From an uncultured Pseudomonadales bacterium (GTDB lineage: Bacteria; Patescibacteriota; Microgenomatia; UBA1400; PJMF01): a stretch of 62,901 nucleotides of DNA. Below the pieces are notes generated by a model. That model was given only the letters and a program-made list of their open reading frames with translations. It searched no databases and had not been told where the DNA came from. Shown here piece after piece: positions 1 through 62,901 of this stretch (the stretch's first letter is position 1; each line of letters starts with the position of its first letter). The stretch covers positions 1-62,901 of the forward strand of contig CAZVBO010000001.1 in the NCBI GenBank assembly GCA_964625685.1, given 5' to 3'. Position numbers and translations under genes: made by a program.

Positions 1-173
1 TCACCTTAGGGTCGCCTAACCCGCACACGACGAACGTGGGTGCGGAAACCTTGGATATTCGGGGTTGAGGATTCTCACCTCAATCACGCTACTCATGCCG
101 GCATTCTCACTTCTGATCGCTCCAGCCAGTCCTCACGGCTGACCTTCAACGCACACAGAACGCTCCCCTACCG

Positions 174-320
174 CTCGCACTTCGCGCGAGAAATTCCAAA
201 CTCCACTTTTCCAAAATTCAAACATTTTTCAAACACTCATTCCTAAAGTTGGAATTTGATATCTGAATTTTGTTTGGTTTTTGGATTTTGGTATTTGAAA
301 ATTCTTGTGCGAAGCACAAG
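174..320 (-). repeat. IVS-like hairpin insertion in the 23S helix-45 region (modular repeat family)
   Basis: This block is unmatched between ACCGAAGUUUAGAG and CGGUAGGGGAGCG when compared with E. coli 23S from memory. Terminal GC hairpins (CUUGUGCUUCGCACAAG and CUCGCGCGAAGUGCGAG) flank a long A/U-rich imperfect palindrome of UUCCAAA/UUUGGAA units. Confidence 0.7.
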
Positions 321-934
321 CTCTAAACTTCGGTTATCAGTTTGAGCCTCGTTACATTTTCGGCGCACTCGTCCTAGGCTAGTGAGCTGTTACGCTTTCT
401 TTAAAGGATGGCTGCTTCTGAGCCGACCTCCTAGGTGTTTTAGGAAAAGCACTACCTTTCCCACTGAACTGATATTAGAGACCTTAGTTGTAGATCTGGG
501 ATGTTTCCCTTTTGCCTCTGGAGCTTAGCCCCCAGATACTGAGTGCCATGAAACACAATGAGGTATTCGAAGTTTGACTAGATGCTAGAAGTTTCCTCCC
601 AGACACCCGATCAGAGCCCTACCCCCTCATTGCTTAACATGACCCTATACCTAAATATATTTCGGGGAGAACCAGCTATCTCCGGGTTCGATTGGCATAT
701 TACCCCTAACCACAGCTCATCCGAGCATCTTGCAGCATACACCGGTTCGGGCCTCCACTGAGTATTACCTCAGCTTCACCCTGGCCATGGTTAGCTCACC
801 CGGTTTCGGGTCTATGACAATATACTTAACGCTCTATTCAAGCTCGCTTTCACTATGCATTCGTGATTGCATTCACTTATGCTTGCATATTGCCATAACT
901 CGCCGGCTCATTCTTCAATAGGCACGACATCACC

Positions 935-1076
935 ATGCGCTACGCGGAAAACTCCAAAATTCAAATTCCAAAGTACAAACAATTCTCAAAGGACAAGTAT
1001 CAAAATTGTAATTTGGTATTTGAGGTTTGTTTGGTTTTTGGATTTTGGTATTTGAAAATTTCTGTGCAACGCACAG
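935..1076 (-). repeat. IVS-like hairpin insertion in the 23S helix-25 region (modular repeat family)
   Basis: This block is unmatched between CUGAAACUAUCUGCUAACAAUCAGACAGAG and GGUGAUGUCGUGCCUAUUGAAGAAUGAGCCGGCGAGUU. It has the same architecture as the other two: CUGUGCGUUGCACAG, A/U-rich arms, then CCGCGUAGCGC. Confidence 0.7.
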
Positions 1077-1470
1077 CTCTGTCTGATTGTTAGCAGATAG
1101 TTTCAGGTACTATTTCACGGGGTCTTCAACCCTTCTTTTCACCTTTCCCTTACGGTACTCGTTCACTATCGGTCTTGTTTGGTATTTAGCCTTGGAGTGT
1201 GGTCACCCCAGCTTCAAAAGGGAGTTTGCCGTCTCCCAGTCTACTCAGGAACATTCTATAGCTTTTCTTGATTTCATATACGAGACTTTCACTCTCTTTG
1301 GTTACTTATTCCACAGTATTCTATTATCTTGAAAAGTCTAATGTTGAAGTCCTACAACCCCACGTAAGACGTGGTTTGGGCTATTCCCTGTTCGCTCGTC
1401 GCTTACTAAGGGAATCTCGTGCGATTTCTTTTCCTCGAGGTACTTAGATATTTCAGTTCTCTCGGTTACC

Positions 1471-1615
1471 CCTCTGCGCTGCGCGGAAAATTCCAATTTC
1501 CAAATATTCAAATTTCAAACAAGTTCCAGATTCCAGTCTTGTATTGAAATTTGGTATTTGAGTTTTGTTTGTTTTTTGAACTTTGGTATTTGAAAATTTC
1601 TGTGCAACACAGAGT
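1471..1615 (-). repeat. IVS-like hairpin insertion in the 23S helix-9/10 region (modular repeat family)
   Basis: This block is unmatched between GGGAAACCACGUCCCGCUAAUGCGGGAUGA and GGUAACCGAGAGAACUGAAAUAUC. It has the same architecture: CUGUGUUGCACAG, A/U-rich arms, then CCGCGCAGCGCAGAGG. Confidence 0.7.
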
Positions 1616-1989
1616 CATCCCGCATTAGCGGGACGTGGTTTCCCAATTCGGACACCACCGGATCAAAGCTTCTTGGCAGCTCCCCGATGACTATCGCGGC
1701 CTAGTACGTCCTTCTTCGGCCAAACAAGCCTAGGCATCCACTATCTGCATTAAGTCACATAATAACATGATTGATATTTTTAAGAATTCAAAATTATTGA
1801 AATGATATGTGAATACGGCCTATCCTGTACCAAAAAAGGTACAGGACAATTAGACCAATTCATATATACTCTTCACTTTTTAAGGAGCAATAAGCCTATG
1901 GCTTATTTAGCTGATAACAGCTAATTATTAGTTCTTCGTACTCTCCCGGTAAGGAAGAAACCAAGAACCAATAACTAGCCGTCATGTTG

Positions 1990-2063
1990 TGGACCTGAAG
2001 GGGCTCGAACCCTTGACCTCCACATTGCAAATGTGGCGCTCTAGCCAACTGAGCTACAGGCCC
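1990..2063 (-). tRNA. tRNA-Ala (anticodon UGC), 74 nt, no encoded CCA
   Basis: The reverse complement is GGGCCUGUAGCUCAGUUGGCUAGAGCGCCACAUUUGCAAUGUGGAGGUCAAGGGUUCGAGCCCCUUCAGGUCCA. It folds as a cloverleaf (7/4/5/5 stems) with anticodon loop UUUGCAA, the G3:U70 alanine identity pair and a GGUUCGA T-loop. Confidence 0.95.
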
Positions 2064-2246
2064 AAGCGACACGCTCAAATTAAGGTGCTACTTTTGCAAA
2101 GTAAAAAAACTCAGAGCAAAAGTATTCAGTTTGGTCTGTTCTGACTGTTGTAAAAAAGTTGAGGGATTATGCACTCTACGTAGTACATAATGTCGAATGT
2201 GGATCTGTTTTCTGCTTGATACAGAATTCCCGAACAGAGAATTAGT

Positions 2247-2275
2247 ATTGTAATACACCAAAAATAGAAATGCAA
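2247..2275 (-). promoter_or_regulatory. Sigma-70-type promoter candidate for the tRNA-Ala/23S transcription unit
   Basis: The minus strand reads TTGCAT (2275-2270), a 17-nt spacer, then TACAAT (2252-2247), about 185 nt upstream of the tRNA. Confidence 0.45.
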
Positions 2276-2287
2276 GGGGTCTTGTGA

Positions 2288-3172
2288 CTAAGGTGTCCGA
2301 TGCTTTCGAGCCTGCTCAAAAACTCTTAATTCGCTAAAATCCCCATCATCTTTAACCTCAGTTAATTCAAGAAAACTAATTACCGCACCAATTGAACCAA
2401 TAACAGCGTCTTTTATTAAAGGATCACTCTGAGAGGCTAAATATATCTTCATGGAATAAAGCAAAGACTCTAAAGGTTTGCGAATATTAAGGTCAACAAT
2501 TCGTGCTGTTTCTTCAATCTTTCCATCAAAACATGAGAAGTTATTTGGTAAATTTAGCAATGAATAGAAATCCAATATTGTTAGTTTTTCGTTATGATAA
2601 GAATATTCAATCCTATATTGCGATCTCGACTTAGAAGAAAGTTTAGTAAGAACAGATAATACCCTTGCTCTATCTAAACGGGCTATTTCGGTTTCTTTTA
2701 TAGTATTTAACAAATCTCTTTTATTTCCTTCTTTATCATTAACAAACTCCCAAGCTTCATTGAGAATTTTAACTATTTCTTCAGCTCGTTTTCTTTGAGA
2801 ACTGCATAAAGATCCTGTTTTATCTGGATGTAAAAAGAAAAGCCAAAAACGGTATCTTTGTCTGGCTTTTGATTTTTGATCACGTTCAGAAACCGAATCC
2901 GCCGAAAATAAAATATAGGGATCAATTATCAGCTTACCATTATATTTATATCTGGGAACAAATTTTACTCGTAGTTCAAATTCATGAATTAATTGTTCAA
3001 CTCTTGGTGAAAAGTCTCCGTCAAAATACAAAGGAAGCTCTTGTGGTTTCCTAAAAGCTGAAGGGTTGAATCTTAATATCTGGGAGAGCCTATCAGGAAT
3101 ATCTATAAATGCTTTTTCAGAAAAACTCTTCCCAACTGTAACTTCATCTTGGTGTTGTTCTGGCACACTCAT
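2288..3172 (-). CDS. J-domain (DnaJ-like) protein, otherwise uncharacterised
   Basis: 294-aa ORF. It carries an HPD motif in the typical J-domain context (RYRFWLFFLHPDKTG...AEEIVKILNEAWEFVNDKE). Confidence 0.6.
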   Translation of the reverse strand: MSVPEQHQDEVTVGKSFSEKAFIDIPDRLSQILRFNPSAFRKPQELPLYFDGDFSPRVEQLIHEFELRVKFVPRYKYNGKLIIDPYILFSADSVSERDQKSKARQRYRFWLFFLHPDKTGSLCSSQRKRAEEIVKILNEAWEFVNDKEGNKRDLLNTIKETEIARLDRARVLSVLTKLSSKSRSQYRIEYSYHNEKLTILDFYSLLNLPNNFSCFDGKIEETARIVDLNIRKPLESLLYSMKIYLASQSDPLIKDAVIGSIGAVISFLELTEVKDDGDFSELRVFEQARKHRTP

Positions 3173-3175
3173 AAT

Positions 3176-3886
3176 TTAGCTCCAATATTCCGGAAACTGT
3201 TTCATAAACTCTTTGCGTCTTTCTCCTTTTAATTCTGCAATAAAAGGTCGAAAGGTACTCAATCGATCATGAGCATGTTTATTGGCATATAACAGTTTAT
3301 TAATGTATTGCTGTAAATCCTCAGCCCGCATAATATTTTCAATGTAAAAATATTTTTTGTTAATTCTTTTTCCCAAACCTGAAGATTCCTCATCCGTAGC
3401 GATCCCAGAACTAGAAGCAGAGCTTCGTGCCGTCAATGTTCCCAACCCGAATAATGACTGAATAATCCCTTTAGTATAAGAACCTGTATCTACAATTTGA
3501 TCTAAAGGCAAAGACAAGTTATACCGACTCATCGGAGTAGTATAAACAAATTTAGTCAGACGTTTCGTTGTTAAAATAAAAAGACTTTTAAACCACAGGG
3601 TAGATATCCACCACCACCCAATAACTCCAAAAGCCAGTGCGGCTAAAACACTTACCAATTTAACGAGAGAACCTACAGAAACTGCCCCCAATTGAGCCAC
3701 TATCCCTCCCAGCCACCACCCAACAACCAGAACCACTCCCGCGGCTACAACTACGACCACTCTGCGTACCCACAGCATAATCGGATTTTCTCGCAACACA
3801 AATAAAATTTGCTCGTCGCTGGCTTGACCAGGAAATTTGTATTGATAGGGAAACTGAAACTGACTGACAGAAAAGATATTCTTCAT
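3176..3886 (-). CDS. Membrane protein with a bacterial PH-like (bPH_2/YdbS-like) domain
   Basis: 236-aa ORF. Two TM helices are followed by LTTKRLTKFVY...LPLDQIVD...GLGTLTARSS, which resembles bPH_2. Assignment is by eye only. Confidence 0.45.
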   Translation of the reverse strand: MKNIFSVSQFQFPYQYKFPGQASDEQILFVLRENPIMLWVRRVVVVVAAGVVLVVGWWLGGIVAQLGAVSVGSLVKLVSVLAALAFGVIGWWWISTLWFKSLFILTTKRLTKFVYTTPMSRYNLSLPLDQIVDTGSYTKGIIQSLFGLGTLTARSSASSSGIATDEESSGLGKRINKKYFYIENIMRAEDLQQYINKLLYANKHAHDRLSTFRPFIAELKGERRKEFMKQFPEYWS

Positions 3887-3892
3887 AAGCCT

Positions 3893-3898
3893 ATTATA
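3893..3898 (-). promoter_or_regulatory. -10 hexamer TATAAT 6 nt upstream of the ATG of 3176..3886 (leaderless candidate)
   Basis: The minus strand reads TATAAT aggctt ATG. Confidence 0.4.
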
Positions 3899-3930
3899 TC
3901 GGCTCTCACCAAAAGATAAGGATCAATTTC

Positions 3931-4980
3931 CTAAGGGATAACTTGTTCAACCTCTAAACCCTGTTGCTGAAGCAATGCTCGCTGATAAGGAGTCAGGTCC
4001 TGTAACTCTCGGGGAGTCACTAAGGGAGTATCAAAAACCTGAGTAAAGGCACCGAGTACATTCCCTTGTAGATCAACCATCTTTAAAATGAAATCTTTAG
4101 AAACTTGAGAAACATCAGTGGTGTTTTCGGGAACAGAAAAGTCTGTCTGTTGTCCAAAATCAGAAAAATCCAAATCAGCATTCCAGATAATCTCTGATTC
4201 TCCTGCCAAGAATTGGTGCCAACCCTCCAATACAGGAAGTCTTTCCAAAGATATAACAGTTGAAGTCTTGACCACTACCGGCAGAAATGAGTGCGCATCA
4301 ATTAAGACCACCATATGGAGGGGTGGCAACTGGTCAGTCGTCAACTGAAAGTTATCTCCAAATAATTGAGTCCCCAGAATTTCCAATTGTTCCGAGGTAA
4401 AAGCTACGGGAACTTCAAAAACTTCTTGTTCACCACGTTGTTGACGAGTAGCTTTTCCCACAGTGGGTAGATTCTTCAAGATATTAGCATCATAGTTTGC
4501 AAACTGGGTCTCAAACCAGCCCGAAGTCAATACGTTGAGATTTAATAAAGGCAACTGTGGTACTTGATTAAGCTTCACAAACAAAGCATCTTGGGTCACT
4601 ACACTCTCCCCCGCTCCGTTGAATGTAAAACCATGAATTGTCGCTTCAGCTTGGGTTTGTAAGTATACTTGAGTGTTATCATCTTTCCCTGACTTCAGCG
4701 CTCCCACCGAATGAGCCGTCATAAAAGTTTGAGAATTATTCTGACCAGAAAACTGCATGTCAGCATTCAGTTGTGCTGTATGAACTTGATTTAACTCGTA
4801 CCAAGCCTGTGATAAAACTTTTTGACCAGACTTATCACCAGGGAGTTGGAGATATAATTTTTGGAATTCGAAAAAAATATTTTTAGAGAGTCTCTGAGCC
4901 CAAACGGTTACTCCAGTTCCCAAGAGCAGTAACCCCATCACCCCAATTACGACTCCAATTTTGACTCTTTTCATAATCAC
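3931..4980 (-). CDS. Hypothetical N-terminally anchored extracytoplasmic protein
   Basis: 349-aa ORF with an N-terminal hydrophobic helix (VKIGVVIGVMGLLLLGTGVTVWA). No recognisable domain. Confidence 0.5.
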   Translation of the reverse strand: MIMKRVKIGVVIGVMGLLLLGTGVTVWAQRLSKNIFFEFQKLYLQLPGDKSGQKVLSQAWYELNQVHTAQLNADMQFSGQNNSQTFMTAHSVGALKSGKDDNTQVYLQTQAEATIHGFTFNGAGESVVTQDALFVKLNQVPQLPLLNLNVLTSGWFETQFANYDANILKNLPTVGKATRQQRGEQEVFEVPVAFTSEQLEILGTQLFGDNFQLTTDQLPPLHMVVLIDAHSFLPVVVKTSTVISLERLPVLEGWHQFLAGESEIIWNADLDFSDFGQQTDFSVPENTTDVSQVSKDFILKMVDLQGNVLGAFTQVFDTPLVTPRELQDLTPYQRALLQQQGLEVEQVIP

Positions 4981-4986
4981 CGACCC

Positions 4987-5790
4987 CTAAGGAAGTTGTT
5001 TTTGCAAGATTAAGTTTGCCACTTGAGCTACCCCATCTTCATCATTCGAGAGTACTTCTCTTTGAGCAATAGCCTTAATCTCTTCTTCCGCATTTCCCAT
5101 TGCTACGGCTATTCCCACTCGAGATAAAAACTCGCGATCATTCAGTCCATCCCCCACTCCAACCACCGATGCTAAGTCAATTTGAGATAATTCAGCCCAC
5201 TTTTCTACTCCCTCTTGTTTAGTCACACCAGGAGCGGTTAAGTCATAATAAGGGATATGGGTACCAGTAGCTTGCATCTCAATGGCGTGTACCTCTGACT
5301 GAGTTTCTAAGAATTTTCTGGTAGCTGGTGTCAAATCTTGAACCACAATTAAAGGCGTGCTCCAATCATTTCCCAATTCGGTTAATGGCTTGGCCTGATA
5401 CCCCCAGGGATGATCTTTAATGTGTGCTACATAGTTGTCATGACCATACATAGCATCATTTTTCCCTAAAACCACCTTGCTGCCTAAAGCCATTACCTGG
5501 TTGATCATCTGATGAGCGGTTTCAGAGTCAATACATCTTTCCCACAAAACAGTATTTGTTTCAGCATTTACCACTTGAGCTCCACCTGCTACTACGTGCA
5601 GATATTGCCGTCCAATTTTATCAAAAACATATCCCAACGTGGGATACTGCCGTCCAGTACACAAACAAACTTGAACACCACTATTTTCTAGCTCTTCGAG
5701 GGCGTGTGCTGTCTTTTCAGAAATAGATAAATCAGAGCGAATCAGAGTTCCATCCACATCAACTAGGAGCGCTTTAATGGGTTGAGTCAT
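4987..5790 (-). CDS. HAD-superfamily hydrolase, Cof-type (subfamily IIB) phosphatase
   Basis: 267-aa ORF with DVDGTLI (motif I) and GDGLNDREFL (motif IV). Confidence 0.75.
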   Translation of the reverse strand: MTQPIKALLVDVDGTLIRSDLSISEKTAHALEELENSGVQVCLCTGRQYPTLGYVFDKIGRQYLHVVAGGAQVVNAETNTVLWERCIDSETAHQMINQVMALGSKVVLGKNDAMYGHDNYVAHIKDHPWGYQAKPLTELGNDWSTPLIVVQDLTPATRKFLETQSEVHAIEMQATGTHIPYYDLTAPGVTKQEGVEKWAELSQIDLASVVGVGDGLNDREFLSRVGIAVAMGNAEEEIKAIAQREVLSNDEDGVAQVANLILQKQLP

Positions 5791-5797
5791 GTTTTTT

Positions 5798-5803
5798 AGT
5801 ATA
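5798..5803 (-). promoter_or_regulatory. -10 hexamer TATACT 7 nt upstream of the ATG of 4987..5790 (leaderless candidate)
   Basis: The minus strand reads TATACT aaaaaac ATG. Confidence 0.45.
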
Positions 5804-5819
5804 CTCTATTGAAAGGTTT

Positions 5820-5848
5820 CCCGCAGAGTGGGATCAGCCTTGGCCTGA
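5820..5848 (-). repeat. GC-rich mini-hairpin module (same family as 9305-9354 and 57436-57465)
   Basis: The minus strand reads TCAGGCCAAGGCTGATCCCACTCTGCGGG. The copy inside the HMG-CoA synthase gene reads CCAGCCCAAGGCTGGTCCGCCTCGGGCGG. Confidence 0.5.
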
Positions 5849-5971
5849 AGTATTTAATATAGTGGCCACATATTTCTACCCAATCGTCATCTCGGAATTC
5901 GAGTGTGCGAGAATATCCGGGATCTTTAAAGCAAGTATCCCCATAAAGGATTTCGGATAATTTCACTTCGT

Positions 5972-6442
5972 TTAATTTCTTTTTCTATTCTCAATCAAAA
6001 TAGTCGATGATACTTCTGGATTGTGCTGATGAACCACTTTCACCTCTCCCCCATATTTTTGTAAAATGCGTTGTTTGGACTCCAGATGAGGTGAGTGTGA
6101 TGAAACGGCCAAAACAGCAGGTCTGATTCCTGCAATCAACTGTTCGTGAGCCGCTGGAGTATTGAATTGATCTGGTAAAACAAAAATAAAGTCAGCAATA
6201 TCCCATTGAGCTAAATGTTGAAGTCGAACTTCCTGAGAAAAAACTGGCCTATCAGGTCCCTTCATGTGTTTGACTCGCACATCGCTCTCTAAACCAACTA
6301 CTAAAATATCTCCCACAGCTTTTGCCTTTTCTAAAAACAAACGGTGTTCCTGATGTAATACATCAAACACTCCCGTCACCAACACCAATTTTTGAGTTGA
6401 CCGATTAATACTTTTTAAAAAATGCTCTAACTTAGGATTCAT
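5972..6442 (-). CDS. Cytidylyltransferase-like nucleotidyltransferase (RfaE-II/TagD-like fold)
   Basis: 156-aa ORF. VLVTGVFDVLHQEHRLFLEKAKAVGDILVVGLESD matches the GxFDxxHxGH-type motif of this family. Confidence 0.55.
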   Translation of the reverse strand: MNPKLEHFLKSINRSTQKLVLVTGVFDVLHQEHRLFLEKAKAVGDILVVGLESDVRVKHMKGPDRPVFSQEVRLQHLAQWDIADFIFVLPDQFNTPAAHEQLIAGIRPAVLAVSSHSPHLESKQRILQKYGGEVKVVHQHNPEVSSTILIENRKRN

Positions 6443-7361
6443 AAGTCCTCATTAAACTGCGTTTCCAGTTACGCATAATCAGTTTTTTGGTGGGTCGAGG
6501 GTGAAAGAAAGCAAACCCACGGCCAATTTTTTCTAAAGTCTGATGCGGCCACATATACCATCTTTGGATTCCGTATACAATTTCATTCAAACCATCCCAA
6601 CCGATGGAGATTCCTCTACGCCAAATTTCAGAGCCAATAAAAACTTTTTCTATCGGCAGATCAGAATTAGGAATAATTTCTCGAGAAACCTCAGCATTGG
6701 GTAAGTACTGTGATATCCACTGATTGTCATCATAAAACTGTTGTTGGGTGCGGTGACGAGAAAAGAGACATCGAGTTTGGAGCACTTCGTAAGCGGTATA
6801 GAGACTCCGCTGTGAAACTGGCAATGATAAATGAGTGCTTTCCAACCACATATTAAAACACCACTGATCACTTCCTTTGCCTCGTCTAGAACGACGCTTT
6901 TTCTGACGCAAGGCCAACCAAAACACCCACAACCGGCTCAACCACAATCGATGAGGTTGAGTGACGATAAAAAAGTCTAAGTCATCATGAGCAGTCACAT
7001 TGTCCATTGCTAAAGAACCCGTTACAAACACTCCCCAAATCCAAGGTAATTGGCTAAGGGTATTGGCTACCTGATAGGCTTCAATCCATTTTTGTTGACT
7101 GTATTGTTGTCGGATCTTAGTCCAAGCAAAGTTACCCTCTTTTCCTGGTAAAGCTATTCTTACTCCTTGTCTCAAAAGAAGTCTCTTTTTTTCAAGCTGA
7201 GAAATAGTGAGCAGTAAAGTTTGCTCCCGTATTTGTGGGGGTAATGTATTCGGAGAAAATGCAATTAAACGAGCTTTTAATTGATCAATAGATAGAGCAT
7301 AGCGAAATTGATCCGTATAAGCTACTGTCGCTACAATAGCTCTAGCGAGACTCTGATTCAT
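6432..7361 (-). CDS. Pol-beta-type nucleotidyltransferase-domain protein (hypothetical)
   Basis: 309-aa ORF. GSLAMDNVTAHDDLDFFIV resembles the GS...DxD nucleotidyltransferase motif. Confidence 0.4.
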   Translation of the reverse strand: MNQSLARAIVATVAYTDQFRYALSIDQLKARLIAFSPNTLPPQIREQTLLLTISQLEKKRLLLRQGVRIALPGKEGNFAWTKIRQQYSQQKWIEAYQVANTLSQLPWIWGVFVTGSLAMDNVTAHDDLDFFIVTQPHRLWLSRLWVFWLALRQKKRRSRRGKGSDQWCFNMWLESTHLSLPVSQRSLYTAYEVLQTRCLFSRHRTQQQFYDDNQWISQYLPNAEVSREIIPNSDLPIEKVFIGSEIWRRGISIGWDGLNEIVYGIQRWYMWPHQTLEKIGRGFAFFHPRPTKKLIMRNWKRSLMRTYES

Positions 7362-7368
7362 GACAAGT

Positions 7369-7374
7369 ATTGTA
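7369..7374 (-). promoter_or_regulatory. -10 hexamer TACAAT 7 nt upstream of the ATG of 6432..7361 (leaderless candidate)
   Basis: The minus strand reads TACAAT acttgtc ATG. Confidence 0.45.
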
Positions 7375-7398
7375 ACAGTCTTCGCAAAAAATTGGGTA

Positions 7399-9159
7399 TT
7401 ACTTAGCGGAACTGGTCACTCCATATTGACGAGTAATTTGGGAAATACCTTGTGATAAAGTGGAAACGACCTCATCCATATCTTTGCCAGCAATAATGGC
7501 ATTAATAGCGTCTTGATAATACTTGATTATCTGGTCATTAATTCCATTATCATGGGTATAAGAGTTCATGTACCAATCTTGGGCTTGATCAGCATTTTGG
7601 TAGACAGCTGCTAAATAGGGACTTGAGACGTCAGCCGCTAAACTCTTCTTGGCATAGGGCTCACCAAAGGCACGAACTTGACTTTGGTTGGAATACATTT
7701 TTTTCAATACCTCATCACTATTTAAGTACTTCAATAGTTCCCAAGCTTCTGTTTTTTGAGTGCTCTGTGCATTAACGCCCTCAGCCCAATACGTAGCCCA
7801 AGCAATGTTTTTGTCCGATAAAGTGGGTGTGGCAACTGTTCCAAAGTTCAATTGAGGATTTAAAGCTAAAACATCATGAGCTCTCCAAGAAGGGGCGAAC
7901 ATCATCGCTACTTCTCCTCGAGCAAAAGCAGCGGTCGAAGTTGGTAACTGATCGCTCCACACTGGAGTCGTGGTTATAAAATTGGTGTAAAACCGTAAGG
8001 CATCCTGAGCTTCTTTAGTTGTGGGATCTGCCGGGTCAGCTCCATTCTGCAACATTAAGAGAGCTAAAATATCGGAAAAATGTTCGACATTACTAGCATT
8101 GCCAATGGCCAGCCCCCCACGAGTAACCGTGTTTCCTGATTTAATCGTCAATTTAACAGCTAATTCTCTTAACTCTGCCCAGGTTTTCGGTGGTTGAGCG
8201 TCAGCAGTGGCTAAAATGTCTTTGTTATAGAACAGAACCAAACTGTCATACATCAAAGGAATCCCCACATAATTTCCATTCAACTGAAGCTGTTTTGAAA
8301 CCACCGGGTAATAGGTACTCTGAAATTGACTAGCCGACATGACCGAACTGGGAACTGGAGACAAGTTGGTTTTGAGCATAGGTACCCAGGAAGCATGAAA
8401 ACGAAATAGATCCGGGCCTTGATTACTTGCCATGGCTGATTGTAAGCGGTCTCGATAGTCAGTAGGTGATTGTTTCACATAGTTAACCAAAACTCCTGGA
8501 TGTGAACTTTCAAAATCTTTTAAAACATCCGCCATCACTTCTTTGGGCTCCCACAAGCCCCAATACGTCAGGGTAACTTGTTTGGTGGTACCGCTTGTAG
8601 TTCCAGAAGTACCAGTCGTGGTTGAAACAGATTGATTAGAACCCCTACCCAAGAAACGCAAGGCAACAAAAACCAAAACGCCAACAAGGATGAGTCCTCC
8701 CAGAATTATTGGAATCCACTTCATCGGACTGGACTTCACTTTGGCAAAAATAGGAGACTTGCTTTGTCCCGGCTCATTGAGTTGAGTACTACTTGGAGGA
8801 GGTGTATTAGCACCATTCCCTCCAGCATTTTCTGTGGCAGTTGGAGTCATATTTTGAATGGGACTGGTTGGAGTTGTAGGGGGTTGAGACGTTGCTGGCG
8901 AATTAGGAGTTACACCAGAAGTGGTAAATGGTAAAGTGGTGGGCTTTCCAATGGGTTGTGGAGCTACTGGAGAAGGAGGCTTCGGAAATGGCGTAGTTAT
9001 ATTAGGAGTCCCATTCGCGGGAGATACTAATGTGGATGGAGGTGGAGATGAGGGTTGATTGGCAACCACCGCGGTCCCCTGGGGCGGAGTTGGAGCGGGT
9101 GGTTGGGGAATTTTGGGTGGTTGAGGGGTGGGCAGTTTCTGATCAGGCATACAACACAT
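7399..9159 (-). CDS. Extracellular solute-binding protein (ABC family-1, sugar-type) with a long Pro/Thr/Ser-rich N-terminal region and a TM anchor
   Basis: The ORF runs to 9198 (TTG), but ATGs at 9159 or 9150 are more plausible starts. The C-terminal ~400 aa has the SBP_bac_1 pattern (LTYWGLWEP...DLFRFHASWVP...). No permease or ATPase genes are adjacent. Confidence 0.7.
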   Translation of the reverse strand: MCCMPDQKLPTPQPPKIPQPPAPTPPQGTAVVANQPSSPPPSTLVSPANGTPNITTPFPKPPSPVAPQPIGKPTTLPFTTSGVTPNSPATSQPPTTPTSPIQNMTPTATENAGGNGANTPPPSSTQLNEPGQSKSPIFAKVKSSPMKWIPIILGGLILVGVLVFVALRFLGRGSNQSVSTTTGTSGTTSGTTKQVTLTYWGLWEPKEVMADVLKDFESSHPGVLVNYVKQSPTDYRDRLQSAMASNQGPDLFRFHASWVPMLKTNLSPVPSSVMSASQFQSTYYPVVSKQLQLNGNYVGIPLMYDSLVLFYNKDILATADAQPPKTWAELRELAVKLTIKSGNTVTRGGLAIGNASNVEHFSDILALLMLQNGADPADPTTKEAQDALRFYTNFITTTPVWSDQLPTSTAAFARGEVAMMFAPSWRAHDVLALNPQLNFGTVATPTLSDKNIAWATYWAEGVNAQSTQKTEAWELLKYLNSDEVLKKMYSNQSQVRAFGEPYAKKSLAADVSSPYLAAVYQNADQAQDWYMNSYTHDNGINDQIIKYYQDAINAIIAGKDMDEVVSTLSQGISQITRQYGVTSSAK

Positions 9160-9269
9160 TTTATCACGAAATGAAGCGCCACAACCAGTGCGAAGCAAAA
9201 ACAGAATAAATCAAAATCAGAAGCCCAAAAGAATAAGTTGCCAGTGACGAGTTACTAGTATTTATTGAT

Positions 9270-9369
9270 TGTGTGTTTGAAATTTGAGATTTGTTTGGAA
9301 TTTTCCGCCCAAGGCGCCTGCCCGCCGGCGGGTGGGGACCAGCCTCGGGCTGGGGAACTTGAAATTTTA
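9270..9369. repeat. Composite repeat: A/T-rich UUUGGAA arm, expanded GC hairpin module, then a second A/T arm
   Basis: TTTGAAATTTGAGATTTGTTTGGAATTTTCCGC matches the inner end of the 23S inserts. The GC part (9305-9354) shares CCAGCC(C/T)(G/A)AGGCTGGTCC with 57436-57465. Confidence 0.65.
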
Positions 9370-9410
9370 ACCACTAAACAATAATCATTAAACAATACTG
9401 TTTTACCCTG

Positions 9411-9416
9411 TATACT
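9411..9416 (+). promoter_or_regulatory. -10 hexamer TATACT 7 nt upstream of the ATG of 9424..11220 (leaderless candidate)
   Basis: The plus strand reads TATACT aaggcac ATG. Confidence 0.45.
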
Positions 9417-9423
9417 AAGGCAC

Positions 9424-11220
9424 ATGAAGTTGGCAAACAAACCGACTAGAGATCAACTCTTTTTTCGTATTCTATTGATAATTTGTTTTGTTGGTATAAG
9501 TACTGGAGCTTTTTTAACTACCTTTTTTTTCTACCAATATCAGCACAAAATCTATCCCGGTATTTCAATTGATGGCCAAAATGTAGGAGGACTAACACTT
9601 GAGGAAGGAACCAACCAGCTTTTACCAACTCAAAACCTAGAAGACGATTTTGAAGTTATCCTAAAACATCAAGATCAACACATCAGTTCTTCTGCCGCTG
9701 TACTCAAGATTCACAGAAATATTTCTCAAGCCCTTAACGACGCTTACTCTGTGGGCAGACATGGAAGTTGGTATCAACGACTCACCACTTTATTTAATAT
9801 TCAAAAGGAAAAAGGCATAAATATTTCCACGGAACCAACTTTTGATAAAACAGAAGTAGTGAAGATGGTAACTGCTTTTAAAAACCAAATCGATAAATCA
9901 CCCATCCCACCCACCGCCACCCTTATCACTAGTCACGCCCCTGAAACACTCAGTCTGACACCGGGAGAAGATGGCCTAACTGTAGACCTAGACGCTACTG
10001 TCGATAAAGTTCTCCAGAGTGCGACTGTGCCTGATCATACTAGCCAAGTTGAAATTCGAGTGACTCAAGTGTCACTCACAGAAGAACAACAAAACAATCT
10101 AATGACAATCATTCAACAAAACTTAGTGGGAAAACAGCTGGAGTTTACTCATGATTACCACTCTTTTACTTTAAGCGACAAGAAGTTGATTTCATTTCTC
10201 CTCCTGCCCGATGAGGTAGATCAAACGGCACTGTCAGAAGTTATCCAAACTTGGGCGGAAGAAATAAATCAGCCAGCAGTCCAAGCTGTGTTTGAATATA
10301 ATCCAGATACTCTGGCGGTGAGTGAGTTTAAACCACCCAAAGATGGAATTGAGGTAGATATTGATGAAACCAGTCAAATTATTACTGATTGGCTAAAAGA
10401 ACAACTTCACAACCAAACGAGCAGTGAAACTGAAGATTCCTTGACTCAAGAACTACCCATCACCCAAAGCAAAACTGAAAATACATTGGCAGAAACAAAT
10501 GACTTGGGGATCAATGAATTGATTGGCTTTGGAGAAAGTCGATATGATCATTCCATCCCCAGTCGAATCCATAATGTATCTCTGACCACTTCCCGGATTA
10601 GTAATACGTTAGTGGCACCGGGTGAGGAGTTTTCTTTTAATAAAACCTTGGGTGATGTCTCTTCGTTAACTGGTTTTAAACCTGCCTATGTAATTAAAGA
10701 TGGAATGACGGTTCTTGGAGATGGGGGTGGAGTTTGCCAAGTAAGTAGCACTCTTTTCCGGGCACTTTTAGATTCAGGACTGAAAATTACACGAAGACTT
10801 CCTCATAGTTATCGGGTGAGTTACTATGAACTCAACTCTGATCCTGGTTTTGATGCTACTGTCTACGCTGGAGACACGGACTTACGCTTTGTAAACGACA
10901 CCGATCACTATGTACTGATTCATGGCGAAGCTGATAGTAAAAACTTATACATGAAAATGGAAATCTACGGCACCAGCGATGGTCGAACTACCGAAGTTTC
11001 CAACTATAAAAAATGGGACTACTCTCCCCCACTACCTACAGAATATATTCCAGATCCCTCACTCGCTCCTGGAGAATTAAAACAGATTGACTGGGCCGCT
11101 GCCGGCATTAAAGCCCAGTTTGTTCACACCATTTACGATAAAGATGGAAACGTTATGAGTCAGAAAACCTATACTTCCAACTATCGACCCTGGAGTGCTA
11201 AGTATTTACAGGGGATTTAA
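9424..11220 (+). CDS. VanW-family (YoaR-like) protein with an N-terminal TM anchor
   Basis: 598-aa ORF with the VanW core GDGGGVCQVSSTLFRALLDSGLKITRRLPHS. Confidence 0.75.
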   Translation: MKLANKPTRDQLFFRILLIICFVGISTGAFLTTFFFYQYQHKIYPGISIDGQNVGGLTLEEGTNQLLPTQNLEDDFEVILKHQDQHISSSAAVLKIHRNISQALNDAYSVGRHGSWYQRLTTLFNIQKEKGINISTEPTFDKTEVVKMVTAFKNQIDKSPIPPTATLITSHAPETLSLTPGEDGLTVDLDATVDKVLQSATVPDHTSQVEIRVTQVSLTEEQQNNLMTIIQQNLVGKQLEFTHDYHSFTLSDKKLISFLLLPDEVDQTALSEVIQTWAEEINQPAVQAVFEYNPDTLAVSEFKPPKDGIEVDIDETSQIITDWLKEQLHNQTSSETEDSLTQELPITQSKTENTLAETNDLGINELIGFGESRYDHSIPSRIHNVSLTTSRISNTLVAPGEEFSFNKTLGDVSSLTGFKPAYVIKDGMTVLGDGGGVCQVSSTLFRALLDSGLKITRRLPHSYRVSYYELNSDPGFDATVYAGDTDLRFVNDTDHYVLIHGEADSKNLYMKMEIYGTSDGRTTEVSNYKKWDYSPPLPTEYIPDPSLAPGELKQIDWAAAGIKAQFVHTIYDKDGNVMSQKTYTSNYRPWSAKYLQGI

Positions 11221-11234
11221 TGTTTTTCTAAAAA

Positions 11235-11477
11235 CTAATCGTCGATTGGTCCATCAGGAGTATCCGAGTCATCTTCATCTTCTCCACCCAAAAAGAAATT
11301 TCGCAAACCAAAACTATCCTTTCGATTTTGAACCGAGGAAGCAATTTTCCCCTCAATTATTGGTGCAAATTGTTGAATTTCACTTGTGCCCTCTCCCCTA
11401 AAAACAACTTTAACATTTTGAACAACTTGACGAAAAACCGAAGCTAACAATCGCTCAGTTCCAATTCTACTTGCCAC
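11235..11477 (-). CDS. Hypothetical small protein with an acidic C-terminus (GTG start)
   Basis: 80-aa ORF that fills the gap after VanW. No homology recognised. A 50-aa ORF (11486..11638) sits directly upstream on the same strand. Confidence 0.3.
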   Translation of the reverse strand: MASRIGTERLLASVFRQVVQNVKVVFRGEGTSEIQQFAPIIEGKIASSVQNRKDSFGLRNFFLGGEDEDDSDTPDGPIDD

Positions 11478-11793
11478 AACTGAGGCTAAAACTCACTCAT
11501 GGCTAAAACTCTCTGATCCTGGCTTCTTGGAGTGTTGTCATAACTCATAAACACATCCATCATATCGTTTGGAATTGCTTGTGGAATGGAGTAAGTATTT
11601 CCATCAAAATCATATTTAAGGCCTACTTCTGTTGGCATATTTTTCCCTTTCTGCTATTATTTTTGGCTTCTCCGCCTGCAACGCTATACGTAGCACTGCG
11701 GGCAGGTGGTTTTTGGCTTTAAACTGTTAGCCCGTCCCTTTGCTTTTTTTCTTTTGTCTTTATTCTTTAAACTTCTCACTGTAACCCTGTATT

Positions 11794-11840
11794 GTTTCTG
11801 GTTTCTGGTTTCTGGTTTCTGGTTTCTGGTTTCTGGTTTC
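11794..11840. repeat. Tandem heptamer repeat (GTTTCTG) x ~6.7
   Basis: Read directly: gtttctg repeated head-to-tail from 11794 to 11840. Confidence 0.9.
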
Positions 11841-11859
11841 AAACTTTTATCTTTCTTCT

Positions 11860-12621
11860 TTATACTTTAGACTTTTTCAGATACTCCCCCATTCCTTCCA
11901 CCGCCCGGAGGACTTCCATGGGCACGGCAAAAATAACGGTATTGGATTGATCTGAAGAGATATCATTAATTGAGTTAAGAGTTCTCAAATGTAAAGCACC
12001 CGGTGTCTTCGCCATCATAGCAGCTGCTTTAGTCAAGTTTTCTGCGGCCAGCACTTCACCTTCGGAATTAAGAATGGTGGCACGTTTTTCACGTTCTGCT
12101 TCAGCTTGTTTCGCCATGGTTCGAACCATTGATTCAGGTAACTCAATATCTTTTAATTCAACAGCTTCAACATCAATTCCCCATTGGTCGGTGGTGTGAT
12201 CAATGGAAGTTAAAATCTGCTCAGCAATTTTTTCACGATTAGAGAGTAATTCGTCAAGAGTGGCCTCACCAGCAATCCGTCGCATAGTGGTTTGTGCTAG
12301 TTGAGACACGGCCCAAAACACATTTTCCACTTCATTGATAGCTTTTCCGGAATCAGTTACTTTGTAGTAAATAACGGCATTCATCTTGCATGACACATTG
12401 TCTTTGGTGATCGTTTCTTGCTTGGGAACATCAACGGCTTTGGTCCGAATATCCACTTTTTTAAAAGTCTGAAAGATAGGAATAATCAGTTTCCAGCCAG
12501 GACCAATAATGCCTGTAAATTTCCCCATGGTATACACCACGCCGCGTTCATACTGATTGATTTGTTTTAAACACATCGGTAAAAGGATAACTAAAATAAC
12601 AAATAGGATGAGGTAAAACAT
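11860..12621 (-). CDS. SPFH/Band-7 (stomatin/slipin-like) membrane protein
   Basis: 253-aa ORF. An N-terminal TM helix is followed by QYERGVVYTMGKF...IIPIFQTFKKVDIRT...TKDNV..., typical of stomatin-like proteins. Confidence 0.8.
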   Translation of the reverse strand: MFYLILFVILVILLPMCLKQINQYERGVVYTMGKFTGIIGPGWKLIIPIFQTFKKVDIRTKAVDVPKQETITKDNVSCKMNAVIYYKVTDSGKAINEVENVFWAVSQLAQTTMRRIAGEATLDELLSNREKIAEQILTSIDHTTDQWGIDVEAVELKDIELPESMVRTMAKQAEAEREKRATILNSEGEVLAAENLTKAAAMMAKTPGALHLRTLNSINDISSDQSNTVIFAVPMEVLRAVEGMGEYLKKSKV

Positions 12622-12735
12622 ATTTTCCTTCTCTAGTTAGTACGTACTAAATTATAGCGAAAAACTTACCCAAAGAAAATAAGAACTTAATTGCTGGGTT
12701 TTCAGTCTGGAACTACAAAAGTCCAATCTTTCGCC

Positions 12736-12741
12736 TATAAT
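12736..12741 (+). promoter_or_regulatory. -10 hexamer TATAAT 7 nt upstream of the ATG of valS (leaderless candidate)
   Basis: The plus strand reads TATAAT aaacggc ATG. There is no SD and no T-box-like leader. Confidence 0.45.
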
Positions 12742-12748
12742 AAACGGC

Positions 12749-14971
12749 ATGGATTCAAGATATATTCATACCGACCACGAACAACAGATGTACACGCTAT
12801 GGGAAAAACATCATGTGTTTCAACCCCAAAGCGATACTGAAAACAAAAAGCCAGATCGAACCTTTTCGATTATCATGCCTCCACCCAATGCGAACGATCC
12901 ACTCCATATTGGGCATGCCATGTTTGTGGCTCTAGAAGATATCATGATTCGATTTCACCGGATGTTAGGTGAAGACACCTTGTGGCTTCCTGGCACAGAT
13001 CATGCTGGAATTGAGACTCAATTTGTTTTTGAGAAAAAATTAAAAAAACAAAAAAAGAGTCGTTTTGATTACGATCGACAAACCCTCTATCAAATGATCT
13101 GGGAGTATGTTCAAGAGAACTCTGATGTGGCAGTCAATCAATTAAAAAAGTTGGGTGCGAGTGCTGATTGGTCTCGATTTAAATTCATGCTTGATCCGGC
13201 AATTGTTAATGAAGTTATTCAAACTTTTATAAAACTTCATCAAGAAAACTTAGTTTATCGAGATTTAAAATTAGTCAATTACTGTCCCAAGTGCGGCACT
13301 GCTTTTAGTGAGCTCGAAGTTGATCACCAAGAACAAGATTCCAAACTGTACTATATGCAGTATGGACCCTTAGTGGTGGCCACCACTCGACCAGAAACTG
13401 TTTTTGGGGATGTGGCGGTGGCCGTAAACCCCAATGATCCTCGATATCAACCATTCATTGGACAGGAAGTTGAAGTGGACTATCTGTTTGAAACTCGAAA
13501 AGTGAAGGTTATTGCTGATGACTATGTTGATCCTGAGTTTGGAACTGGGGCTCTCAAAATCACTCCGTTTCATGATCCAAATGACTTTGAAATTTGGCAA
13601 AGACATCGCGATGAATTACCTCAACCCAATCAAGTCATTGATTATGCCGGTCGACTCAATGAATGGGCCGGTCCTTTCAAAGGTTTAAAAACCCACATAG
13701 CCCGCCCTCAAATAGTTCAAGCCTTAAACGATAAAAACTTATTGATTAAAACTGATGAGCATTACCACAATAGTATTGGAGTATGTTATCGTTGTGGCAC
13801 TACTATTGAACCCCTCCCCCTTCCTCAATTTTTCATCAAAGTACAGCCACTCGTAGATCAAGTGGTCAAAAAACTGGATCAAGGTGAAGTGACCATCTAC
13901 GGAGCTGGCTACGAGAAAATTCTCCGTCATTGGTTGGAAAACTTAAAAGACTGGAACGTGAGCCGCCAAATTGTCTGGGGAATTCGACTGCCAGTCTGGT
14001 ACTCAGTTTCGAAAAACCCAGACTTAGAAGTGGTTTTTTTGGATGGAAATCACCACCGAGTTTCTGGAAAAATCAGCCAGTTTTTAGATCAACTTTCAAT
14101 CGTGAAAACTCAATTACAAGAGTTGAAAGCTCCAGTAGATACAGAGTTTATTATTTCTCAAGACAGTCCAGGTGACGACTATATTCAAGAAACTGATACC
14201 TTTGACACTTGGTTCTCTTCAGGACAATGGCCAGTGACCACTCTGAAAACCAACCAACCCGGTGATTTTGAGCGTTTCTACCCAACCTCCGTCATGGAGA
14301 CAGGATACGATATCTTGCCTTTTTGGGTGATGCGAATGCTCTTGTTAGGAGTCTTTACCACGGGAGAAGTTCCTTTTCATGATGTGTATCTTCACGGCCT
14401 GGTCAGAGATCAACAAGGTAAAAAAATGAGTAAAAGTAAGGGAAATGTGATTAATCCTCTGACTATGATCGAGAAGTACAGCGCTGATGCCATCAGAATG
14501 GCCTTAGTGGTTCGGTCCACTGCAGGATTAGACAAATCAGTGGGTGAAGCCGATTTTAAGGCTATGAGGAACTTTACCAATAAGATTTGGAATGCCAGTA
14601 GGTTTGTTATTCAGGCTCAACCAACTGAAAACCCACCAAACACCAATAAGACCCAAAATAAAGACATCGAATACTCTCATCATTTAAAACAAGTGGTAGA
14701 TGAAGTAACGCAACAACTGAAAGATTATAAATTAGGATTAGCTGCGGAAACCACTTACAATGAATTTTGGCACTGGTTTTGTGATCAATGTATTGAACAG
14801 ACCAAAAGTGGAAACCTCTCCTCTACTCTATTATTGGAAGGACTGCTCGTGTTTCTTCACTTACTCCATCCTTTCATGCCGTTTGTGACAGAATCAATTT
14901 GGCAAGAACTTCGAGCTCAACAGCTCATCGAATCTGACTTGTTAGCTTTAGATGGCTGGCCAAAATCGTAA
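12749..14971 (+). CDS. valS: Valyl-tRNA synthetase (short form lacking the long C-terminal coiled coil)
   Basis: 740-aa ORF with PPPNANDPLHIGH (HIGH), KMSKSKGN (KMSKS) and class-Ia editing-domain spacing. Confidence 0.85.
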   Translation: MDSRYIHTDHEQQMYTLWEKHHVFQPQSDTENKKPDRTFSIIMPPPNANDPLHIGHAMFVALEDIMIRFHRMLGEDTLWLPGTDHAGIETQFVFEKKLKKQKKSRFDYDRQTLYQMIWEYVQENSDVAVNQLKKLGASADWSRFKFMLDPAIVNEVIQTFIKLHQENLVYRDLKLVNYCPKCGTAFSELEVDHQEQDSKLYYMQYGPLVVATTRPETVFGDVAVAVNPNDPRYQPFIGQEVEVDYLFETRKVKVIADDYVDPEFGTGALKITPFHDPNDFEIWQRHRDELPQPNQVIDYAGRLNEWAGPFKGLKTHIARPQIVQALNDKNLLIKTDEHYHNSIGVCYRCGTTIEPLPLPQFFIKVQPLVDQVVKKLDQGEVTIYGAGYEKILRHWLENLKDWNVSRQIVWGIRLPVWYSVSKNPDLEVVFLDGNHHRVSGKISQFLDQLSIVKTQLQELKAPVDTEFIISQDSPGDDYIQETDTFDTWFSSGQWPVTTLKTNQPGDFERFYPTSVMETGYDILPFWVMRMLLLGVFTTGEVPFHDVYLHGLVRDQQGKKMSKSKGNVINPLTMIEKYSADAIRMALVVRSTAGLDKSVGEADFKAMRNFTNKIWNASRFVIQAQPTENPPNTNKTQNKDIEYSHHLKQVVDEVTQQLKDYKLGLAAETTYNEFWHWFCDQCIEQTKSGNLSSTLLLEGLLVFLHLLHPFMPFVTESIWQELRAQQLIESDLLALDGWPKS

Positions 14972-14972
14972 T

Positions 14973-15368
14973 ATGGAATTGACGCTACTCTACCTGCCAG
15001 TTTTTTTAATACAACTTTCTTGGCTAAATATAGTTTTTTTAATCAAAGCAGTCTGGGCAAAATACGCCCCTTTCATTTCAGCTGGTGTTTCCTTGTGCTT
15101 ACTCGCGCTTTACTTGAGCCTGTGGTGGCTCCACTATAACTCTTCTAACCAGCAGTTCACTCAACCCCTCAAACTCTTCCAAGCACAACAGCATCAAGAA
15201 CTAGAAACGATGAAAACCGAATGGTTACTCAAACTCAAGCAACAGCCCACGCATCGAGATTTGTTATACAACGTAGCCCAGATTTCGTGCCAATTAGGCG
15301 ATAACGACTGCGAAGTTTATCTTCAGCAAGCCCGACAAAGCGACCCCAACAACTCCCTTTTTAACTAA
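14973..15368 (+). CDS. Hypothetical membrane protein
   Basis: The ORF runs from 14952, but the ATG at 14973 lies 2 nt after the valS stop. Three predicted TM helices. No known domain. Confidence 0.45.
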   Translation: MELTLLYLPVFLIQLSWLNIVFLIKAVWAKYAPFISAGVSLCLLALYLSLWWLHYNSSNQQFTQPLKLFQAQQHQELETMKTEWLLKLKQQPTHRDLLYNVAQISCQLGDNDCEVYLQQARQSDPNNSLFN

Positions 15369-15396
15369 AAAGCTCCGAATTACTTCGGAGCTTTTT
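15367..15396. terminator. Bidirectional rho-independent terminator between convergent genes
   Basis: AAAAAGCTCCGAAttacTTCGGAGCTTTTT, a perfect 8-bp stem flanked by an A-run and a T-run. Confidence 0.75.
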
Positions 15397-15415
15397 CTGT
15401 TTCATATAAGAAGGT

Positions 15416-16087
15416 TTATTCTTCTGACTTCTCTGTTGTTTCTTCAGCGGCGGATGTTTCTGAGGCCTCTTCACTTGCGGTTTCTTCAGCTGGTGTTTCA
15501 GGCTCCTCTTCTGGTTCTTCTTCAGCTTGAGCTTGTAATATAACAACTGGCTCATCCATTTGTTCTTCTTCTATCATGAGAGTGACTAATTCTTTATTAA
15601 ATTTGAGATCTGCATATGTAATGGATTGGCCAATTTCAGTTAAAGCTGTCACATCAATTTCAAAACTTTCTGGTAAATCAGTAGGTAGCGCTTCAACAGA
15701 TACTGAAGAGGCAACTTCAACCACGACGGAGTCTGGGACTTTGTTTTCACCCACATATTCAATAGGCACATCTGCGGTTACTTTTTCTTTTAGGTTCACT
15801 TGTTTAAATACCACATGAATCTCTTGACCAGAAACAGGGTCGTATTCGACCTGGTCAACTAAAACTGGGCGACTTTTTGTTTCTTCTCCCACGTTTAAGT
15901 AAACCACACCAGTGTCTCCTACTTGATCATAGAGTTTAACAAAATCCAAATGATTCATCTGAATACTGATGGAGTGGTCTAAGTGTCCAGAAATGTTTCC
16001 TGGTAAAACACCCTCAGCTCGCAAACGACGAGTTTTCTTTCCTGTGAGGGTTCTGGGTTGGGCAACAAAAGTTGTTTTTTGAGACAT
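15416..16087 (-). CDS. rplY: 50S ribosomal protein L25/Ctc form with an acidic C-terminal tail
   Basis: 223-aa ORF with GKKTRRLRAEGVLPGNISG near the N-terminus, the two-domain Ctc length and an upstream SD AAAGGA. Confidence 0.8.
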   Translation of the reverse strand: MSQKTTFVAQPRTLTGKKTRRLRAEGVLPGNISGHLDHSISIQMNHLDFVKLYDQVGDTGVVYLNVGEETKSRPVLVDQVEYDPVSGQEIHVVFKQVNLKEKVTADVPIEYVGENKVPDSVVVEVASSVSVEALPTDLPESFEIDVTALTEIGQSITYADLKFNKELVTLMIEEEQMDEPVVILQAQAEEEPEEEPETPAEETASEEASETSAAEETTEKSEE

Positions 16088-16126
16088 AACACATCCTTTT
16101 AAATTCTTTATTCTTGAGAGTGAAGA

Positions 16127-19042
16127 TTATAACATGATTCCCACGAAACTGTGAGTTGAGCGGTCATCAGTGAAAGAAACATGATCAGTAGCCACATCGG
16201 CTTGAGGAGCAATGAGTTTAGGAGATCGGCTTTGAGGATAAAAAATTTGAACCTCATGAGCATAATTCTCGGTCCCGGCTTGTTTTTGATCAAAGTAAAC
16301 ATAGGCCGCGTTATCTTGATCCAACACGGTTTCATTGAGGTGATATTTCAACTCTAGTACCACTTCCTGCTCGATTGGGACCTCGATCAACACTCCAAAC
16401 ACTGCCTTATTTTCTGCCTGAGAAATCTTCACCTTATCTTCAGATAAAACTTCTCCATTGAGCGAAATAGAATCAAAAACCGCTTTGGGGTCAGCATAAA
16501 ACCTTAAATAACTCTTGTATGATCCTTGTGGCCAGGCATTGGTAGCTGCGTCATTTTTAAAAGTAATGGTTCGCTGATGTTCTACTCCACTTTCAGTCAA
16601 ATGAATTTCCTCAGCCACCGTTCTTTTTAGGTCATAATTGGCTTTATTTACTCCTACGTTAGCCTCAACTTGAAACATCGTGTCAACCAGACAATTGTGA
16701 TCTGCAAATTGAACAGGACATTGAGGACTCAGGATTTTTCCCGACCAGCCTAATGACTCGAAAGTTGAAGTAAGTCCAGACTGAGCAAAACTTACCAACA
16801 GCTGATGTTGATTGAGTTGGTGGTTTATCACTCCTAATACTGGTAAAACTTTGTCATGAGGTACCAAGGATAAGGAATCCAGGGTTTTCTGAAGCAACAA
16901 ACTTAAATAGTCCGTCTGTTTTGAATTGTCCATCAGTTGAAGTTCTGAATGAAATTCGGTTCTTTCAAGCAGGTTTTTACTCGTCACCACCTCATTGTAT
17001 TCAGGTACATCTAAGGGACCAATCACTTCTAACAAGTCTCTCATTACTAATAAATTCATGCCTACTACTCCATCAATCTTCTTCCCGGTGGCTCGTTGAA
17101 ACATCCAAGATATCGTCTTTGCACTTTCTTCAAAATCAGGATTCCAATTGGCATCTCTGAAGTAGAGTTGGTTTTCGCCCAGATACTGTTGGATTTCTGG
17201 CGGAACTTCCGTCTCTCCAGTCAACATTGAGTCAATCTGATAGCTGGTGAAAACTTGTTTATCAATCAAAACTCCTTTATCAATCGTGATTAATGCCATG
17301 GTTTGGAGGAAACCTCCTGTTGGCCTTAGTTCCTGATTATCTTGAAGTAAAACCAGATAGTTTTTTCGCTCTTGTTGTCCAAACAGTTCCGGCACAACAG
17401 GAGTAAGTTGTTGAATTTCAACCAGTTGGGACTTAAGTTTCTCAATTTCTCGAGTAGTGCTATTAAGTTGTGGTGAATCAGCAAGACCCATTGATTCCAG
17501 TGAGGCACTTAATAAAGAAATGTCTTTATAGGCCAGTTCAGCCTGTTTTTTAATTTCTAAAGAAATTTCAAAGACATCCCCTGATTGCGTTCCAATAAAA
17601 CTTTCATAAAAAGAGATTAGGTTTTTTTCTAAAAGTGACCTCGAGTTAGTAATAGCATCTACAGAACTTCCTGCTTCAACCAAAAGTCTGGATCCGGTAA
17701 ACCAGCTACTCGTGAGCACAGTTTGATAAGCTTGATTTTGAATCTGCAAAAAAGAGGTCCAGAAACTGAGTTTTTTTGTTTGAACTTCAGATGTTTCTGT
17801 CGGTTGACTCCACTGAGTGAGATTCTGTAATAAAGCTCTTTTAACAAGTTGATTGGAAATAAAAAAGATCCCAGATAGAATAATGACCGCCGCTCCCACT
17901 CCTACAAACACCATTCCCCCAATAAAAGCGGTGCTTTTCTTTTTATTCTTGCGTTTAATGTTCTTAGTTTTAACCGCCAACTGATTGATCCGATTCGTCT
18001 TATGAGAAACCTGATTGACTGAAAACAGCTTGTCAACGGCTTGCTCCAACTGTTCTTCCGTCTGTTTTGGAGGCGTTTTTTTTGACGGTTTAACTGCTTC
18101 CGAAATGGTTACATTTTGTTGTTTTTTGAGACCTTTTTCTCTTTCACGTGTTAGCCTGGTGGTGATATTTACCACATCTGGAGCCACTTCGGACTTTTTC
18201 ACCGTTTTTTCTATGGTTTTGGACGTTGGTTTGGGGATAGTATTTGACGTTATTTGACTCTCTTTTTGCAGGGTTAAGTTTTTAAGTAACGGCAATAAAA
18301 AATTCAACGAGTACTTCGGAGACACCTCAAAGGTTTTTGGTTCTAACATTTTCAGGTTTTGTGACTGAAATTGAATCTCCTCTACTCCAAACATTTGACC
18401 AAATTCTTGTTTAAACAATTTACAGAGTTGTTGAATCACTTTTTCAGTTGGCTCAGAATGTCCTTGAATCAGATACGTTTCTCCATGCCAAGGTGAAATA
18501 AAAACTTGAGATGCTTTTTCTAAAAAGGTGGCTAAATTAAGTGGATTCCAATTTGTAATTGGTTTTTTAAATTGATATAAAGCTGTTTTTTTATTATTCT
18601 TCAGAAAATCTGAAAGGAAGTAAGGCAATTCAAACTCTAAAATATTTGTTCCTAGACACACTGTTAACTGGGGATTTTCTCGACGAAGTTGTTCATATTC
18701 GGTCAACAGATCTGATTGAGACTGTTGCCACTGACCTAGTGGAGTGGGTGTTAAAAGAGGGAAGAGACGTAACCAAAGTTTTGACTCATTCCTTTTGGCC
18801 AACCACTGGGCTATTTTTTGTCGTTGAGAACCATCAAGTGGTTGATAGCCTTCGATGAGAGCAATCTTATAAAACGAGTGAGTTTTGAACGATTCGAGTT
18901 GAGTGGGTAAGCACACGGTAGTATTAAAACCGTTTTTTTCAAAGATTTGACTGATTTGAACTACCAAAGGTTGATCTTGGGCAATGAGTAAAACAGCTGG
19001 TTTTTCATCAGTGGTTTGAACCACCAAGTTATCTGAGACCAT
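16127..19042 (-). CDS. DUF4012 domain-containing large membrane-anchored protein
   Basis: 971-aa ORF with a central TM helix. NYLVLLQDNQELRPTGGFLQTMALITIDKG is the DUF4012 signature. Confidence 0.7.
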   Translation of the reverse strand: MVSDNLVVQTTDEKPAVLLIAQDQPLVVQISQIFEKNGFNTTVCLPTQLESFKTHSFYKIALIEGYQPLDGSQRQKIAQWLAKRNESKLWLRLFPLLTPTPLGQWQQSQSDLLTEYEQLRRENPQLTVCLGTNILEFELPYFLSDFLKNNKKTALYQFKKPITNWNPLNLATFLEKASQVFISPWHGETYLIQGHSEPTEKVIQQLCKLFKQEFGQMFGVEEIQFQSQNLKMLEPKTFEVSPKYSLNFLLPLLKNLTLQKESQITSNTIPKPTSKTIEKTVKKSEVAPDVVNITTRLTREREKGLKKQQNVTISEAVKPSKKTPPKQTEEQLEQAVDKLFSVNQVSHKTNRINQLAVKTKNIKRKNKKKSTAFIGGMVFVGVGAAVIILSGIFFISNQLVKRALLQNLTQWSQPTETSEVQTKKLSFWTSFLQIQNQAYQTVLTSSWFTGSRLLVEAGSSVDAITNSRSLLEKNLISFYESFIGTQSGDVFEISLEIKKQAELAYKDISLLSASLESMGLADSPQLNSTTREIEKLKSQLVEIQQLTPVVPELFGQQERKNYLVLLQDNQELRPTGGFLQTMALITIDKGVLIDKQVFTSYQIDSMLTGETEVPPEIQQYLGENQLYFRDANWNPDFEESAKTISWMFQRATGKKIDGVVGMNLLVMRDLLEVIGPLDVPEYNEVVTSKNLLERTEFHSELQLMDNSKQTDYLSLLLQKTLDSLSLVPHDKVLPVLGVINHQLNQHQLLVSFAQSGLTSTFESLGWSGKILSPQCPVQFADHNCLVDTMFQVEANVGVNKANYDLKRTVAEEIHLTESGVEHQRTITFKNDAATNAWPQGSYKSYLRFYADPKAVFDSISLNGEVLSEDKVKISQAENKAVFGVLIEVPIEQEVVLELKYHLNETVLDQDNAAYVYFDQKQAGTENYAHEVQIFYPQSRSPKLIAPQADVATDHVSFTDDRSTHSFVGIML

Positions 19043-19049
19043 GAATTCT

Positions 19050-19055
19050 ATTGTA
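19050..19055 (-). promoter_or_regulatory. -10 hexamer TACAAT 7 nt upstream of the ATG of 16127..19042 (leaderless candidate)
   Basis: The minus strand reads TACAAT agaattc ATG. Confidence 0.45.
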
Positions 19056-19088
19056 GAGAGTATTAAAAGGGTTTCACAAGTAACAGAG

Positions 19089-19502
19089 TTAGGCTAAATC
19101 CATAGCCTGGTTAGCGAGTTCATCAGCCCGTTGGTTCATTTCACGACGAACATGTTCAATAGAGTAGGGAACTACTAATTGAGCCAACAACTCCCAAATG
19201 TGGTGAGCAAATTGTTGCATTCTAGGTTCTTTTATTTTCCAATTTTTGTTTAATTGTTCTACCACTAGTTTTGAGTCTAGTTGCCAAGTTATTTGAGAAA
19301 CTTGATTTCGCTGGGAGTAGGGGAGTAGCCATTCTAACGAAACTTTAAATGCCGTATATTCCGCTTCATTATTTGTAGCTGTTCCTAGAAGCTGTGATGC
19401 TTCAAAAACGGTATTTCCTTGCTCGTCCACAACATTGATCCCGATCCCAGCTATTCCCGGATTTCCACGTGATCCGCCGTCTGTGTGAATAGTTAATTTC
19501 AT
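19089..19502 (-). CDS. rnhA: Ribonuclease HI
   Basis: 137-aa ORF with TDGGSRGNPGIAGIG...NNEAEYTA...ADELAN, carrying the DEDD catalytic pattern. Confidence 0.85.
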   Translation of the reverse strand: MKLTIHTDGGSRGNPGIAGIGINVVDEQGNTVFEASQLLGTATNNEAEYTAFKVSLEWLLPYSQRNQVSQITWQLDSKLVVEQLNKNWKIKEPRMQQFAHHIWELLAQLVVPYSIEHVRREMNQRADELANQAMDLA

Positions 19503-19540
19503 TGTTTTGTGATTAATGATTAATATTTAAAAATCTAAGT

Positions 19541-19640
19541 TACAAATTTCAAATTTTAAAAATCAAACAAGTTCCAAATTTCAAGTTCCAAACAAAGATT
19601 AAAATCCAATTTTGAAATTCCAATTTTTCTGGTTTTGAGC
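19541..19640. repeat. A/T-rich UUCCAAA-type repeat (intergenic copy)
   Basis: CAAATTTCAAATT...AAGTTCCAAATTTCAAGTTCCAAAC...GAAATTCCAATTTTTCTGGTTTT. It shares AAATTCCAATTTTTCTGG(C/T)TTT with 34870-34892. Confidence 0.6.
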
Positions 19641-19713
19641 TGCCTTTACCTTTATCCCTCTAATCCTCTATCCCTTTAACACTGTATTGCTTTTGGCTTT
19701 TGATAATTGGAAT

Positions 19714-20166
19714 TTATTTTCCTTTTGGCCGGATAACTAAACGTCGGTTTTGACCCTCTCCCTCCGAGACACTCTCTAGAGACTCGAATTCAGAGTGGGA
19801 AGACAATTCCGAATGGACAAAAAATCGTTCGTTGGCTGGCAGATAGGGGAATACATATTCATCGCCAATTTCTAACACTTTCTGGGCGATATTCATGGTC
19901 ATTTCCCGTAGTTTTTCTTCTCGGCGTTCTTTATAGTCATTGATATTTAACACAAATCGATGTGTTAACTCATCCTTAAAAACCAATCGGACCATTCGTT
20001 GCAACGCCGCTAAAGTTTCACCATGATAGCCAATTAAAATTCCTACATCACTCTCATCAACTTTTATTTGAGCTTGAGTTTCTTCGTCAGTTTCGGTTAC
20101 CACCACTTCATAGTTCTCAATTCCTGTATGGGCTAGTAACCGAGAAAGATATTCTTCTATTGTCAT
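19714..20166 (-). CDS. jag: Jag/KhpB-like KH + R3H RNA-binding protein
   Basis: 150-aa ORF with IGYHGETLAALQ (KH) and a C-terminal ...GEGQNRRLVIRPKG (R3H). It lies immediately downstream of yidC. Confidence 0.8.
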   Translation of the reverse strand: MTIEEYLSRLLAHTGIENYEVVVTETDEETQAQIKVDESDVGILIGYHGETLAALQRMVRLVFKDELTHRFVLNINDYKERREEKLREMTMNIAQKVLEIGDEYVFPYLPANERFFVHSELSSHSEFESLESVSEGEGQNRRLVIRPKGK

Positions 20167-20188
20167 AATTATGACTCCCTTCTCTTGA

Positions 20189-20953
20189 TTATTTCAGTTT
20201 CGTTTGAAGTGTTTGACGGGCTCGCTGCCAATAAGACACTAACCCACCTGGGCCAGATATAGCCCATTGTTGACCAATACTAAACACCGTGGTGGCAACC
20301 CAATAAAGAGCCAATCCAGATGGAAATGTGGCTGCAAAGAAACCAGTCATAATAGGCATAATAAACAACATCTGCTTTTGCATACTAGCGGCCATTTCCG
20401 CAATGTTTTCTTCTTTTTTATTTGCCTGCTGTACTTTTTTACTTTTACTTTGATTGGGTACCACATCTTTGACTTGACCACCAGGAAGAATCATGACTGA
20501 TAAAACCAATTGAGTTACACCAGCCAGGACTGGCAAAATATACCAGGGATCTGGTTTAGCTAAATCCAGCCACAAGAAACGAGTATTCACGGCGATGCCT
20601 AAAGATTCTGGATGACGAAAAACACCAATAATCACTTGATAGAGTACAATGAGCAATCCCAGTTGGACTAATTGAGGTAAACAACCGGCTAAAGGATTCA
20701 CATTGTATTCTTGAAAGAGCTGTGTTTTTTTGAGTTGGAGTTCCTGAGAAGACCCTTTGTGTTTGCGTTCTAATTCTTTGATTTTGGGTTGGAGTTCTTG
20801 AACTTTTTTCTGAGCTTTCATTGATTTCACTGACAAAGGTAACAATAAAGCTCGAACTAAAATCGTAAATAAAATAATAACCACACCCAAGTCACCCACA
20901 ACTTGGTACATCGCAATCAAAATTTCTAAAATGGGGGTAGTAATAAAATTCAT
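20189..20953 (-). CDS. yidC: Membrane protein insertase YidC (short Gram-positive-type form)
   Basis: 254-aa ORF with NPLAGCLPQLVQLGLLIVLYQVI and 5 TM helices, in rnpA-yidD-yidC-jag synteny. Confidence 0.85.
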   Translation of the reverse strand: MNFITTPILEILIAMYQVVGDLGVVIILFTILVRALLLPLSVKSMKAQKKVQELQPKIKELERKHKGSSQELQLKKTQLFQEYNVNPLAGCLPQLVQLGLLIVLYQVIIGVFRHPESLGIAVNTRFLWLDLAKPDPWYILPVLAGVTQLVLSVMILPGGQVKDVVPNQSKSKKVQQANKKEENIAEMAASMQKQMLFIMPIMTGFFAATFPSGLALYWVATTVFSIGQQWAISGPGGLVSYWQRARQTLQTKLK

Positions 20954-20956
20954 AGT

Positions 20957-21169
20957 TTAATAGCAGTGACTGACTCTTAAGACTCCTTTATACAATCCTC
21001 GAATTGTACCATGTTGTTGGATCTGTTGAATTGTATATTCACTACAGCTAGGTGTATGGTGACAAACACTGACCGTTCCAAATACAGAGTGGAGAAGAGG
21101 ATAACTTAACCGCTTCATTTGACGGCTAACTTTAATAAAAACAATAGCGAGTTTTTGAGTACTAGTCAT
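20957..21169 (-). CDS. yidD: Membrane protein insertion efficiency factor YidD
   Basis: 70-aa ORF with CHHTPSCSEYTIQQIQQHG...RVSHC. Confidence 0.8.
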   Translation of the reverse strand: MTSTQKLAIVFIKVSRQMKRLSYPLLHSVFGTVSVCHHTPSCSEYTIQQIQQHGTIRGLYKGVLRVSHCY

Positions 21170-21497
21170 ATCGGTTAACTTGATTCACTGTTTGCTGTAA
21201 CTCTTTTCTAACCTGATCAGTTGATAAGTTCTTAACCGATTTTTTAACACTCAAAACAAGTTGCTTGTGTTTGAGTTTTGGCATAAGAGGTTGAAGGGTA
21301 GAAGTAAGCAATCGTTTCATTGCATTCCGTTGGGTAGCCTTGGTAAATTGTTTTTTTGGCACGATTACCGTAACTTGAGAATTCTCGGGCGTTGATTTTA
21401 CCCAAATAGTCCAGTACGGACTAAAAAGCCGATGAGATTGTTTAAAGAAATTCGGGAGAGCACGAAGGTGTAGTTGATTTGGTTTAGGTAACACCAT
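21162..21497 (-). CDS. rnpA: Ribonuclease P protein component
   Basis: The ORF extends to 21545 but would then overlap rpmH, so the ATG at 21497 (MVLPKPNQLHL...) is preferred. The protein is basic and lies between rpmH and yidD. Confidence 0.7.
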   Translation of the reverse strand: MVLPKPNQLHLRALPNFFKQSHRLFSPYWTIWVKSTPENSQVTVIVPKKQFTKATQRNAMKRLLTSTLQPLMPKLKHKQLVLSVKKSVKNLSTDQVRKELQQTVNQVNRYD

Positions 21498-21525
21498 CTT
21501 CACTTTAAAAGTGGAGAAATTAGGC

Positions 21526-21675
21526 TTACTTGCCTTTTTTGACAACGGTAAGTTTCACTCGGCCTTTTTGACGACGACGCTTTAACACGAGTCGACCAGC
21601 TCGAGTAAACATTCGAGACAAGAAACCATGTTTCTTCATCCGTTTATATTTTTTAGGATTCCAAGTTCTTTTCAT
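21526..21675 (-). CDS. rpmH: 50S ribosomal protein L34 (below the ORF-track size cutoff)
   Basis: Hand translation gives [49 protein letters not shown]. The SD AAGGAG lies 8 nt upstream and a TATAAT -10 lies further upstream. Confidence 0.9.
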
Positions 21676-21748
21676 GAAAGTAACTCCTTCTGTTTCGTTT
21701 TCGAAAGTTGAATTATATCAAGAAAAAAGAATTCTGCCAAATCAAGCT

Positions 21749-22855
21749 TTAAACATCATCATTCACTTTAAATGGCATGGCTATATAGCGGTATTGTGAC
21801 AGATCTTCCGGCCGAAATAAAGCTGGTTGTAAGCTTTCATTCATCCCAAACCAAACTTTCTCTGTTTTAAAGGCATTCAGGAAATCTAAAATATATTGAG
21901 CATTAAAAGCAATCATCGTTGGTTCTGCTACTACGCTATCAAGTAAAACAGTGCTTTCATGATTGCCTAAGGATGGAGAAGAGGCAACCACTCTCAGTTG
22001 ATTTTCTTCAAAATATAATCGGACTATGTTGGATGTTTCTCGAGCAAAAACCAAAGCTGCTTTTAAAGCCTGACTAAGTTGAACTCCATCAAGGATTAAT
22101 TGAGTTTTAAAATCAGCGGGAATAATTTTTTTGTAAGGGGGAAATTCACCTTCCATTAATCGGATAATCATCTCGGTATCACCAAATGAACAAAAAACCT
22201 GTTTTAGTTCTGTTGACACGGTGAGAGTGATACTTTCAGAGTCAACCTTTGCATACAAACGAGTAATTTCTGTAAGTGATTTGGCAGGTAATAACAAATC
22301 AGGAAGTGAAGATGATTCTGAAAATTGAAGCGTTGCCAACCGAAAGCCATCAGTAGCGACTACTTCCATGTGATCTTCGAATTTAAAAAGAACAGCCGTT
22401 AAAATTGGTCTGCTATCATCCTTGGCGGTGGCAATACTCACTGTGTTCACAATTTGATCAAAGTCTGACTTAGAAAGAGTCAAGGATTCGCCTTGTTTCG
22501 TTGGGAATTGAGGATATTCATCAATAGAAAAAGTTTGCAAAGTTGAGGTACTCCGGTCATCACGAATAATAAGTTGAGACTCTTTCGTTTCGAGAATAAT
22601 AGTCCCTGAACCAAGTGTGGAAACAATGTCGCTCAGAGTTTTGGCAGGAATAGCGACTGTTCCCTCTGATTCCACTGAACCCAATACTTGGGTTTTAATT
22701 CCCGTAAATAAATCAGTAGCAAACAAAGTAATTTTACCCTGTTCTGCTTGGAGTAAAACGGCTTGTAGAATGGGTAACTGAGGATTACTAGGAATCACTC
22801 TTTTAACATCGTTTAACGCTTGTTTAAGGTTTGCTTGTTTAACACTGAGTTTCAT
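21749..22855 (-). CDS. dnaN: DNA polymerase III beta subunit (sliding clamp)
   Basis: 368-aa ORF immediately downstream of dnaA, with typical length and a three-domain pattern (MKLSVKQANLKQAL...PILQAVLL...). Confidence 0.85.
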   Translation of the reverse strand: MKLSVKQANLKQALNDVKRVIPSNPQLPILQAVLLQAEQGKITLFATDLFTGIKTQVLGSVESEGTVAIPAKTLSDIVSTLGSGTIILETKESQLIIRDDRSTSTLQTFSIDEYPQFPTKQGESLTLSKSDFDQIVNTVSIATAKDDSRPILTAVLFKFEDHMEVVATDGFRLATLQFSESSSLPDLLLPAKSLTEITRLYAKVDSESITLTVSTELKQVFCSFGDTEMIIRLMEGEFPPYKKIIPADFKTQLILDGVQLSQALKAALVFARETSNIVRLYFEENQLRVVASSPSLGNHESTVLLDSVVAEPTMIAFNAQYILDFLNAFKTEKVWFGMNESLQPALFRPEDLSQYRYIAMPFKVNDDV

Positions 22856-23121
22856 GATTTTTTGTTTTTCACTTGTTGTGTTTTTTTATTATATAAATTT
22901 AGTAGCTGTAGTAATAGGGGTGTGTCTAAGTGTATAAATATTCGATTTTTATTCAAGTTACTTGCTTCAAATAATCGTGTATTACGTCTCTAAAACGTGT
23001 GTCCTGGTCGTTAATTATTTGTTTTAAAAGGTGCATAAATATATTTTATGGTTGTTACTTTTTCACTTTTGGTAATTTTTTGCCACATTTTATGCACAAA
23101 GTTTTCCACAACTGTGGAAAA
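22856..23121. other. oriC candidate: AT-rich dnaA-dnaN spacer with clustered DnaA boxes
   Basis: Boxes are TTATGCACA (23090-23098), TTTTCCACA (23102-23110) and inverted TGTGGAAAA (23113-23121). Degenerate boxes lie at 22921-22937 and 23030-23038. An AT-rich tract spans 22860-22905. Confidence 0.6.
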
Positions 23122-24651
23122 CTACTTAGAAATTGCCTTGAGTGACATTTTTATAGCTGACAATTCTTGACGAAGCCGGTCATCAACCTGACTTTGCGAC
23201 TCAATTTTATTAAAAGCGTGCATGGCACTGGTGTGGTCTCGGTTGGAGAACCACCGGCCAATTTCGGTATAAGGCATATCTAATTCTTTTTTGAGAAAAT
23301 ACATGGCAATGTGGCGGGCATGTACGATTGATTTTTGTCGTTTAACTCCCTTTACTTCCACTTGTTTGATGTGAAAATGATTGGCAACAGACTTAATTAA
23401 GTCTGTTGGCGAAACTCGTAATTTTTCAACTGTTTGAAACTGAATTTCATTGGAAAAATTTAAAATTTCGGTAACTAATTCTTTGGTAATTTCTCGGTGT
23501 TTAAGTTCAACCTCTGATCGTAAACTGGAGATGATTCCTTCAATTTTACGGGCACTGTCTACTTTGGAAGCGATGAGTTGAGCAATATCCATAGGCACTT
23601 CAAGATGATGTGCTTTGGCTTTAATCAATAAAATTGCAGTTCTCAATTCAAAACTGGGTTGTTGGATATCAATCATTAAACCAGCCTCAAAACGGGATCT
23701 AAGTCGATCTTCTAATAAATTAATTTCATGAGGTGGCCGATCAGAAGTCATCACAATTTGACCCTGTTGCTTAATAATAGAATTAAAGGTATGAAAAAAC
23801 TCTTCTTGAACAGCATTTTTCCCGGCAATAAACTGGACATCGTCGATTAACAAAACTTCAACATTTCGATACTTGGCTTTAAACTGAATTGTCTTTTTAT
23901 TTTGAATTGAACTTACGATTTCATTTGTAAATTCTTCGCCAGTACAGTATAAAACTTTAACTTCAGGATTGTTAAACAAAATATTACTGCCAATGGCTTG
24001 CATCAAGTGAGTTTTACCAACGCCCACACCCCCATAGAAAAAAAGTGGGTTATATGCTGTCCCAGGATTTTGAGACACCGCACTGGCGGCCGCATGGGCC
24101 ATTTCATTGGTTGTAGAAACAGCAAACGTAGTGAAAGTGTAATCTGGTCTTAAGCCAGCTTTTTTGATAGCGAACTCAGCTTGAGAAATAGTATTCTGCT
24201 GGAGAGTCTGAGGTGAGAACAAATCTTCGACTCGGGGAGATTGAACCTCGTGGTTGGAGGGCTTTGGAGACGAAGTTGAAAAGGATACTTGAGATGAGGA
24301 AATTTCTTCAAAGGGAGTTTGAAATGAAGTTTTTTTCTTAATGGTAGGCTGGGTTATGGGAGAACCAATTTCAAACAATAATGTAGCTGTTTTACCAGTT
24401 ACGCGCTGAATAGCGGCCTCAATTTCACTTTGGAGATTTTTTTTAATATTAGTAGCGTGGAAAGCGGTGGGACAAGTGATGGTGGCCGTAGCTTGAGTTT
24501 CATTGATGACTTCGAATTTGGTGAGCGGATTAGACACTATCCAAAAGTTAAAAACTGCAGGCGAAACTTTCAGCTCGAGATCAGCACAAACCTGTTTCCA
24601 AATTTGTTGAACCGAAGAATTTGTTTGAGAATCAATAGTGTCAACGCTCAT
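23122..24651 (-). CDS. dnaA: Chromosomal replication initiator protein DnaA
   Basis: 509-aa ORF with Walker A GGVGVGKTHL, box VII and a C-terminal DNA-binding helix (RDHTSAMHAFNKI). Confidence 0.95.
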   Translation of the reverse strand: MSVDTIDSQTNSSVQQIWKQVCADLELKVSPAVFNFWIVSNPLTKFEVINETQATATITCPTAFHATNIKKNLQSEIEAAIQRVTGKTATLLFEIGSPITQPTIKKKTSFQTPFEEISSSQVSFSTSSPKPSNHEVQSPRVEDLFSPQTLQQNTISQAEFAIKKAGLRPDYTFTTFAVSTTNEMAHAAASAVSQNPGTAYNPLFFYGGVGVGKTHLMQAIGSNILFNNPEVKVLYCTGEEFTNEIVSSIQNKKTIQFKAKYRNVEVLLIDDVQFIAGKNAVQEEFFHTFNSIIKQQGQIVMTSDRPPHEINLLEDRLRSRFEAGLMIDIQQPSFELRTAILLIKAKAHHLEVPMDIAQLIASKVDSARKIEGIISSLRSEVELKHREITKELVTEILNFSNEIQFQTVEKLRVSPTDLIKSVANHFHIKQVEVKGVKRQKSIVHARHIAMYFLKKELDMPYTEIGRWFSNRDHTSAMHAFNKIESQSQVDDRLRQELSAIKMSLKAISK

Positions 24652-24840
24652 AGTTGTTTAAGCACCCATCAAGGCAGAAAATAATGGCAATAAGTTGATT
24701 TTGGGCAGAAGAATGTGGTGTTGTTATACACAAAGTTTTCCACAATTGTCAAAGGTCAAAACTGACAACTTAAAACTAGAGGCTAAAACTACACTACCAG
24801 TGGCTAGAGTTTATGAAATTTGTAATTTGTCTTTTGGAAT
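24652..24840. other. dnaA upstream region with DnaA boxes (autoregulation or a second oriC module)
   Basis: TTATACACA (24724-24732) and TTTTCCACA (24736-24744). The 22-mer TTAT(A/G)CACAAAGTTTTCCACAA is duplicated at 23090-23111. Confidence 0.5.
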
Positions 24841-26799
24841 CTAACTACTTGGTGGTACATAATCGTCGATTGTGGGATTTCCTTGAAAACCAGATCGAAT
24901 GCTTTGCTGAGTAGTCAAATCTTGGCTTGCTTGGGCTTGGTTTTGAGTAGCTGGTGGGGAAGTAGGAGTGTTGTGAATGGTTGTTTCAACTTTGTGTCTT
25001 CTTTGAAGGATTTCCTCAGGATTGGTGGTAATAACTGCGTGTTCCTGTTCGCTTGAAACAACTCGTAGTGCGACATGATTTTGACCAGCAAAGAAAATAC
25101 CCTCACCGACATCAGATGCTACTAAAAGTCGTCTTTCGCCTTCGGATAAATGAAAGGTCTCCGTTAAAATATCAAGGGCTGCGGTAGATTGTTTCATTAA
25201 AAACTGAATGGACGCATTGGTGACAATGGCTTTGCCATAGTCGTTATGCAAAAAATCTTCTACATCTTGGGTAATAGTAGTAATGCCCAAGTAGTATTTA
25301 CGAGCTCGTTTGACCATAGAATGAATAAATGAAGCGGAATCCTGGTGTTTCATGAAATACCAAGCCTCATCGATTACCAGTAATCTTTTTTTGAGATCCT
25401 TTTTGATTTTGGTCCAAATAAAATCCAAGATAATATACATGGCAATGGGTCTAAGTTCTTCATCGATCTCTTTAACCGAAAAAACGGTAAATTGATTATG
25501 AATATCTATGGTAGAGTGATGATCGAAAATACCCCGGAAGGAGCCAGAAATGTATTTTTCCAGACGAACGGCTAGATCGTTTGCATCTTCGTTTTCCATT
25601 CCGATCAAGGTCTTATACAAGTCTTCCATGAGAGGTGGTTCATTTGACTGGGTAGCTGGATCGGGAGTAATGCCTTTGGCTTTATAGGTTGCCACCAGAG
25701 CTCGATCAAGCAATGCCTCTTGTTGATCACTCATTTCACCCAACATCACTTTGAGTAAACCATGAAGGTTGATAATTTTATGACCCAACTCGTTTTCGCC
25801 TTCTTCATACACGGCTGATAGGTCAAACGGATTGATGGTATATTCAGCATTAAAGGTGAAGTTGAGGTATTCTCCGCCAACTGATTTTGCCAATTCTTCG
25901 TACTCTTGTTCAGGATCTAGTACTAAAATATCAATTCCAAACATGAGCTGGCGGATGACTTCCAATTTAACGGTGTATGATTTTCCAGCACCAGATTTAG
26001 CAAAGACGACCATATTGGCATTTTCCATTTGGAATCGATCAAAAATAACCAATGAATCATTGTGTTCATTAATTCCATAGAGAATTCCGGTTTCCATTGT
26101 CAGCTCAGAAGAAGTAAATGGGAATGTAGTGGCCAATGAGGTGGTATCCATATTCCGAGTAATCAACAACTTATCTACACCCATAGGCAGAGTTGTTTTA
26201 AAACCATCGGCCATTTGGAGGGTGGTCTTTTTGGATACAATCATCAAAGCACCCAGTGTAGATTGAATGTTTTTGGTAATTTTATCGAGTTCTTCCTTAG
26301 AATTTGCTTGAATAGTGACATATAGGCCAAATTGAAAAAACTTTTCTGAGCCTTTGGCTAGTTCCTCTCTGATATAGCGAGCATCTTCAAGTTTAACTTC
26401 GGTATTAATATTACTGATTTTCCCGGAACGGACATCAGAAGTGATTTCAGCTTCCATTTCAGTAATTTTTCGCTTCAAGTTATCCAAAACCTCTTTTGAA
26501 TCAACTGGAAAAACAAACATGGAAATATTAAGTTTGTTAGGATAATTGATCAAGGGAGCGAGCCAGTTAGCGGGCACCGACCGAGGGTAGCCAGCCACAA
26601 AAAGAGTTCGAGTATAGGTGGAATTTATTTTCTGAAAGGTGAAGTCAACTTCAATGGCCTCTGGAGCAATAATGTCTTGAATAGTAACTAACCCCCGAGA
26701 GAACTCCTCGAGTTTTTGGCGGTTTTGTTCTTCAAGACTAGGCTGAGTGTTTTCATCCTTTTTTTTGCCAAATGGTAACGACAAATTTAAACTGGGCAT
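24841..26799 (-). CDS. virB4: VirB4/TraE-family type IV secretion ATPase
   Basis: About 652 aa with Walker A FAKSGAGKSYT, Walker B LLVIDEAWYF and GITTITQD. The N-terminal IAPEAIEVDF...RTLFVAGYP pattern is typical of Gram-positive VirB4 homologues. The ORF-track start at 26802 is TTG; ATG is at 26799. Confidence 0.8.
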   Translation of the reverse strand: MPSLNLSLPFGKKKDENTQPSLEEQNRQKLEEFSRGLVTIQDIIAPEAIEVDFTFQKINSTYTRTLFVAGYPRSVPANWLAPLINYPNKLNISMFVFPVDSKEVLDNLKRKITEMEAEITSDVRSGKISNINTEVKLEDARYIREELAKGSEKFFQFGLYVTIQANSKEELDKITKNIQSTLGALMIVSKKTTLQMADGFKTTLPMGVDKLLITRNMDTTSLATTFPFTSSELTMETGILYGINEHNDSLVIFDRFQMENANMVVFAKSGAGKSYTVKLEVIRQLMFGIDILVLDPEQEYEELAKSVGGEYLNFTFNAEYTINPFDLSAVYEEGENELGHKIINLHGLLKVMLGEMSDQQEALLDRALVATYKAKGITPDPATQSNEPPLMEDLYKTLIGMENEDANDLAVRLEKYISGSFRGIFDHHSTIDIHNQFTVFSVKEIDEELRPIAMYIILDFIWTKIKKDLKKRLLVIDEAWYFMKHQDSASFIHSMVKRARKYYLGITTITQDVEDFLHNDYGKAIVTNASIQFLMKQSTAALDILTETFHLSEGERRLLVASDVGEGIFFAGQNHVALRVVSSEQEHAVITTNPEEILQRRHKVETTIHNTPTSPPATQNQAQASQDLTTQQSIRSGFQGNPTIDDYVPPSS

Positions 26800-26805
26800 C
26801 AATTT

Positions 26806-26811
26806 ATTGTA
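26806..26811 (-). promoter_or_regulatory. -10 hexamer TACAAT 6 nt upstream of the ATG of the VirB4 gene (leaderless candidate)
   Basis: The minus strand reads TACAAT aaattg ATG. Confidence 0.4.
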
Positions 26812-26852
26812 CCAGCATCATGGGTTCAGGAAAATCCGAAAAACAGCGCTGC

Positions 26853-28217
26853 TTAAATTTCTGGAAGCTGTGGCATCGCATCTGTGTTTGTCGCAGCCGG
26901 TTGAGCTGGGGTGGGTGGTTGGGAGTTGGCTGGCTCAACGGGGGTGGAAGTTGATTCAGCTGAAGTTGGCTGAGTCGGTGGCACACTTGGTGTCCCCGTC
27001 GCTGCTGGAGTTTGAGCACTTCCTGGCTGAGAAAGTGGAGCTTCCGAATGAGTTCCTAATTCTTGAATGGTGCTATTAATGGCAGATTGGGCATCCTCTA
27101 CAGTAGGTGGTGTGGGAGTACTACTCACGGCAGTTTGTCCACTAGCGGGTGTCTCAGTTTGTGTTTCTGTTGACGCGGCAACAACTTCTTCTGGGGTTGG
27201 AGTTGGTTTTGTGGGAGACTGAACAGAGGTGGTTGTAGCCGGTTGAGCTGGGGTGGGTGGTTGTGAGTTGGCTGGCTCAACAGGGGTGGAAGTTGATTGA
27301 GCTGAAGTTGGCTGAGTTGTGCTTGGAGCAGGTGAAGGAGTTTTTTCATTAGAAATAGGAATGTCAGCCATAGGAGCGGTGGGCGTGCTGGGCTCTGGAA
27401 CCGGACTGATTGGTTGTGCTTGCGGCGGGGTTTGTTGCACCGGTTGTGGCACTGTTGGGGCCTGAGGTGTCTGTGCTGGTTGATTTGGGTTGGTTGAATC
27501 AGTCATAAAATTTCCTTGTACCCTCGCCTTGACTAATGGCGTGGTGTAATTTCTACTATCGGTGAGGTTCTGGCCTTCGACAGCTTCTGGATTATACGAA
27601 GTATAAAAGAGCTGAATAATTTCCTGTGTGTCTAATTGACGAGCATATAAACCAATTCGGTTGAATTGAGAAATGAGGTGATCTCGTTTTGGTTCTAGGT
27701 TATTCCTTGCTTTTTCTAAAATATAGCTTCTTTCAAAAGAGTCAACACTGGTGGTTTTAACACCAGGGATTACGCTTTGTGGAGTAACAATACCCATTTC
27801 CAGTGCAGTGGAGGGAATAACCACGTAAAACTTTTTATCAAGTACATTTCTTTCTTGAATAAGTTCTGCCACAAAATTTTTGTATTCAGAAATTTGACTT
27901 TTTTTTAGCTTCGAAGTGGTTTCTTCAATTTGGTCCTGAAGTAACTGTAAATAGTTAGTGACATCCTTGGTTTGTGACTTAATTAAAATTTGAATAGGAT
28001 ATGTCAGTGAATTAAGTAAACTAGCGTAAGCATAAATAATTCCATCTTGTTCTTCTTCAGCCAATAATCCAAAGTTAAGAGCATCCACAGTTAAAACAAC
28101 TGCAGTTGAGCCATCTTTCATGATAATGACATTATTAGTCACATCGTAAATGTCTAAAAACTGCTGTGTAGTAGAGTGAATTGAGTTTTTCGCCATAGAT
28201 TCTAGGATCAATTCCAT
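26853..28217 (-). CDS. Hypothetical T4SS-associated protein: ~230-aa globular N-terminal part plus a ~220-aa Pro/Thr/Gln/Ser-rich repetitive tail
   Basis: 454-aa ORF directly upstream of virB4. The tail contains a duplicated QPTSA(Q/E)STSTPVEPANSQPPTPAQPA unit. Confidence 0.6.
   Translation of the reverse strand: MELILESMAKNSIHSTTQQFLDIYDVTNNVIIMKDGSTAVVLTVDALNFGLLAEEEQDGIIYAYASLLNSLTYPIQILIKSQTKDVTNYLQLLQDQIEETTSKLKKSQISEYKNFVAELIQERNVLDKKFYVVIPSTALEMGIVTPQSVIPGVKTTSVDSFERSYILEKARNNLEPKRDHLISQFNRIGLYARQLDTQEIIQLFYTSYNPEAVEGQNLTDSRNYTTPLVKARVQGNFMTDSTNPNQPAQTPQAPTVPQPVQQTPPQAQPISPVPEPSTPTAPMADIPISNEKTPSPAPSTTQPTSAQSTSTPVEPANSQPPTPAQPATTTSVQSPTKPTPTPEEVVAASTETQTETPASGQTAVSSTPTPPTVEDAQSAINSTIQELGTHSEAPLSQPGSAQTPAATGTPSVPPTQPTSAESTSTPVEPANSQPPTPAQPAATNTDAMPQLPEI
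26896..26975. repeat. Intragenic 80-bp direct repeat, copy A
   Basis: 77/80 identity with 27238-27317 (gccggttgagctggggtgggtggttg...). Confidence 0.9.
27238..27317. repeat. Intragenic 80-bp direct repeat, copy B
   Basis: 77/80 identity with 26896-26975. Confidence 0.9.
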
Positions 28218-28251
28218 TTAAGCAAAAAAAACTGCTTTTGATAAGGTTGGA

Positions 28252-29376
28252 TTAGGCCTCTGCCGGAATAGCACCTCTGATCTCAATGGGGGGCACTATT
28301 TTATTTTTGATTTCCAGTTGCTGATCAGTAAAGTCGTACCCATCTTTTTCAGCTGAAACTACATAAATACCAGGATTGAGTGGAGTAGTTACAAAAAACT
28401 GACCCAATGTATTAGACTTGATCGCTCTGACGACAGCACCATTCATGTTTTTAATTTCAATAATCGCATTAGAGAGTATTTTGTTATTTGGGCCTAAAAC
28501 CATTCCCACCGGCTTATTTGGTTCATCTGGTAGCGAGGGAAAAGGAAGATCTTGATTATAAGTGGTTTGACTAGTTTGATCCTGTTGAATTTGTTGTGTG
28601 TGTTGCTGACTTTGACTGTAAACCCGGTTTTCCTCTGTAGGAGCATTAGCAACGCCAACCAGTGTTTCTTCTTGAGCTTGGGATTTGGGCATTTTAACAG
28701 CACTCATATAAGGGATTTCTACGTCCGCAGCCACTTGCGATAAATCAATTGCTTTTTGAGAAATAGTTTGATCTGGAGTCGGAGTAGAGTCAACCAAATC
28801 ATTTTTGAGTCTCTTTTTGGCTTTTAAATCACGAACTCGAACCGTTAAGTTTGGTTTTTCCACTTGTTGTTCAACATTGGTAGCTTGGTAGGACTTAACA
28901 GTGTTAAAAGTATTTAACACATAATCAACTCGTTGTTGTTCATATTGATCATAGGCATCTTCGGGTAGTGGTTGTTGAATAGAAGTCATAAACTCCTTGA
29001 TTCGTTGACGGCGGGCAGGAGATAAATCAAGTTCAGGTTCTACTGGTTTGGTGGTACTTGGTTGGTATTTAAAGACATCAGGAATTCGAGGTTCTCGTTT
29101 CCAGAAAAACTTAGTGGGGGTATAAATAACTTTAAAAAAAGTGGCTATCCAGTGATCAAGTGGTCTTTCTTCAAATGGCACAAAGGCGGCACCCGCACCA
29201 ATAGCAACAGCTATCCCAATTAATGGCCACTTTATAAAATCAAGTAAGTTGGTGGTGTAAATCAAAAAACCCGCAAAGCAGCCAGCCCCAATTTCAGCAA
29301 ATTGCTTGAGGGTCATATTGCCTACAATATGAAACTGATACCCAGTAATATCCTGGGGCAATGGGTGTTCTTGCAT
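28252..29376 (-). CDS. PrgI-family (VirB3-like) membrane protein fused to a C-terminal carboxypeptidase-regulatory-like beta-sandwich
   Basis: 374-aa ORF. The N-terminus HPLPQDITGYQFHIVGNMTLKQFAEIGAGCFAGFLIY plus two TM helices fits the PrgI pattern. The C-terminus reads IIEIKNMNGAVVRAIKSNTLGQFFVTTPLNPGIYVVSAEKDGYDF. Confidence 0.55.
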   Translation of the reverse strand: MQEHPLPQDITGYQFHIVGNMTLKQFAEIGAGCFAGFLIYTTNLLDFIKWPLIGIAVAIGAGAAFVPFEERPLDHWIATFFKVIYTPTKFFWKREPRIPDVFKYQPSTTKPVEPELDLSPARRQRIKEFMTSIQQPLPEDAYDQYEQQRVDYVLNTFNTVKSYQATNVEQQVEKPNLTVRVRDLKAKKRLKNDLVDSTPTPDQTISQKAIDLSQVAADVEIPYMSAVKMPKSQAQEETLVGVANAPTEENRVYSQSQQHTQQIQQDQTSQTTYNQDLPFPSLPDEPNKPVGMVLGPNNKILSNAIIEIKNMNGAVVRAIKSNTLGQFFVTTPLNPGIYVVSAEKDGYDFTDQQLEIKNKIVPPIEIRGAIPAEA

Positions 29377-29383
29377 CGCTACT

Positions 29384-29392
29384 ATCTTACCA
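29384..29392 (-). promoter_or_regulatory. Extended -10 (TGgTAAGAT) 7 nt upstream of the ATG of 28252..29376 (leaderless candidate)
   Basis: The minus strand reads TGGTAAGAT agtagcg ATG. Confidence 0.4.
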
Positions 29393-29421
29393 GAAAATTA
29401 GGCAAGACGGGGATGGGGGAT

Positions 29422-30405
29422 TTAGTTGGGAGTGGATATTGTTTCCACAGCTGGAGTAATAAGTTCCACCATATATTTATTATTGTCAGAATTATAGAGA
29501 GTTCCGGAGAAACGATAGTAGGGAAGAATATACCCAGTGGTTTCATCTACTCGATATTCAAGTGAAACAGTTGTTAAATCTCCACGAACAATTTCATCTA
29601 GAGTTATGTCGATTGTTGTTTCAACCCCTGCACTAATAATGGTTCCTTGATTTTTGGTATTAATATTCTCAATAGCCTGATCAATGCCAATCAGATTTTT
29701 TTCACCAAGGGTTTCAAATGTAACAATATTGGGAGTAAAAGAGACAGTAGAAACATTGCCCGACATGTCGAGGGTAACAAAAAAGGGGACTTCAGCTCTG
29801 CCTTCAAACATGACTGGAATACCTTCTACCGTCTGAGCAAAAGGAATTTTCACAGCTGTGGCATTTTCATAAGTTGTTACCTCTGGGTGTTCCTCGGGTT
29901 CGAGATAATAAGTAATTTGATCGGTTAGGGGAGAGAGTTCTAATGAAAGTAGGTCAAGCAGATAGGCTTGAGCTTGACCGATAAGATCTGTCTGACTTAG
30001 CTTGAAATCACCTGTGTCAGTGATTGGTGCTACCACTAAAAAATATGATTTGTTAAATCGGTCATAGGTGAGTGATTGCCCTTGATCATTTTGCCAGTAG
30101 TTATTGGCCAAAGTAGTTTTTTTAAGATTAAGCTTGGTAGTTATTTGTTGTTCTAATAACTGTGCATTGGTGTCTTGAATTTGTTTCATGATGGGAGCTT
30201 TTGTAGAGAAAGATGGGGAAGATCCACTGTACGAGATATTACTAAAAGTGGTAGTTCCGCCCACAATATTCTGGGTAAGTGTTTCTGATGTGGGTTCGGG
30301 AACCGTAATAGTTTGTGGGGTCATTAAGCGCAAAATGACAGAACTAATTAAGAGGACCACTAGAATGGTAATAAAAATTGTAAGCAGTTTTTTATTGGTT
30401 TTCAT
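29422..30405 (-). CDS. Hypothetical N-terminally anchored extracytoplasmic protein of the T4SS-like locus
   Basis: 327-aa ORF with a single N-terminal TM helix (LLTIFITILVVLLISSVILRL). Its start overlaps the upstream gene's end by 14 nt. Confidence 0.55.
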   Translation of the reverse strand: MKTNKKLLTIFITILVVLLISSVILRLMTPQTITVPEPTSETLTQNIVGGTTTFSNISYSGSSPSFSTKAPIMKQIQDTNAQLLEQQITTKLNLKKTTLANNYWQNDQGQSLTYDRFNKSYFLVVAPITDTGDFKLSQTDLIGQAQAYLLDLLSLELSPLTDQITYYLEPEEHPEVTTYENATAVKIPFAQTVEGIPVMFEGRAEVPFFVTLDMSGNVSTVSFTPNIVTFETLGEKNLIGIDQAIENINTKNQGTIISAGVETTIDITLDEIVRGDLTTVSLEYRVDETTGYILPYYRFSGTLYNSDNNKYMVELITPAVETISTPN

Positions 30406-33400
30406 AACAACTTCTTACAGCTCCTAACCGAATACTTTTCCCTGGTACGTATTGACTCATATCTAAAGTGGAAGGTCTTAACTCCCAGTGCAAATGGGTA
30501 TTTCCTACTACCCCATAACTAGCTCCTAAGAATATTAAACCCGAGTATCCGGCCTCTCCAATTTGGTCCCCTGCCTTTACGGGAAGGGTTGTTTGGCCAT
30601 TGATGATGGTTTTTTCTTGGGTTTCCCCATCAACAATGTATAAATCATTCATGTGGGCGTAGAGAAATTCCACATTCCCGGTCTTGATTGAGACATGATT
30701 TCCATAGCAAAAAGAACTATTTGCACACTGATATCCTGTTCCTTGAGGATAGAAAGTAGCAGAACCGTTCATAGAACTAAATACCGGAGCTCCTAGTTGG
30801 GTAGCGATATCAACTGCCGCGACTAACGAATGCGTACAGGAATAACCAGCAGCTTTTGGTTGACAAAAAGGCCCTTGCATCAGAACACCACTGACGGGCC
30901 AGCAGCCTTCTTGGGCTTGGGGACATTCGCCGAAACACACAGACTCTCCTGTAGTTGCAGTTCTAATCTCGCTCATTTGGACACTGGCGGGAGAGGCATT
31001 CGGATCGGGGATTTGGCTCATCGGCAAGCCATCTTCCTCATTGGGATTTTGACTCATTGGTGCCTCATCAACATTTTCTTCAGGTACAGCAAAAAAGAGT
31101 TTAAAGGTGTTTACCACATTAGCATCGTGGTGATCGGTTTGATTGAAGGACTCAGTATAAGGTTGGAGGGTCATTGAGTCTCCCTCTTCAATGGTAAAGG
31201 GAAAACTTAATGGATTCCCATTTTCATCTTTAAAAAAAGTAGCATCGTGGTTTCTGTTCTCAGGTTCTTTTTCATTTTTTTCTTGATTGTAAGAGATAGT
31301 CATTGAGTCTGACATTTGGTTCACCACAACAGAATAGCCTTTATTAGCCTTAATGGTAATGGTATAGGTAATATCTTGAGCCATTGCCATTTTAATACCA
31401 GGCTCAGCCGCTTTTTCAATCGTGACATATTGGGATTCTCCCACACCTTCATCTCCAATGGTCGGCATCAGAAAAGCACCTTGCTGAATAGTATTAAAAG
31501 CAAAGGCAGTTGCAGTTACCGCAGTAGTAGTGGCAATAAAAGCCCCCGTAGGAGTAGCTAAGTATGGTGTGGAAGTAGTAGAAACCCCCGTTTGAGTGGC
31601 CAGGGTAGCTGTGGAGGCAGACGTTGTGCCTCCAAAGCTAAATCCTTTAGTTAGTCCATGAAAGCCCAAAATACTATCTGGTAAAATAGCGGCACCAGCA
31701 TTGGTTCCAATGGCCCAACCAGATAGTGTTCCACCACCAATTCCAAAAGGGGTCCCACTTAAGGTTCCTAGAAAAGCTCCGATTCCTCCGCCAACTACTC
31801 CTCCAATAAAGCCACCGGCCGTGGAGACAAAAAGTCGAATAGTATTGGCGATAAAACCAGCTATTGCTGCAGAGATACCTCCGGCAATTGCATTCCGGGC
31901 TTTTTTATTGGGAATAAGGGCCAGTAAACCGGAAACAACACCACCCAGCCCAGGAACTGCTAGATTTGATAAAAAAGCAGCAGATCTTTCTAAAACAGAG
32001 GATTTAATAGCGTCCGAAGCTCTTTTCGCCGGACTTAAACGCCGCTTAAATCTTTTAAAAGGATTGAGTGTGGATTTAATACTCTTATCCTGAGTCCCCT
32101 GTTGTAATTGAGACACAACATCTGCAAAGATAAAGACTTGAGGAACCGCAGAATAGTCGATCAATTGGCGAGGTTCTCTATTAGCCAAAGAAGCCCAAAA
32201 TCGATTTTCTCTTTTGGTGGGAAGCTCCTTATCAGCAAAATAAGTTTGATAAAGATAGCTCTTTTCCTCATGGGTGAGCGATAACCAAAACTGTTCGGCT
32301 GCTAATCTTTTTTTCCAATAGACTTCTTGTTCTTCGTCCTGAAGTTTTTTTAGCTCTTTATACGATTTCTCTGGCCCATAGGTTGTGGTAAGAACAGCAT
32401 ATCTCTTTTCTTTTGCAGTTTTGCCGACACCATATTCAGAAGTTAAAAATTCTTGTACAGCTGCTTCGTCATACCGTTTAAGAAGTTCTCGAACTGCTTC
32501 CTCAGAATCTGGGTTAGCCAAGTATTCGGCTAAGTGCTGCTGCGAAATCTCTTTTTGAATTTGTTGCTGAGTTTCCTCAGCTGATTGAGTCTCTGGGGCT
32601 TTGGAAGGTTCTGCTTTTCTAAGAGTTTGAAGTAAACTTTGGAGCTGAGCTTGAAAGGTTGGGTCGCTATTGAGTTTTGCGGTTATTTGTCTTAATAGAA
32701 AATAACGAGCAGACCCTGGATTGGCAATAATTCTTTGAAAATCTTCAAAGCTCAATGTTTCCAAGTATTGTGATACTTGGTCCGCAAACAAAGCGCGGAG
32801 ATTGGGAGGAAGTTGCTCAAGAGTCAGTTCTCCAAATAAATCAGGATAAGTGGCACGATAACTAATCAATAAGACATTTTGCAGACGCATCAATTCAGCA
32901 GTGCTACTGGTGTGTTGACCTAAAATAGCTAGAGCTGCAGATCTTTTTTCCGCAGCTGACAAGCCTTGCCACCATTCTGAGGTAAATTGATTATTGGTTG
33001 GAGGTTGAGTGAAACCTGATTTTGTAAGAAGTGCGGAAATCTGATCGGGAACAAGAGCCGTGTCTGGTCCCGTTACTCGTTCTTCAATGGGACCTTCTGC
33101 TTGTTGAAAATTACGGATATTTTCTACTGCTTGGGCAAGGAGATTCTCTTCATCGAAAGATAAGGTGTGAACAGCCGCATCAACCAGTTGACTGGCATAG
33201 TCTTTTTGCCAACTTTTGAAAGAATCGTTAGTGGTGACTTCATCTGTATCTGGATTGTAGTAATTTTGTGTGGTGTTGTTTTCATCAAACTGAAGGTTTT
33301 TAATGGTTGCTTCAACATCAAATGGGAGTTGCTGAATGAATGCTTGGAGCTCTGATTTAACAAGCTCTTCAATGGTAGTTTTATCGATTCCTATTGCTTG

Positions 33401-34783
33401 GTAATTAAAATCCTGAGCGTCAATGTAAGCCGAAAGATTGAGTTGTTGATAGAGCTTCTCAGTAGCCAGACGGAGTGTTTCGACTACTACAAAATTTAAA
33501 GTCTGGGTCTGTGATTGAGTGGGAGTGGAAGGTTCATCTGGTCCGCCACCCTCAGATTCAGAAACCCCATAGAGTGCTTCAATGGGGGGATAGGTGAGAG
33601 TGGCTTCTCCCAACAATTTACTTACCAACCCAGAATCAATATAAAAAGCTTGAAAAAGGTTGCTTTTCTGAACATCTGTTTGGTTAAAAGTATTTTCAGG
33701 ATCTGGATATGTTGGTCCAGCTTCTTCTGGGAAAATAAAATTAGGAGTTTCTTGTTGAAGAGTTTGCTGTTCTGATTTGGTGAAAAGAGTATCTAAAACA
33801 TACTGTGGTAATCTTTGTTCATATTCTTGAGCCGCTGGTTCATAAATATATCTTTGATATGCTTCCTGATTTTCATTTCGATTGGTGACAAAATCTTGAG
33901 TTGAGTAAAAGGTCTCGTAACGTTGAATCAGGGCTGTCCACAAATGATTTTGGATTTCATTTAAACTCCTCTGAGGAACGAACGAGGATAAGTTATTGAT
34001 CTGGGTTTGAGAAATTTTTGTTACCTGTTCTTGAATCTGTTTGGTAAAAGCATTAAAAACCTGGCGAACTTGTTTGTTGGCTGGGTTCTGACCAGAAACA
34101 GTGTCGAGGAGAGGAATAGGACCAGATAATTTAGTGAAAGATTGGGCAGGGTCAGTTGGTGTTTCTTTAAACGAATTAAAAAGTGGGAGAATATTTTGCT
34201 CCCATGTTTGTAAAGCATTGACTGGTCCAAGATCAATTTGGGAAAGGAGTGGTTGGAGATTGGCAAATTGACCTTCAGTAACTTCAGAAGGGAAGATTTG
34301 GTCTAGGGTTTTTAATAAAAGTCCAACTACAGATTCCAGTCTCGGTCGATAGGTGGTAATGATTTTTGCCTCATCTTGAGACAGGTCTGATAGTTCATCC
34401 CGGAATGTTTGAAGATCACTGTTTGGTTGAGTCAACTGAATCGGAAGTTTCTTACTCCGAATAGCATTGTCAATCCATGAAGAGACCGTCAGCAAGCTAC
34501 TGACTAAATCACTACCATAGAAAATATCTCGTTGTTTTTCTGTATCTAACTCTCGTTCTTCATACTTAATCTCAAATTCCCGATTTTGATTATTAACAAT
34601 TAAATCGGTAGGGCCATAACTAATTCCAAGTGGGGGAACAATTTCAAAACGAGAAAAATTATTGGCAGAAAGGCTGCTGAGAAAATGACGAATTGATTCG
34701 GCAGCAGCTAAAACCTTTTCAGGTTCCTGCTCAATTGGGATATGGAGCTGTTTGAGGATAATTCGTTGCGATTCGTCAGCCAT
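30392..34783 (-). CDS. Giant (1463-aa) T4SS-associated protein: long cytoplasmic unknown region, Gly-rich multi-TM block and a C-terminal M23 (LytM-type) peptidase
   Basis: M23 motifs near the C-terminus are HSLVAAVDI (HxxxD) and NTHLHWELR (HxH). The Gly-rich hydrophobic block reads GGVVSGLLALIP...GGFIGGVVGGGIGAFLGTLSG. Confidence 0.75.
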   Translation of the reverse strand: MADESQRIILKQLHIPIEQEPEKVLAAAESIRHFLSSLSANNFSRFEIVPPLGISYGPTDLIVNNQNREFEIKYEERELDTEKQRDIFYGSDLVSSLLTVSSWIDNAIRSKKLPIQLTQPNSDLQTFRDELSDLSQDEAKIITTYRPRLESVVGLLLKTLDQIFPSEVTEGQFANLQPLLSQIDLGPVNALQTWEQNILPLFNSFKETPTDPAQSFTKLSGPIPLLDTVSGQNPANKQVRQVFNAFTKQIQEQVTKISQTQINNLSSFVPQRSLNEIQNHLWTALIQRYETFYSTQDFVTNRNENQEAYQRYIYEPAAQEYEQRLPQYVLDTLFTKSEQQTLQQETPNFIFPEEAGPTYPDPENTFNQTDVQKSNLFQAFYIDSGLVSKLLGEATLTYPPIEALYGVSESEGGGPDEPSTPTQSQTQTLNFVVVETLRLATEKLYQQLNLSAYIDAQDFNYQAIGIDKTTIEELVKSELQAFIQQLPFDVEATIKNLQFDENNTTQNYYNPDTDEVTTNDSFKSWQKDYASQLVDAAVHTLSFDEENLLAQAVENIRNFQQAEGPIEERVTGPDTALVPDQISALLTKSGFTQPPTNNQFTSEWWQGLSAAEKRSAALAILGQHTSSTAELMRLQNVLLISYRATYPDLFGELTLEQLPPNLRALFADQVSQYLETLSFEDFQRIIANPGSARYFLLRQITAKLNSDPTFQAQLQSLLQTLRKAEPSKAPETQSAEETQQQIQKEISQQHLAEYLANPDSEEAVRELLKRYDEAAVQEFLTSEYGVGKTAKEKRYAVLTTTYGPEKSYKELKKLQDEEQEVYWKKRLAAEQFWLSLTHEEKSYLYQTYFADKELPTKRENRFWASLANREPRQLIDYSAVPQVFIFADVVSQLQQGTQDKSIKSTLNPFKRFKRRLSPAKRASDAIKSSVLERSAAFLSNLAVPGLGGVVSGLLALIPNKKARNAIAGGISAAIAGFIANTIRLFVSTAGGFIGGVVGGGIGAFLGTLSGTPFGIGGGTLSGWAIGTNAGAAILPDSILGFHGLTKGFSFGGTTSASTATLATQTGVSTTSTPYLATPTGAFIATTTAVTATAFAFNTIQQGAFLMPTIGDEGVGESQYVTIEKAAEPGIKMAMAQDITYTITIKANKGYSVVVNQMSDSMTISYNQEKNEKEPENRNHDATFFKDENGNPLSFPFTIEEGDSMTLQPYTESFNQTDHHDANVVNTFKLFFAVPEENVDEAPMSQNPNEEDGLPMSQIPDPNASPASVQMSEIRTATTGESVCFGECPQAQEGCWPVSGVLMQGPFCQPKAAGYSCTHSLVAAVDIATQLGAPVFSSMNGSATFYPQGTGYQCANSSFCYGNHVSIKTGNVEFLYAHMNDLYIVDGETQEKTIINGQTTLPVKAGDQIGEAGYSGLIFLGASYGVVGNTHLHWELRPSTLDMSQYVPGKSIRLGAVRSCYENQ

Positions 34784-34790
34784 ACTATTT

Positions 34791-34796
34791 ATTATA
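34791..34796 (-). promoter_or_regulatory. -10 hexamer TATAAT 7 nt upstream of the ATG of the 1463-aa gene (leaderless candidate)
   Basis: The minus strand reads TATAAT aaatagt ATG. Confidence 0.45.
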
Positions 34797-34830
34797 ACTT
34801 GAATGGGAAAGAAAGACGAATGATTTTACT

Positions 34831-34900
34831 TAAATTCCAAATGCCAAAATTCAAACATCAAATAAATTCCAAACTCCAAATTCCAATTTTTCTGGCTTTC
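34831..34900. repeat. A/T-rich UUCCAAA-type repeat (intergenic copy)
   Basis: TTAAATTCCAAATGCCAAAATTCAAACATCAAATAAATTCCAAACTCCAAATTCCAATTTTTCTGGCTTT. Confidence 0.6.
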
Positions 34901-36830
34901 AACCTTCCTCCAGGTTGTTTTTCAAATTAGAGTGATGTTTTTGCTCTCGATACTGTTTTACCCATATTTTTTCTAAAACTTCTAAAATTTCTCTTGAATT
35001 TGTGAGTGAAGTCAACAACTCGTAGTCTTTTTCTTGTAGCCAGAATCTTGCCTCTTGGCTCACCAGATCGCTATTAAGGAGTTCTTGAAAACTTAACGTT
35101 GGTTTTAGAATTTTTTCTTGAATTTGGTGAAAAGTTAGCCAAATGAAATAATTGTTAGGGTCCTCATCGGTTACCTGTTCTTGTAAGTGCTGTTCAATTT
35201 CATCAAATTGAGCCTGCTGAGTTTCTTGTTGGAGTGTGCTGAGGAGTTCATCATACTGCTGCTTGGTGAGTGGCATGGCCAGTTGCTCAAGAGGATCATC
35301 TAAAGGAATACCAAACGGATACTCTGGAGTAACACAAGGACCGTAAACTTTCCCTTTTTCCATAATTATTCCATTTTTAACTTCACCAGTTCCGACCCTA
35401 CAACCAGGTGCCTCTAAGTAACTAGTGGGAACCATCCAAATTTGGCTCGCTCCCGCTGCTGTCAGATCTAGCTCAATATATTCTGCTTGGTCAAGCTGCT
35501 TGAGTAACTCTTGCTTGTTTGTTAATGACAGAGCATTGAGTTCTATCTTTAGACCGGCAAGATTATTGACTTTGAGAGCTAGTGACACTGGTGAAAAGAT
35601 GCCACATTGAGCTAAAGAAAACATGCGATTACTCACCATAAAAAAAGTATTGAGTTCTTTCAGTTTCCCGATTTGGGCTGGGGTAAGTTTCTGACCAACC
35701 AGAATCTGTAGCTGAAGTGCTGTTTTTTCTTGATACCGATTAAATATTTGGTTTAGTGTTAGTTTTTCAATTTGCTTCTGAGATGTTTTTTTCTTTTCAT
35801 TCGTTGGTAAAAATTGCTCTCCATACTTCAACATCGTTTGAAAAGCTGAAGAAAAAAGTACATCAAGGTGTTTGAGTTGCTGCTGCAACTTTTTTTCATC
35901 CTGATTGGTAAAGATGGGGAGAACAGCTTGAAAATAATGTTCAAAAATTTGTTGACTCAACTGGTTGAATTCCTCAATATTTAAATCGGGAAACTGACTA
36001 CGATTGACCGGCCACTTGGTCTCATGTTGATAAAGCAGTGCTTCCAACATTTCAGTTGAAAAGTCGGTGGAAAGCTCAATCAAATGATCAATAATATGTA
36101 ATTCAGGTGCTAACTGGATTTCGTCAGACAGTGTTCCTGGATACAACTTCCCTTGATATTGATCGAAAAGTAGCTGCTGAAGAGTTGTAAGTTCAGTATT
36201 ATCTGACCAAACCTTGAACTGCTGGTAAATGACTCCTCCCTCTAGATCTTTATAATAGTAGTTAATCATTACTGGGTTTTTTCTATCTGTTCCCGGATAT
36301 CCTTCGGTCTTTTTGCCTCTGGGACTAACCCAAATGAGAACAGAGTTCACTGATCTAGGGTCATTTATCCAGTGGGTGAGTCGTTGCATGTTGTTATTTT
36401 CCACTTCAGCTCTAGAAAGTTCACCACCTTTCTGTTGCTGATTTTCCACAAAGCCTTGACCAATTTTAGGGAGTTCTTCTTGATAACTGTGATCGACACC
36501 TGTAGTGAAGAGTTCATACGTAGGTGTTTTCCAGAAAAATGTTTCATGAAGTAGAGTTTGCCAGTCCATCCATAATGCAGATTTGATTGCCTCAGGAGAC
36601 TCATATTCAGTGTGAGTAAAACGGTCCAGTAGTGCTTTAGAGTTCCATACATTTACTCGGGACTCCAAGCCCCGTATTTTTCGAGAAAAGTAGCTCAAGC
36701 GATTTTTTTGTTTATCGGCCTGAGAAAGAATCCTTTCGACAAAGTGCAACAAGAAAAAATCTGGTGATCTTTTAGGAGGTGTTACTGGTTGTACCTCTTG
36801 GATGGAAGAATAAATTTCGGCTGTGGTCAC
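34899..36830 (-). CDS. Hypothetical 643-aa soluble protein (GTG start) directly downstream of the riboswitch candidate
   Basis: Long uninterrupted ORF with no TM helix or signal peptide and no recognisable motif. The only SD (AGGAG, 6 nt from GTG) lies in the 3' arm of the leader hairpin. Confidence 0.65.
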   Translation of the reverse strand: MTTAEIYSSIQEVQPVTPPKRSPDFFLLHFVERILSQADKQKNRLSYFSRKIRGLESRVNVWNSKALLDRFTHTEYESPEAIKSALWMDWQTLLHETFFWKTPTYELFTTGVDHSYQEELPKIGQGFVENQQQKGGELSRAEVENNNMQRLTHWINDPRSVNSVLIWVSPRGKKTEGYPGTDRKNPVMINYYYKDLEGGVIYQQFKVWSDNTELTTLQQLLFDQYQGKLYPGTLSDEIQLAPELHIIDHLIELSTDFSTEMLEALLYQHETKWPVNRSQFPDLNIEEFNQLSQQIFEHYFQAVLPIFTNQDEKKLQQQLKHLDVLFSSAFQTMLKYGEQFLPTNEKKKTSQKQIEKLTLNQIFNRYQEKTALQLQILVGQKLTPAQIGKLKELNTFFMVSNRMFSLAQCGIFSPVSLALKVNNLAGLKIELNALSLTNKQELLKQLDQAEYIELDLTAAGASQIWMVPTSYLEAPGCRVGTGEVKNGIIMEKGKVYGPCVTPEYPFGIPLDDPLEQLAMPLTKQQYDELLSTLQQETQQAQFDEIEQHLQEQVTDEDPNNYFIWLTFHQIQEKILKPTLSFQELLNSDLVSQEARFWLQEKDYELLTSLTNSREILEVLEKIWVKQYREQKHHSNLKNNLEEG

Positions 36831-36995
36831 AAAAAACTCCTCGAAATGAGGAGCAATGCGGGGTAAAGTTATTCATTAGGCAGATAAACCCCGATGCTCG
36901 TCGGATTGAACCACTTTTGAAGACCGGACTAGTCGAGTTTTACTCGCTTCACCGTTGCGGCACAGTCTGGGATTTTGACCCAACTTCCACAAAAA
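36831..36995 (-). promoter_or_regulatory. Cobalamin-riboswitch-like leader with an SD-sequestering/terminator hairpin
   Basis: The minus-strand RNA reads GGAAGUUGGGUCAAAAUCCCAGACUGUGCCGCAACGGUGAAGCGAGUAAAACUCGACUAGUCCGG.... This matches the B12-element core pattern GGAA-N3-GGUG-N-AAAUCC-N3-..CUG-N2-CCGCAACGGUAA. It ends in CUCCUC-auuuc-GAGGAG-UUUUUU immediately before the GTG start. Confidence 0.5.
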
Positions 36996-37069
36996 TGGCT
37001 AAAAAAAACAATCTAAAGTATACATAGCATGGAGAATAGAGAATAGTCTAGTGGAGAAAAACCTATGAT

Positions 37070-37185
37070 TAAAATCCAAAGTTCAAATTCCAAGTACCAA
37101 ACAAAAATCAAAATACAAAAACTCAAGTAAAAATGAACTTTGATATTTGTAGTTTGTTTGATTTTTGGTTTTTGGAACTTGATAT
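37070..37185. repeat. A/T-rich palindromic UUCCAAA/UUUGGAA repeat (intergenic copy)
   Basis: The left arm AAAATCCAAAGTTCAAATTCCAAGTACCAAACAAAAATCAAA faces the right arm TTTGATATTTGTAGTTTGTTTGATTTTTGGTTTTTGGAACTTGA. Confidence 0.65.
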
Positions 37186-37229
37186 TTATTGTGTGAGTCT
37201 CTACTAGACTCAAACAATCTGTTGTGTTT

Positions 37230-38702
37230 ATGATGGTGACAGAAGATAGTCTAAAGGATTATATGGCAGAACCAGGTACCGGTCCGAGCGAAGCAGAGGT
37301 AACACAGCAACCAACGACTGCAGAAACACCACTTCCAGCGGGGACAGAGGTTTTAGCTGATTCGACAACTCCAAACTCGACTTCAGAAAACCCGTCACCA
37401 AATGCAGACTCAGCCAACTCAGAACCCAGAACAAAACCAGATTTAACAGAGGTGTCAGATAATCAGTCTCCAGATAATTCCCAATCACCAGCATTTCAGT
37501 TGCTCTCCGGGTTGGGTGCTTTTGATAAAAACAACCCTGAGGCAACCAAGGAGTTCTCTCAAAAAACACCTGCCCAACTTGAGGATGATTTAAAGCAACT
37601 AACAGAAATGTATGCTGACGATCCTCAAAAAGTAAATCAGATCAAGCGTTATTTTATAGCTCAAATATTGGACCCAAGTGCCTCAGAAGGTGCCAGAACG
37701 GCTTTATTGTCTCAAGACATTGATGCTTTACTCCAAATGAAAGCTGCAAAACAGGGTGTGAGTAATGCCGAAGACGAAAATTTTGATGATGTTACTAGAG
37801 AAAGACTGAATAAAAAGGAAGGGCAAGCTGGAGCCGTTGTGGATTATGATACTAGTCAAACTACTGAAACAGAAGCAAGAAATCGATGGTTGGGGAAAGA
37901 AGATGAGAATGGGGAACGACATGGTGGGTTAATTTATGAAGCGCTAGCAACTCACTTATCGGGGAAAGAATTAGAAGTAGCTAGACAGAAACTTTCACAA
38001 CCGGGAATCTCACCAGAAGAGGGTATTGCCTTACTTACTGGCAAAGATTTAAATGATGAAAAACAAAAAGCAGAGGTAGAAGAAGATGTTAACCGGTTTA
38101 AAAAAGCCATAGCCGAATATGTAGGACCGCATATGTTTGATTTGGCTTTCAAACACAATGACTTTAGCGCCTTTCTTGATTTTTTGTTTACGGACAGAAG
38201 TTATGGTTTCGGGGGAGGAGCTGGTGAATTCTCAAAGAATGGAGAAAAAAACGATGGGATTGGTAAAACTGATTTCGAGAACCTGCTTAAAGATGACAAT
38301 CCCAGTCGACGGCAAGAACTGGGAAAAAACTTGGAAAAAGCGATTACTGATTCGGGTGAAAAAGGATTGGAGTGGCACGGATTCCAATTAGCCAATAAAG
38401 AAGCAGTATTGCAAAAAGCTCGAGCTGGAGATGCAGAATCAATTAAGCTTGTTTTTGATCAAATTTTACGTTTTCTATTTGATGACTCTGGAAAAACGAT
38501 GCAGCGATGGGGCGTGGCCCGAAAAATTTTGGGAGAAAATTTGTTTCCCTCAAAACAGCAGCCTTTAAGTGGTGAAGTTGCAAATTATTTGGCTCAAGAA
38601 TTTAACAAACCTCATGAGGAATGGTGGAAGAGCGTGTTGACTCAAAGTAATGTTAAAGCTTTCCCTCAATCAAATTCATTGCCCCAGGCAAAAGCCGCCT
38701 AA
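37230..38702 (+). CDS. Hypothetical acidic protein with a low-complexity Pro/Ser/Thr/Glu N-terminus
   Basis: The ORF starts at 37224 (GTG) and the first ATG is at 37230. About 490 aa with no TM helix and no recognised domain. Confidence 0.6.
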   Translation: MMVTEDSLKDYMAEPGTGPSEAEVTQQPTTAETPLPAGTEVLADSTTPNSTSENPSPNADSANSEPRTKPDLTEVSDNQSPDNSQSPAFQLLSGLGAFDKNNPEATKEFSQKTPAQLEDDLKQLTEMYADDPQKVNQIKRYFIAQILDPSASEGARTALLSQDIDALLQMKAAKQGVSNAEDENFDDVTRERLNKKEGQAGAVVDYDTSQTTETEARNRWLGKEDENGERHGGLIYEALATHLSGKELEVARQKLSQPGISPEEGIALLTGKDLNDEKQKAEVEEDVNRFKKAIAEYVGPHMFDLAFKHNDFSAFLDFLFTDRSYGFGGGAGEFSKNGEKNDGIGKTDFENLLKDDNPSRRQELGKNLEKAITDSGEKGLEWHGFQLANKEAVLQKARAGDAESIKLVFDQILRFLFDDSGKTMQRWGVARKILGENLFPSKQQPLSGEVANYLAQEFNKPHEEWWKSVLTQSNVKAFPQSNSLPQAKAA

Positions 38703-38814
38703 GTCTCACTTGTAACAAGAGGCTGTTTCCGCGTAAAATAGATACAAGAAAAAAGTCATTCAGCATCATTTTTCTTTATCTGGATTTATTGATGCTTCTT
38801 GGCTTTTGGTTTGG

Positions 38815-38820
38815 TATAAT
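38815..38820 (+). promoter_or_regulatory. -10 hexamer TATAAT (TGgTATAAT extended) for the 38853-43813 gene pair
   Basis: TTTGGTATAAT lies 32 nt upstream of the ATG, and the SD AAAGGAAAAAC precedes the start. Confidence 0.4.
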
Positions 38821-38852
38821 GAAAGTTAGTTGCAATACCTCAAAGGAAAAAC

Positions 38853-40586
38853 ATGCCAGCACAACAGGAAGATTCCACAAAACAACGTACCTCAGAATCT
38901 CCTCAACCTCAGGAGCTTCAAGTAGTAAGTGAAATAAGATCCCAGGTAGAAGGTCTTTTGGGTAGGCTTACCGCTCTTCAGGAAAAAATAAATAAATTAA
39001 GAAAAATTGAATCCGTTGAGTCTCTTTCAGAAGAAATTAAACAAAGTGAAGCAGAAAAAGAATCATTTTTTAGTGATGTTTTTCCCGACTTTTTCAAATC
39101 CCCAGATGTGATTGGGTGGATATCTTCACATGAAGAAGCACTAAAGGATATCATGTCCATCGTGACTCGTTTGCAGAGTTTTTCTTTTGAAGGGTTGCGT
39201 GAAGCCTTAGAAGAACAAAAAGAAAGATTAGAAAAGAATAAAATTACGAATGAGAAAGAACTACAAGAAAAATTAGACTATCGCGAATCTCTCAGGCTTT
39301 CATTGGAAAAAGCTAGAAGTATTGCTGAATTGCGAGCAATTTTAGCGGATATGTTTGAAACCACTGCCCAGATTGAAAGTTACTTATTAGAACGTCTCAC
39401 TGAAGCGAATGCCAGCAAGCAACTTGGAGAGCCTCAAGAACCAGCAGATAAAGGACCAGGAGACGTTGACGAGCCTGAGGACGGATCAGGCACAACGTTT
39501 GCGGAGGCAGCTGGTGAGGGAGAACCAGATGCAGCCTCAGTGGACCCAAATGCAGAACCAGGTATTGTGACTCCAAATGTGAAACCCGAATTTGTAAAAC
39601 CAGATACTGCAACAGAAACTGTTCATCCATCAATGTCCCTTAAAGGCATTGTAGAAGCAGCACAAGCGAATAGATTTAAGCGCTTTATAAGCCAGTGGAA
39701 TGTTTTTTCCGAAACAGCTGTGGTTGCAAATAGACGGAATGAAGGAAAGAAGCTTAATGGTGAAGAATTGGCCGTGATGCAGTATCTAAGGAGTAAAGAA
39801 CCATTTGCTCTTGATGAGGGCTCGCCTCTAACAGTAAATAAGCCTCATCAGGCTGTTTTAGAAACACTTTCTGAAGTGTTGAAAATCCGAAACATCGATG
39901 CTTTGTTGGCTAGATGCATTGTGGCGAAAAGTAAAGACGGGAAAATTGACCTAAAAATAAATGTTCTTTCTCCAAATGAAATCGAGGCTTTTAGAAAACT
40001 TTTTATGCTGACAAACAAAGTCCTTGGGAATGACTTTCCCATATCCTCAGCATATTTCACAGGGGTTTCGCAAAACATTGGGGAGGATGAGATTAATGGC
40101 CTAATTGAAAGTGTGAAAGAAGAAGCTAAAAAAGACACCATAAAAAAGCCGGGAACATTGTTTCGAGGGGAGTTGCTAGAGACACGTGAAGAAACTGAGC
40201 AAATGTTACGAGAAATCCTGGAGAAGCGAAAAGATTTATTGTATTTATTGTTTGAGAAGAGTGTTCCTGAGGGTAAGCCAGCCGAGGGAGATTCAAATCC
40301 AAACAAAGAAATAGATCAATCTAAAAGAGAAGAACTTATAAAAGTTAAAAAGCAAGTTATGGCTAGAATCGAACAATTAAATGTCTCACCGGACTTAACA
40401 TCAAATCCAGATAGACACGCAGATAATCTTGCTGGTGCCAAAGTCTTTCTGAAGAAACTACTTGAGAGAGGAATCCCAAGTGCTGGGGAAACCCTATTAA
40501 ATACACCAGGCTTAATCGAGGCACTGGTTGTAGAGTCAAAAACGAATCCAGATATTAAAAAACTTATTGAACAACTTAACGCCTAA
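38853..40586 (+). CDS. Hypothetical coiled-coil-rich acidic protein
   Basis: 577-aa ORF with heptad-like Glu/Lys/Leu-rich stretches and no TM helix. Confidence 0.6.
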   Translation: MPAQQEDSTKQRTSESPQPQELQVVSEIRSQVEGLLGRLTALQEKINKLRKIESVESLSEEIKQSEAEKESFFSDVFPDFFKSPDVIGWISSHEEALKDIMSIVTRLQSFSFEGLREALEEQKERLEKNKITNEKELQEKLDYRESLRLSLEKARSIAELRAILADMFETTAQIESYLLERLTEANASKQLGEPQEPADKGPGDVDEPEDGSGTTFAEAAGEGEPDAASVDPNAEPGIVTPNVKPEFVKPDTATETVHPSMSLKGIVEAAQANRFKRFISQWNVFSETAVVANRRNEGKKLNGEELAVMQYLRSKEPFALDEGSPLTVNKPHQAVLETLSEVLKIRNIDALLARCIVAKSKDGKIDLKINVLSPNEIEAFRKLFMLTNKVLGNDFPISSAYFTGVSQNIGEDEINGLIESVKEEAKKDTIKKPGTLFRGELLETREETEQMLREILEKRKDLLYLLFEKSVPEGKPAEGDSNPNKEIDQSKREELIKVKKQVMARIEQLNVSPDLTSNPDRHADNLAGAKVFLKKLLERGIPSAGETLLNTPGLIEALVVESKTNPDIKKLIEQLNA

Positions 40587-43500
40587 TGTCACAAGAACTG
40601 AAAAATGATTTAGAATTATTAAAAACAGTTTTGCGTACGGAACTAACTGCTTTTCGTGATGTAACATCTTCAATTAATTCAGTAGATAGTTTGCGTTTTT
40701 GGTGTGAGGGTTATCAGGGATCAAATATTATTGAAGAAGACGTCTTCTCAGAGAGAATTGCTAGCTTAATTGTGGGAGGGGTACTCGATAGTGCTCATAA
40801 ATTAGTCAGAGCACAGTTTGACAATAAACTACCTTTCAATGAAATTGACACAGTTTACTACACACGAGCCAAGGTCAAACAGGCCACAAAGGAACTCATA
40901 GATGATAAAATCCGCATTTCTCTTCCTGGTGGTAGCTATCAAGATATCCCAATTGGTGATTTAAAGCTCCAGCGCTATTTTGAGGGTAGGCTTGATTTGG
41001 CTCTAAAAATGGATGAATACCTTGCAGAGAAAGCCAAAAATCCAAATTCGGAAGCTACAAACAATCAGTTAACTGAGGTGAGAGATACTCTAGGGGCATT
41101 ACAGGCTAGTTTGGCTGGCCGAGTTATTTCTGCCTTTCAAAAAGACTTAGAAAAGTTAATGAGTGACTACCCAGAGTTAACTTCTCAACCTAATAAATCA
41201 AGTAATACAGAACTCAAACGAGATACTAAAAGCAAGAAGGATGAGATTCAAGCGTTAAAAGATATTTTGGGAAGTGATGCAGCTTGGATAACTTCTGATA
41301 CTTTGACTAGGTTGGTTGATGCAGTGACCAAGACCGATGCTGCCCCGCTAAGTCCCGTGAACGTTCAAAGATTAACTCGGCTGCAAGACTCCCTGCGAGA
41401 TTTTTTGTCTCGGATAGAGGCGGATAATCAACTTGGGACAACTTCCCCAGAAAATAAAAAGATCCTTGATAAGGGCTTAGATCAAAAGAGAGGCCAAGAT
41501 ATTTCCTCAATGATTGATTTTATACTGGAGCGAAACCGCCAACTAACGACAAAAACAGAGAGTGGAGCTCCTGTTGATATTCAACAAGATGAGACTTTCC
41601 AACACTGGAAAAGATATGTCCAAAATTACCTCAGAGTTAATGATTTGCCATTTACCGAAATCTTAGCGGCTGTAGGTGGAGCAGCCGTGGGAGCGGGAGT
41701 GAGTAGAGCTTTAGACAAAGATGACTACCAAAAAGCGATTGCAAAAATTTCAGAACTGCAGAATATTACAAACAATTCAGGGGTGAGGTATGAGGGGGGA
41801 GATGCGTATAATGCTTCTTTAAGAAAAGCTCAAAACGAATACCTCGAAGAGATTGCTCAACAAATAAAGGAAAAGGCACCACAGAATGTTAAAGAAGTTT
41901 CTACTTATAAAGAAATAATGGCTGCTGACCCTGAGAAATATGATTCTAAAACAATTTATAGTTGGGCGAAGGTTTTATGGTCGGAGCTTTTTGCTCGTGT
42001 TGGGGAAATTACACAGCACCAAAATAAATCTGAAGTTAATAATCAATATCAACGAATTATTGATACACTCAGAAAACGAGGTGAAGAAGCAAACGCAACA
42101 TATCTTGAGGATCGGAGAAATATGTTTGATGCTCTTTCTATTGGATCAGGTTCTGCTTTAAATATGGACTATGATGCACTCCTTGAAGGAGGAAATGGTT
42201 GGCTTGGGGCTCAAGTTCCGGCAAACTTTAATGAAGGAACTCCACTCAGATTACTTTATGGGTATGAGATAAATTCGGATTTCATATCTTCTAATCCAGA
42301 GGAGCAAGAGCGTTTGAATATAATTAATATTGGTTTGCCAATTTTTTGTGATTTTTATTCAGATCAATCTGGAGAATATCATGCTACTGCTCAGTTCACT
42401 GATGCAAAAAAAGCGGCTTTTAAAAAAGCAGTTAAGGAAAAAATACTGCGTAAAATTAACCAGACCAATTTTTCGGAAAACCAAGAAGAGGGTTTCGATT
42501 TGTTGTGGGAATTACAGATATTCTTAGATCTTAGAACATATTATGCAATGCCAGAATATATGGCTGGCTGGTCTCCTGAAGATAATATCAATAAAACAAT
42601 AGGAAATACTGCCAAAAGATTTGCGAACGGAAAGGGTATGTATATTATCTGTGGAAAAGGTGAACAGTTTGTTAATCCTGCTTTGCTAGTATCTAAATTT
42701 GCCCCAGAATTAGAACAAACAATTTCACTTAGTAAAAGTGATACTAAAAAAGACAACTATCTTTTTTCTTATGAGGCGACAGATATTTGGGATCAATGGT
42801 ACACCAATAGCTTGGACGAAAGTGTGGAAAAGGAAAGCGAAAGAATTGCATTTACAAGAAAGAATGGAGTTAATCCAGTCCCAACTTTGGCTGAAGCTTT
42901 CTGGACTCCTCATACAACTGGTGATGTTTCTCCAGTTTCTCCAAAAACACGAGATTTACTAATTGCCGCTGCTATACCAGAAAGAAAACTTGGTAGACCA
43001 GTTAATTTAGAGGGGTATTTGAAGGGAGCAAAAGCAATTGAGGATTATGTTGCTCATTGTGAAAGAGGCTTCAAACCTTCTGGCAACATGGAAAATGATG
43101 TTCAGCAAATATTAAAGATTGTAGAGGAGGTTGCTCTTAAAATATCACCGGCAAAAGCACTTTCTACTGCAAACGCACGTTATCTGGCTAATTCGTTTTA
43201 TATGTTTGTTAGATTTTCTTGTATTGCTTTTGCTGAGGAATATAGAGGAAAAGAAAAGGATTGGTTTAGATATTATGTTCGGTTTGTTCAAAATATTCGA
43301 TCAACAATGTTGTCTGCACCTACGTTAGAAATAAGAATACCTGCTGACGAGCAATTAACACCGGAATTTGTTAGCAAGTATAGTTTGCCTCTCAGTATAG
43401 ATAGTAAATCAGGAGAGAAGTATATTACAGTAGCCAATTATGTACTGTCCTTGATGCCGAATGGTGAAGAAGCAATTGATGGACCAAGAGTATTTGTTGA

Positions 43501-43813
43501 GCGACAAGGAATTTTAGAAACCATTAAAAAACAAATGAGAGAGGCAGTACAATTTCAACCCAGAAGAATTAAAAACAACCGTGATAAGTTAAATGAACTT
43601 AGAGGCGAGGGTGAAGCTCTTTGGAAGAAATTAAGAGAGAAAGGAAAAAGCGTTTTCAGGGGTGGGCAAGTTTCTCCAGTTTTAGAGCATAGCGAACATC
43701 ATCCATTTAAAGCTAACGGTAGCGATTCAAGAAAGTCGGAGGACTTTTACAGAGCGATGGATATCATCTCAATTACAGCTGAAGACAAGCAGGCACGAGA
43801 AAAAGCTGCTTAA
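40586..43813 (+). CDS. Hypothetical 1075-aa soluble protein, translationally coupled to the preceding gene
   Basis: The start ATG overlaps the upstream stop (TAATG). No recognised domain. Confidence 0.6.
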   Translation: MSQELKNDLELLKTVLRTELTAFRDVTSSINSVDSLRFWCEGYQGSNIIEEDVFSERIASLIVGGVLDSAHKLVRAQFDNKLPFNEIDTVYYTRAKVKQATKELIDDKIRISLPGGSYQDIPIGDLKLQRYFEGRLDLALKMDEYLAEKAKNPNSEATNNQLTEVRDTLGALQASLAGRVISAFQKDLEKLMSDYPELTSQPNKSSNTELKRDTKSKKDEIQALKDILGSDAAWITSDTLTRLVDAVTKTDAAPLSPVNVQRLTRLQDSLRDFLSRIEADNQLGTTSPENKKILDKGLDQKRGQDISSMIDFILERNRQLTTKTESGAPVDIQQDETFQHWKRYVQNYLRVNDLPFTEILAAVGGAAVGAGVSRALDKDDYQKAIAKISELQNITNNSGVRYEGGDAYNASLRKAQNEYLEEIAQQIKEKAPQNVKEVSTYKEIMAADPEKYDSKTIYSWAKVLWSELFARVGEITQHQNKSEVNNQYQRIIDTLRKRGEEANATYLEDRRNMFDALSIGSGSALNMDYDALLEGGNGWLGAQVPANFNEGTPLRLLYGYEINSDFISSNPEEQERLNIINIGLPIFCDFYSDQSGEYHATAQFTDAKKAAFKKAVKEKILRKINQTNFSENQEEGFDLLWELQIFLDLRTYYAMPEYMAGWSPEDNINKTIGNTAKRFANGKGMYIICGKGEQFVNPALLVSKFAPELEQTISLSKSDTKKDNYLFSYEATDIWDQWYTNSLDESVEKESERIAFTRKNGVNPVPTLAEAFWTPHTTGDVSPVSPKTRDLLIAAAIPERKLGRPVNLEGYLKGAKAIEDYVAHCERGFKPSGNMENDVQQILKIVEEVALKISPAKALSTANARYLANSFYMFVRFSCIAFAEEYRGKEKDWFRYYVRFVQNIRSTMLSAPTLEIRIPADEQLTPEFVSKYSLPLSIDSKSGEKYITVANYVLSLMPNGEEAIDGPRVFVERQGILETIKKQMREAVQFQPRRIKNNRDKLNELRGEGEALWKKLREKGKSVFRGGQVSPVLEHSEHHPFKANGSDSRKSEDFYRAMDIISITAEDKQAREKAA

Positions 43814-43874
43814 AAAATCAATCATTTCAAGAAAAGTTAGAGCCAAAATTCTTTGATAACACTAACTTAGTAAG

Positions 43875-45422
43875 TTATTTGTTTTGTTTTTCTTCTTTTT
43901 TCTTGATTTGTTTGTCTCCCAACAAAGATCCAACTCTTCTTGCAGTTTGAGAGGCTCTTGTTTGAGCTTGAGACCATGCACTCGTATCTGCCATACCAGA
44001 TCGTCTACTTCTGTATGGACCTTCAGCTAGACCATAGGCTCCCATTGGTAGAGTAGCTCCAGCAATAAGTGTTTTTCTTCCAAAGTCTTTCGCACTTCCA
44101 ATGCCCGGTACCTTGCTAGTATTTGTAAATCCAAGCCCTGGAATTAATTCGCCACCATTCCAACCTCGTTTCAAAGCATTAGCAGCCTCGCCAGCATACT
44201 GATCAAAGAAGCCACCTTTGGCTCCCATGGCTTTTTTGCCGTCTTTGATAATTTTTTCGGCTACCAGAATTAAACCTAGTCCAAACAAAACCGCTAATGC
44301 ATCGGCATTTCCTTGACCAATTAAGTAAGGAGGCATAAAACCACCTCCACTACTTAAGGAACCAGCAGCTGTAATCTTGCTATAGAGAATCAATATAAGT
44401 AAGAGAATAGGAAAGGCTGCTAAATTCCCAACCAGAGATTTTACCCATTGCCCAAACATATTTCTGCCAGGAATGGCCTCAAACATCAGTAGCAGGGGAG
44501 CTGTCACAATACTAATAATGATACTGACATAGGTTTTTAACAGTTCGAAAAAGATACGAAAGATACCAAACGCAAGAGCAAAAGCAATAACGACAGCAGC
44601 AGTTATTCCACTAATAAAACCCAAGCCTTGGGTTAAAAGAGATGTGTTTCCTAGAGACTCAGTAATGAGATTGGAAACTGCATGATATGCATCATCAATG
44701 GCACTTAGATTTCCGGCGATAACGTCGTACCCAAATTCAAAAATATTCTTGTTGATCATACTGGTACTGGCGCTAAAAATCCCCACAAAAAAATACATTA
44801 TGAGGTACATGAGGTCAATTAAGAAACCAGCTATGGCATACGAGAAAGTAACTGCGATTAAAGCTATGATAATTCTTGGTAATGCTTGCTGGGCAGTTAC
44901 CGCCGTTTGGCCTACTTTTTGCCGGAACATGATTAAGAAACCGATGAATAAGAAAATCATTACAAAAAAGAGATAGGCAATGTTCCGAAAAATTTTCCAG
45001 GTATCAAGAATAGGAGTCAGTGAAGAAAAACCAATACCTTGAGCATAGGCTGGCTGAGCAATTCCGATCTTTGCTGAATTTAACACATCAGCCACATAGG
45101 TTTCACTGTTAGCGGGCGGAGTATTATACATTTGGCTGATAAAGCCTGACATGGCAGGGACAAAAGCACCATTACTTCCTCCAGTTTGGCCAATAAGAAT
45201 ATTGTCGACGAAATAGGAAAGCATGTTATTCATGGAATTCATGGTGTAGTACTCACTGGAAACCTGATCATTTTGTTGGGCATCAGTAATAGCATCAATG
45301 TATTTATCAACCGCACCAAGCCCACTCACCGCACTATCAGGAGCAGTTACAGCTGCAAAAACGGATACAGGGAAAACAAATAAAAACAATAAAAAGCTGG
45401 TGAGGTAGGCAAGCTTTTTCAT
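43875..45422 (-). CDS. Polytopic membrane protein, VirB6/TrbL-like candidate
   Basis: 515-aa ORF with a signal peptide (…FPVSVFA/AV), at least 6 TM helices in the central region and a basic C-terminal tail. Its position in the T4SS-like locus supports the call. Confidence 0.5.
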   Translation of the reverse strand: MKKLAYLTSFLLFLFVFPVSVFAAVTAPDSAVSGLGAVDKYIDAITDAQQNDQVSSEYYTMNSMNNMLSYFVDNILIGQTGGSNGAFVPAMSGFISQMYNTPPANSETYVADVLNSAKIGIAQPAYAQGIGFSSLTPILDTWKIFRNIAYLFFVMIFLFIGFLIMFRQKVGQTAVTAQQALPRIIIALIAVTFSYAIAGFLIDLMYLIMYFFVGIFSASTSMINKNIFEFGYDVIAGNLSAIDDAYHAVSNLITESLGNTSLLTQGLGFISGITAAVVIAFALAFGIFRIFFELLKTYVSIIISIVTAPLLLMFEAIPGRNMFGQWVKSLVGNLAAFPILLLILILYSKITAAGSLSSGGGFMPPYLIGQGNADALAVLFGLGLILVAEKIIKDGKKAMGAKGGFFDQYAGEAANALKRGWNGGELIPGLGFTNTSKVPGIGSAKDFGRKTLIAGATLPMGAYGLAEGPYRSRRSGMADTSAWSQAQTRASQTARRVGSLLGDKQIKKKEEKQNK

Positions 45423-45429
45423 TACTGCT

Positions 45430-45438
45430 ATTTTACCA
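45430..45438 (-). promoter_or_regulatory. Extended -10 (TGgTAAAAT) 7 nt upstream of the ATG of 43875..45422 (leaderless candidate)
   Basis: The minus strand reads TGGTAAAAT agcagta ATG. Confidence 0.4.
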
Positions 45439-45533
45439 AGTTTTTATACATATGGGAATGACCCGGTATGAGGTTAAGTTGTCAGGTAAAAAGACATGAG
45501 TTTGCCTCTTGAAATGCAAGCTCAAATTATTGT

Positions 45534-46421
45534 ATGACTATATCTAATATGAACGAAATCGAACAAAATGATCAGCTTAAGAATTTAGTTTCCTCCGCAC
45601 AGAGTATTTTAGTCATTTTTTCCAGTACTGCTAATTTTGATCAAGCTACCTTTGCTGTATCTCTGGCCCAAGCATTAGAAAAAATGGGAAAACGAGTTAA
45701 TTTATTGACGCCGGGGAAAATAAATACCAAGCTCCAGGATATTGCTGGTATTGATAAAACCAATTCAAAAATTGGGAACCAAAATTTAAATGTAATTTTT
45801 GATTATCAAAAGGAAAGTATTGATAAAGTCAGTTATCACATTGATGAAGAAGCTCAGAAATTTTATCTAGTAATTCAACCCCAAAAAGGGCATCCACCTT
45901 TAGATACGTCCGCAGTCAGTTTTGATTATGCCGGGATGGCTGCTGATTTGATTTTTTTAGTAGGAGTGAGTAGTTATGAAAGTCTTGATGAATTATATGC
46001 TGGGTATGAGGAGTTATATAAAGATACCACGACTGTGAGTTTCCATAACTATCAAACTAATTATGCGAACGTGAATTATGATGTATCTTCCCAAACCAGT
46101 TTTTCAGAATATGGGGTTGGTTTAATTGAAGGATTAGGAGGGGAAATTACGGCGGAGGTAGCGACCAATTTACTCGCAGGGGTAGAGGAAACGACTCAAA
46201 ACTTCAACTCTTTTTCGACCACGGCCCATACTTTTTCTACTGCTGCTAAGTTAATGCAGCTTGGGGCACGTCGGACCCGACGAAAGGGGAGCAGTAATCA
46301 ACCAACCAATTTAAAGAAAGAGGTTTCGGGAAAAGTGAATAGCAAGCCGAAAGCAGTAGAAGTGAAACCCGACCAGCCAAGGTCAAAAAATTTTCAGCCT
46401 AGTAGTTTAAATAATCGGTAA
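45534..46421 (+). CDS. DHH-family (NrnA-like) domain protein with degenerate catalytic motifs and a basic tail
   Basis: 295-aa ORF. Overall it resembles the NrnA N-terminal domain (…ATNLLAGVEETTQNF…TAAKLMQLGA), but DxD is replaced by SST..FD, DHH is replaced by FHN, and there is no DHHA1 domain. Confidence 0.4.
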   Translation: MTISNMNEIEQNDQLKNLVSSAQSILVIFSSTANFDQATFAVSLAQALEKMGKRVNLLTPGKINTKLQDIAGIDKTNSKIGNQNLNVIFDYQKESIDKVSYHIDEEAQKFYLVIQPQKGHPPLDTSAVSFDYAGMAADLIFLVGVSSYESLDELYAGYEELYKDTTTVSFHNYQTNYANVNYDVSSQTSFSEYGVGLIEGLGGEITAEVATNLLAGVEETTQNFNSFSTTAHTFSTAAKLMQLGARRTRRKGSSNQPTNLKKEVSGKVNSKPKAVEVKPDQPRSKNFQPSSLNNR

Positions 46422-46459
46422 AGTATTGATTACTGTTTATTGGCTATTATTTAATGGTT

Positions 46460-46800
46460 ACAGGCTAATGTTATTCCGACGAAGTTAGGAACCTCTGTAT
46501 TTCCTAAAATACAAATATCAAAGTCCCTGCCTGCGCAGGCAGGCAAAATTCAAACATATTTCAAAATTCAAGTTCCAGGATCTGGCTTTTAGTAACCAGT
46601 AACTTTTACTTTCTTCTTTAAGCTTTACACTTAAAATTCTACTTTTTTGTCTTGGATCCTGAATCACGTCACTTCGTTCCTGTTCAGGATGACGGCTGGT
46701 AGTTTCTGGCTTTTAGCTTTAAACCTTTAAATCTCTATTCCTTTATTTCTTAGTTCTTTTTTTGTTTTTGTTCTTTTGTCTTTACCCTTTAAACTTTTTT
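46460..46800. repeat. Repeat-dense convergent spacer (A/T arm, GC hairpins and TTTCTGGCTTTTAGCTTTAAAC tail motifs)
   Basis: CCTGCCTGCGCAGGCAGG hairpin at 46527-46545. ATCCTGAA...TTCAGGAT hairpin at 46653-46689. The tail motifs are shared with 11700-11800, 19640-19700 and 62610-62640. Confidence 0.6.
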
Positions 46801-46845
46801 CTGCGAATGATCTAAGTTGTTTTTAATTGCTGTTAGAATAGGACT

Positions 46846-49800
46846 TTATTGTTTAACTGGTGTAATTTGTTTAACCCAAGGATCAGTAGTGCAGTAGTTG
46901 GGTACATTGTTTTCATCAAAATTACCGGTGGCATGATCTATGGCACAGCAGTAGGCTCCCACGGCCCAGAGCCATCCTTTTTGAGCTTGTAGCTCTTTTA
47001 TATTGCCTGTAGCTGGTCGTTTTATTCGATCTGTGGTTGCATCAGCATCACCTGAAATACTATCAGCTACCTCACCTACTTGTTCACAAGTGGGAGATCC
47101 CTGTGAAATACCCCGACTGTCATAATATTGCATTGGACCCAAAACCCATCTCACTGCAACCGCTTTCATTTGGTCAGCAGATGAATTGTCTGTCAAACCA
47201 TATCCTGATAATAGGTTGGCTAATCCATAAAAAGTATCATGAATGCTACAAATTTCACTATAATCAGGATCTCGATTACTGTTCCACATATCTGGATAAT
47301 TAAAAGCATTTAATACAAAAAAGCCTTTAAAGCCGCTTGATCCATCATTTGGGCAACCGTTCCAGTAAGGGTAAACATTTCCAGCTTCTAAAAAATCTCC
47401 TTGGTCAAAGAATGCATCATCTTTGGTACAGATATTTTCGTTACCACTCGCAAAACGGCAACCTTCTCCAGCAAGAAAAATATTCATCATTGCCACAGGA
47501 ACATGATGCTCACTAGCTGCTTGAACAAGTAGGCTTCTAAGTTTTTCTGAAGTAATAGGATATCCTCCTGTAAAAGAACAATTTGCCCCCAAGGCACACG
47601 CTGGATTAACATGCTCATCCTGATTCTTTTGGCTAAATTGACCGCCCTTCAGATACAGTTCGGTAGGATTGCTTTGAACATTAATTTCGCTAATCCATTC
47701 GTTAATGCGACTGCCGGCTTTTTGGAGTGATTGCTGAATATCTCGAGTGATACGACCCAGCCAAGCTCCCGGGACCCTTGGTTCATGATCTTCTTCATTA
47801 TCTGCTTTGACTTCTGCAGAGATTAAACAGCCAGTTGGATTATCTGTTCCTGATTTGGTCAGACATTCATTTGTCAGCGGAACAGCATAAGCCACATTTG
47901 TATACGTAGTTCCCCCAGAGAATTCATTCATAACGTCGCTAAGTTTAAAGTATTGCGGATGAGTATCTTTAAAAGAAGCTGCCTGATCTTGCCCGTGGAT
48001 AAGTCCAATTAAGGTATCTTCAACATCAGCTAAGTCAGTTCCATAAGGATAGACTAAGTAACTCACAACTGAAGTAACATCACTGGTCCGATTATCGGTA
48101 TTACCGGGTCGAATTCGAGTGAGAAAATCAAAGGTAGCTTCCTGGGCGATGTTTTGTCGCTCGGCTAAATTAGAGACCAAATCCCCTTGATCGTCAGCGA
48201 AAGTTCGTCCCTCAGAACTGGAAATACTGGCATCATCTTTAATGTCTTCCACGGCTTCTGTTTTGAGATCCGCTGGGTTGCTTTGGCAGGATTGACCAAA
48301 ATCATTGATCATGCTGACTAAGGCTTGAACTGCTGGTTCACCGCAATCACTCCCCGAGCATTCAATTGGTTTAAGCAAAGCGGAAGTATTTTCATTTCCG
48401 ACAGGAGAGGCTTTGCCTTCATCAATTCGTTGCTGAAGCTGAGAATTTCGTTCATCTTGTTTTTGTTGGGTTTGAAGGACGTTTCTGGTAAGTTGTAAGG
48501 CATCTTGGTAATAAAATTCACTATCTGGCTTTTTATTTGACACAAAATCAGGCAGTTTAAAGGCTACCACTCGAACTTCATGTTTGGGTGTAGCACTGGT
48601 TTTCCCCTTGAGTAAAAAGTCAAAAAAACCACTGGGACTAGTGTCTTTCATTTCAGTAGTAACAACTAGGAAAGCCAGCCGATACGCTTTATCTAAATAG
48701 AGGGGGACATTACTGATAGCTTTCTTAAGTGACGAGCTTATATTTTCATCTGGTGTTGCCCCATAGAGTCTTTCGCAGGTAATTCCTTGACTTTTCACCG
48801 CTTCGTAGAGAGATTTGGTGGTATATTGACCGGAAAATCCAGGAATGTCTTGATAAAGAGCACATTTGGTGGGATCGGTGAGTTTACTACACATCTTATC
48901 TATAACCTGAAGGATGTTAAGTTGAGCATCACATTGTTGTTGTTGAGTCAGCAAAGCATAAATAGGAGCCGATTTAATGAGTTGTTCATCAGGTTCTAGG
49001 GTATCATCGGTATTTTTGTAGCCCCAATATGTTTCGAGTGAACCAAATAAGGAGTCTTTATTTGCCCCATTTCGCCAGATGGGAGATTTAGCATTTGAAA
49101 AATCAATACTTTCTTGTAAATCATTGAGAGTCATCACTATTCCTGGTTGGACATCTCGAGCGATATAATCCGGCCCGACTGAAATAATAGCCGACCGTTT
49201 GGGAGTGGCACAACTTACTTCATAGCCCTGATCGAGCAGCTCATTTTTGATTTGTTGAGCAGAACCATCAATAATGCCAGGAATAGGGTAAATATAATAA
49301 TCGTCTGGATGAGTTTCCTCGGTAGCAGTATCCATTGAACCAGCTTCCCCGATATAAAAAGGTTTTCCCAGAGCTTGAGCTTTTTGAAGAGATTGTAAAG
49401 CGATAGCCTTTTCACTACTGGTATAGTAATGAGCAGAGGTGACAGTAATATTGCTGGCTTGATTGGAAACGGTAAAATTATCACTCCCGGTTGGGCTATC
49501 ACAAGCACTGTCTGGATTGTTAGCCATTTGACCAATGCCAATATTGCCTAAATACGTAGATCGCAAATTGCTACCACTAGAAACAGTTGAAACCCAATTG
49601 TTATAAGCACCGACTGCTCCGGTGTCACTGCCACAGTGGGGTTCATTGGCTAGTTCTAACGCATACACTGGTGCATAATTTGATTGGGTGGCAGCCGCAA
49701 TTGAATTGGCAAAAGGCAAGTATTCACTTTGATAACCGCTACTGTACCAAGTGGAGTCAGCCCCAGCTGGAATTCCGCCTTGACCATTGCTGTAATCGCC

Positions 49801-50319
49801 AATGGCAATAATGAGTTTTACTCCAGTTTGATTGGCGGCTGCTAGTGCAGTTTGTACCCCTTCAACTCCTCCAGCCCAGCCGAACATTCGAACGACGGTC
49901 ACTCCACAGTTTTGATTGAGCCAGCTAAGATGATCTACCATGACTTCGGAACTGCTTTCACCTAAGTCCCAAATATTTACGCCGACAAATTTTCCTTGAG
50001 GAGTATATTTGTCTGACATTTTTTTTAAAGTGGCACAAATTTCACGACCCTGACCATCGGGATCATTACGGAAGAAAGAGTTGGGATCAGTTTTAAAGAT
50101 TGAACCAGTTCCCGGAAAATAGCCAGAGTATTGCCAGACCAAGTACCCCGTAGCACCTCCACCTAAAAACTCGTCGATGTCAGACTCTAGTTGAGTAGCG
50201 GAAATGGGTTGATAGACTGATTGAGCGAAGAGAGGTTGAGCAGCTATTTTCAAAAAAAGACTACCTACAAAAAAGGCAGAAAGAAGAAACGTGGCAAACA
50301 ACCAAAATGCTTTTCTCAC
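46846..50319 (-). CDS. Giant secreted protein with an N-terminal GH5-like (cellulase/mannanase-fold) glycoside hydrolase domain and ~800 aa of unknown function
   Basis: The ORF runs to 50430, but the GTG at 50319 follows TATAAT+6 nt and begins a signal peptide (RKAFWLFATFLLSAFFVGSLFLKIAAQPLFAQ). GH5 signatures are LELANEPHCG (acid/base NEP) and FYIGEAG (nucleophile). Confidence 0.65.
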   Translation of the reverse strand: MRKAFWLFATFLLSAFFVGSLFLKIAAQPLFAQSVYQPISATQLESDIDEFLGGGATGYLVWQYSGYFPGTGSIFKTDPNSFFRNDPDGQGREICATLKKMSDKYTPQGKFVGVNIWDLGESSSEVMVDHLSWLNQNCGVTVVRMFGWAGGVEGVQTALAAANQTGVKLIIAIGDYSNGQGGIPAGADSTWYSSGYQSEYLPFANSIAAATQSNYAPVYALELANEPHCGSDTGAVGAYNNWVSTVSSGSNLRSTYLGNIGIGQMANNPDSACDSPTGSDNFTVSNQASNITVTSAHYYTSSEKAIALQSLQKAQALGKPFYIGEAGSMDTATEETHPDDYYIYPIPGIIDGSAQQIKNELLDQGYEVSCATPKRSAIISVGPDYIARDVQPGIVMTLNDLQESIDFSNAKSPIWRNGANKDSLFGSLETYWGYKNTDDTLEPDEQLIKSAPIYALLTQQQQCDAQLNILQVIDKMCSKLTDPTKCALYQDIPGFSGQYTTKSLYEAVKSQGITCERLYGATPDENISSSLKKAISNVPLYLDKAYRLAFLVVTTEMKDTSPSGFFDFLLKGKTSATPKHEVRVVAFKLPDFVSNKKPDSEFYYQDALQLTRNVLQTQQKQDERNSQLQQRIDEGKASPVGNENTSALLKPIECSGSDCGEPAVQALVSMINDFGQSCQSNPADLKTEAVEDIKDDASISSSEGRTFADDQGDLVSNLAERQNIAQEATFDFLTRIRPGNTDNRTSDVTSVVSYLVYPYGTDLADVEDTLIGLIHGQDQAASFKDTHPQYFKLSDVMNEFSGGTTYTNVAYAVPLTNECLTKSGTDNPTGCLISAEVKADNEEDHEPRVPGAWLGRITRDIQQSLQKAGSRINEWISEINVQSNPTELYLKGGQFSQKNQDEHVNPACALGANCSFTGGYPITSEKLRSLLVQAASEHHVPVAMMNIFLAGEGCRFASGNENICTKDDAFFDQGDFLEAGNVYPYWNGCPNDGSSGFKGFFVLNAFNYPDMWNSNRDPDYSEICSIHDTFYGLANLLSGYGLTDNSSADQMKAVAVRWVLGPMQYYDSRGISQGSPTCEQVGEVADSISGDADATTDRIKRPATGNIKELQAQKGWLWAVGAYCCAIDHATGNFDENNVPNYCTTDPWVKQITPVKQ

Positions 50320-50325
50320 ACCTGT

Positions 50326-50331
50326 ATTATA
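50326..50331 (-). promoter_or_regulatory. -10 hexamer TATAAT 6 nt upstream of the GTG at 50319 (leaderless candidate)
   Basis: The minus strand reads TATAAT acaggt GTG. Confidence 0.4.
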
Positions 50332-50362
50332 CGGGAGGGGTAAAGAAGTGAGTAGAGTAAAG

Positions 50363-50824
50363 TTACTGAGGTCCGTTTTCCGTCCATTGGGTTGAGGAAT
50401 CGGGAATGGTAAAGTTAAGGAGGGTATCAATACCGGTAAATTGAGAAATAATATTTACAATAAAGTAAGCACTTAAGGCTACTACTAAACCAATAACTGC
50501 ATACGTCATGGTCTTTCGAGCCGAGTCCATCCCCTTTGAATCCCCGCCTGAGATCATCATTCTAAAGGCAGCAAAAATCATCATCACAAAACCGATGATT
50601 CCGATGAGGGTCACGAACACCATTAAAATATTTCCAATCAAGCATTGCAAACCTTGGATGGTAGCCACGTCTGAGCCTTTATAGACACACACACTTCCTT
50701 CAGATTGCCAGTTTGCTGTTTGAGCAAAGGTAGGGGCTGGAGTGATCATGCTGATGAATACAGTCAACACGAGCATCATTAGTATTTTTTTGGTTACAGA
50801 AACAATATAAGAACGCTTTTTCAT
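50363..50824 (-). CDS. T4SS pilin-like protein, paralog 1 (TrbC/VirB2-like, CPR T4SS-pilin type)
   Basis: Start taken at the ATG at 50824 (MKKRSYIV...). It has a signal peptide ending TFAQ and the core motif ISGGDSKGMDSARKTMTYAVIGLVVALSAYF between two TM helices. Confidence 0.65.
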   Translation of the reverse strand: MKKRSYIVSVTKKILMMLVLTVFISMITPAPTFAQTANWQSEGSVCVYKGSDVATIQGLQCLIGNILMVFVTLIGIIGFVMMIFAAFRMMISGGDSKGMDSARKTMTYAVIGLVVALSAYFIVNIISQFTGIDTLLNFTIPDSSTQWTENGPQ

Positions 50825-50834
50825 AGTGGCTTCA

Positions 50835-51344
50835 TTACTCAATAGTAGTGGTATCTCCTTCAATAGTCCGGATGTTGGTAAAAACATCATTGAGCGATTC
50901 AAAACCTAAGAAGTTGACTATGAGGTTGATTACAGCAAAAGAAGCGGCAATAATCAGCAAACCAATAATGGCTGAAATGATCTTTTGTCGAGCGCTATCT
51001 GTTTTACTTTTATCGCCGCCAGAGGTGATCCAGTTTAAGGCCCCCCAGATGAGGTAAAAGAAAACCAGTAGAGCAGCAATCACCATAATAACGCTTAGTA
51101 ACCCGTTAATTAGCCCACTAAAACTCTCAGCAAAGCCTTCTGGAACTTGAATGATGTCTGTATTCGTTGAAGCAGTTGAGTCACTTGCGACCAGGGTGAC
51201 AGTATCGACATCTTTAGAGAGGTAAATAATATCGCCATCTCTCACAACATTACCTTTAGTGGTTTGAGCGGAAACAGGCAGAGTAAAGAGTAGACTAGCA
51301 GAAAGTATGGAAAGTCCAATTATTAAGTTCAGGGTTTTTTTCAT
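50835..51344 (-). CDS. T4SS pilin-like protein, paralog 2
   Basis: Signal peptide ending VSAQ. Core motif WITSGGDKSKTDSARQKIISAIIGLLIIAASF. Confidence 0.7.
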   Translation of the reverse strand: MKKTLNLIIGLSILSASLLFTLPVSAQTTKGNVVRDGDIIYLSKDVDTVTLVASDSTASTNTDIIQVPEGFAESFSGLINGLLSVIMVIAALLVFFYLIWGALNWITSGGDKSKTDSARQKIISAIIGLLIIAASFAVINLIVNFLGFESLNDVFTNIRTIEGDTTTIE

Positions 51345-51384
51345 AATGTATAGCTTCTTTATTGCTACGTACTTTAGATTATAA

Positions 51385-51418
51385 CAAAAAAGCTCTCTGG
51401 ATTGGAGAGAGCTTTTTT
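51385..51418. terminator. Rho-independent (bidirectional) terminator after pilin paralog 3
   Basis: AAAAAAGCTCTCTggattggAGAGAGCTTTTTT, an 8-bp perfect stem. Confidence 0.75.
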
Positions 51419-51433
51419 CATAAATATTTTAAC

Positions 51434-51784
51434 TTATTTGAGTTTTGTCTCAGTGTTATTGATATCTCGGACATTTTCAAAAGCTTGATTTACACCATCA
51501 AAACCTAAGAAGTTGAACAGTAGCTGCAGAATGGCATAAGAGGCAGCTAAGATGATTAAACCGATCACTGCTGAAGTAATTTTGTTACGGGCTTTTTCGG
51601 TCTGACCTTTATCACCACCAGAGGTGATCCATTCAATTCCACCCAAGATGAGGTAGAAGAAGACCAATAAAGCAGCTAAGACCATTACAAAACTTAAGAC
51701 ACCATTAATTAAACCACCAAAGGATTCAGCAAATCCTTGCCCGGGATCAATGGTTAGGGCATAAACTTGTGGAAGTAGATTCAT
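51434..51784 (-). CDS. T4SS pilin-like protein, paralog 3 (candidate major pilin)
   Basis: ATG at 51784 with the SD GGAG 6 nt upstream (the ORF-track start at 51796 is TTG). Core motif WITSGGDKGQTEKARNKITSAVIGLIILAASY. No Cys-rich extension. Confidence 0.7.
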   Translation of the reverse strand: MNLLPQVYALTIDPGQGFAESFGGLINGVLSFVMVLAALLVFFYLILGGIEWITSGGDKGQTEKARNKITSAVIGLIILAASYAILQLLFNFLGFDGVNQAFENVRDINNTETKLK

Positions 51785-51817
51785 ATTTTTCTCCAATTTT
51801 GCTTCTTACTACCAGGT

Positions 51818-51847
51818 ATTATACAAACGAGTGTAGCTAGAAGTCAA
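51818..51847 (-). promoter_or_regulatory. Near-consensus sigma-70 promoter of pilin paralog 3
   Basis: The minus strand reads TTGACT (51847-51842), an 18-nt spacer, then TATAAT (51823-51818). Confidence 0.6.
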
Positions 51848-51865
51848 CTTTTTAATTATTATTTG

Positions 51866-52375
51866 TTAATTATTTAAAACACAGCAATATCTTGATCCTG
51901 AACAATTCATTTGACCAATACTTCGGTGGGTTGCCGGACAGGTTGTCATACAAGCTCCATTATTGGCTGCACAGGAGGTAGCTGGATCAAGTTGTCTCAC
52001 TGTTCGTTCGCTTGAATTCGTAGATCCACCGGGAATGGAAATAACTTCAATACCCAGTAATGACTGCACGACCATAAAGATAGCAAAAGTAGCGGCTAAG
52101 ACAATGATTCCAATGATGGACTGAATAATTTTGTCACGGGCTTTGCCTAATTTGCCGCTATCACCTCCGGCGGTAATCCATTCAATTCCTCCCCAAATAA
52201 GGTAGAGAAGAACGAGTAAAGCAGCAATAACCATAACGGCACTGACGATGCCACTAATAAAGGTGCCAAATCCAGTTTCGGGATTGGTTGCATCAACCGC
52301 TCCAGTACCGGCTAAACCTTGGTCAGCAGCTTCTTGGTACAGATCTATGGTAGTTTGAGCTAAAAGGCTGAGCAT
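51866..52375 (-). CDS. T4SS pilin-like protein, paralog 4, with a C-terminal 6-Cys module
   Basis: Core motif WITAGGDSGKLGKARDKIIQSIIGIIVLAATF. C-terminus SCAANNGACMTTCPATHRSIGQMNCSGSRYCCVLNN. Confidence 0.7.
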   Translation of the reverse strand: MLSLLAQTTIDLYQEAADQGLAGTGAVDATNPETGFGTFISGIVSAVMVIAALLVLLYLIWGGIEWITAGGDSGKLGKARDKIIQSIIGIIVLAATFAIFMVVQSLLGIEVISIPGGSTNSSERTVRQLDPATSCAANNGACMTTCPATHRSIGQMNCSGSRYCCVLNN

Positions 52376-52381
52376 AATTAT

Positions 52382-52906
52382 TTAAAAGCTCGGCAGTGAG
52401 ATTCTGAGTAGATCAAACTCACCACCAAAGAATACTTGCCCGATATAGGAAATAATGACGAAAGAACCCACAAGTACCACTAAACCGATAATTGATTGCG
52501 TGATTTTGTCCCTAGCTTTCCCGACTTTACTACTATCGCCTCCGGCTGTAATCCACTCAATTGCCCCCCAGAGGAACATGATAATGACAGCAAGTCCTCC
52601 AATATTGATAATGGCTTGCCAAATAACGATAAGATATCGTTGAAAGGTGCTGCCTTCCTCAGCCGCAATAGGGTCATCTCCCAAGTTTCCAATAACTGGA
52701 TTGGTTAAGCCACCCTCAGTATTACGGGTGCCACCTGCTGGTTCATTCATACATCCAGTAATACACTGCTGTCTCTGAACTGTATCGGTAATAAAACGGC
52801 ATTGATCATTACACGCTGATTGTGAGTTTTGAGCTTGAACTGGTTGAAGCCCACTAAATAAATAAAAGAAAGAAATGAGAAATGCGAATGTAAAAAGTTT
52901 TTTCAT
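52382..52906 (-). CDS. T4SS pilin-like protein, paralog 5, with an N-terminal twin-CX3C module
   Basis: Signal peptide ending VQAQ, then CNDQC-x11-CITGC. Core motif WITAGGDSSKVGKARDKITQSIIGLVVLVGSF. Confidence 0.7.
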   Translation of the reverse strand: MKKLFTFAFLISFFYLFSGLQPVQAQNSQSACNDQCRFITDTVQRQQCITGCMNEPAGGTRNTEGGLTNPVIGNLGDDPIAAEEGSTFQRYLIVIWQAIINIGGLAVIIMFLWGAIEWITAGGDSSKVGKARDKITQSIIGLVVLVGSFVIISYIGQVFFGGEFDLLRISLPSF

Positions 52907-52912
52907 AAAAAT

Positions 52913-53272
52913 TTAAGGTATTAATGCTCTCAGTGCAGCTGCAGGCATAAGTAAATTAAACCCAATAATATTTCCGACAATTCCAATAATGCTATAGGCA
53001 GCCACTACAACGACCAATCCAATGACCCCTTGAATCATTTGATTGCGGGCTTTACCAACTTTACCACTATCTCCACCAGCCGTAATCCAAGTCAAGCCTC
53101 CAATTAAGAAATAAACAATAAAGAAAATTCCGCCCAAAATAGTTAAAAAACCAATGATATTAGAAATAAAAGATTCAAGATTGGTTAGAGCCATATCTCC
53201 CGCTTCTGATCCGGCACTGTAAGCTTCAGATGGTGGAGAAAAAGTTCCAAGTGATTCTGCAAGTAATGGCAT
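52913..53272 (-). CDS. T4SS pilin-like protein, paralog 6
   Basis: Core motif WITAGGDSGKVGKARNQMIQGVIGLVVVVAAY. Confidence 0.7.
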   Translation of the reverse strand: MPLLAESLGTFSPPSEAYSAGSEAGDMALTNLESFISNIIGFLTILGGIFFIVYFLIGGLTWITAGGDSGKVGKARNQMIQGVIGLVVVVAAYSIIGIVGNIIGFNLLMPAAALRALIP

Positions 53273-53304
53273 AACAATATTATTTATCGACTAGTTTATA
53301 TTAA

Positions 53305-53952
53305 TTATGGCGTCGTAGTGCTAGTTGGTCCTGAAATATTGGGACTAAGGATATATCCAGCATCTCCAAAGAATAAAAGGCCAACTAGAGCGGTAATAGT
53401 ATAAGCAGCCACAATAATGATTAAGCCAATCACACTCATGGTAATTTTATCTTTCACTTTGCCATAAGCAGAGCTATCCCCACTAGAAGTAATAAAAATA
53501 TAACCCGCCAAAATAATATTAATCATAACCCAGAGGCCGGCTACAATTGTCGCGAGTTTAATTAAATTAGAAATAAAAGGAATGAGTCCAATTCCATTAG
53601 TTCCCTGAGCATTAAATAGAGTAACTCCAGGAGGTGTTTCTATTTGTCCAAAAATGGTGCCATTTAATCTGCCGTCTCGGCAATCATTGACACAGTTCTG
53701 TCTGTCTTGGCCAGTATAAAGAGAACAGGCATCATTACACACATCTACTGATGTTGTACTTATATTGTCATCTAAACAGGTCTGATAACAACTGTCTCGT
53801 TGGGCGGTAGTAAAATAGGGAACAGAGTAACAAGTATCATGGCATTCATCTGCAACACTTTGGGCTTGAATTTGAGATGGAGTAAGTAGCCAGCTACTCA
53901 GTATGGTGACTAAACTAAAAACGGAAAGTAAGATTTTAGTAAAACGGTTCAT
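53305..53952 (-). CDS. T4SS pilin-like protein, paralog 7, with two N-terminal twin-CX3C modules
   Basis: Signal peptide ending IQAQ, then CHDTC-x13-CYQTC and CNDAC-x10-CVNDC. Core motif ITSSGDSSAYGKVKDKITMSVIGLIIIVAAY. Confidence 0.65.
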   Translation of the reverse strand: MNRFTKILLSVFSLVTILSSWLLTPSQIQAQSVADECHDTCYSVPYFTTAQRDSCYQTCLDDNISTTSVDVCNDACSLYTGQDRQNCVNDCRDGRLNGTIFGQIETPPGVTLFNAQGTNGIGLIPFISNLIKLATIVAGLWVMINIILAGYIFITSSGDSSAYGKVKDKITMSVIGLIIIVAAYTITALVGLLFFGDAGYILSPNISGPTSTTTP

Positions 53953-53978
53953 ATGACTTGACCACTATTGTATCATTT

Positions 53979-54329
53979 TTAAAAGCCGAGTGACATGCCG
54001 GTTAAAATTTGTAAAATTTGGATTACCCAATACGCAGCAAACATAATAATGAAACCAATGATAGCTGTAGTCAGAATTGACGTTGCCTCGTCCTTGCCTT
54101 TTGTTCCTTGGGAAATAAATTTGAAACCAGCAAACATAATCATAAAAAACAAAATGATTCCGGCAAAAACAAACAAGTTACGAACTAAGGTATTCACTAA
54201 AATGGAAGGAGTGCTATAAACCTCACCCAAACTTTGGCCATTGCCTAGATCAATACAATCACCCAAATTGACATTGGGTCGGGTTGGGTCACACTGTGCA
54301 TAAGCTTGTGGAATAAAGTTTAAACTCAT
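53979..54329 (-). CDS. T4SS pilin-like protein, paralog 8 (divergent)
   Basis: Start taken at the ATG at 54329 (MSLNFIPQAYAQ...); the longer ORF to 54440 would overlap the sigma gene. Core motif ISQGTKGKDEATSILTTAIIGFIIMFAAY. Confidence 0.55.
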   Translation of the reverse strand: MSLNFIPQAYAQCDPTRPNVNLGDCIDLGNGQSLGEVYSTPSILVNTLVRNLFVFAGIILFFMIMFAGFKFISQGTKGKDEATSILTTAIIGFIIMFAAYWVIQILQILTGMSLGF

Positions 54330-54406
54330 ACGCCTGATATTATAGTCGAAAAAGTGATTTTGAGGAAAGAGCAAAAAAAATGATGAGTTGTGTTGCAGAA
54401 TTAGGG

Positions 54407-54412
54407 TATACT
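54407..54412 (+). promoter_or_regulatory. -10 hexamer TATACT 10 nt upstream of the ATG of the ECF sigma gene
   Basis: The plus strand reads TATACT tagagttagt ATG, with no SD. Confidence 0.3.
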
Positions 54413-54422
54413 TAGAGTTAGT

Positions 54423-54950
54423 ATGATTGATGATCAGCAATTATTACTTCAACTCAAACAAGGTGACCCTCATGCGGTTGAATTGTGGTTTAAGCTGTAC
54501 CATAAAAAATTGCTAAAGCTTATTTTGATGAAGGTATCAATTAAAAAAGATGCCGAAGAGATTGCTCAAGACACTTTTATGAGCTGTTTAAAACATTTAC
54601 CATTATTTCGAGGAGAATCGGCTATTTGGACCTGGATGGTGAAGATCTCACAACATGAAGTAGCTGACTATTATCGAAAGCGATATGCCAAGAAAGCAAT
54701 TCACGCTTTATCTTTAGATGAGTTTTTACTCAGTACCAAGATTGATAATGCCCATGATACTTCTGAAAAAGTCAAACTGGCTTTGTCTAAAATGAGTCAA
54801 GAGTATCGTGAAATTTTATTGATGAAATATGTAGACAATAAAAAAGTTAAAGAAATTGCGGCTATTTTAGGTAGAACTATTAAGGCTGTGGAGTCTGATT
54901 TGTTTCGAGCTCGGGTGGAATTCAAGGAAATATATTTAGCTTTGGAGTAA
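54423..54950 (+). CDS. ECF-type (sigma-70 family, group 4) RNA polymerase sigma factor
   Basis: 175-aa ORF with region 2 (…AEEIAQDTFMSCLKHL…) and region 4 (EYREILLMKYVDNKKVKEIAAILGRTIKAVESDLFRAR). Confidence 0.75.
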   Translation: MIDDQQLLLQLKQGDPHAVELWFKLYHKKLLKLILMKVSIKKDAEEIAQDTFMSCLKHLPLFRGESAIWTWMVKISQHEVADYYRKRYAKKAIHALSLDEFLLSTKIDNAHDTSEKVKLALSKMSQEYREILLMKYVDNKKVKEIAAILGRTIKAVESDLFRARVEFKEIYLALE

Positions 54951-54953
54951 TGA

Positions 54954-55130
54954 ATGTCAAATCAATTTTTTTTAGAGCAACTTCAATCTCAAGCTCAAAA
55001 GCAAGCTGTTTTGCATGAAAAACGGATTCTTCCCCGACAATTGGATAATATAACTTCTTTTATTGGCAATTATCCTTGGCAGGTGATTGGAGTACTATCA
55101 TTTATCACAGCACTCACAATCAGCTTTTAA
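54954..55130 (+). CDS. 58-aa single-pass membrane protein, candidate minimal anti-sigma factor (below the ORF-track cutoff)
   Basis: Hand translation gives MSNQFFLEQLQSQAQKQAVLHEKRILPRQLDNITSFIGNYPWQVIGVLSFITALTISF. The ATG lies 4 nt after the sigma stop, and there is a C-terminal TM helix. Confidence 0.4.
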   Translation: MSNQFFLEQLQSQAQKQAVLHEKRILPRQLDNITSFIGNYPWQVIGVLSFITALTISF

Positions 55131-55154
55131 GTCAAGATCGAAGGTATTGGGACT

Positions 55155-55487
55155 GTGACTAAGACACCTATTTTGTCGATCATCTATTCTACAGGCCAAA
55201 TAACTTTAGGTTTACTGCTTCACCCTTATCAAACGATGCAGATGTTGGTGGAAGATAAAGTGTTCGTCTGGATGTCATTATTACCCACCTTAGTTTTAGC
55301 TATCGTTACTGTTCTCTGGAAGTTTGTGATTGTACCGGTGGTCCGATTAGTATTTTCCTGTTCAACTACTCAGTTTGCGGGATGCCATTATTTAGTTTTT
55401 GGTTCCAATTGGATTACCTTTTTTTGTATTTACTGGCAGATACTATTGTTGTATTTATTATTTCGATTTAAAAAGGTGTGGGGGTAG
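55155..55487 (+). CDS. Hypothetical 3-TM membrane protein (GTG start)
   Basis: 110-aa ORF between the sigma module and idi. It is hydrophobic and has no known motif. Confidence 0.45.
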   Translation: MTKTPILSIIYSTGQITLGLLLHPYQTMQMLVEDKVFVWMSLLPTLVLAIVTVLWKFVIVPVVRLVFSCSTTQFAGCHYLVFGSNWITFFCIYWQILLLYLLFRFKKVWG

Positions 55488-55490
55488 AGA

Positions 55491-56144
55491 GTGAAATATT
55501 CTTTTGGTTCGAAAAAAGTAGTATTAGTTGATGAAGACGATCAGCTGATTGGTGAAATGCCGGTTTTAGAGGCTCATCAATCACCTTTTTTTCGACACCG
55601 GGCAATTTCAGTTTGGCTAGTTCGGCAAAATGAACAAGGTAATCTGGAAATCTTACACCAACAACGAAGTCCTCAAAAGTTGGGTGGAGGATGGTGGGCG
55701 AATGGAGTCTGTGGTAACGTTAAGCCAGGAGAAACGTATACTGAGTGTGCTGAAAGACGACTCAGAGAAGAACTAAATGTAAAGGAAGTGAGTTTGCAAC
55801 CACTTTATAAATTTGAGTATCAAACGTACTGTAATGAAATTTACAGCGAACATGAAATGGATCAAGTTTTTATAACGGAATATAGGGAAGACATAGTGCC
55901 CAACCAACAAGAAGTTTCTCAAGTAAAATGGATTTCTCTAACTGAATTTCATAAGTTTTACCAACAATATCAAACCGAAATAATGTCGGCCACAGAGACA
56001 TTGAATTATTCCATGATGGAGTTAATGGGTTGTACTCCCTCACTTCCTTTGGAATATAAAAGTTCTGTTCTCTGGATAGCGCCTTGGACTTTGGTCATGT
56101 TAAAAGAGAGTCAACTGTGGCAAGCTTTTGAGCAGTTTGCATGA
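55491..56144 (+). CDS. idi: Isopentenyl-diphosphate delta-isomerase, type 1 (Nudix fold), paralog A with a C-terminal extension
   Basis: 217-aa ORF (GTG start) with RHRAISVWL…HQQRSPQK…WWANGVCGNVKPGETYTECAERRLREELN. Confidence 0.75.
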   Translation: MKYSFGSKKVVLVDEDDQLIGEMPVLEAHQSPFFRHRAISVWLVRQNEQGNLEILHQQRSPQKLGGGWWANGVCGNVKPGETYTECAERRLREELNVKEVSLQPLYKFEYQTYCNEIYSEHEMDQVFITEYREDIVPNQQEVSQVKWISLTEFHKFYQQYQTEIMSATETLNYSMMELMGCTPSLPLEYKSSVLWIAPWTLVMLKESQLWQAFEQFA

Positions 56145-56176
56145 AACTTGATTGTGGTCACGACTAATACTATGTT

Positions 56177-57346
56177 ATGACCAGATCTTCTTTTCGATTT
56201 GCAACCGAACCAACTGAAATAGCTCGCATTAAAAAACGCCAAGAATTATTGAGTTCACTGAGAAGTTCTTCCACAAGCCATCTGTCTGCTTTTCATTTTG
56301 ATGGTGAAAAAGCAGGAACGAAAAATTGTGAGAATTTGATAGGCAGTGTAGAAGTTCCAGTAGGTGTTGCCGGTCCAGTCTCTCTTCAATCAACGCTTTT
56401 TGAATCAAATGAGGTTATCCTGATTCCCCTGGCTACCTCAGAAGGGGCTTTGGTAGCGAGTGTGAATCGTGGCTGTAAAGTACTTGATCTTGCTGGTGGG
56501 GCCACTACCTTTTCCCGTCGAATTGGGATGACTAGAGCTCCTGTTTTTCAGTTAGCTGATGGGTCTTTAGCCACGAAGTTTATGGAGTGGTTGGATCAAC
56601 AATTTGAAAAGATCAAAAAAGTGACAGAAAGTACGAGTCATCATCTGAGTCTAGAGTCTTATCAAAGTTGGCAGAGGGGTCGAAAGGTATACACTCGGTT
56701 TGTTTTTCATACTGATGAGGCCATGGGGATGAATATGGTGACCATAGCTTTAGATACAGTCTGGCGAAAACTCATTTCTCAATTTCAGGGTGTTGAACTT
56801 ATTTCGTTATCCAGTAATGTGTGTGCCGACAAAAAAGATTCAGTGATCAATCGCTTGTTAGGAAGAGGCTATTGGTCTCAAGCTGAAGTTTTTTTGTCAG
56901 AAAAAATTATTAATCAGCAATTATCAGTTGAAAGTGAGCGGTTGGTGGCAGTTCATCAGGCCAAAAATTTAGTTGGCTCTAATTTAGCGGGTTCATTTTC
57001 TCAGAATATGCAACATGCCAATGTTATTGCTGCTTTGTTTTTGGCGACTGGTCAGGATATGGCTCATGTGATTGAAGGAAGTCAGGGCAGTACTACGATT
57101 GAAAAAACTGCTGATGGAGTTTACTGTGCAGTCACTTTACCCAATCTTAATTTGGGAACAGTGGGTGGTGGTACTTGGCTAGAAAGTCAGTCAGAGGCCA
57201 GGGATATTATTAGAGAAAATGGAAAAATTACAGCCCAACAACTTAGTGAAGTTATGGCGGTAGCCTGTTTGGCTGGAGAAATTTCCGGATTGGCGGCACT
57301 GTCAAATAATACTCTGGCTTCAGCTCATGGGAGATTGGCGCGATGA
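56177..57346 (+). CDS. hmgA: HMG-CoA reductase, class I (soluble archaeal-type)
   Basis: 389-aa ORF with ENLIGSVEVPVGVAGP, TDEAMGMNMV (class-I DAMGMN motif) and GTVGGGT. Confidence 0.85.
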   Translation: MTRSSFRFATEPTEIARIKKRQELLSSLRSSSTSHLSAFHFDGEKAGTKNCENLIGSVEVPVGVAGPVSLQSTLFESNEVILIPLATSEGALVASVNRGCKVLDLAGGATTFSRRIGMTRAPVFQLADGSLATKFMEWLDQQFEKIKKVTESTSHHLSLESYQSWQRGRKVYTRFVFHTDEAMGMNMVTIALDTVWRKLISQFQGVELISLSSNVCADKKDSVINRLLGRGYWSQAEVFLSEKIINQQLSVESERLVAVHQAKNLVGSNLAGSFSQNMQHANVIAALFLATGQDMAHVIEGSQGSTTIEKTADGVYCAVTLPNLNLGTVGGGTWLESQSEARDIIRENGKITAQQLSEVMAVACLAGEISGLAALSNNTLASAHGRLAR

Positions 57347-58425
57347 AATTTAAGACTCCCAGTGGTATTGTGGCTTTTGGTTCAGCCATTCCGTCTTTGG
57401 CGATTCAAGTTACTGAAATTGAACAAGCTCAAGGCCAGCCCAAGGCTGGTCCGCCTCGGGCGGAAAAAGTTGGAGGTCAAGTAGGTCCAGCTTTAGGGGT
57501 AGCACAGAAGACTGTGCCTGACATTGATCAAGATGCGGTGACTTTATCAACTGATGCATTAGCCCAAGCTTTAGAAAGACTGCCCCAAAAGAAGGAAAGT
57601 ATTGGGGCTTTATTTATTGGCAGCGAAAGCCACCCTTACGCGGTTAAACCGAGTGGTACGATGGTGGCTCAAGCCTTAGGTTTATCGCCTCACCTAGCAC
57701 TGGCTGATCTACAATTTGCCTGTAAAGCGGGAACTCAGGCGATTCAAATCGGATTGGCCTATGTGCAATCGGGGATGGCCAAATTGGCAGTAGGCATTGG
57801 CGCGGATACCGCCCAATCTCGACCAGGTGATGCCTTGGAATTTACGGCTGGGGCTGGTGGAGCTGCTTTTGTAATTGGTCAAGACAAAATTTTAGCGACA
57901 GTTTTAGCCACGACGTCGTATGCCACAGACACTCCCGATTTTTGGAGAAGGCCCGGTGAGGCTTATCCTCAACACGCAGGAAGATTTACGGGGGAGCCAG
58001 CCTATTTTGAACATATTATTCATGCCACACAAAATCTTTTAACTGAAGTAAAGTTAGAACCCACTGAAATTGATTACTGTGTGTTTCATACGCCCAATGG
58101 TAAGTTCCCCAAAGCGGTAGCTCACCAATTGGGTTTTACTCCTGATCAGCTTCAGCACTCTCTAGTTGTGGAACAGATTGGAAATACGTATTCGGCTGGT
58201 TCGTTGATGGCTTTAGTGAATGTTTTGGAAACCGTGGAAGCTCATCAAAAAATCTTAGTTACTTCTTATGGCTCTGGATCAGGAGCAGATAGCTTTTTGT
58301 TGGAAACCACTGATCTATTAGTTCAATCTCGAAAAACCTGGTCTAGCTTTTTGAAAGATCAAATAGCCCAGTTGCAATTAGTCACATATCAGCATTATTT
58401 ACAAAATACCAGCGGAGGTCACTAA
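57343..58425 (+). CDS. HMG-CoA synthase, archaeal-type
   Basis: 360-aa ORF with GSESHPYAVKPSG, the catalytic-Cys context LQFACKAGT and HTPNGKFP. It overlaps the hmgA stop by 4 nt. Confidence 0.8.
   Translation: MKFKTPSGIVAFGSAIPSLAIQVTEIEQAQGQPKAGPPRAEKVGGQVGPALGVAQKTVPDIDQDAVTLSTDALAQALERLPQKKESIGALFIGSESHPYAVKPSGTMVAQALGLSPHLALADLQFACKAGTQAIQIGLAYVQSGMAKLAVGIGADTAQSRPGDALEFTAGAGGAAFVIGQDKILATVLATTSYATDTPDFWRRPGEAYPQHAGRFTGEPAYFEHIIHATQNLLTEVKLEPTEIDYCVFHTPNGKFPKAVAHQLGFTPDQLQHSLVVEQIGNTYSAGSLMALVNVLETVEAHQKILVTSYGSGSGADSFLLETTDLLVQSRKTWSSFLKDQIAQLQLVTYQHYLQNTSGGH
57436..57465 (+). repeat. 30-nt GC-rich double mini-hairpin inserted in-frame in the HMG-CoA synthase gene (encodes QPKAGPPRAE)
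   Basis: CAGCCCAAGGCTGGTCCGCCTCGGGCGGAA contains the hairpins CCAGCC-caa-GGCTGG and CCGCC-tc-GGGCGG. It is related to 9305-9354 and 5820-5848 and contrasts strongly in GC with its flanks. Confidence 0.6.
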
Positions 58426-59543
58426 TGCAGATTTCCATTCTTGGCTCCGCGATTACTCAATTCGGAGAACTGTGGGACAGAAGTTTGGCAGATTTACTGA
58501 CAGAGGCAAGTTTAGGGGCTGTGAAAGATGCCCGAATAGAACCATCAAAGATCGAAGCTATTTTTGTAGCTAATAAAGCTGGGAGTAATTTTGAAAATCA
58601 AATGCATTTGGGAGCGATGGTGAGTCAACTCTTTGACCATTTTCCACCAGCAGTCCGAATTGAAGGGGCGTGTGCCTCGGGTGGATTGGCAGTATTAGCA
58701 GCTGAGCAAGCTTTACTGAGTGGAATGTACAAAACTGTACTAGTGGTGGGGGCGGAAAAGATGACTGATGTGAGTGCCGCTGAAACCACCCAAATTTTGT
58801 CAGCGGCGGCTAATGTGAGTCAGGAAGTGGGAAGCACTTTTCCCGGACTATATGCTTTGTTTGCTCAACGACAAATATATGAATTTGGTTTGTCTCGAGA
58901 TCAACTGTCAGCTGTAGCTGTTAAAAACCATCGTCATGCTATGGCCAACCCTTATGCTCAGTACCATAAAGAATTTACCTTAGCTCAGGTGAACCAAAGT
59001 TCTCTGGTAGCAGATCCTTTACGTTTGCTAGATTGTTCTCCTATTACTGATGGGGCAGCCGCAGTAGTTTTGACTTCCAAAATGGTTAAAGGCAAACCTA
59101 AAGTTCTTGGTTTTGGTCAAGGACAAGATAGTTTGGATGTAGCTCATCGCCAAAGTCTAGTGGGACTACCAGCGACTGAGCGAGCGATGAAGTTAGCTTT
59201 AGCTCGCTCACAAGTTTCAATCGATCAAATTGAAGCGGCGGAAGTCCATGATTGCTTTACCATTGCCGAAATTATGGCTATCGAAGATTTGGGATTTTTT
59301 GAAAAAGGAAAAGGTGGTCGGGCTACACTGGATCAACAAACAACTCATGATGGAAAAGTCGTAATTAATCCGTCAGGTGGTTTGAAAGCTTGTGGGCATC
59401 CTGTTGGTGCTACTGGTGTGAAGCAAATTGCCTATTTGGCTCAAGCTTTAGAAAAAAATGAATACCAAACGGTTTTAGCCCATAACATCGGGGGTAGTGG
59501 AGCGACGGCAGTGATACATATTTTAGCAAAGAAGGAAAAGTAA
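58425..59543 (+). CDS. Acetyl-CoA acetyltransferase (archaeal/SCP-x-type thiolase)
   Basis: 372-aa ORF with the active-site context RIEGACASGG and the C-terminal motifs EVHDCFTI and NPSGGLKACGHPVGATG. Confidence 0.8.
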   Translation: MQISILGSAITQFGELWDRSLADLLTEASLGAVKDARIEPSKIEAIFVANKAGSNFENQMHLGAMVSQLFDHFPPAVRIEGACASGGLAVLAAEQALLSGMYKTVLVVGAEKMTDVSAAETTQILSAAANVSQEVGSTFPGLYALFAQRQIYEFGLSRDQLSAVAVKNHRHAMANPYAQYHKEFTLAQVNQSSLVADPLRLLDCSPITDGAAAVVLTSKMVKGKPKVLGFGQGQDSLDVAHRQSLVGLPATERAMKLALARSQVSIDQIEAAEVHDCFTIAEIMAIEDLGFFEKGKGGRATLDQQTTHDGKVVINPSGGLKACGHPVGATGVKQIAYLAQALEKNEYQTVLAHNIGGSGATAVIHILAKKEK

Positions 59544-59545
59544 CT

Positions 59546-59839
59546 ATGTCACATCCTGCATATTATTGGCGACAAAATAAAGAGTGGTCGAAATGGTTGG
59601 GTAAAACTGGAGTGGTGGTGAGTGCAACCATGATTCGGGTAAGTGAGGCTTCGCGTGAAAGTATGACTCCTTATAGTTATGCTATTGTTGATTTTGATGG
59701 AGAAAAACATGAATTTATGGGAGAAACTAACGTAGAATTACAGATTGGTGATAAAGTGAAATGCGTTTTAAGAAAAATGGCCGTAGCTGAAAAGAGTGGA
59801 TTGGTTGAGTATGGGATCAAGGTTAAGATTCAAAGTTGA
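59546..59839 (+). CDS. DUF35-type OB-fold protein (thiolase/HMGCS scaffold homologue) lacking the zinc ribbon
   Basis: 97-aa ORF directly after the thiolase. It has an OB-fold-like pattern (GKTGVVVSATMIRV…YSYAIVDFDGEK…IGDKVKCVL) and no Cys pairs. Confidence 0.55.
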   Translation: MSHPAYYWRQNKEWSKWLGKTGVVVSATMIRVSEASRESMTPYSYAIVDFDGEKHEFMGETNVELQIGDKVKCVLRKMAVAEKSGLVEYGIKVKIQS

Positions 59840-59921
59840 AAAATTGCAGATAAGAAAATGTGACAGTAAAGAAAAAAGAGGAGTTTGCATGATTTTTTAA
59901 AAGGAATCCGACTAAATACAT

Positions 59922-60488
59922 ATGACATCAATGAATGACAAAGTTACTTTGGTAAACGAACAAGACGAAGTTATTGGTGAAATGGATAAGGTTGAAGCTC
60001 ATCGAGGTGAGGGGAAGTTGCACCGAGCGATCTCAGTCTATCTCTTTGAAAAAAGGGAAAATCGAGTAAATCTATTAATTCAGCAACGCAGTTCTCAAAA
60101 GATTGTGGGGGCTCACCAGTGGGCTAATACTGTGTGTGGCAATGTTAGGCCAGATGAAACCTATGAGGCTTGTGCGTATCGTCGACTAGCAGAAGAATTA
60201 GGAATTACTACAGCAAAAATTTCACCTCTTTATAAATTTCAATATTTTGTTCGGTGTAATGATGAATTCAGTGAAAATGAGATAGATCAAGTATTTGTGG
60301 GTTGGTGGAATAAAGACACCTCCTTTGTTCCTAATCCTGCTGAAGTCCAATCAACTCAGTGGGTAGAATGGCAGAGTGACCAGACTCTCCCCATTGTGGC
60401 TTCTCTTTCTTTAGCTCCATGGTTTGCACTTATGCTTCAGGATAGTGAACTTATTTCAAAAATTAATCAGTTTCTTCAAGATACCTAA
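59922..60488 (+). CDS. idi: Isopentenyl-diphosphate delta-isomerase, type 1, paralog B
   Basis: 188-aa ORF with LHRAISVYLF…QQRSSQKIVGAHQWANTVCGNVRPDETYEACAYRRLAEELG. Confidence 0.75.
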   Translation: MTSMNDKVTLVNEQDEVIGEMDKVEAHRGEGKLHRAISVYLFEKRENRVNLLIQQRSSQKIVGAHQWANTVCGNVRPDETYEACAYRRLAEELGITTAKISPLYKFQYFVRCNDEFSENEIDQVFVGWWNKDTSFVPNPAEVQSTQWVEWQSDQTLPIVASLSLAPWFALMLQDSELISKINQFLQDT

Positions 60489-60493
60489 TTGTT

Positions 60494-61078
60494 ATGTCTC
60501 TAGAACACTACTTAAGACAACCATATACTGAAATTGACGGTGTTTTTTGTTATTTTTGGTATTTAGGGCACCTCATTTTATTGTCTACTCCAGAAACCGA
60601 TTTAATTCCGCAAGGCAAGTCTGAAGGAGATCTCTATCGTGATTCTAATCTGCGAATTTTAACAACTGATCAGTTTAGTGTCATTAGTGGGGGAGTTGAG
60701 GCTGTTTCAGAAGAAGTAATAATTGAATTACCTTCTACACTAGAAGAAAGAAAAACACAGGCCATTTTAAGAGAAGTGCTAGAAGAATCTGGACTTGTGC
60801 TCGACTCTCAAAAGTTAAATATTCTTCCTGATAGCACTACTAAAACCATTCAAAGCCGAAATGGAAAAGGTATTTATCTTATTCGGGGGACTGGTTTTTC
60901 TTATGAATTGAATCAAACCGAATTTCGCCAATTACTAACATACTTGAGAGAAAGAAATAGAAATGCAATTATTGGGACTGTGGCGGAAATTTTTTCTCAA
61001 GAAGCAGCATTAGAGTTGAGGCCGTTTGCTCATAGTGCCTTGCAGCTGCTTGAGCCAGTAGAAAGCGAAATAGAATGA
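60494..61078 (+). CDS. Hypothetical protein with a partial Nudix box, embedded in the mevalonate operon
   Basis: 194-aa ORF. E-x7-REVLEESGL matches the Ex7REUxEExGU core, but the upstream Gly of the Nudix box is absent. Confidence 0.45.
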   Translation: MSLEHYLRQPYTEIDGVFCYFWYLGHLILLSTPETDLIPQGKSEGDLYRDSNLRILTTDQFSVISGGVEAVSEEVIIELPSTLEERKTQAILREVLEESGLVLDSQKLNILPDSTTKTIQSRNGKGIYLIRGTGFSYELNQTEFRQLLTYLRERNRNAIIGTVAEIFSQEAALELRPFAHSALQLLEPVESEIE

Positions 61079-61872
61079 ATAAACAATTAATTCTTATTAA
61101 ATTAGGCGGATCTATTATTACGGATAAAAGTACTGAAAATACTTTAAGAAAAAAAATTCTAAAATCCTTAGTTAAGGAAGTTAAAAAAGTCAAAGAAAAT
61201 CTTCCTCAAATACAGTTTATCATTGGTCACGGTCACGGTAGTTTTGGACACACTGCTCTAAAAAAATACCAGCTGACAGACAACACTACCCAAAATGACG
61301 TATATGGAAGTGCGGTTACCCTGGATTTAGTAGCGTATCTCAATCAAATAGTGACTCATGAATTTATCGAACAAGGTATCCCAGCTTTTTCAGCTAGAGT
61401 AAATAATTTATTAACAGTCGAAGATCAACCACAGCAGCTGGGAATGCAGACAATTGATTTAGCACTTCGCTTGGGTTTCATGCCAATTTTTTGTGGGGAT
61501 GTTATCTTTAGTCCTCATCATATTACGCGTGTGTGGTCTACTGAGTTAGTTTTTGATTTTTTGGTGGGTTATTATCTTAAAAAAAACTGGTCCATTAAGA
61601 AAATAATTCATATAGGAGAAGTTGAGGGTTTTTTGGATAGTCAACAACAACTTATTCCAGAAATTACGCCTCATAGCTGGAGTGATCTACAAAAAAATCT
61701 AAGAATAACTCAAGGAATTGACATGACTGGAGGCATGAAGCTGAAAATTGAAGAGTCATTAAAACTTTGCCATCAAGGTATTGATACTCATATTATTTCT
61801 GGGTTAAGGGCCCAGAATCTCTCTGAACTACTTTTAGAAGATAAACTTCGAGGAACCCATATTCATGCCTGA
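61075..61872 (+). CDS. ipk: Isopentenyl phosphate kinase (amino-acid-kinase family)
   Basis: 265-aa ORF with LILIKLGGSIITDK and IIGHGHGSFGH. Confidence 0.75.
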   Translation: MNKQLILIKLGGSIITDKSTENTLRKKILKSLVKEVKKVKENLPQIQFIIGHGHGSFGHTALKKYQLTDNTTQNDVYGSAVTLDLVAYLNQIVTHEFIEQGIPAFSARVNNLLTVEDQPQQLGMQTIDLALRLGFMPIFCGDVIFSPHHITRVWSTELVFDFLVGYYLKKNWSIKKIIHIGEVEGFLDSQQQLIPEITPHSWSDLQKNLRITQGIDMTGGMKLKIEESLKLCHQGIDTHIISGLRAQNLSELLLEDKLRGTHIHA

Positions 61873-62581
61873 AAATATTTCCACCGTTATCCCTCAACAC
61901 ATTGCCATCATATGTGATGGCAACCGGCGGTGGGCCAAGTCACATGGCTGGGATGTAATCAAAGGCCATGAGTATGCTTTTGACAAAGTCTTTGCTCCCT
62001 TAGCTCGGCATGCTGCCGAAGTTGGCGTAAAGTATCTCACTTTTTGGGTTTTTAGTACCGAAAACTGGGGTAGAGAGAAAAGAGAGGTTGATGCTCTGAT
62101 GAATATTTTTCGAAATTTATTTGAGAAAAAAGCGGCAGAGCTAGAGCAACAGAATGTCAGAATTCGAACTATTGGTGATATATCAAAATTTGCTCCAGAT
62201 ATTCAAGAAAAAGTAACCACTTGGATAGAAAAAACCCAAAATAACACTGGAATTACGGTCACTTTTGCCATGAATTATGGTGGGAAAGATGAGCTAATCC
62301 GGGCCATGAAAAAAATGAATCAAGCCATTCAGTCTGGCCAGTTTAATGCAGCAAATTTAACTCAAGATACTTTTACTCAATTTTTGGATGCACCGGATAT
62401 TCCAGAGCCGGAGTTGATTGTGCGGACCAGTGGCGAAAATCGCACTTCAGGTTTTCTGATGTGGGAGCAAGCCTATAGCGAGTGGTATATTCCTACCTGG
62501 CATTTTCCTGAGTTTACTCCTGAAAAATTGGATGAATGTATTGCCGAATTTAATTCCAGAAAAAGAAGGTTTGGAAAATGA
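61865..62581 (+). CDS. uppS: Undecaprenyl-diphosphate synthase (cis-prenyltransferase)
   Basis: 238-aa ORF with HIAIICDGNRRWA, FSTENWGR and RTSGENRTSGFLMWE. Confidence 0.9.
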   Translation: MPENISTVIPQHIAIICDGNRRWAKSHGWDVIKGHEYAFDKVFAPLARHAAEVGVKYLTFWVFSTENWGREKREVDALMNIFRNLFEKKAAELEQQNVRIRTIGDISKFAPDIQEKVTTWIEKTQNNTGITVTFAMNYGGKDELIRAMKKMNQAIQSGQFNAANLTQDTFTQFLDAPDIPEPELIVRTSGENRTSGFLMWEQAYSEWYIPTWHFPEFTPEKLDECIAEFNSRKRRFGK

Positions 62582-62585
62582 TCTT

Positions 62586-62614
62586 AGTTAAGTTGATTCT
62601 CCTTAACTTTTGTC
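62586..62614 (+). terminator. Possible rho-independent terminator after uppS
   Basis: AGTTAAG-ttgattctc-CTTAACT followed by TTTTGTCTTT. The stem is AT-rich and weak. Confidence 0.3.
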
Positions 62615-62681
62615 TTTATTCTTTATTCTTTCAACTTACCTACTTGTGAACTATTTCAAAAACTAATTAACACCTTTGTAA

Positions 62682-62901
62682 CTACAACCAGTCAATCTTG
62701 AGCTCCTGAAAGGGTTTAAGTCGTTTGTCATTAGTTACAAATGTATCGACCTGAGCAAATATAGCCGTCGCTAATTGAATGGCATCTGGGGTGCGAAATT
62801 GATACTGCCTACGGATGCGAGCAGATTCAATAGCAATTTCTTGATTGATGTCTATGATACTGAGATTGGGGGTTTCTAAAAAATGTTGTAACAGCAGTTG
62901 C
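62682..62901 (-). CDS. PIN-domain (VapC-like) protein, C-terminal part only (5' end beyond the window)
   Basis: Hand translation of the minus strand gives …IDINQEIAIESARIRRQYQFRTPDAIQLATAIFAQVDTFVTNDKRLKPFQELKIDWL*. Confidence 0.6.
   Translation of the reverse strand, partial: QLLLQHFLETPNLSIIDINQEIAIESARIRRQYQFRTPDAIQLATAIFAQVDTFVTNDKRLKPFQELKIDWL

Follow-up and report, generated by a model that had tools for sequence, protein, structure and literature searches.

An oriC-proximal array of eight diverged type IV secretion system pilin genes in a Pacebacteria-like Patescibacterium, one of which carries signals of high expression

Tandem arrays of genes for VirB2-like pilins were described in Patescibacteria between 2023 and 2025. 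PMC12102498 (Quinonero-Coronel et al. 2025) lists 441 arrays of 2-11 pilins in 383 assemblies, most abundant in Microgenomatia and Saccharimonadia, and PMC10633639 (Wang et al. 2023) and PMC12857230 describe a six-pilin array in the SEML1_0006-0019 region as essential in Southlakia epibionticum. In PMC12102498 the arrays are suggested to be an adaptation to different host strains and are likened to the multiple VirB2 copies in Bartonella and Anaplasma. [quoted passage not shown]

The whole stretch of DNA analyzed here, 62,901 nt in length and referred to as the window, comes from a Pacebacteria-like Patescibacterium and represents its oriC region. Eight intact, adjacent open reading frames on the minus strand fill positions 50363-54329 and encode proteins of 116-215 aa, in agreement with the original prediction, which share the core of a two-helix membrane hairpin. 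The coordinates of p1-p8 reflect the most plausible starts; for p1 the start was chosen from its signal peptide and its orthologue a1 in the related locus L007. The following features are relevant:

23122-24651: dnaA
24841..26802, minus strand: VirB4-like T4SS ATPase (PF19044, PF12846, PF03135 CagE_TrbE_VirB), adjoining dnaA
28252..29376, minus strand: PrgI/VirB3-like T4SS membrane protein (PF12666 PrgI, 31.4 bits)
30392..34783, minus strand: 1463-aa protein with M23 peptidase domain at the C-terminus (PF01551, 29.3 bits)
46846..50319, minus strand: large secreted protein with GH5 domain (PF00150, 28.4 bits), 1157 aa from GTG 50319
50363..50824, minus strand: p1, last pilin, 153 aa from ATG 50824 (PF18895, 34.3 bits)
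50835..51344, minus strand: p2, 169 aa (PF18895, 30.8 bits; PF04956 TrbC, 16.5 bits, under its cutoff)
51434..51784, minus strand: p3, 116 aa, plain pilin without Cys and with minimal tails (PF18895, 38.5 bits)
51866..52375, minus strand: p4, 169 aa (PF18895, 37.9 bits)
52382..52906, minus strand: p5, 174 aa (PF18895, 35.5 bits)
52913..53272, minus strand: p6, 119 aa, short leader, no Cys (PF18895, 41.9 bits)
53305..53952, minus strand: p7, 215 aa (PF18895, 33.8 bits)
53979..54329, minus strand: p8, first gene of the array, 116 aa (PF18895, 22.4 bits)
54423..54950, plus strand: ECF-type sigma factor (Pfam Sigma70_r2, Sigma70_r4_2, Sigma70_ECF), divergent from the array head

The array lies 12 genes away from a monoderm-type T4SS comprising VirB4, the PrgI/VirB3-like protein and the M23 protein, which adjoins dnaA. 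The M23 protein, which may serve the T4SS as cell-wall hydrolase, is syntenic with an M23 protein in loci L009 and L010, and neither a relaxase nor a coupling protein was found in the window with the T4SS genes. The gene for the ECF sigma factor occupies the same place in L007-L010, as it does in 41 of 64 related loci. Immediately behind the array follows the GH5-domain gene, which has a TATAAT box 6 nt upstream of its start codon; its product has homologues encoded at the corresponding place in L007, in L009 and in 22 of the 64 loci.

Previously described arrays likewise consist of tandem PF18895/PF04956-type pilins with low identity within the array. They are located no more than 20 CDS from a virB4 of monoderm type in the vicinity of dnaA, and neither a relaxase nor a coupling protein is encoded close to them. 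The locus is a further member of these arrays, and we see no categorical difference to them, the present case comprising eight genes in a Pacebacteria-like genome. Eight pilins in a row had been predicted to be unusual, which did not hold: besides the published size range, 7-9 tandem pilins are the norm in 64 related genomes. What the present analysis adds is a fixed, conserved place for each copy and one plain copy with signals of high expression; the excerpts of PMC12102498 and PMC10633639 make no mention of position-specific orthology, a separate p3-type unit, p5-p4 fusions or Cys-rich tail modules.

Assignment to the Pfam family T4SS_pilin (PF18895), which the original prediction had proposed, proved correct. 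Seven of the eight proteins score 30.8-41.9 bits and thus exceed the Pfam cutoff of 26.6 bits; p8 stays under it, and a profile of its orthologues matches the family alignment in hhalign (98.1%, E 9.9e-14). The likewise proposed search with PF04956 (TrbC/VirB2) returned no window protein that reaches the cutoff. However, among 110 homologues, all of which match PF18895, 32 also match PF04956 and seven match CagC. As judged from sequence, the eight genes therefore encode diverged T4SS pilins of family PF18895, p8 being included through the profile-profile match, and the family is linked to the TrbC/VirB2/CagC pilins. The scores of the seven proteins, together with the intactness of all eight genes in six other assemblies, argue against a chance pattern. 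Similar to VirB2/TrbC/TraA (PF04956) and H. pylori CagC (PF16943), the products would be small membrane proteins that form a helical hairpin, with a basic loop between the helices and both termini on the outer side, and they are encoded alongside VirB4 and VirB3; HMM cross-matches are weak but recurrent. In contrast to classical VirB2-type systems of diderms, which employ one pilin plus VirB5, eight paralogues are found here with a monoderm-type T4SS, no VirB5 is recognizable, and half of the window proteins lack a long leader peptide.

All eight proteins possess two hydrophobic helices separated by a short basic loop, as predicted. The accompanying core motif W-I-T-(A/S)-G-G-D...K-A-R-(D/N)-K-I is clear in p2-p6, but degenerate in p1 (MISGGDSKGMDSARK), p7 (FITSSGDSSAYGKVKDK) and p8 (FISQGTKGKDEA). 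The loop contains 3-4 K/R residues in seven proteins and two in p8, while the tails are mostly acidic. The topology predicted from sequence is a helical hairpin inserted in the cell membrane, its two termini facing outwards and the loop (GGD-x-x-K-x-x-KAR-x-K) lying on the inner side. The claim that the proteins differ outside this core was borne out by identities of 24-30% (global, to p1) and 18-60% (local BLAST, between paralogues). A leader ending in (A/F/Y)-A-Q had been proposed for most of them; six indeed end in -AQ (FAQ, SAQ, LAQ, QAQ, QAQ, YAQ), the exceptions being p3 (YAL) and p6 (LAE). A true Sec-type signal peptide, as the original prediction had missed, is present only in p1, p2, p5 and p7, whereas p3, p4, p6 and p8 have merely 5-11 residues ahead of the leader motif and no signal peptide. 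In the AF2 model of p3 (pLDDT 84), helices 22-54 and 59-93 form the hairpin. No pilin was among the matches of a profile search against the PDB, and Foldseek returned nothing at E <= 0.001, with the Aeropyrum conjugation pilin 8dfu at ranks 42 and 18 (TM 0.62-0.64). The poor discrimination of these comparisons, the fact that no pilus has been observed, and extensions of up to ~420 aa on some array members in relatives are compatible with hairpins that do not polymerize, serving as membrane anchors for variable extracellular modules or as accessory parts of the T4SS channel. We consider this rather unlikely, since the family shares homology with TrbC/VirB2/CagC pilins, VirB4 and VirB3 are encoded in linkage with the array, and p3, the member with the strongest signals and the highest conservation, is almost devoid of an extracellular module.

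Six other metagenome assemblies contain all eight genes in intact form, with a DNA identity of 99.95-100%. In L007, p1-p8 have colinear 1:1 orthologues with 52-85% identity, as compared to 18-60% between paralogues, and no gene was gained or lost between the two loci; gene order is still recognizable in the more distant L009. Core identities to L007 reach 97% for p1 and 88% for p7, and p8, the most divergent pilin, and p6 are each 85% identical to a8 and a6, respectively. At long range p3 is the best conserved paralogue (55% to b6 of L009, as compared to 42% of p6 to b4). Synonymous sites are saturated (pS ~0.78) between the window and its orthologues, while dN amounts to 0.098 in the cores (0.03-0.17 per paralogue) and 0.32 in the tails. 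By these comparisons, the paralogues are ancient and non-redundant, each with a fixed conserved place. Divergent tandem copies with fast-evolving exposed tails, and the Bartonella/Anaplasma analogy drawn in PMC12102498, could point to a cassette for antigenic or phase variation, in which copies duplicate and recombine rapidly to evade phage, host or immune system. Indeed, Bartonella and Anaplasma phagocytophilum, which are host-associated as well, carry several tandem VirB2-like genes that are read as serving antigenic variation. In the window, however, the copies are position-conserved and non-recombining: DNA repeats between them do not exceed 48 nt at 71% identity, there is no inverted-repeat switch, contigs of six samples are nearly identical, orthology with L007 is strictly colinear, and array size is stable in 64 genomes. 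Such a cassette is thus highly improbable, and phase-specific choice of subunits, one of the options originally offered, is not supported either; neither strain variation nor turnover of copies was seen. That most copies are unexpressed, decaying remnants of duplication, for which only the low paralogue identity and the score of p8 could be quoted, has next to no probability and is refuted by the conservation data, i.e. by low core dN and by eight genes without a pseudogene in the window, the six other samples and L007 despite saturated synonymous sites.

One copy stands out by its expression signals. The p3 gene is flanked by two elements:

51818..51847, minus strand: near-consensus sigma-70-type promoter TTGACT-N18-TATAAT (11/12), the best promoter-like site in 46500-55200
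51386..51409, minus strand: intrinsic terminator, hairpin plus T-run, right behind the p3 stop codon

In addition, a Shine-Dalgarno sequence, GGAG, is located 6 nt upstream of the ATG. The p3 orthologues of L007 and L009 are preceded by the same promoter element; across 64 loci, a match of at least 10/12 is found at the p3-type gene in 73% as compared to 0-18% at other array positions. A Shine-Dalgarno site is present at 83% of p3-type genes versus 0-29% at other positions of the related loci, and 85% of the 64 loci have a hairpin with dG <= -12 plus T-run behind the p3-type gene, versus 0-2% elsewhere in the array; stem sequences vary from genome to genome. Outside the p3 unit, the genes are spaced 4-30 nt in operon-like runs. 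With a TATAAT box ending 9 nt upstream of the p8 ATG, the p3 unit, and GTTATAAT downstream of the p3 terminator, which likely is the -10 box for p2-p1, the array is divided into three or more transcription units. A -10 box near the start codon seems to be in use in many of the genes here, and the promoter consensus applied may not be the one of this phylum; a weak consensus match is therefore no proof of low expression.

Since p3 is plain, Cys-free and the sole copy with its own strong promoter, Shine-Dalgarno sequence and terminator, we infer that it would act as major subunit, with the remaining seven as minor ones. Members containing Cys account for 2% of p3-type genes but for up to 88% or more at other positions. 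Alternatively, each paralogue might build its own homopolymeric pilus, chosen by condition or host, for instance through the ECF sigma factor and internal promoters. The sigma gene conserved at the array head, the separate transcription units, the strongly different tails and the host-strain adaptation suggested in PMC12102498 would agree with this. We nevertheless regard it as unlikely, because strong promoter, Shine-Dalgarno and terminator signals occur at one position only, the remaining genes are closely spaced, and position-specific orthologues have been kept despite saturated synonymous divergence. Moreover, four of the 64 loci (L057, L058, L063, L064) and P0004/P0005 contain fusions of p5-like with p4-like genes, and fusion into a single protein fits co-assembly better than alternative use. 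Of the three readings contained in the original prediction, a heteropolymeric filament fits best with 1:1 orthologues, one strongly signalled plain subunit and fused neighbours. The best overall explanation, which we hold to be probable, is that the VirB2-like array belongs to the oriC-proximal chromosomal T4SS and provides one heteromeric pilus-like structure: the VirB4-powered machine would extract the subunits and assemble them, p3 making up the bulk, while p8-p4, encoded upstream of p3, and p2-p1, encoded downstream, would be minor subunits of low abundance. Each of these would have a conserved role of its own, for example in initiation, in a tip complex or as sparse decoration. The essential array of S. 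epibionticum supports this explanation; against it speak the absence of any pilus sighting in Patescibacteria, the poor discrimination of the comparisons with solved pilins, PF04956 scores under the cutoff for all window proteins, and the four proteins without a signal peptide. This may resemble type IV pili and T2SS pseudopili, which combine an abundant plain subunit, whose gene is a strongly expressed unit of its own, with a conserved low-abundance set to which priming of assembly or formation of the tip is ascribed; fold and machinery are unrelated, and the analogy is functional only.

In a heteromeric structure of this kind, the minor subunits would present fast-evolving, disulfide-stabilized N- or C-terminal modules to the host cell surface. 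Cys residues are confined to the tails and even-numbered in all window pilins, and among 472 pilins even counts prevail over odd ones (136 versus 36). The N-terminal tails of p1 and p8 contain two Cys each, following the signal peptide of p1 and the short leader MSLNFIPQAYA|Q of p8. In p7, an extracellular extension stands between the N-terminal signal peptide and the pilin core; it contains four Cx3C motifs (positions 37/41, 55/59, 72/76, 87/91; 8 Cys) and is only 29% identical to that of a7. In p5, a twin-Cx3C module (4 Cys) stands between signal peptide and core; it matches PF14861, a plant alpha-hairpinin antimicrobial peptide, with 21.3 bits, under the cutoff of 27. The N-terminal extension of p2, also behind a signal peptide, is free of Cys, and its core is nearest to p3 (60%). 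The reverse order is found in p4, in which a short leader (MLSLLA|QTT), kept in p4-type orthologues, and the core precede an extracellular 6-Cys domain:

~51869-51979, minus strand: C-terminal 6-Cys domain of p4 (aa ~133-169), spacing C-x6-C-x3-C-x11-C-x5-CC

This domain matches the beta-defensin HMM PF00711 over profile positions 3-35 of 36 with borderline scores, its predicted structure consists of three short beta-strands, and its best PDB sequence and fold matches are defensins. It may thus resemble beta-/big defensins, a borderline likeness for which convergence is possible; those animal trans-defensins are secreted peptides, whereas the p4 domain is fused to a bacterial membrane pilin. 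The domain is present in two genomes only.

ORF listing and translation place eight consecutive pilin genes on the minus strand within 50363-54329, in agreement with the original prediction, and with the starts chosen here their products cover the predicted range of 116-215 aa. Numbered along transcription, from p8 to p1, they are:

p8, 53979-54329, minus strand, 116 aa
p7, minus strand, 215 aa
p6, 52913-53272, minus strand, 119 aa
p5, minus strand, 174 aa
p4, 51866-52375, minus strand, 169 aa
p3, 51434-51784, minus strand, 116 aa
p2, minus strand, 169 aa
p1, minus strand, 153 aa

All eight proteins share a core of two hydrophobic helices with a short basic loop between them. The proposed core motif, W-I-T-(S/A)-G-G-D-x-x-K-x-x-K-A-R-x-K, is easily recognised in p2-p6, whereas p1, p7 and p8 carry degenerate versions of it. 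Beyond the core the paralogues are unrelated in length and sequence, as had been claimed; they are 24-30% identical to p1 globally and 18-60% identical to each other in local BLAST alignments. TTG starts of p1, p3 and p8 (179, 120 and 153 aa) were dropped for ATG starts, because signal peptides, the Shine-Dalgarno site, orthologues and, for p3 and p8, public gene calls agree on the latter. A public gene call of 175 aa for p1 was likewise set aside. The A-Q motif expected at the end of most leaders is present in six of the eight pilins, and a Sec-type signal peptide (leader ending A↓Q) in p1, p2, p5 and p7 only. In p3, p4, p6 and p8, which have no signal peptide, an (L/Y)-A-(Q/L/E) motif is kept 5-11 residues from the start. 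In the more distantly related genome L009 (GCA_018816485.1), the p3 orthologue (b6) retains a full signal peptide, and therefore the leader was shortened in the window's lineage.

The assignment to T4SS_pilin (PF18895), made in the original prediction, held up in the HMM search: p1-p7 score 30.8-41.9 bits at a gathering cutoff of 26.6 bits. Only p8 stays below it (22.4 bits); a profile of its orthologues matches the 110-sequence family alignment with an hhalign probability of 98.1% (E 9.9e-14), which makes p8 a divergent member of the PF18895 family. The companion search with PF04956 (TrbC/VirB2, cutoff 27.9 bits) gave no window protein above cutoff, the best scores being 16.5 bits for p2 and 12.4 for p3. 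Among the 110 homologues, 32 match PF04956 at E <= 0.01 (best 2.8e-8) and 7 match CagC. These profile matches indicate that PF18895-type pilins are linked to the classical T4SS pilins (TrbC/VirB2) at the superfamily level, without PF04956 membership.

An AF2 model of p3 is a helical hairpin with pLDDT 84 overall and above 90 in helices 22-54 and 59-93. No PDB entry reached E <= 0.001 in a Foldseek search with this model. The Aeropyrum pernix conjugation pilin 8dfu is present in the Foldseek lists (TM 0.62-0.64, rmsd 2.8-3.2 A, E 4-6), but the search is uninformative for p3, because a helical hairpin is too simple and generic a fold to discriminate. A search of all PDB sequences with the eight-paralogue profile returned no pilin, the best matches being unrelated TM segments. 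The loop, flanked by the hydropathy peaks, carries 3-4 K/R residues in seven of the eight pilins and 2 in p8. The tails, i.e. the N- and C-terminal parts outside the core, are mostly acidic, and cysteines of the eight window pilins are confined to them and occur in even numbers; in 472 related pilins, an even cysteine count is found 136 times and an odd one 36 times. Loop basicity, tails that are largely acidic, and cysteines limited to the tails in even numbers together argue for a pilin topology with both termini outside.

Arrays of this kind have been described. Quinonero-Coronel et al. 2025 (PMC12102498), who screened 3,035 Patescibacteria genomes using PF18895 and PF04956, define an array as at least two highly divergent pilin genes in tandem or with one non-pilin gene between them. 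Their account of the arrays gives 441 of 2-11 pilin genes in 383 assemblies, commonest in Microgenomatia and Saccharimonadia, with a within-array identity of 25% on average and 54% at most; the neighbourhood of the arrays includes virB4 of a monoderm-type (MPF-FATA-like) T4SS, often dnaA, and usually no relaxase. The window array shares with them the tandem layout (n = 8, local identity 18-60%), and it likewise comes from Patescibacteria, with a T4SS near dnaA and no relaxase found in the 50 largest ORFs. Moreover, a p3 profile retrieved 64 species-representative genomes, and nearly every fully flanked locus in them has 7-9 same-strand tandem pilins. Eight pilins in a row are therefore not as unusual as first thought: the array is a correctly identified locus of a published kind, not a new kind, and the claim of novelty was incorrect. 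A T4SS with a series of predicted pilins is essential to the epibiotic life of Southlakia epibionticum (Wang et al. 2023, PMC10633639), the sole Patescibacterium tested genetically, and a 2025 review (PMC12857230) describes six VirB2-like pilins, divergent in sequence but conserved in structure, and mentions a pilus as a possibility. For TM7x, a literature search on the expression of T4SS pilins yielded type IV pilus work only. What is new here is what we infer about a major/minor architecture and about the tail modules.

The order of the eight pilins is the same in L007, a related genome, and all eight counterparts pair up as reciprocal best matches, with 52-85% identity compared with 18-60% between paralogues. 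Order is also kept in L009, at 40-55% identity to the window pilins and with two p7-like genes. Synonymous sites have reached saturation in the comparison of the window with L007 (pS about 0.78, range 0.65-1.0). As saturation precludes an estimate of dN/dS for this pair, we used dN and drew a qualitative conclusion on purifying selection. Core dN is 0.098 and tail dN 0.32, i.e. the tails evolve about three times faster. The low core dN at saturated synonymous sites indicates strong purifying selection on all eight copies. Judged by sequence comparison, the paralogues are ancient and non-redundant.

Two rival explanations are contradicted by these data. The array might decay, with most copies being leftovers of duplication that are no longer expressed; however, all eight genes are intact in the window as well as in six other public assemblies (99.95-100% DNA identity), and every copy shows purifying selection. 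Runs SRR13617037-45 and SRR29076162 also contain the organism or a relative. Alternatively, the copies might serve antigenic variation. However, in contrast to the antigenic-variation pilin families of Bartonella and Anaplasma, no recent duplication, recombination or strain turnover was seen in the window array. A search for inter-copy DNA repeats, long ones included, and for invertible elements within the array found none, and orthology is strictly 1:1 at saturated dS. The six other array contigs are essentially identical to the window and gave no population signal.

One position stands apart by its expression signals. The best sigma-70-like promoter in 8.7 kb of the window (TTGACT-N18-TATAAT) lies just before p3, and an intrinsic terminator (51386-51409) follows directly 3' of the p3 stop codon. 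The p3 orthologues of L007 and L009 are flanked by promoter and terminator alike, and the pattern recurs across the related loci.

Features of p3-type genes and of other array positions in 64 related loci
Promoter match of at least 10/12: p3-type gene 73%; other array positions 0-18%
Hairpin (dG <= -12) and T-run after the stop codon: p3-type gene 85%; other positions 0-2%
Shine-Dalgarno core: p3-type gene 83%; other positions 0-29%
Cysteine present: p3-type gene 2%; other positions 8% to 100%, with 77-88% at the two positions after p3

The stem sequence of the terminator varies between genomes, and therefore the signal is held by selection and not merely inherited. In addition, the p3-type protein has the narrowest size range and the best long-range conservation among the paralogues. 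From this pattern we infer an abundant major subunit, p3, and seven minor ones. The comparison thus yields one candidate major subunit, which is recognisable across genomes by promoter, Shine-Dalgarno site and terminator.

Fused genes bear on how the paralogues work together. L009 encodes one 275-aa protein in which a p5-like and a p4-like pilin are joined, and such fusions occur in 4 of the 64 loci and in the proteins P0004/P0005:

L009, 4402-5229 (= L057, 4345-5226), p5-p4 fusion
L058, 6848-7807, p5-p4 fusion
L063, 7021-7815, p5-p4 fusion
L064, 188-871, p5-p4 fusion

The fused product is a four-helix protein, always encoded immediately upstream of the p3-type gene. Following the Rosetta-stone argument, the fusions hint that p5 and p4 act side by side. 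They argue for a single assembly in which adjacent paralogues cooperate. Rival readings are that the paralogues form alternative homopolymers, chosen by condition, or that they are surface anchors which do not polymerise. In the heteromeric pilus that we favour, the hairpins are predicted to insert in the membrane with both ends outside, from where, by homology, a VirB4 machine would extract and polymerise them. p3 would build the shaft, and seven position-specific minor pilins would initiate, cap or decorate it; their N- or C-terminal modules, disulfide-bonded and quick to evolve, would face the host surface. Together with the candidate major subunit, the conserved, ordered set of minor subunits and the fast-evolving, outward-facing tails, which are likely host-contact surfaces, point experimenters to a gene suited to tagging and imaging and to others whose knock-down would probe host specificity.

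The tails contain several Cys-rich modules:

p4 C-terminal tail, residues ~133-169, 51869-51979, minus strand: six-Cys domain (L007, 4290-4415)
p5 N-terminal tail, residues 32-52, 52751-52813, minus strand: one twin-Cx3C module
p7 N-terminal tail, residues 37-91, 53680-53844, minus strand: two twin-Cx3C modules

The 37 C-terminal residues of p4 have the Cys spacing C-x6-C-x3-C-x11-C-x5-CC. On its own, this domain reaches 20.3-20.7 bits (E 4-5e-4) against PF00711 (Defensin_beta, cutoff 21), and its L007 orthologue 22.7 bits (E 1e-4), above the cutoff; both cover profile positions 3-35 of 36. None of nine shuffles with fixed Cys positions matched PF00711. Only two PDB sequences were matched at E <= 10, oyster big defensin 1 and bovine beta-defensin 12. 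Trans-defensins have a three-stranded beta-sheet and three disulfides (C1-C5, C2-C4, C3-C6). An AF2 model of p4 places strands at 141-143, 150-152 and 163-167 (pLDDT there low to moderate, 58-74), and its top Foldseek matches, non-significant at E 0.66-0.84, are the crocodile beta-defensin 7t9q (probability 0.91, rmsd 1.4 A over 32 columns) and hBD-1. A search of 1.84 billion representative proteins returned the L007 orthologue as the sole true homologue, confining the domain to two genomes; four other matches were rejected as repeat proteins (Kelch-like, Cys-repeat). We treat the resemblance to animal beta- and big defensins as a lead rather than a result. Bacterial defensins reported so far are cis-defensins only, with no trans-defensins (PMC11561630); if the p4 domain is trans-defensin-like, it would be the first reported in a bacterium.

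The twin-Cx3C modules are predicted to be helical hairpins stapled by disulfides. Against PF14861, a family of alpha-hairpinin antimicrobial peptides from plants, the module of p5 reaches 21.3 bits (cutoff 27); the p7 orthologue of L007 (a7) has additional twin-Cx3C modules. In a regex census, defensin-like or twin-Cx3C patterns were almost absent from 472 pilins of the 64 related loci, and thus the tail modules are lineage-specific and not a family trait. It is conceivable, if improbable, that a heteromeric pilus with p3 as major subunit carries antimicrobial-peptide-type modules on its minor subunits (beta-/big-defensin-like in p4, alpha-hairpinin-like in p5 and p7), with which the epibiont, at the surface or the tip of the pilus, attaches to the host cell envelope or breaks through it. 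Should the defensin-like tail of p4 be real, the trans-defensin fold would extend to bacteria, and this would suggest how an ultrasmall parasite attacks the envelope of its host.

The array lies in the chromosomal origin region, with rnpA, yidC, jag, dnaN and dnaA, and begins 12 genes from virB4, which dnaA and dnaN adjoin. The following genes belong to its surroundings:

24841-26802, VirB4-like ATPase, directly beside dnaA
28252-29376, PrgI/VirB3-like protein
30392-34783, M23 peptidase (hydrolase), 1463 aa

No Pfam match to a relaxase or coupling protein (T4CP) was found in the 50 largest window ORFs (50 of the 56 with at least 100 aa). Between the M23 hydrolase and a GH5-containing protein, at 34899-46421, six large genes (643, 492, 577, 1075, 515 and 295 aa) have no Pfam match and likely encode uncharacterised parts or substrates of the T4SS. 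Conservation next to the array holds for the 515- and 295-aa genes in 24-27 of the 64 loci; the 1075-aa gene is kept there in a few of them.

The GH5-containing protein, a secreted protein of 1157 aa, follows the array tail and has a homologue there in 22 of 64 loci. At the array head, an ECF sigma factor gene is oriented divergently, and such a neighbour is kept in 41 of 64 related loci. Directly after the sigma gene, a 58-aa ORF (54954-55130, plus strand; also at 1641-1817 of L001, and 58-64 aa long in relatives) could encode an anti-sigma factor controlling the array. A TATAAT box ends ~6-10 nt before the start codon of p8 (54330-54350) and of the GH5 gene (50320-50335), both lacking a Shine-Dalgarno site. 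A similarly close TATAAT is found at the first pilin of most arrays in the related-locus set L011-L073 and is kept across dozens of related genomes. The pattern suggests that the first array gene and the downstream GH5 gene have leaderless or near-leaderless mRNAs.

A mevalonate-pathway cluster (55491-59543 and 61075-61872) comprises genes for a NUDIX protein, HMG-CoA reductase, an HMG-CoA synthase-like protein, thiolase and an amino-acid-kinase-family protein; cluster and pilin array are syntenic in L003, L005, L008 and L009. By its position, the NUDIX protein (Pfam: NUDIX only) may be IPP isomerase; the amino-acid-kinase-family gene may encode isopentenyl phosphate kinase. The closest loci come from Pacebacteria, Paceibacterota, Microgenomates and Woesebacteria MAGs, in the lineage Minisyncoccota, i.e. 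Patescibacteria. Many array-bearing public MAG records (L011, L013, L016, L018, L019, L045 and others) are titled 'uncultured Pseudomonadales bacterium', 'Vitreimonas sp.' or 'candidate division TM6', and these look mislabelled or misbinned.
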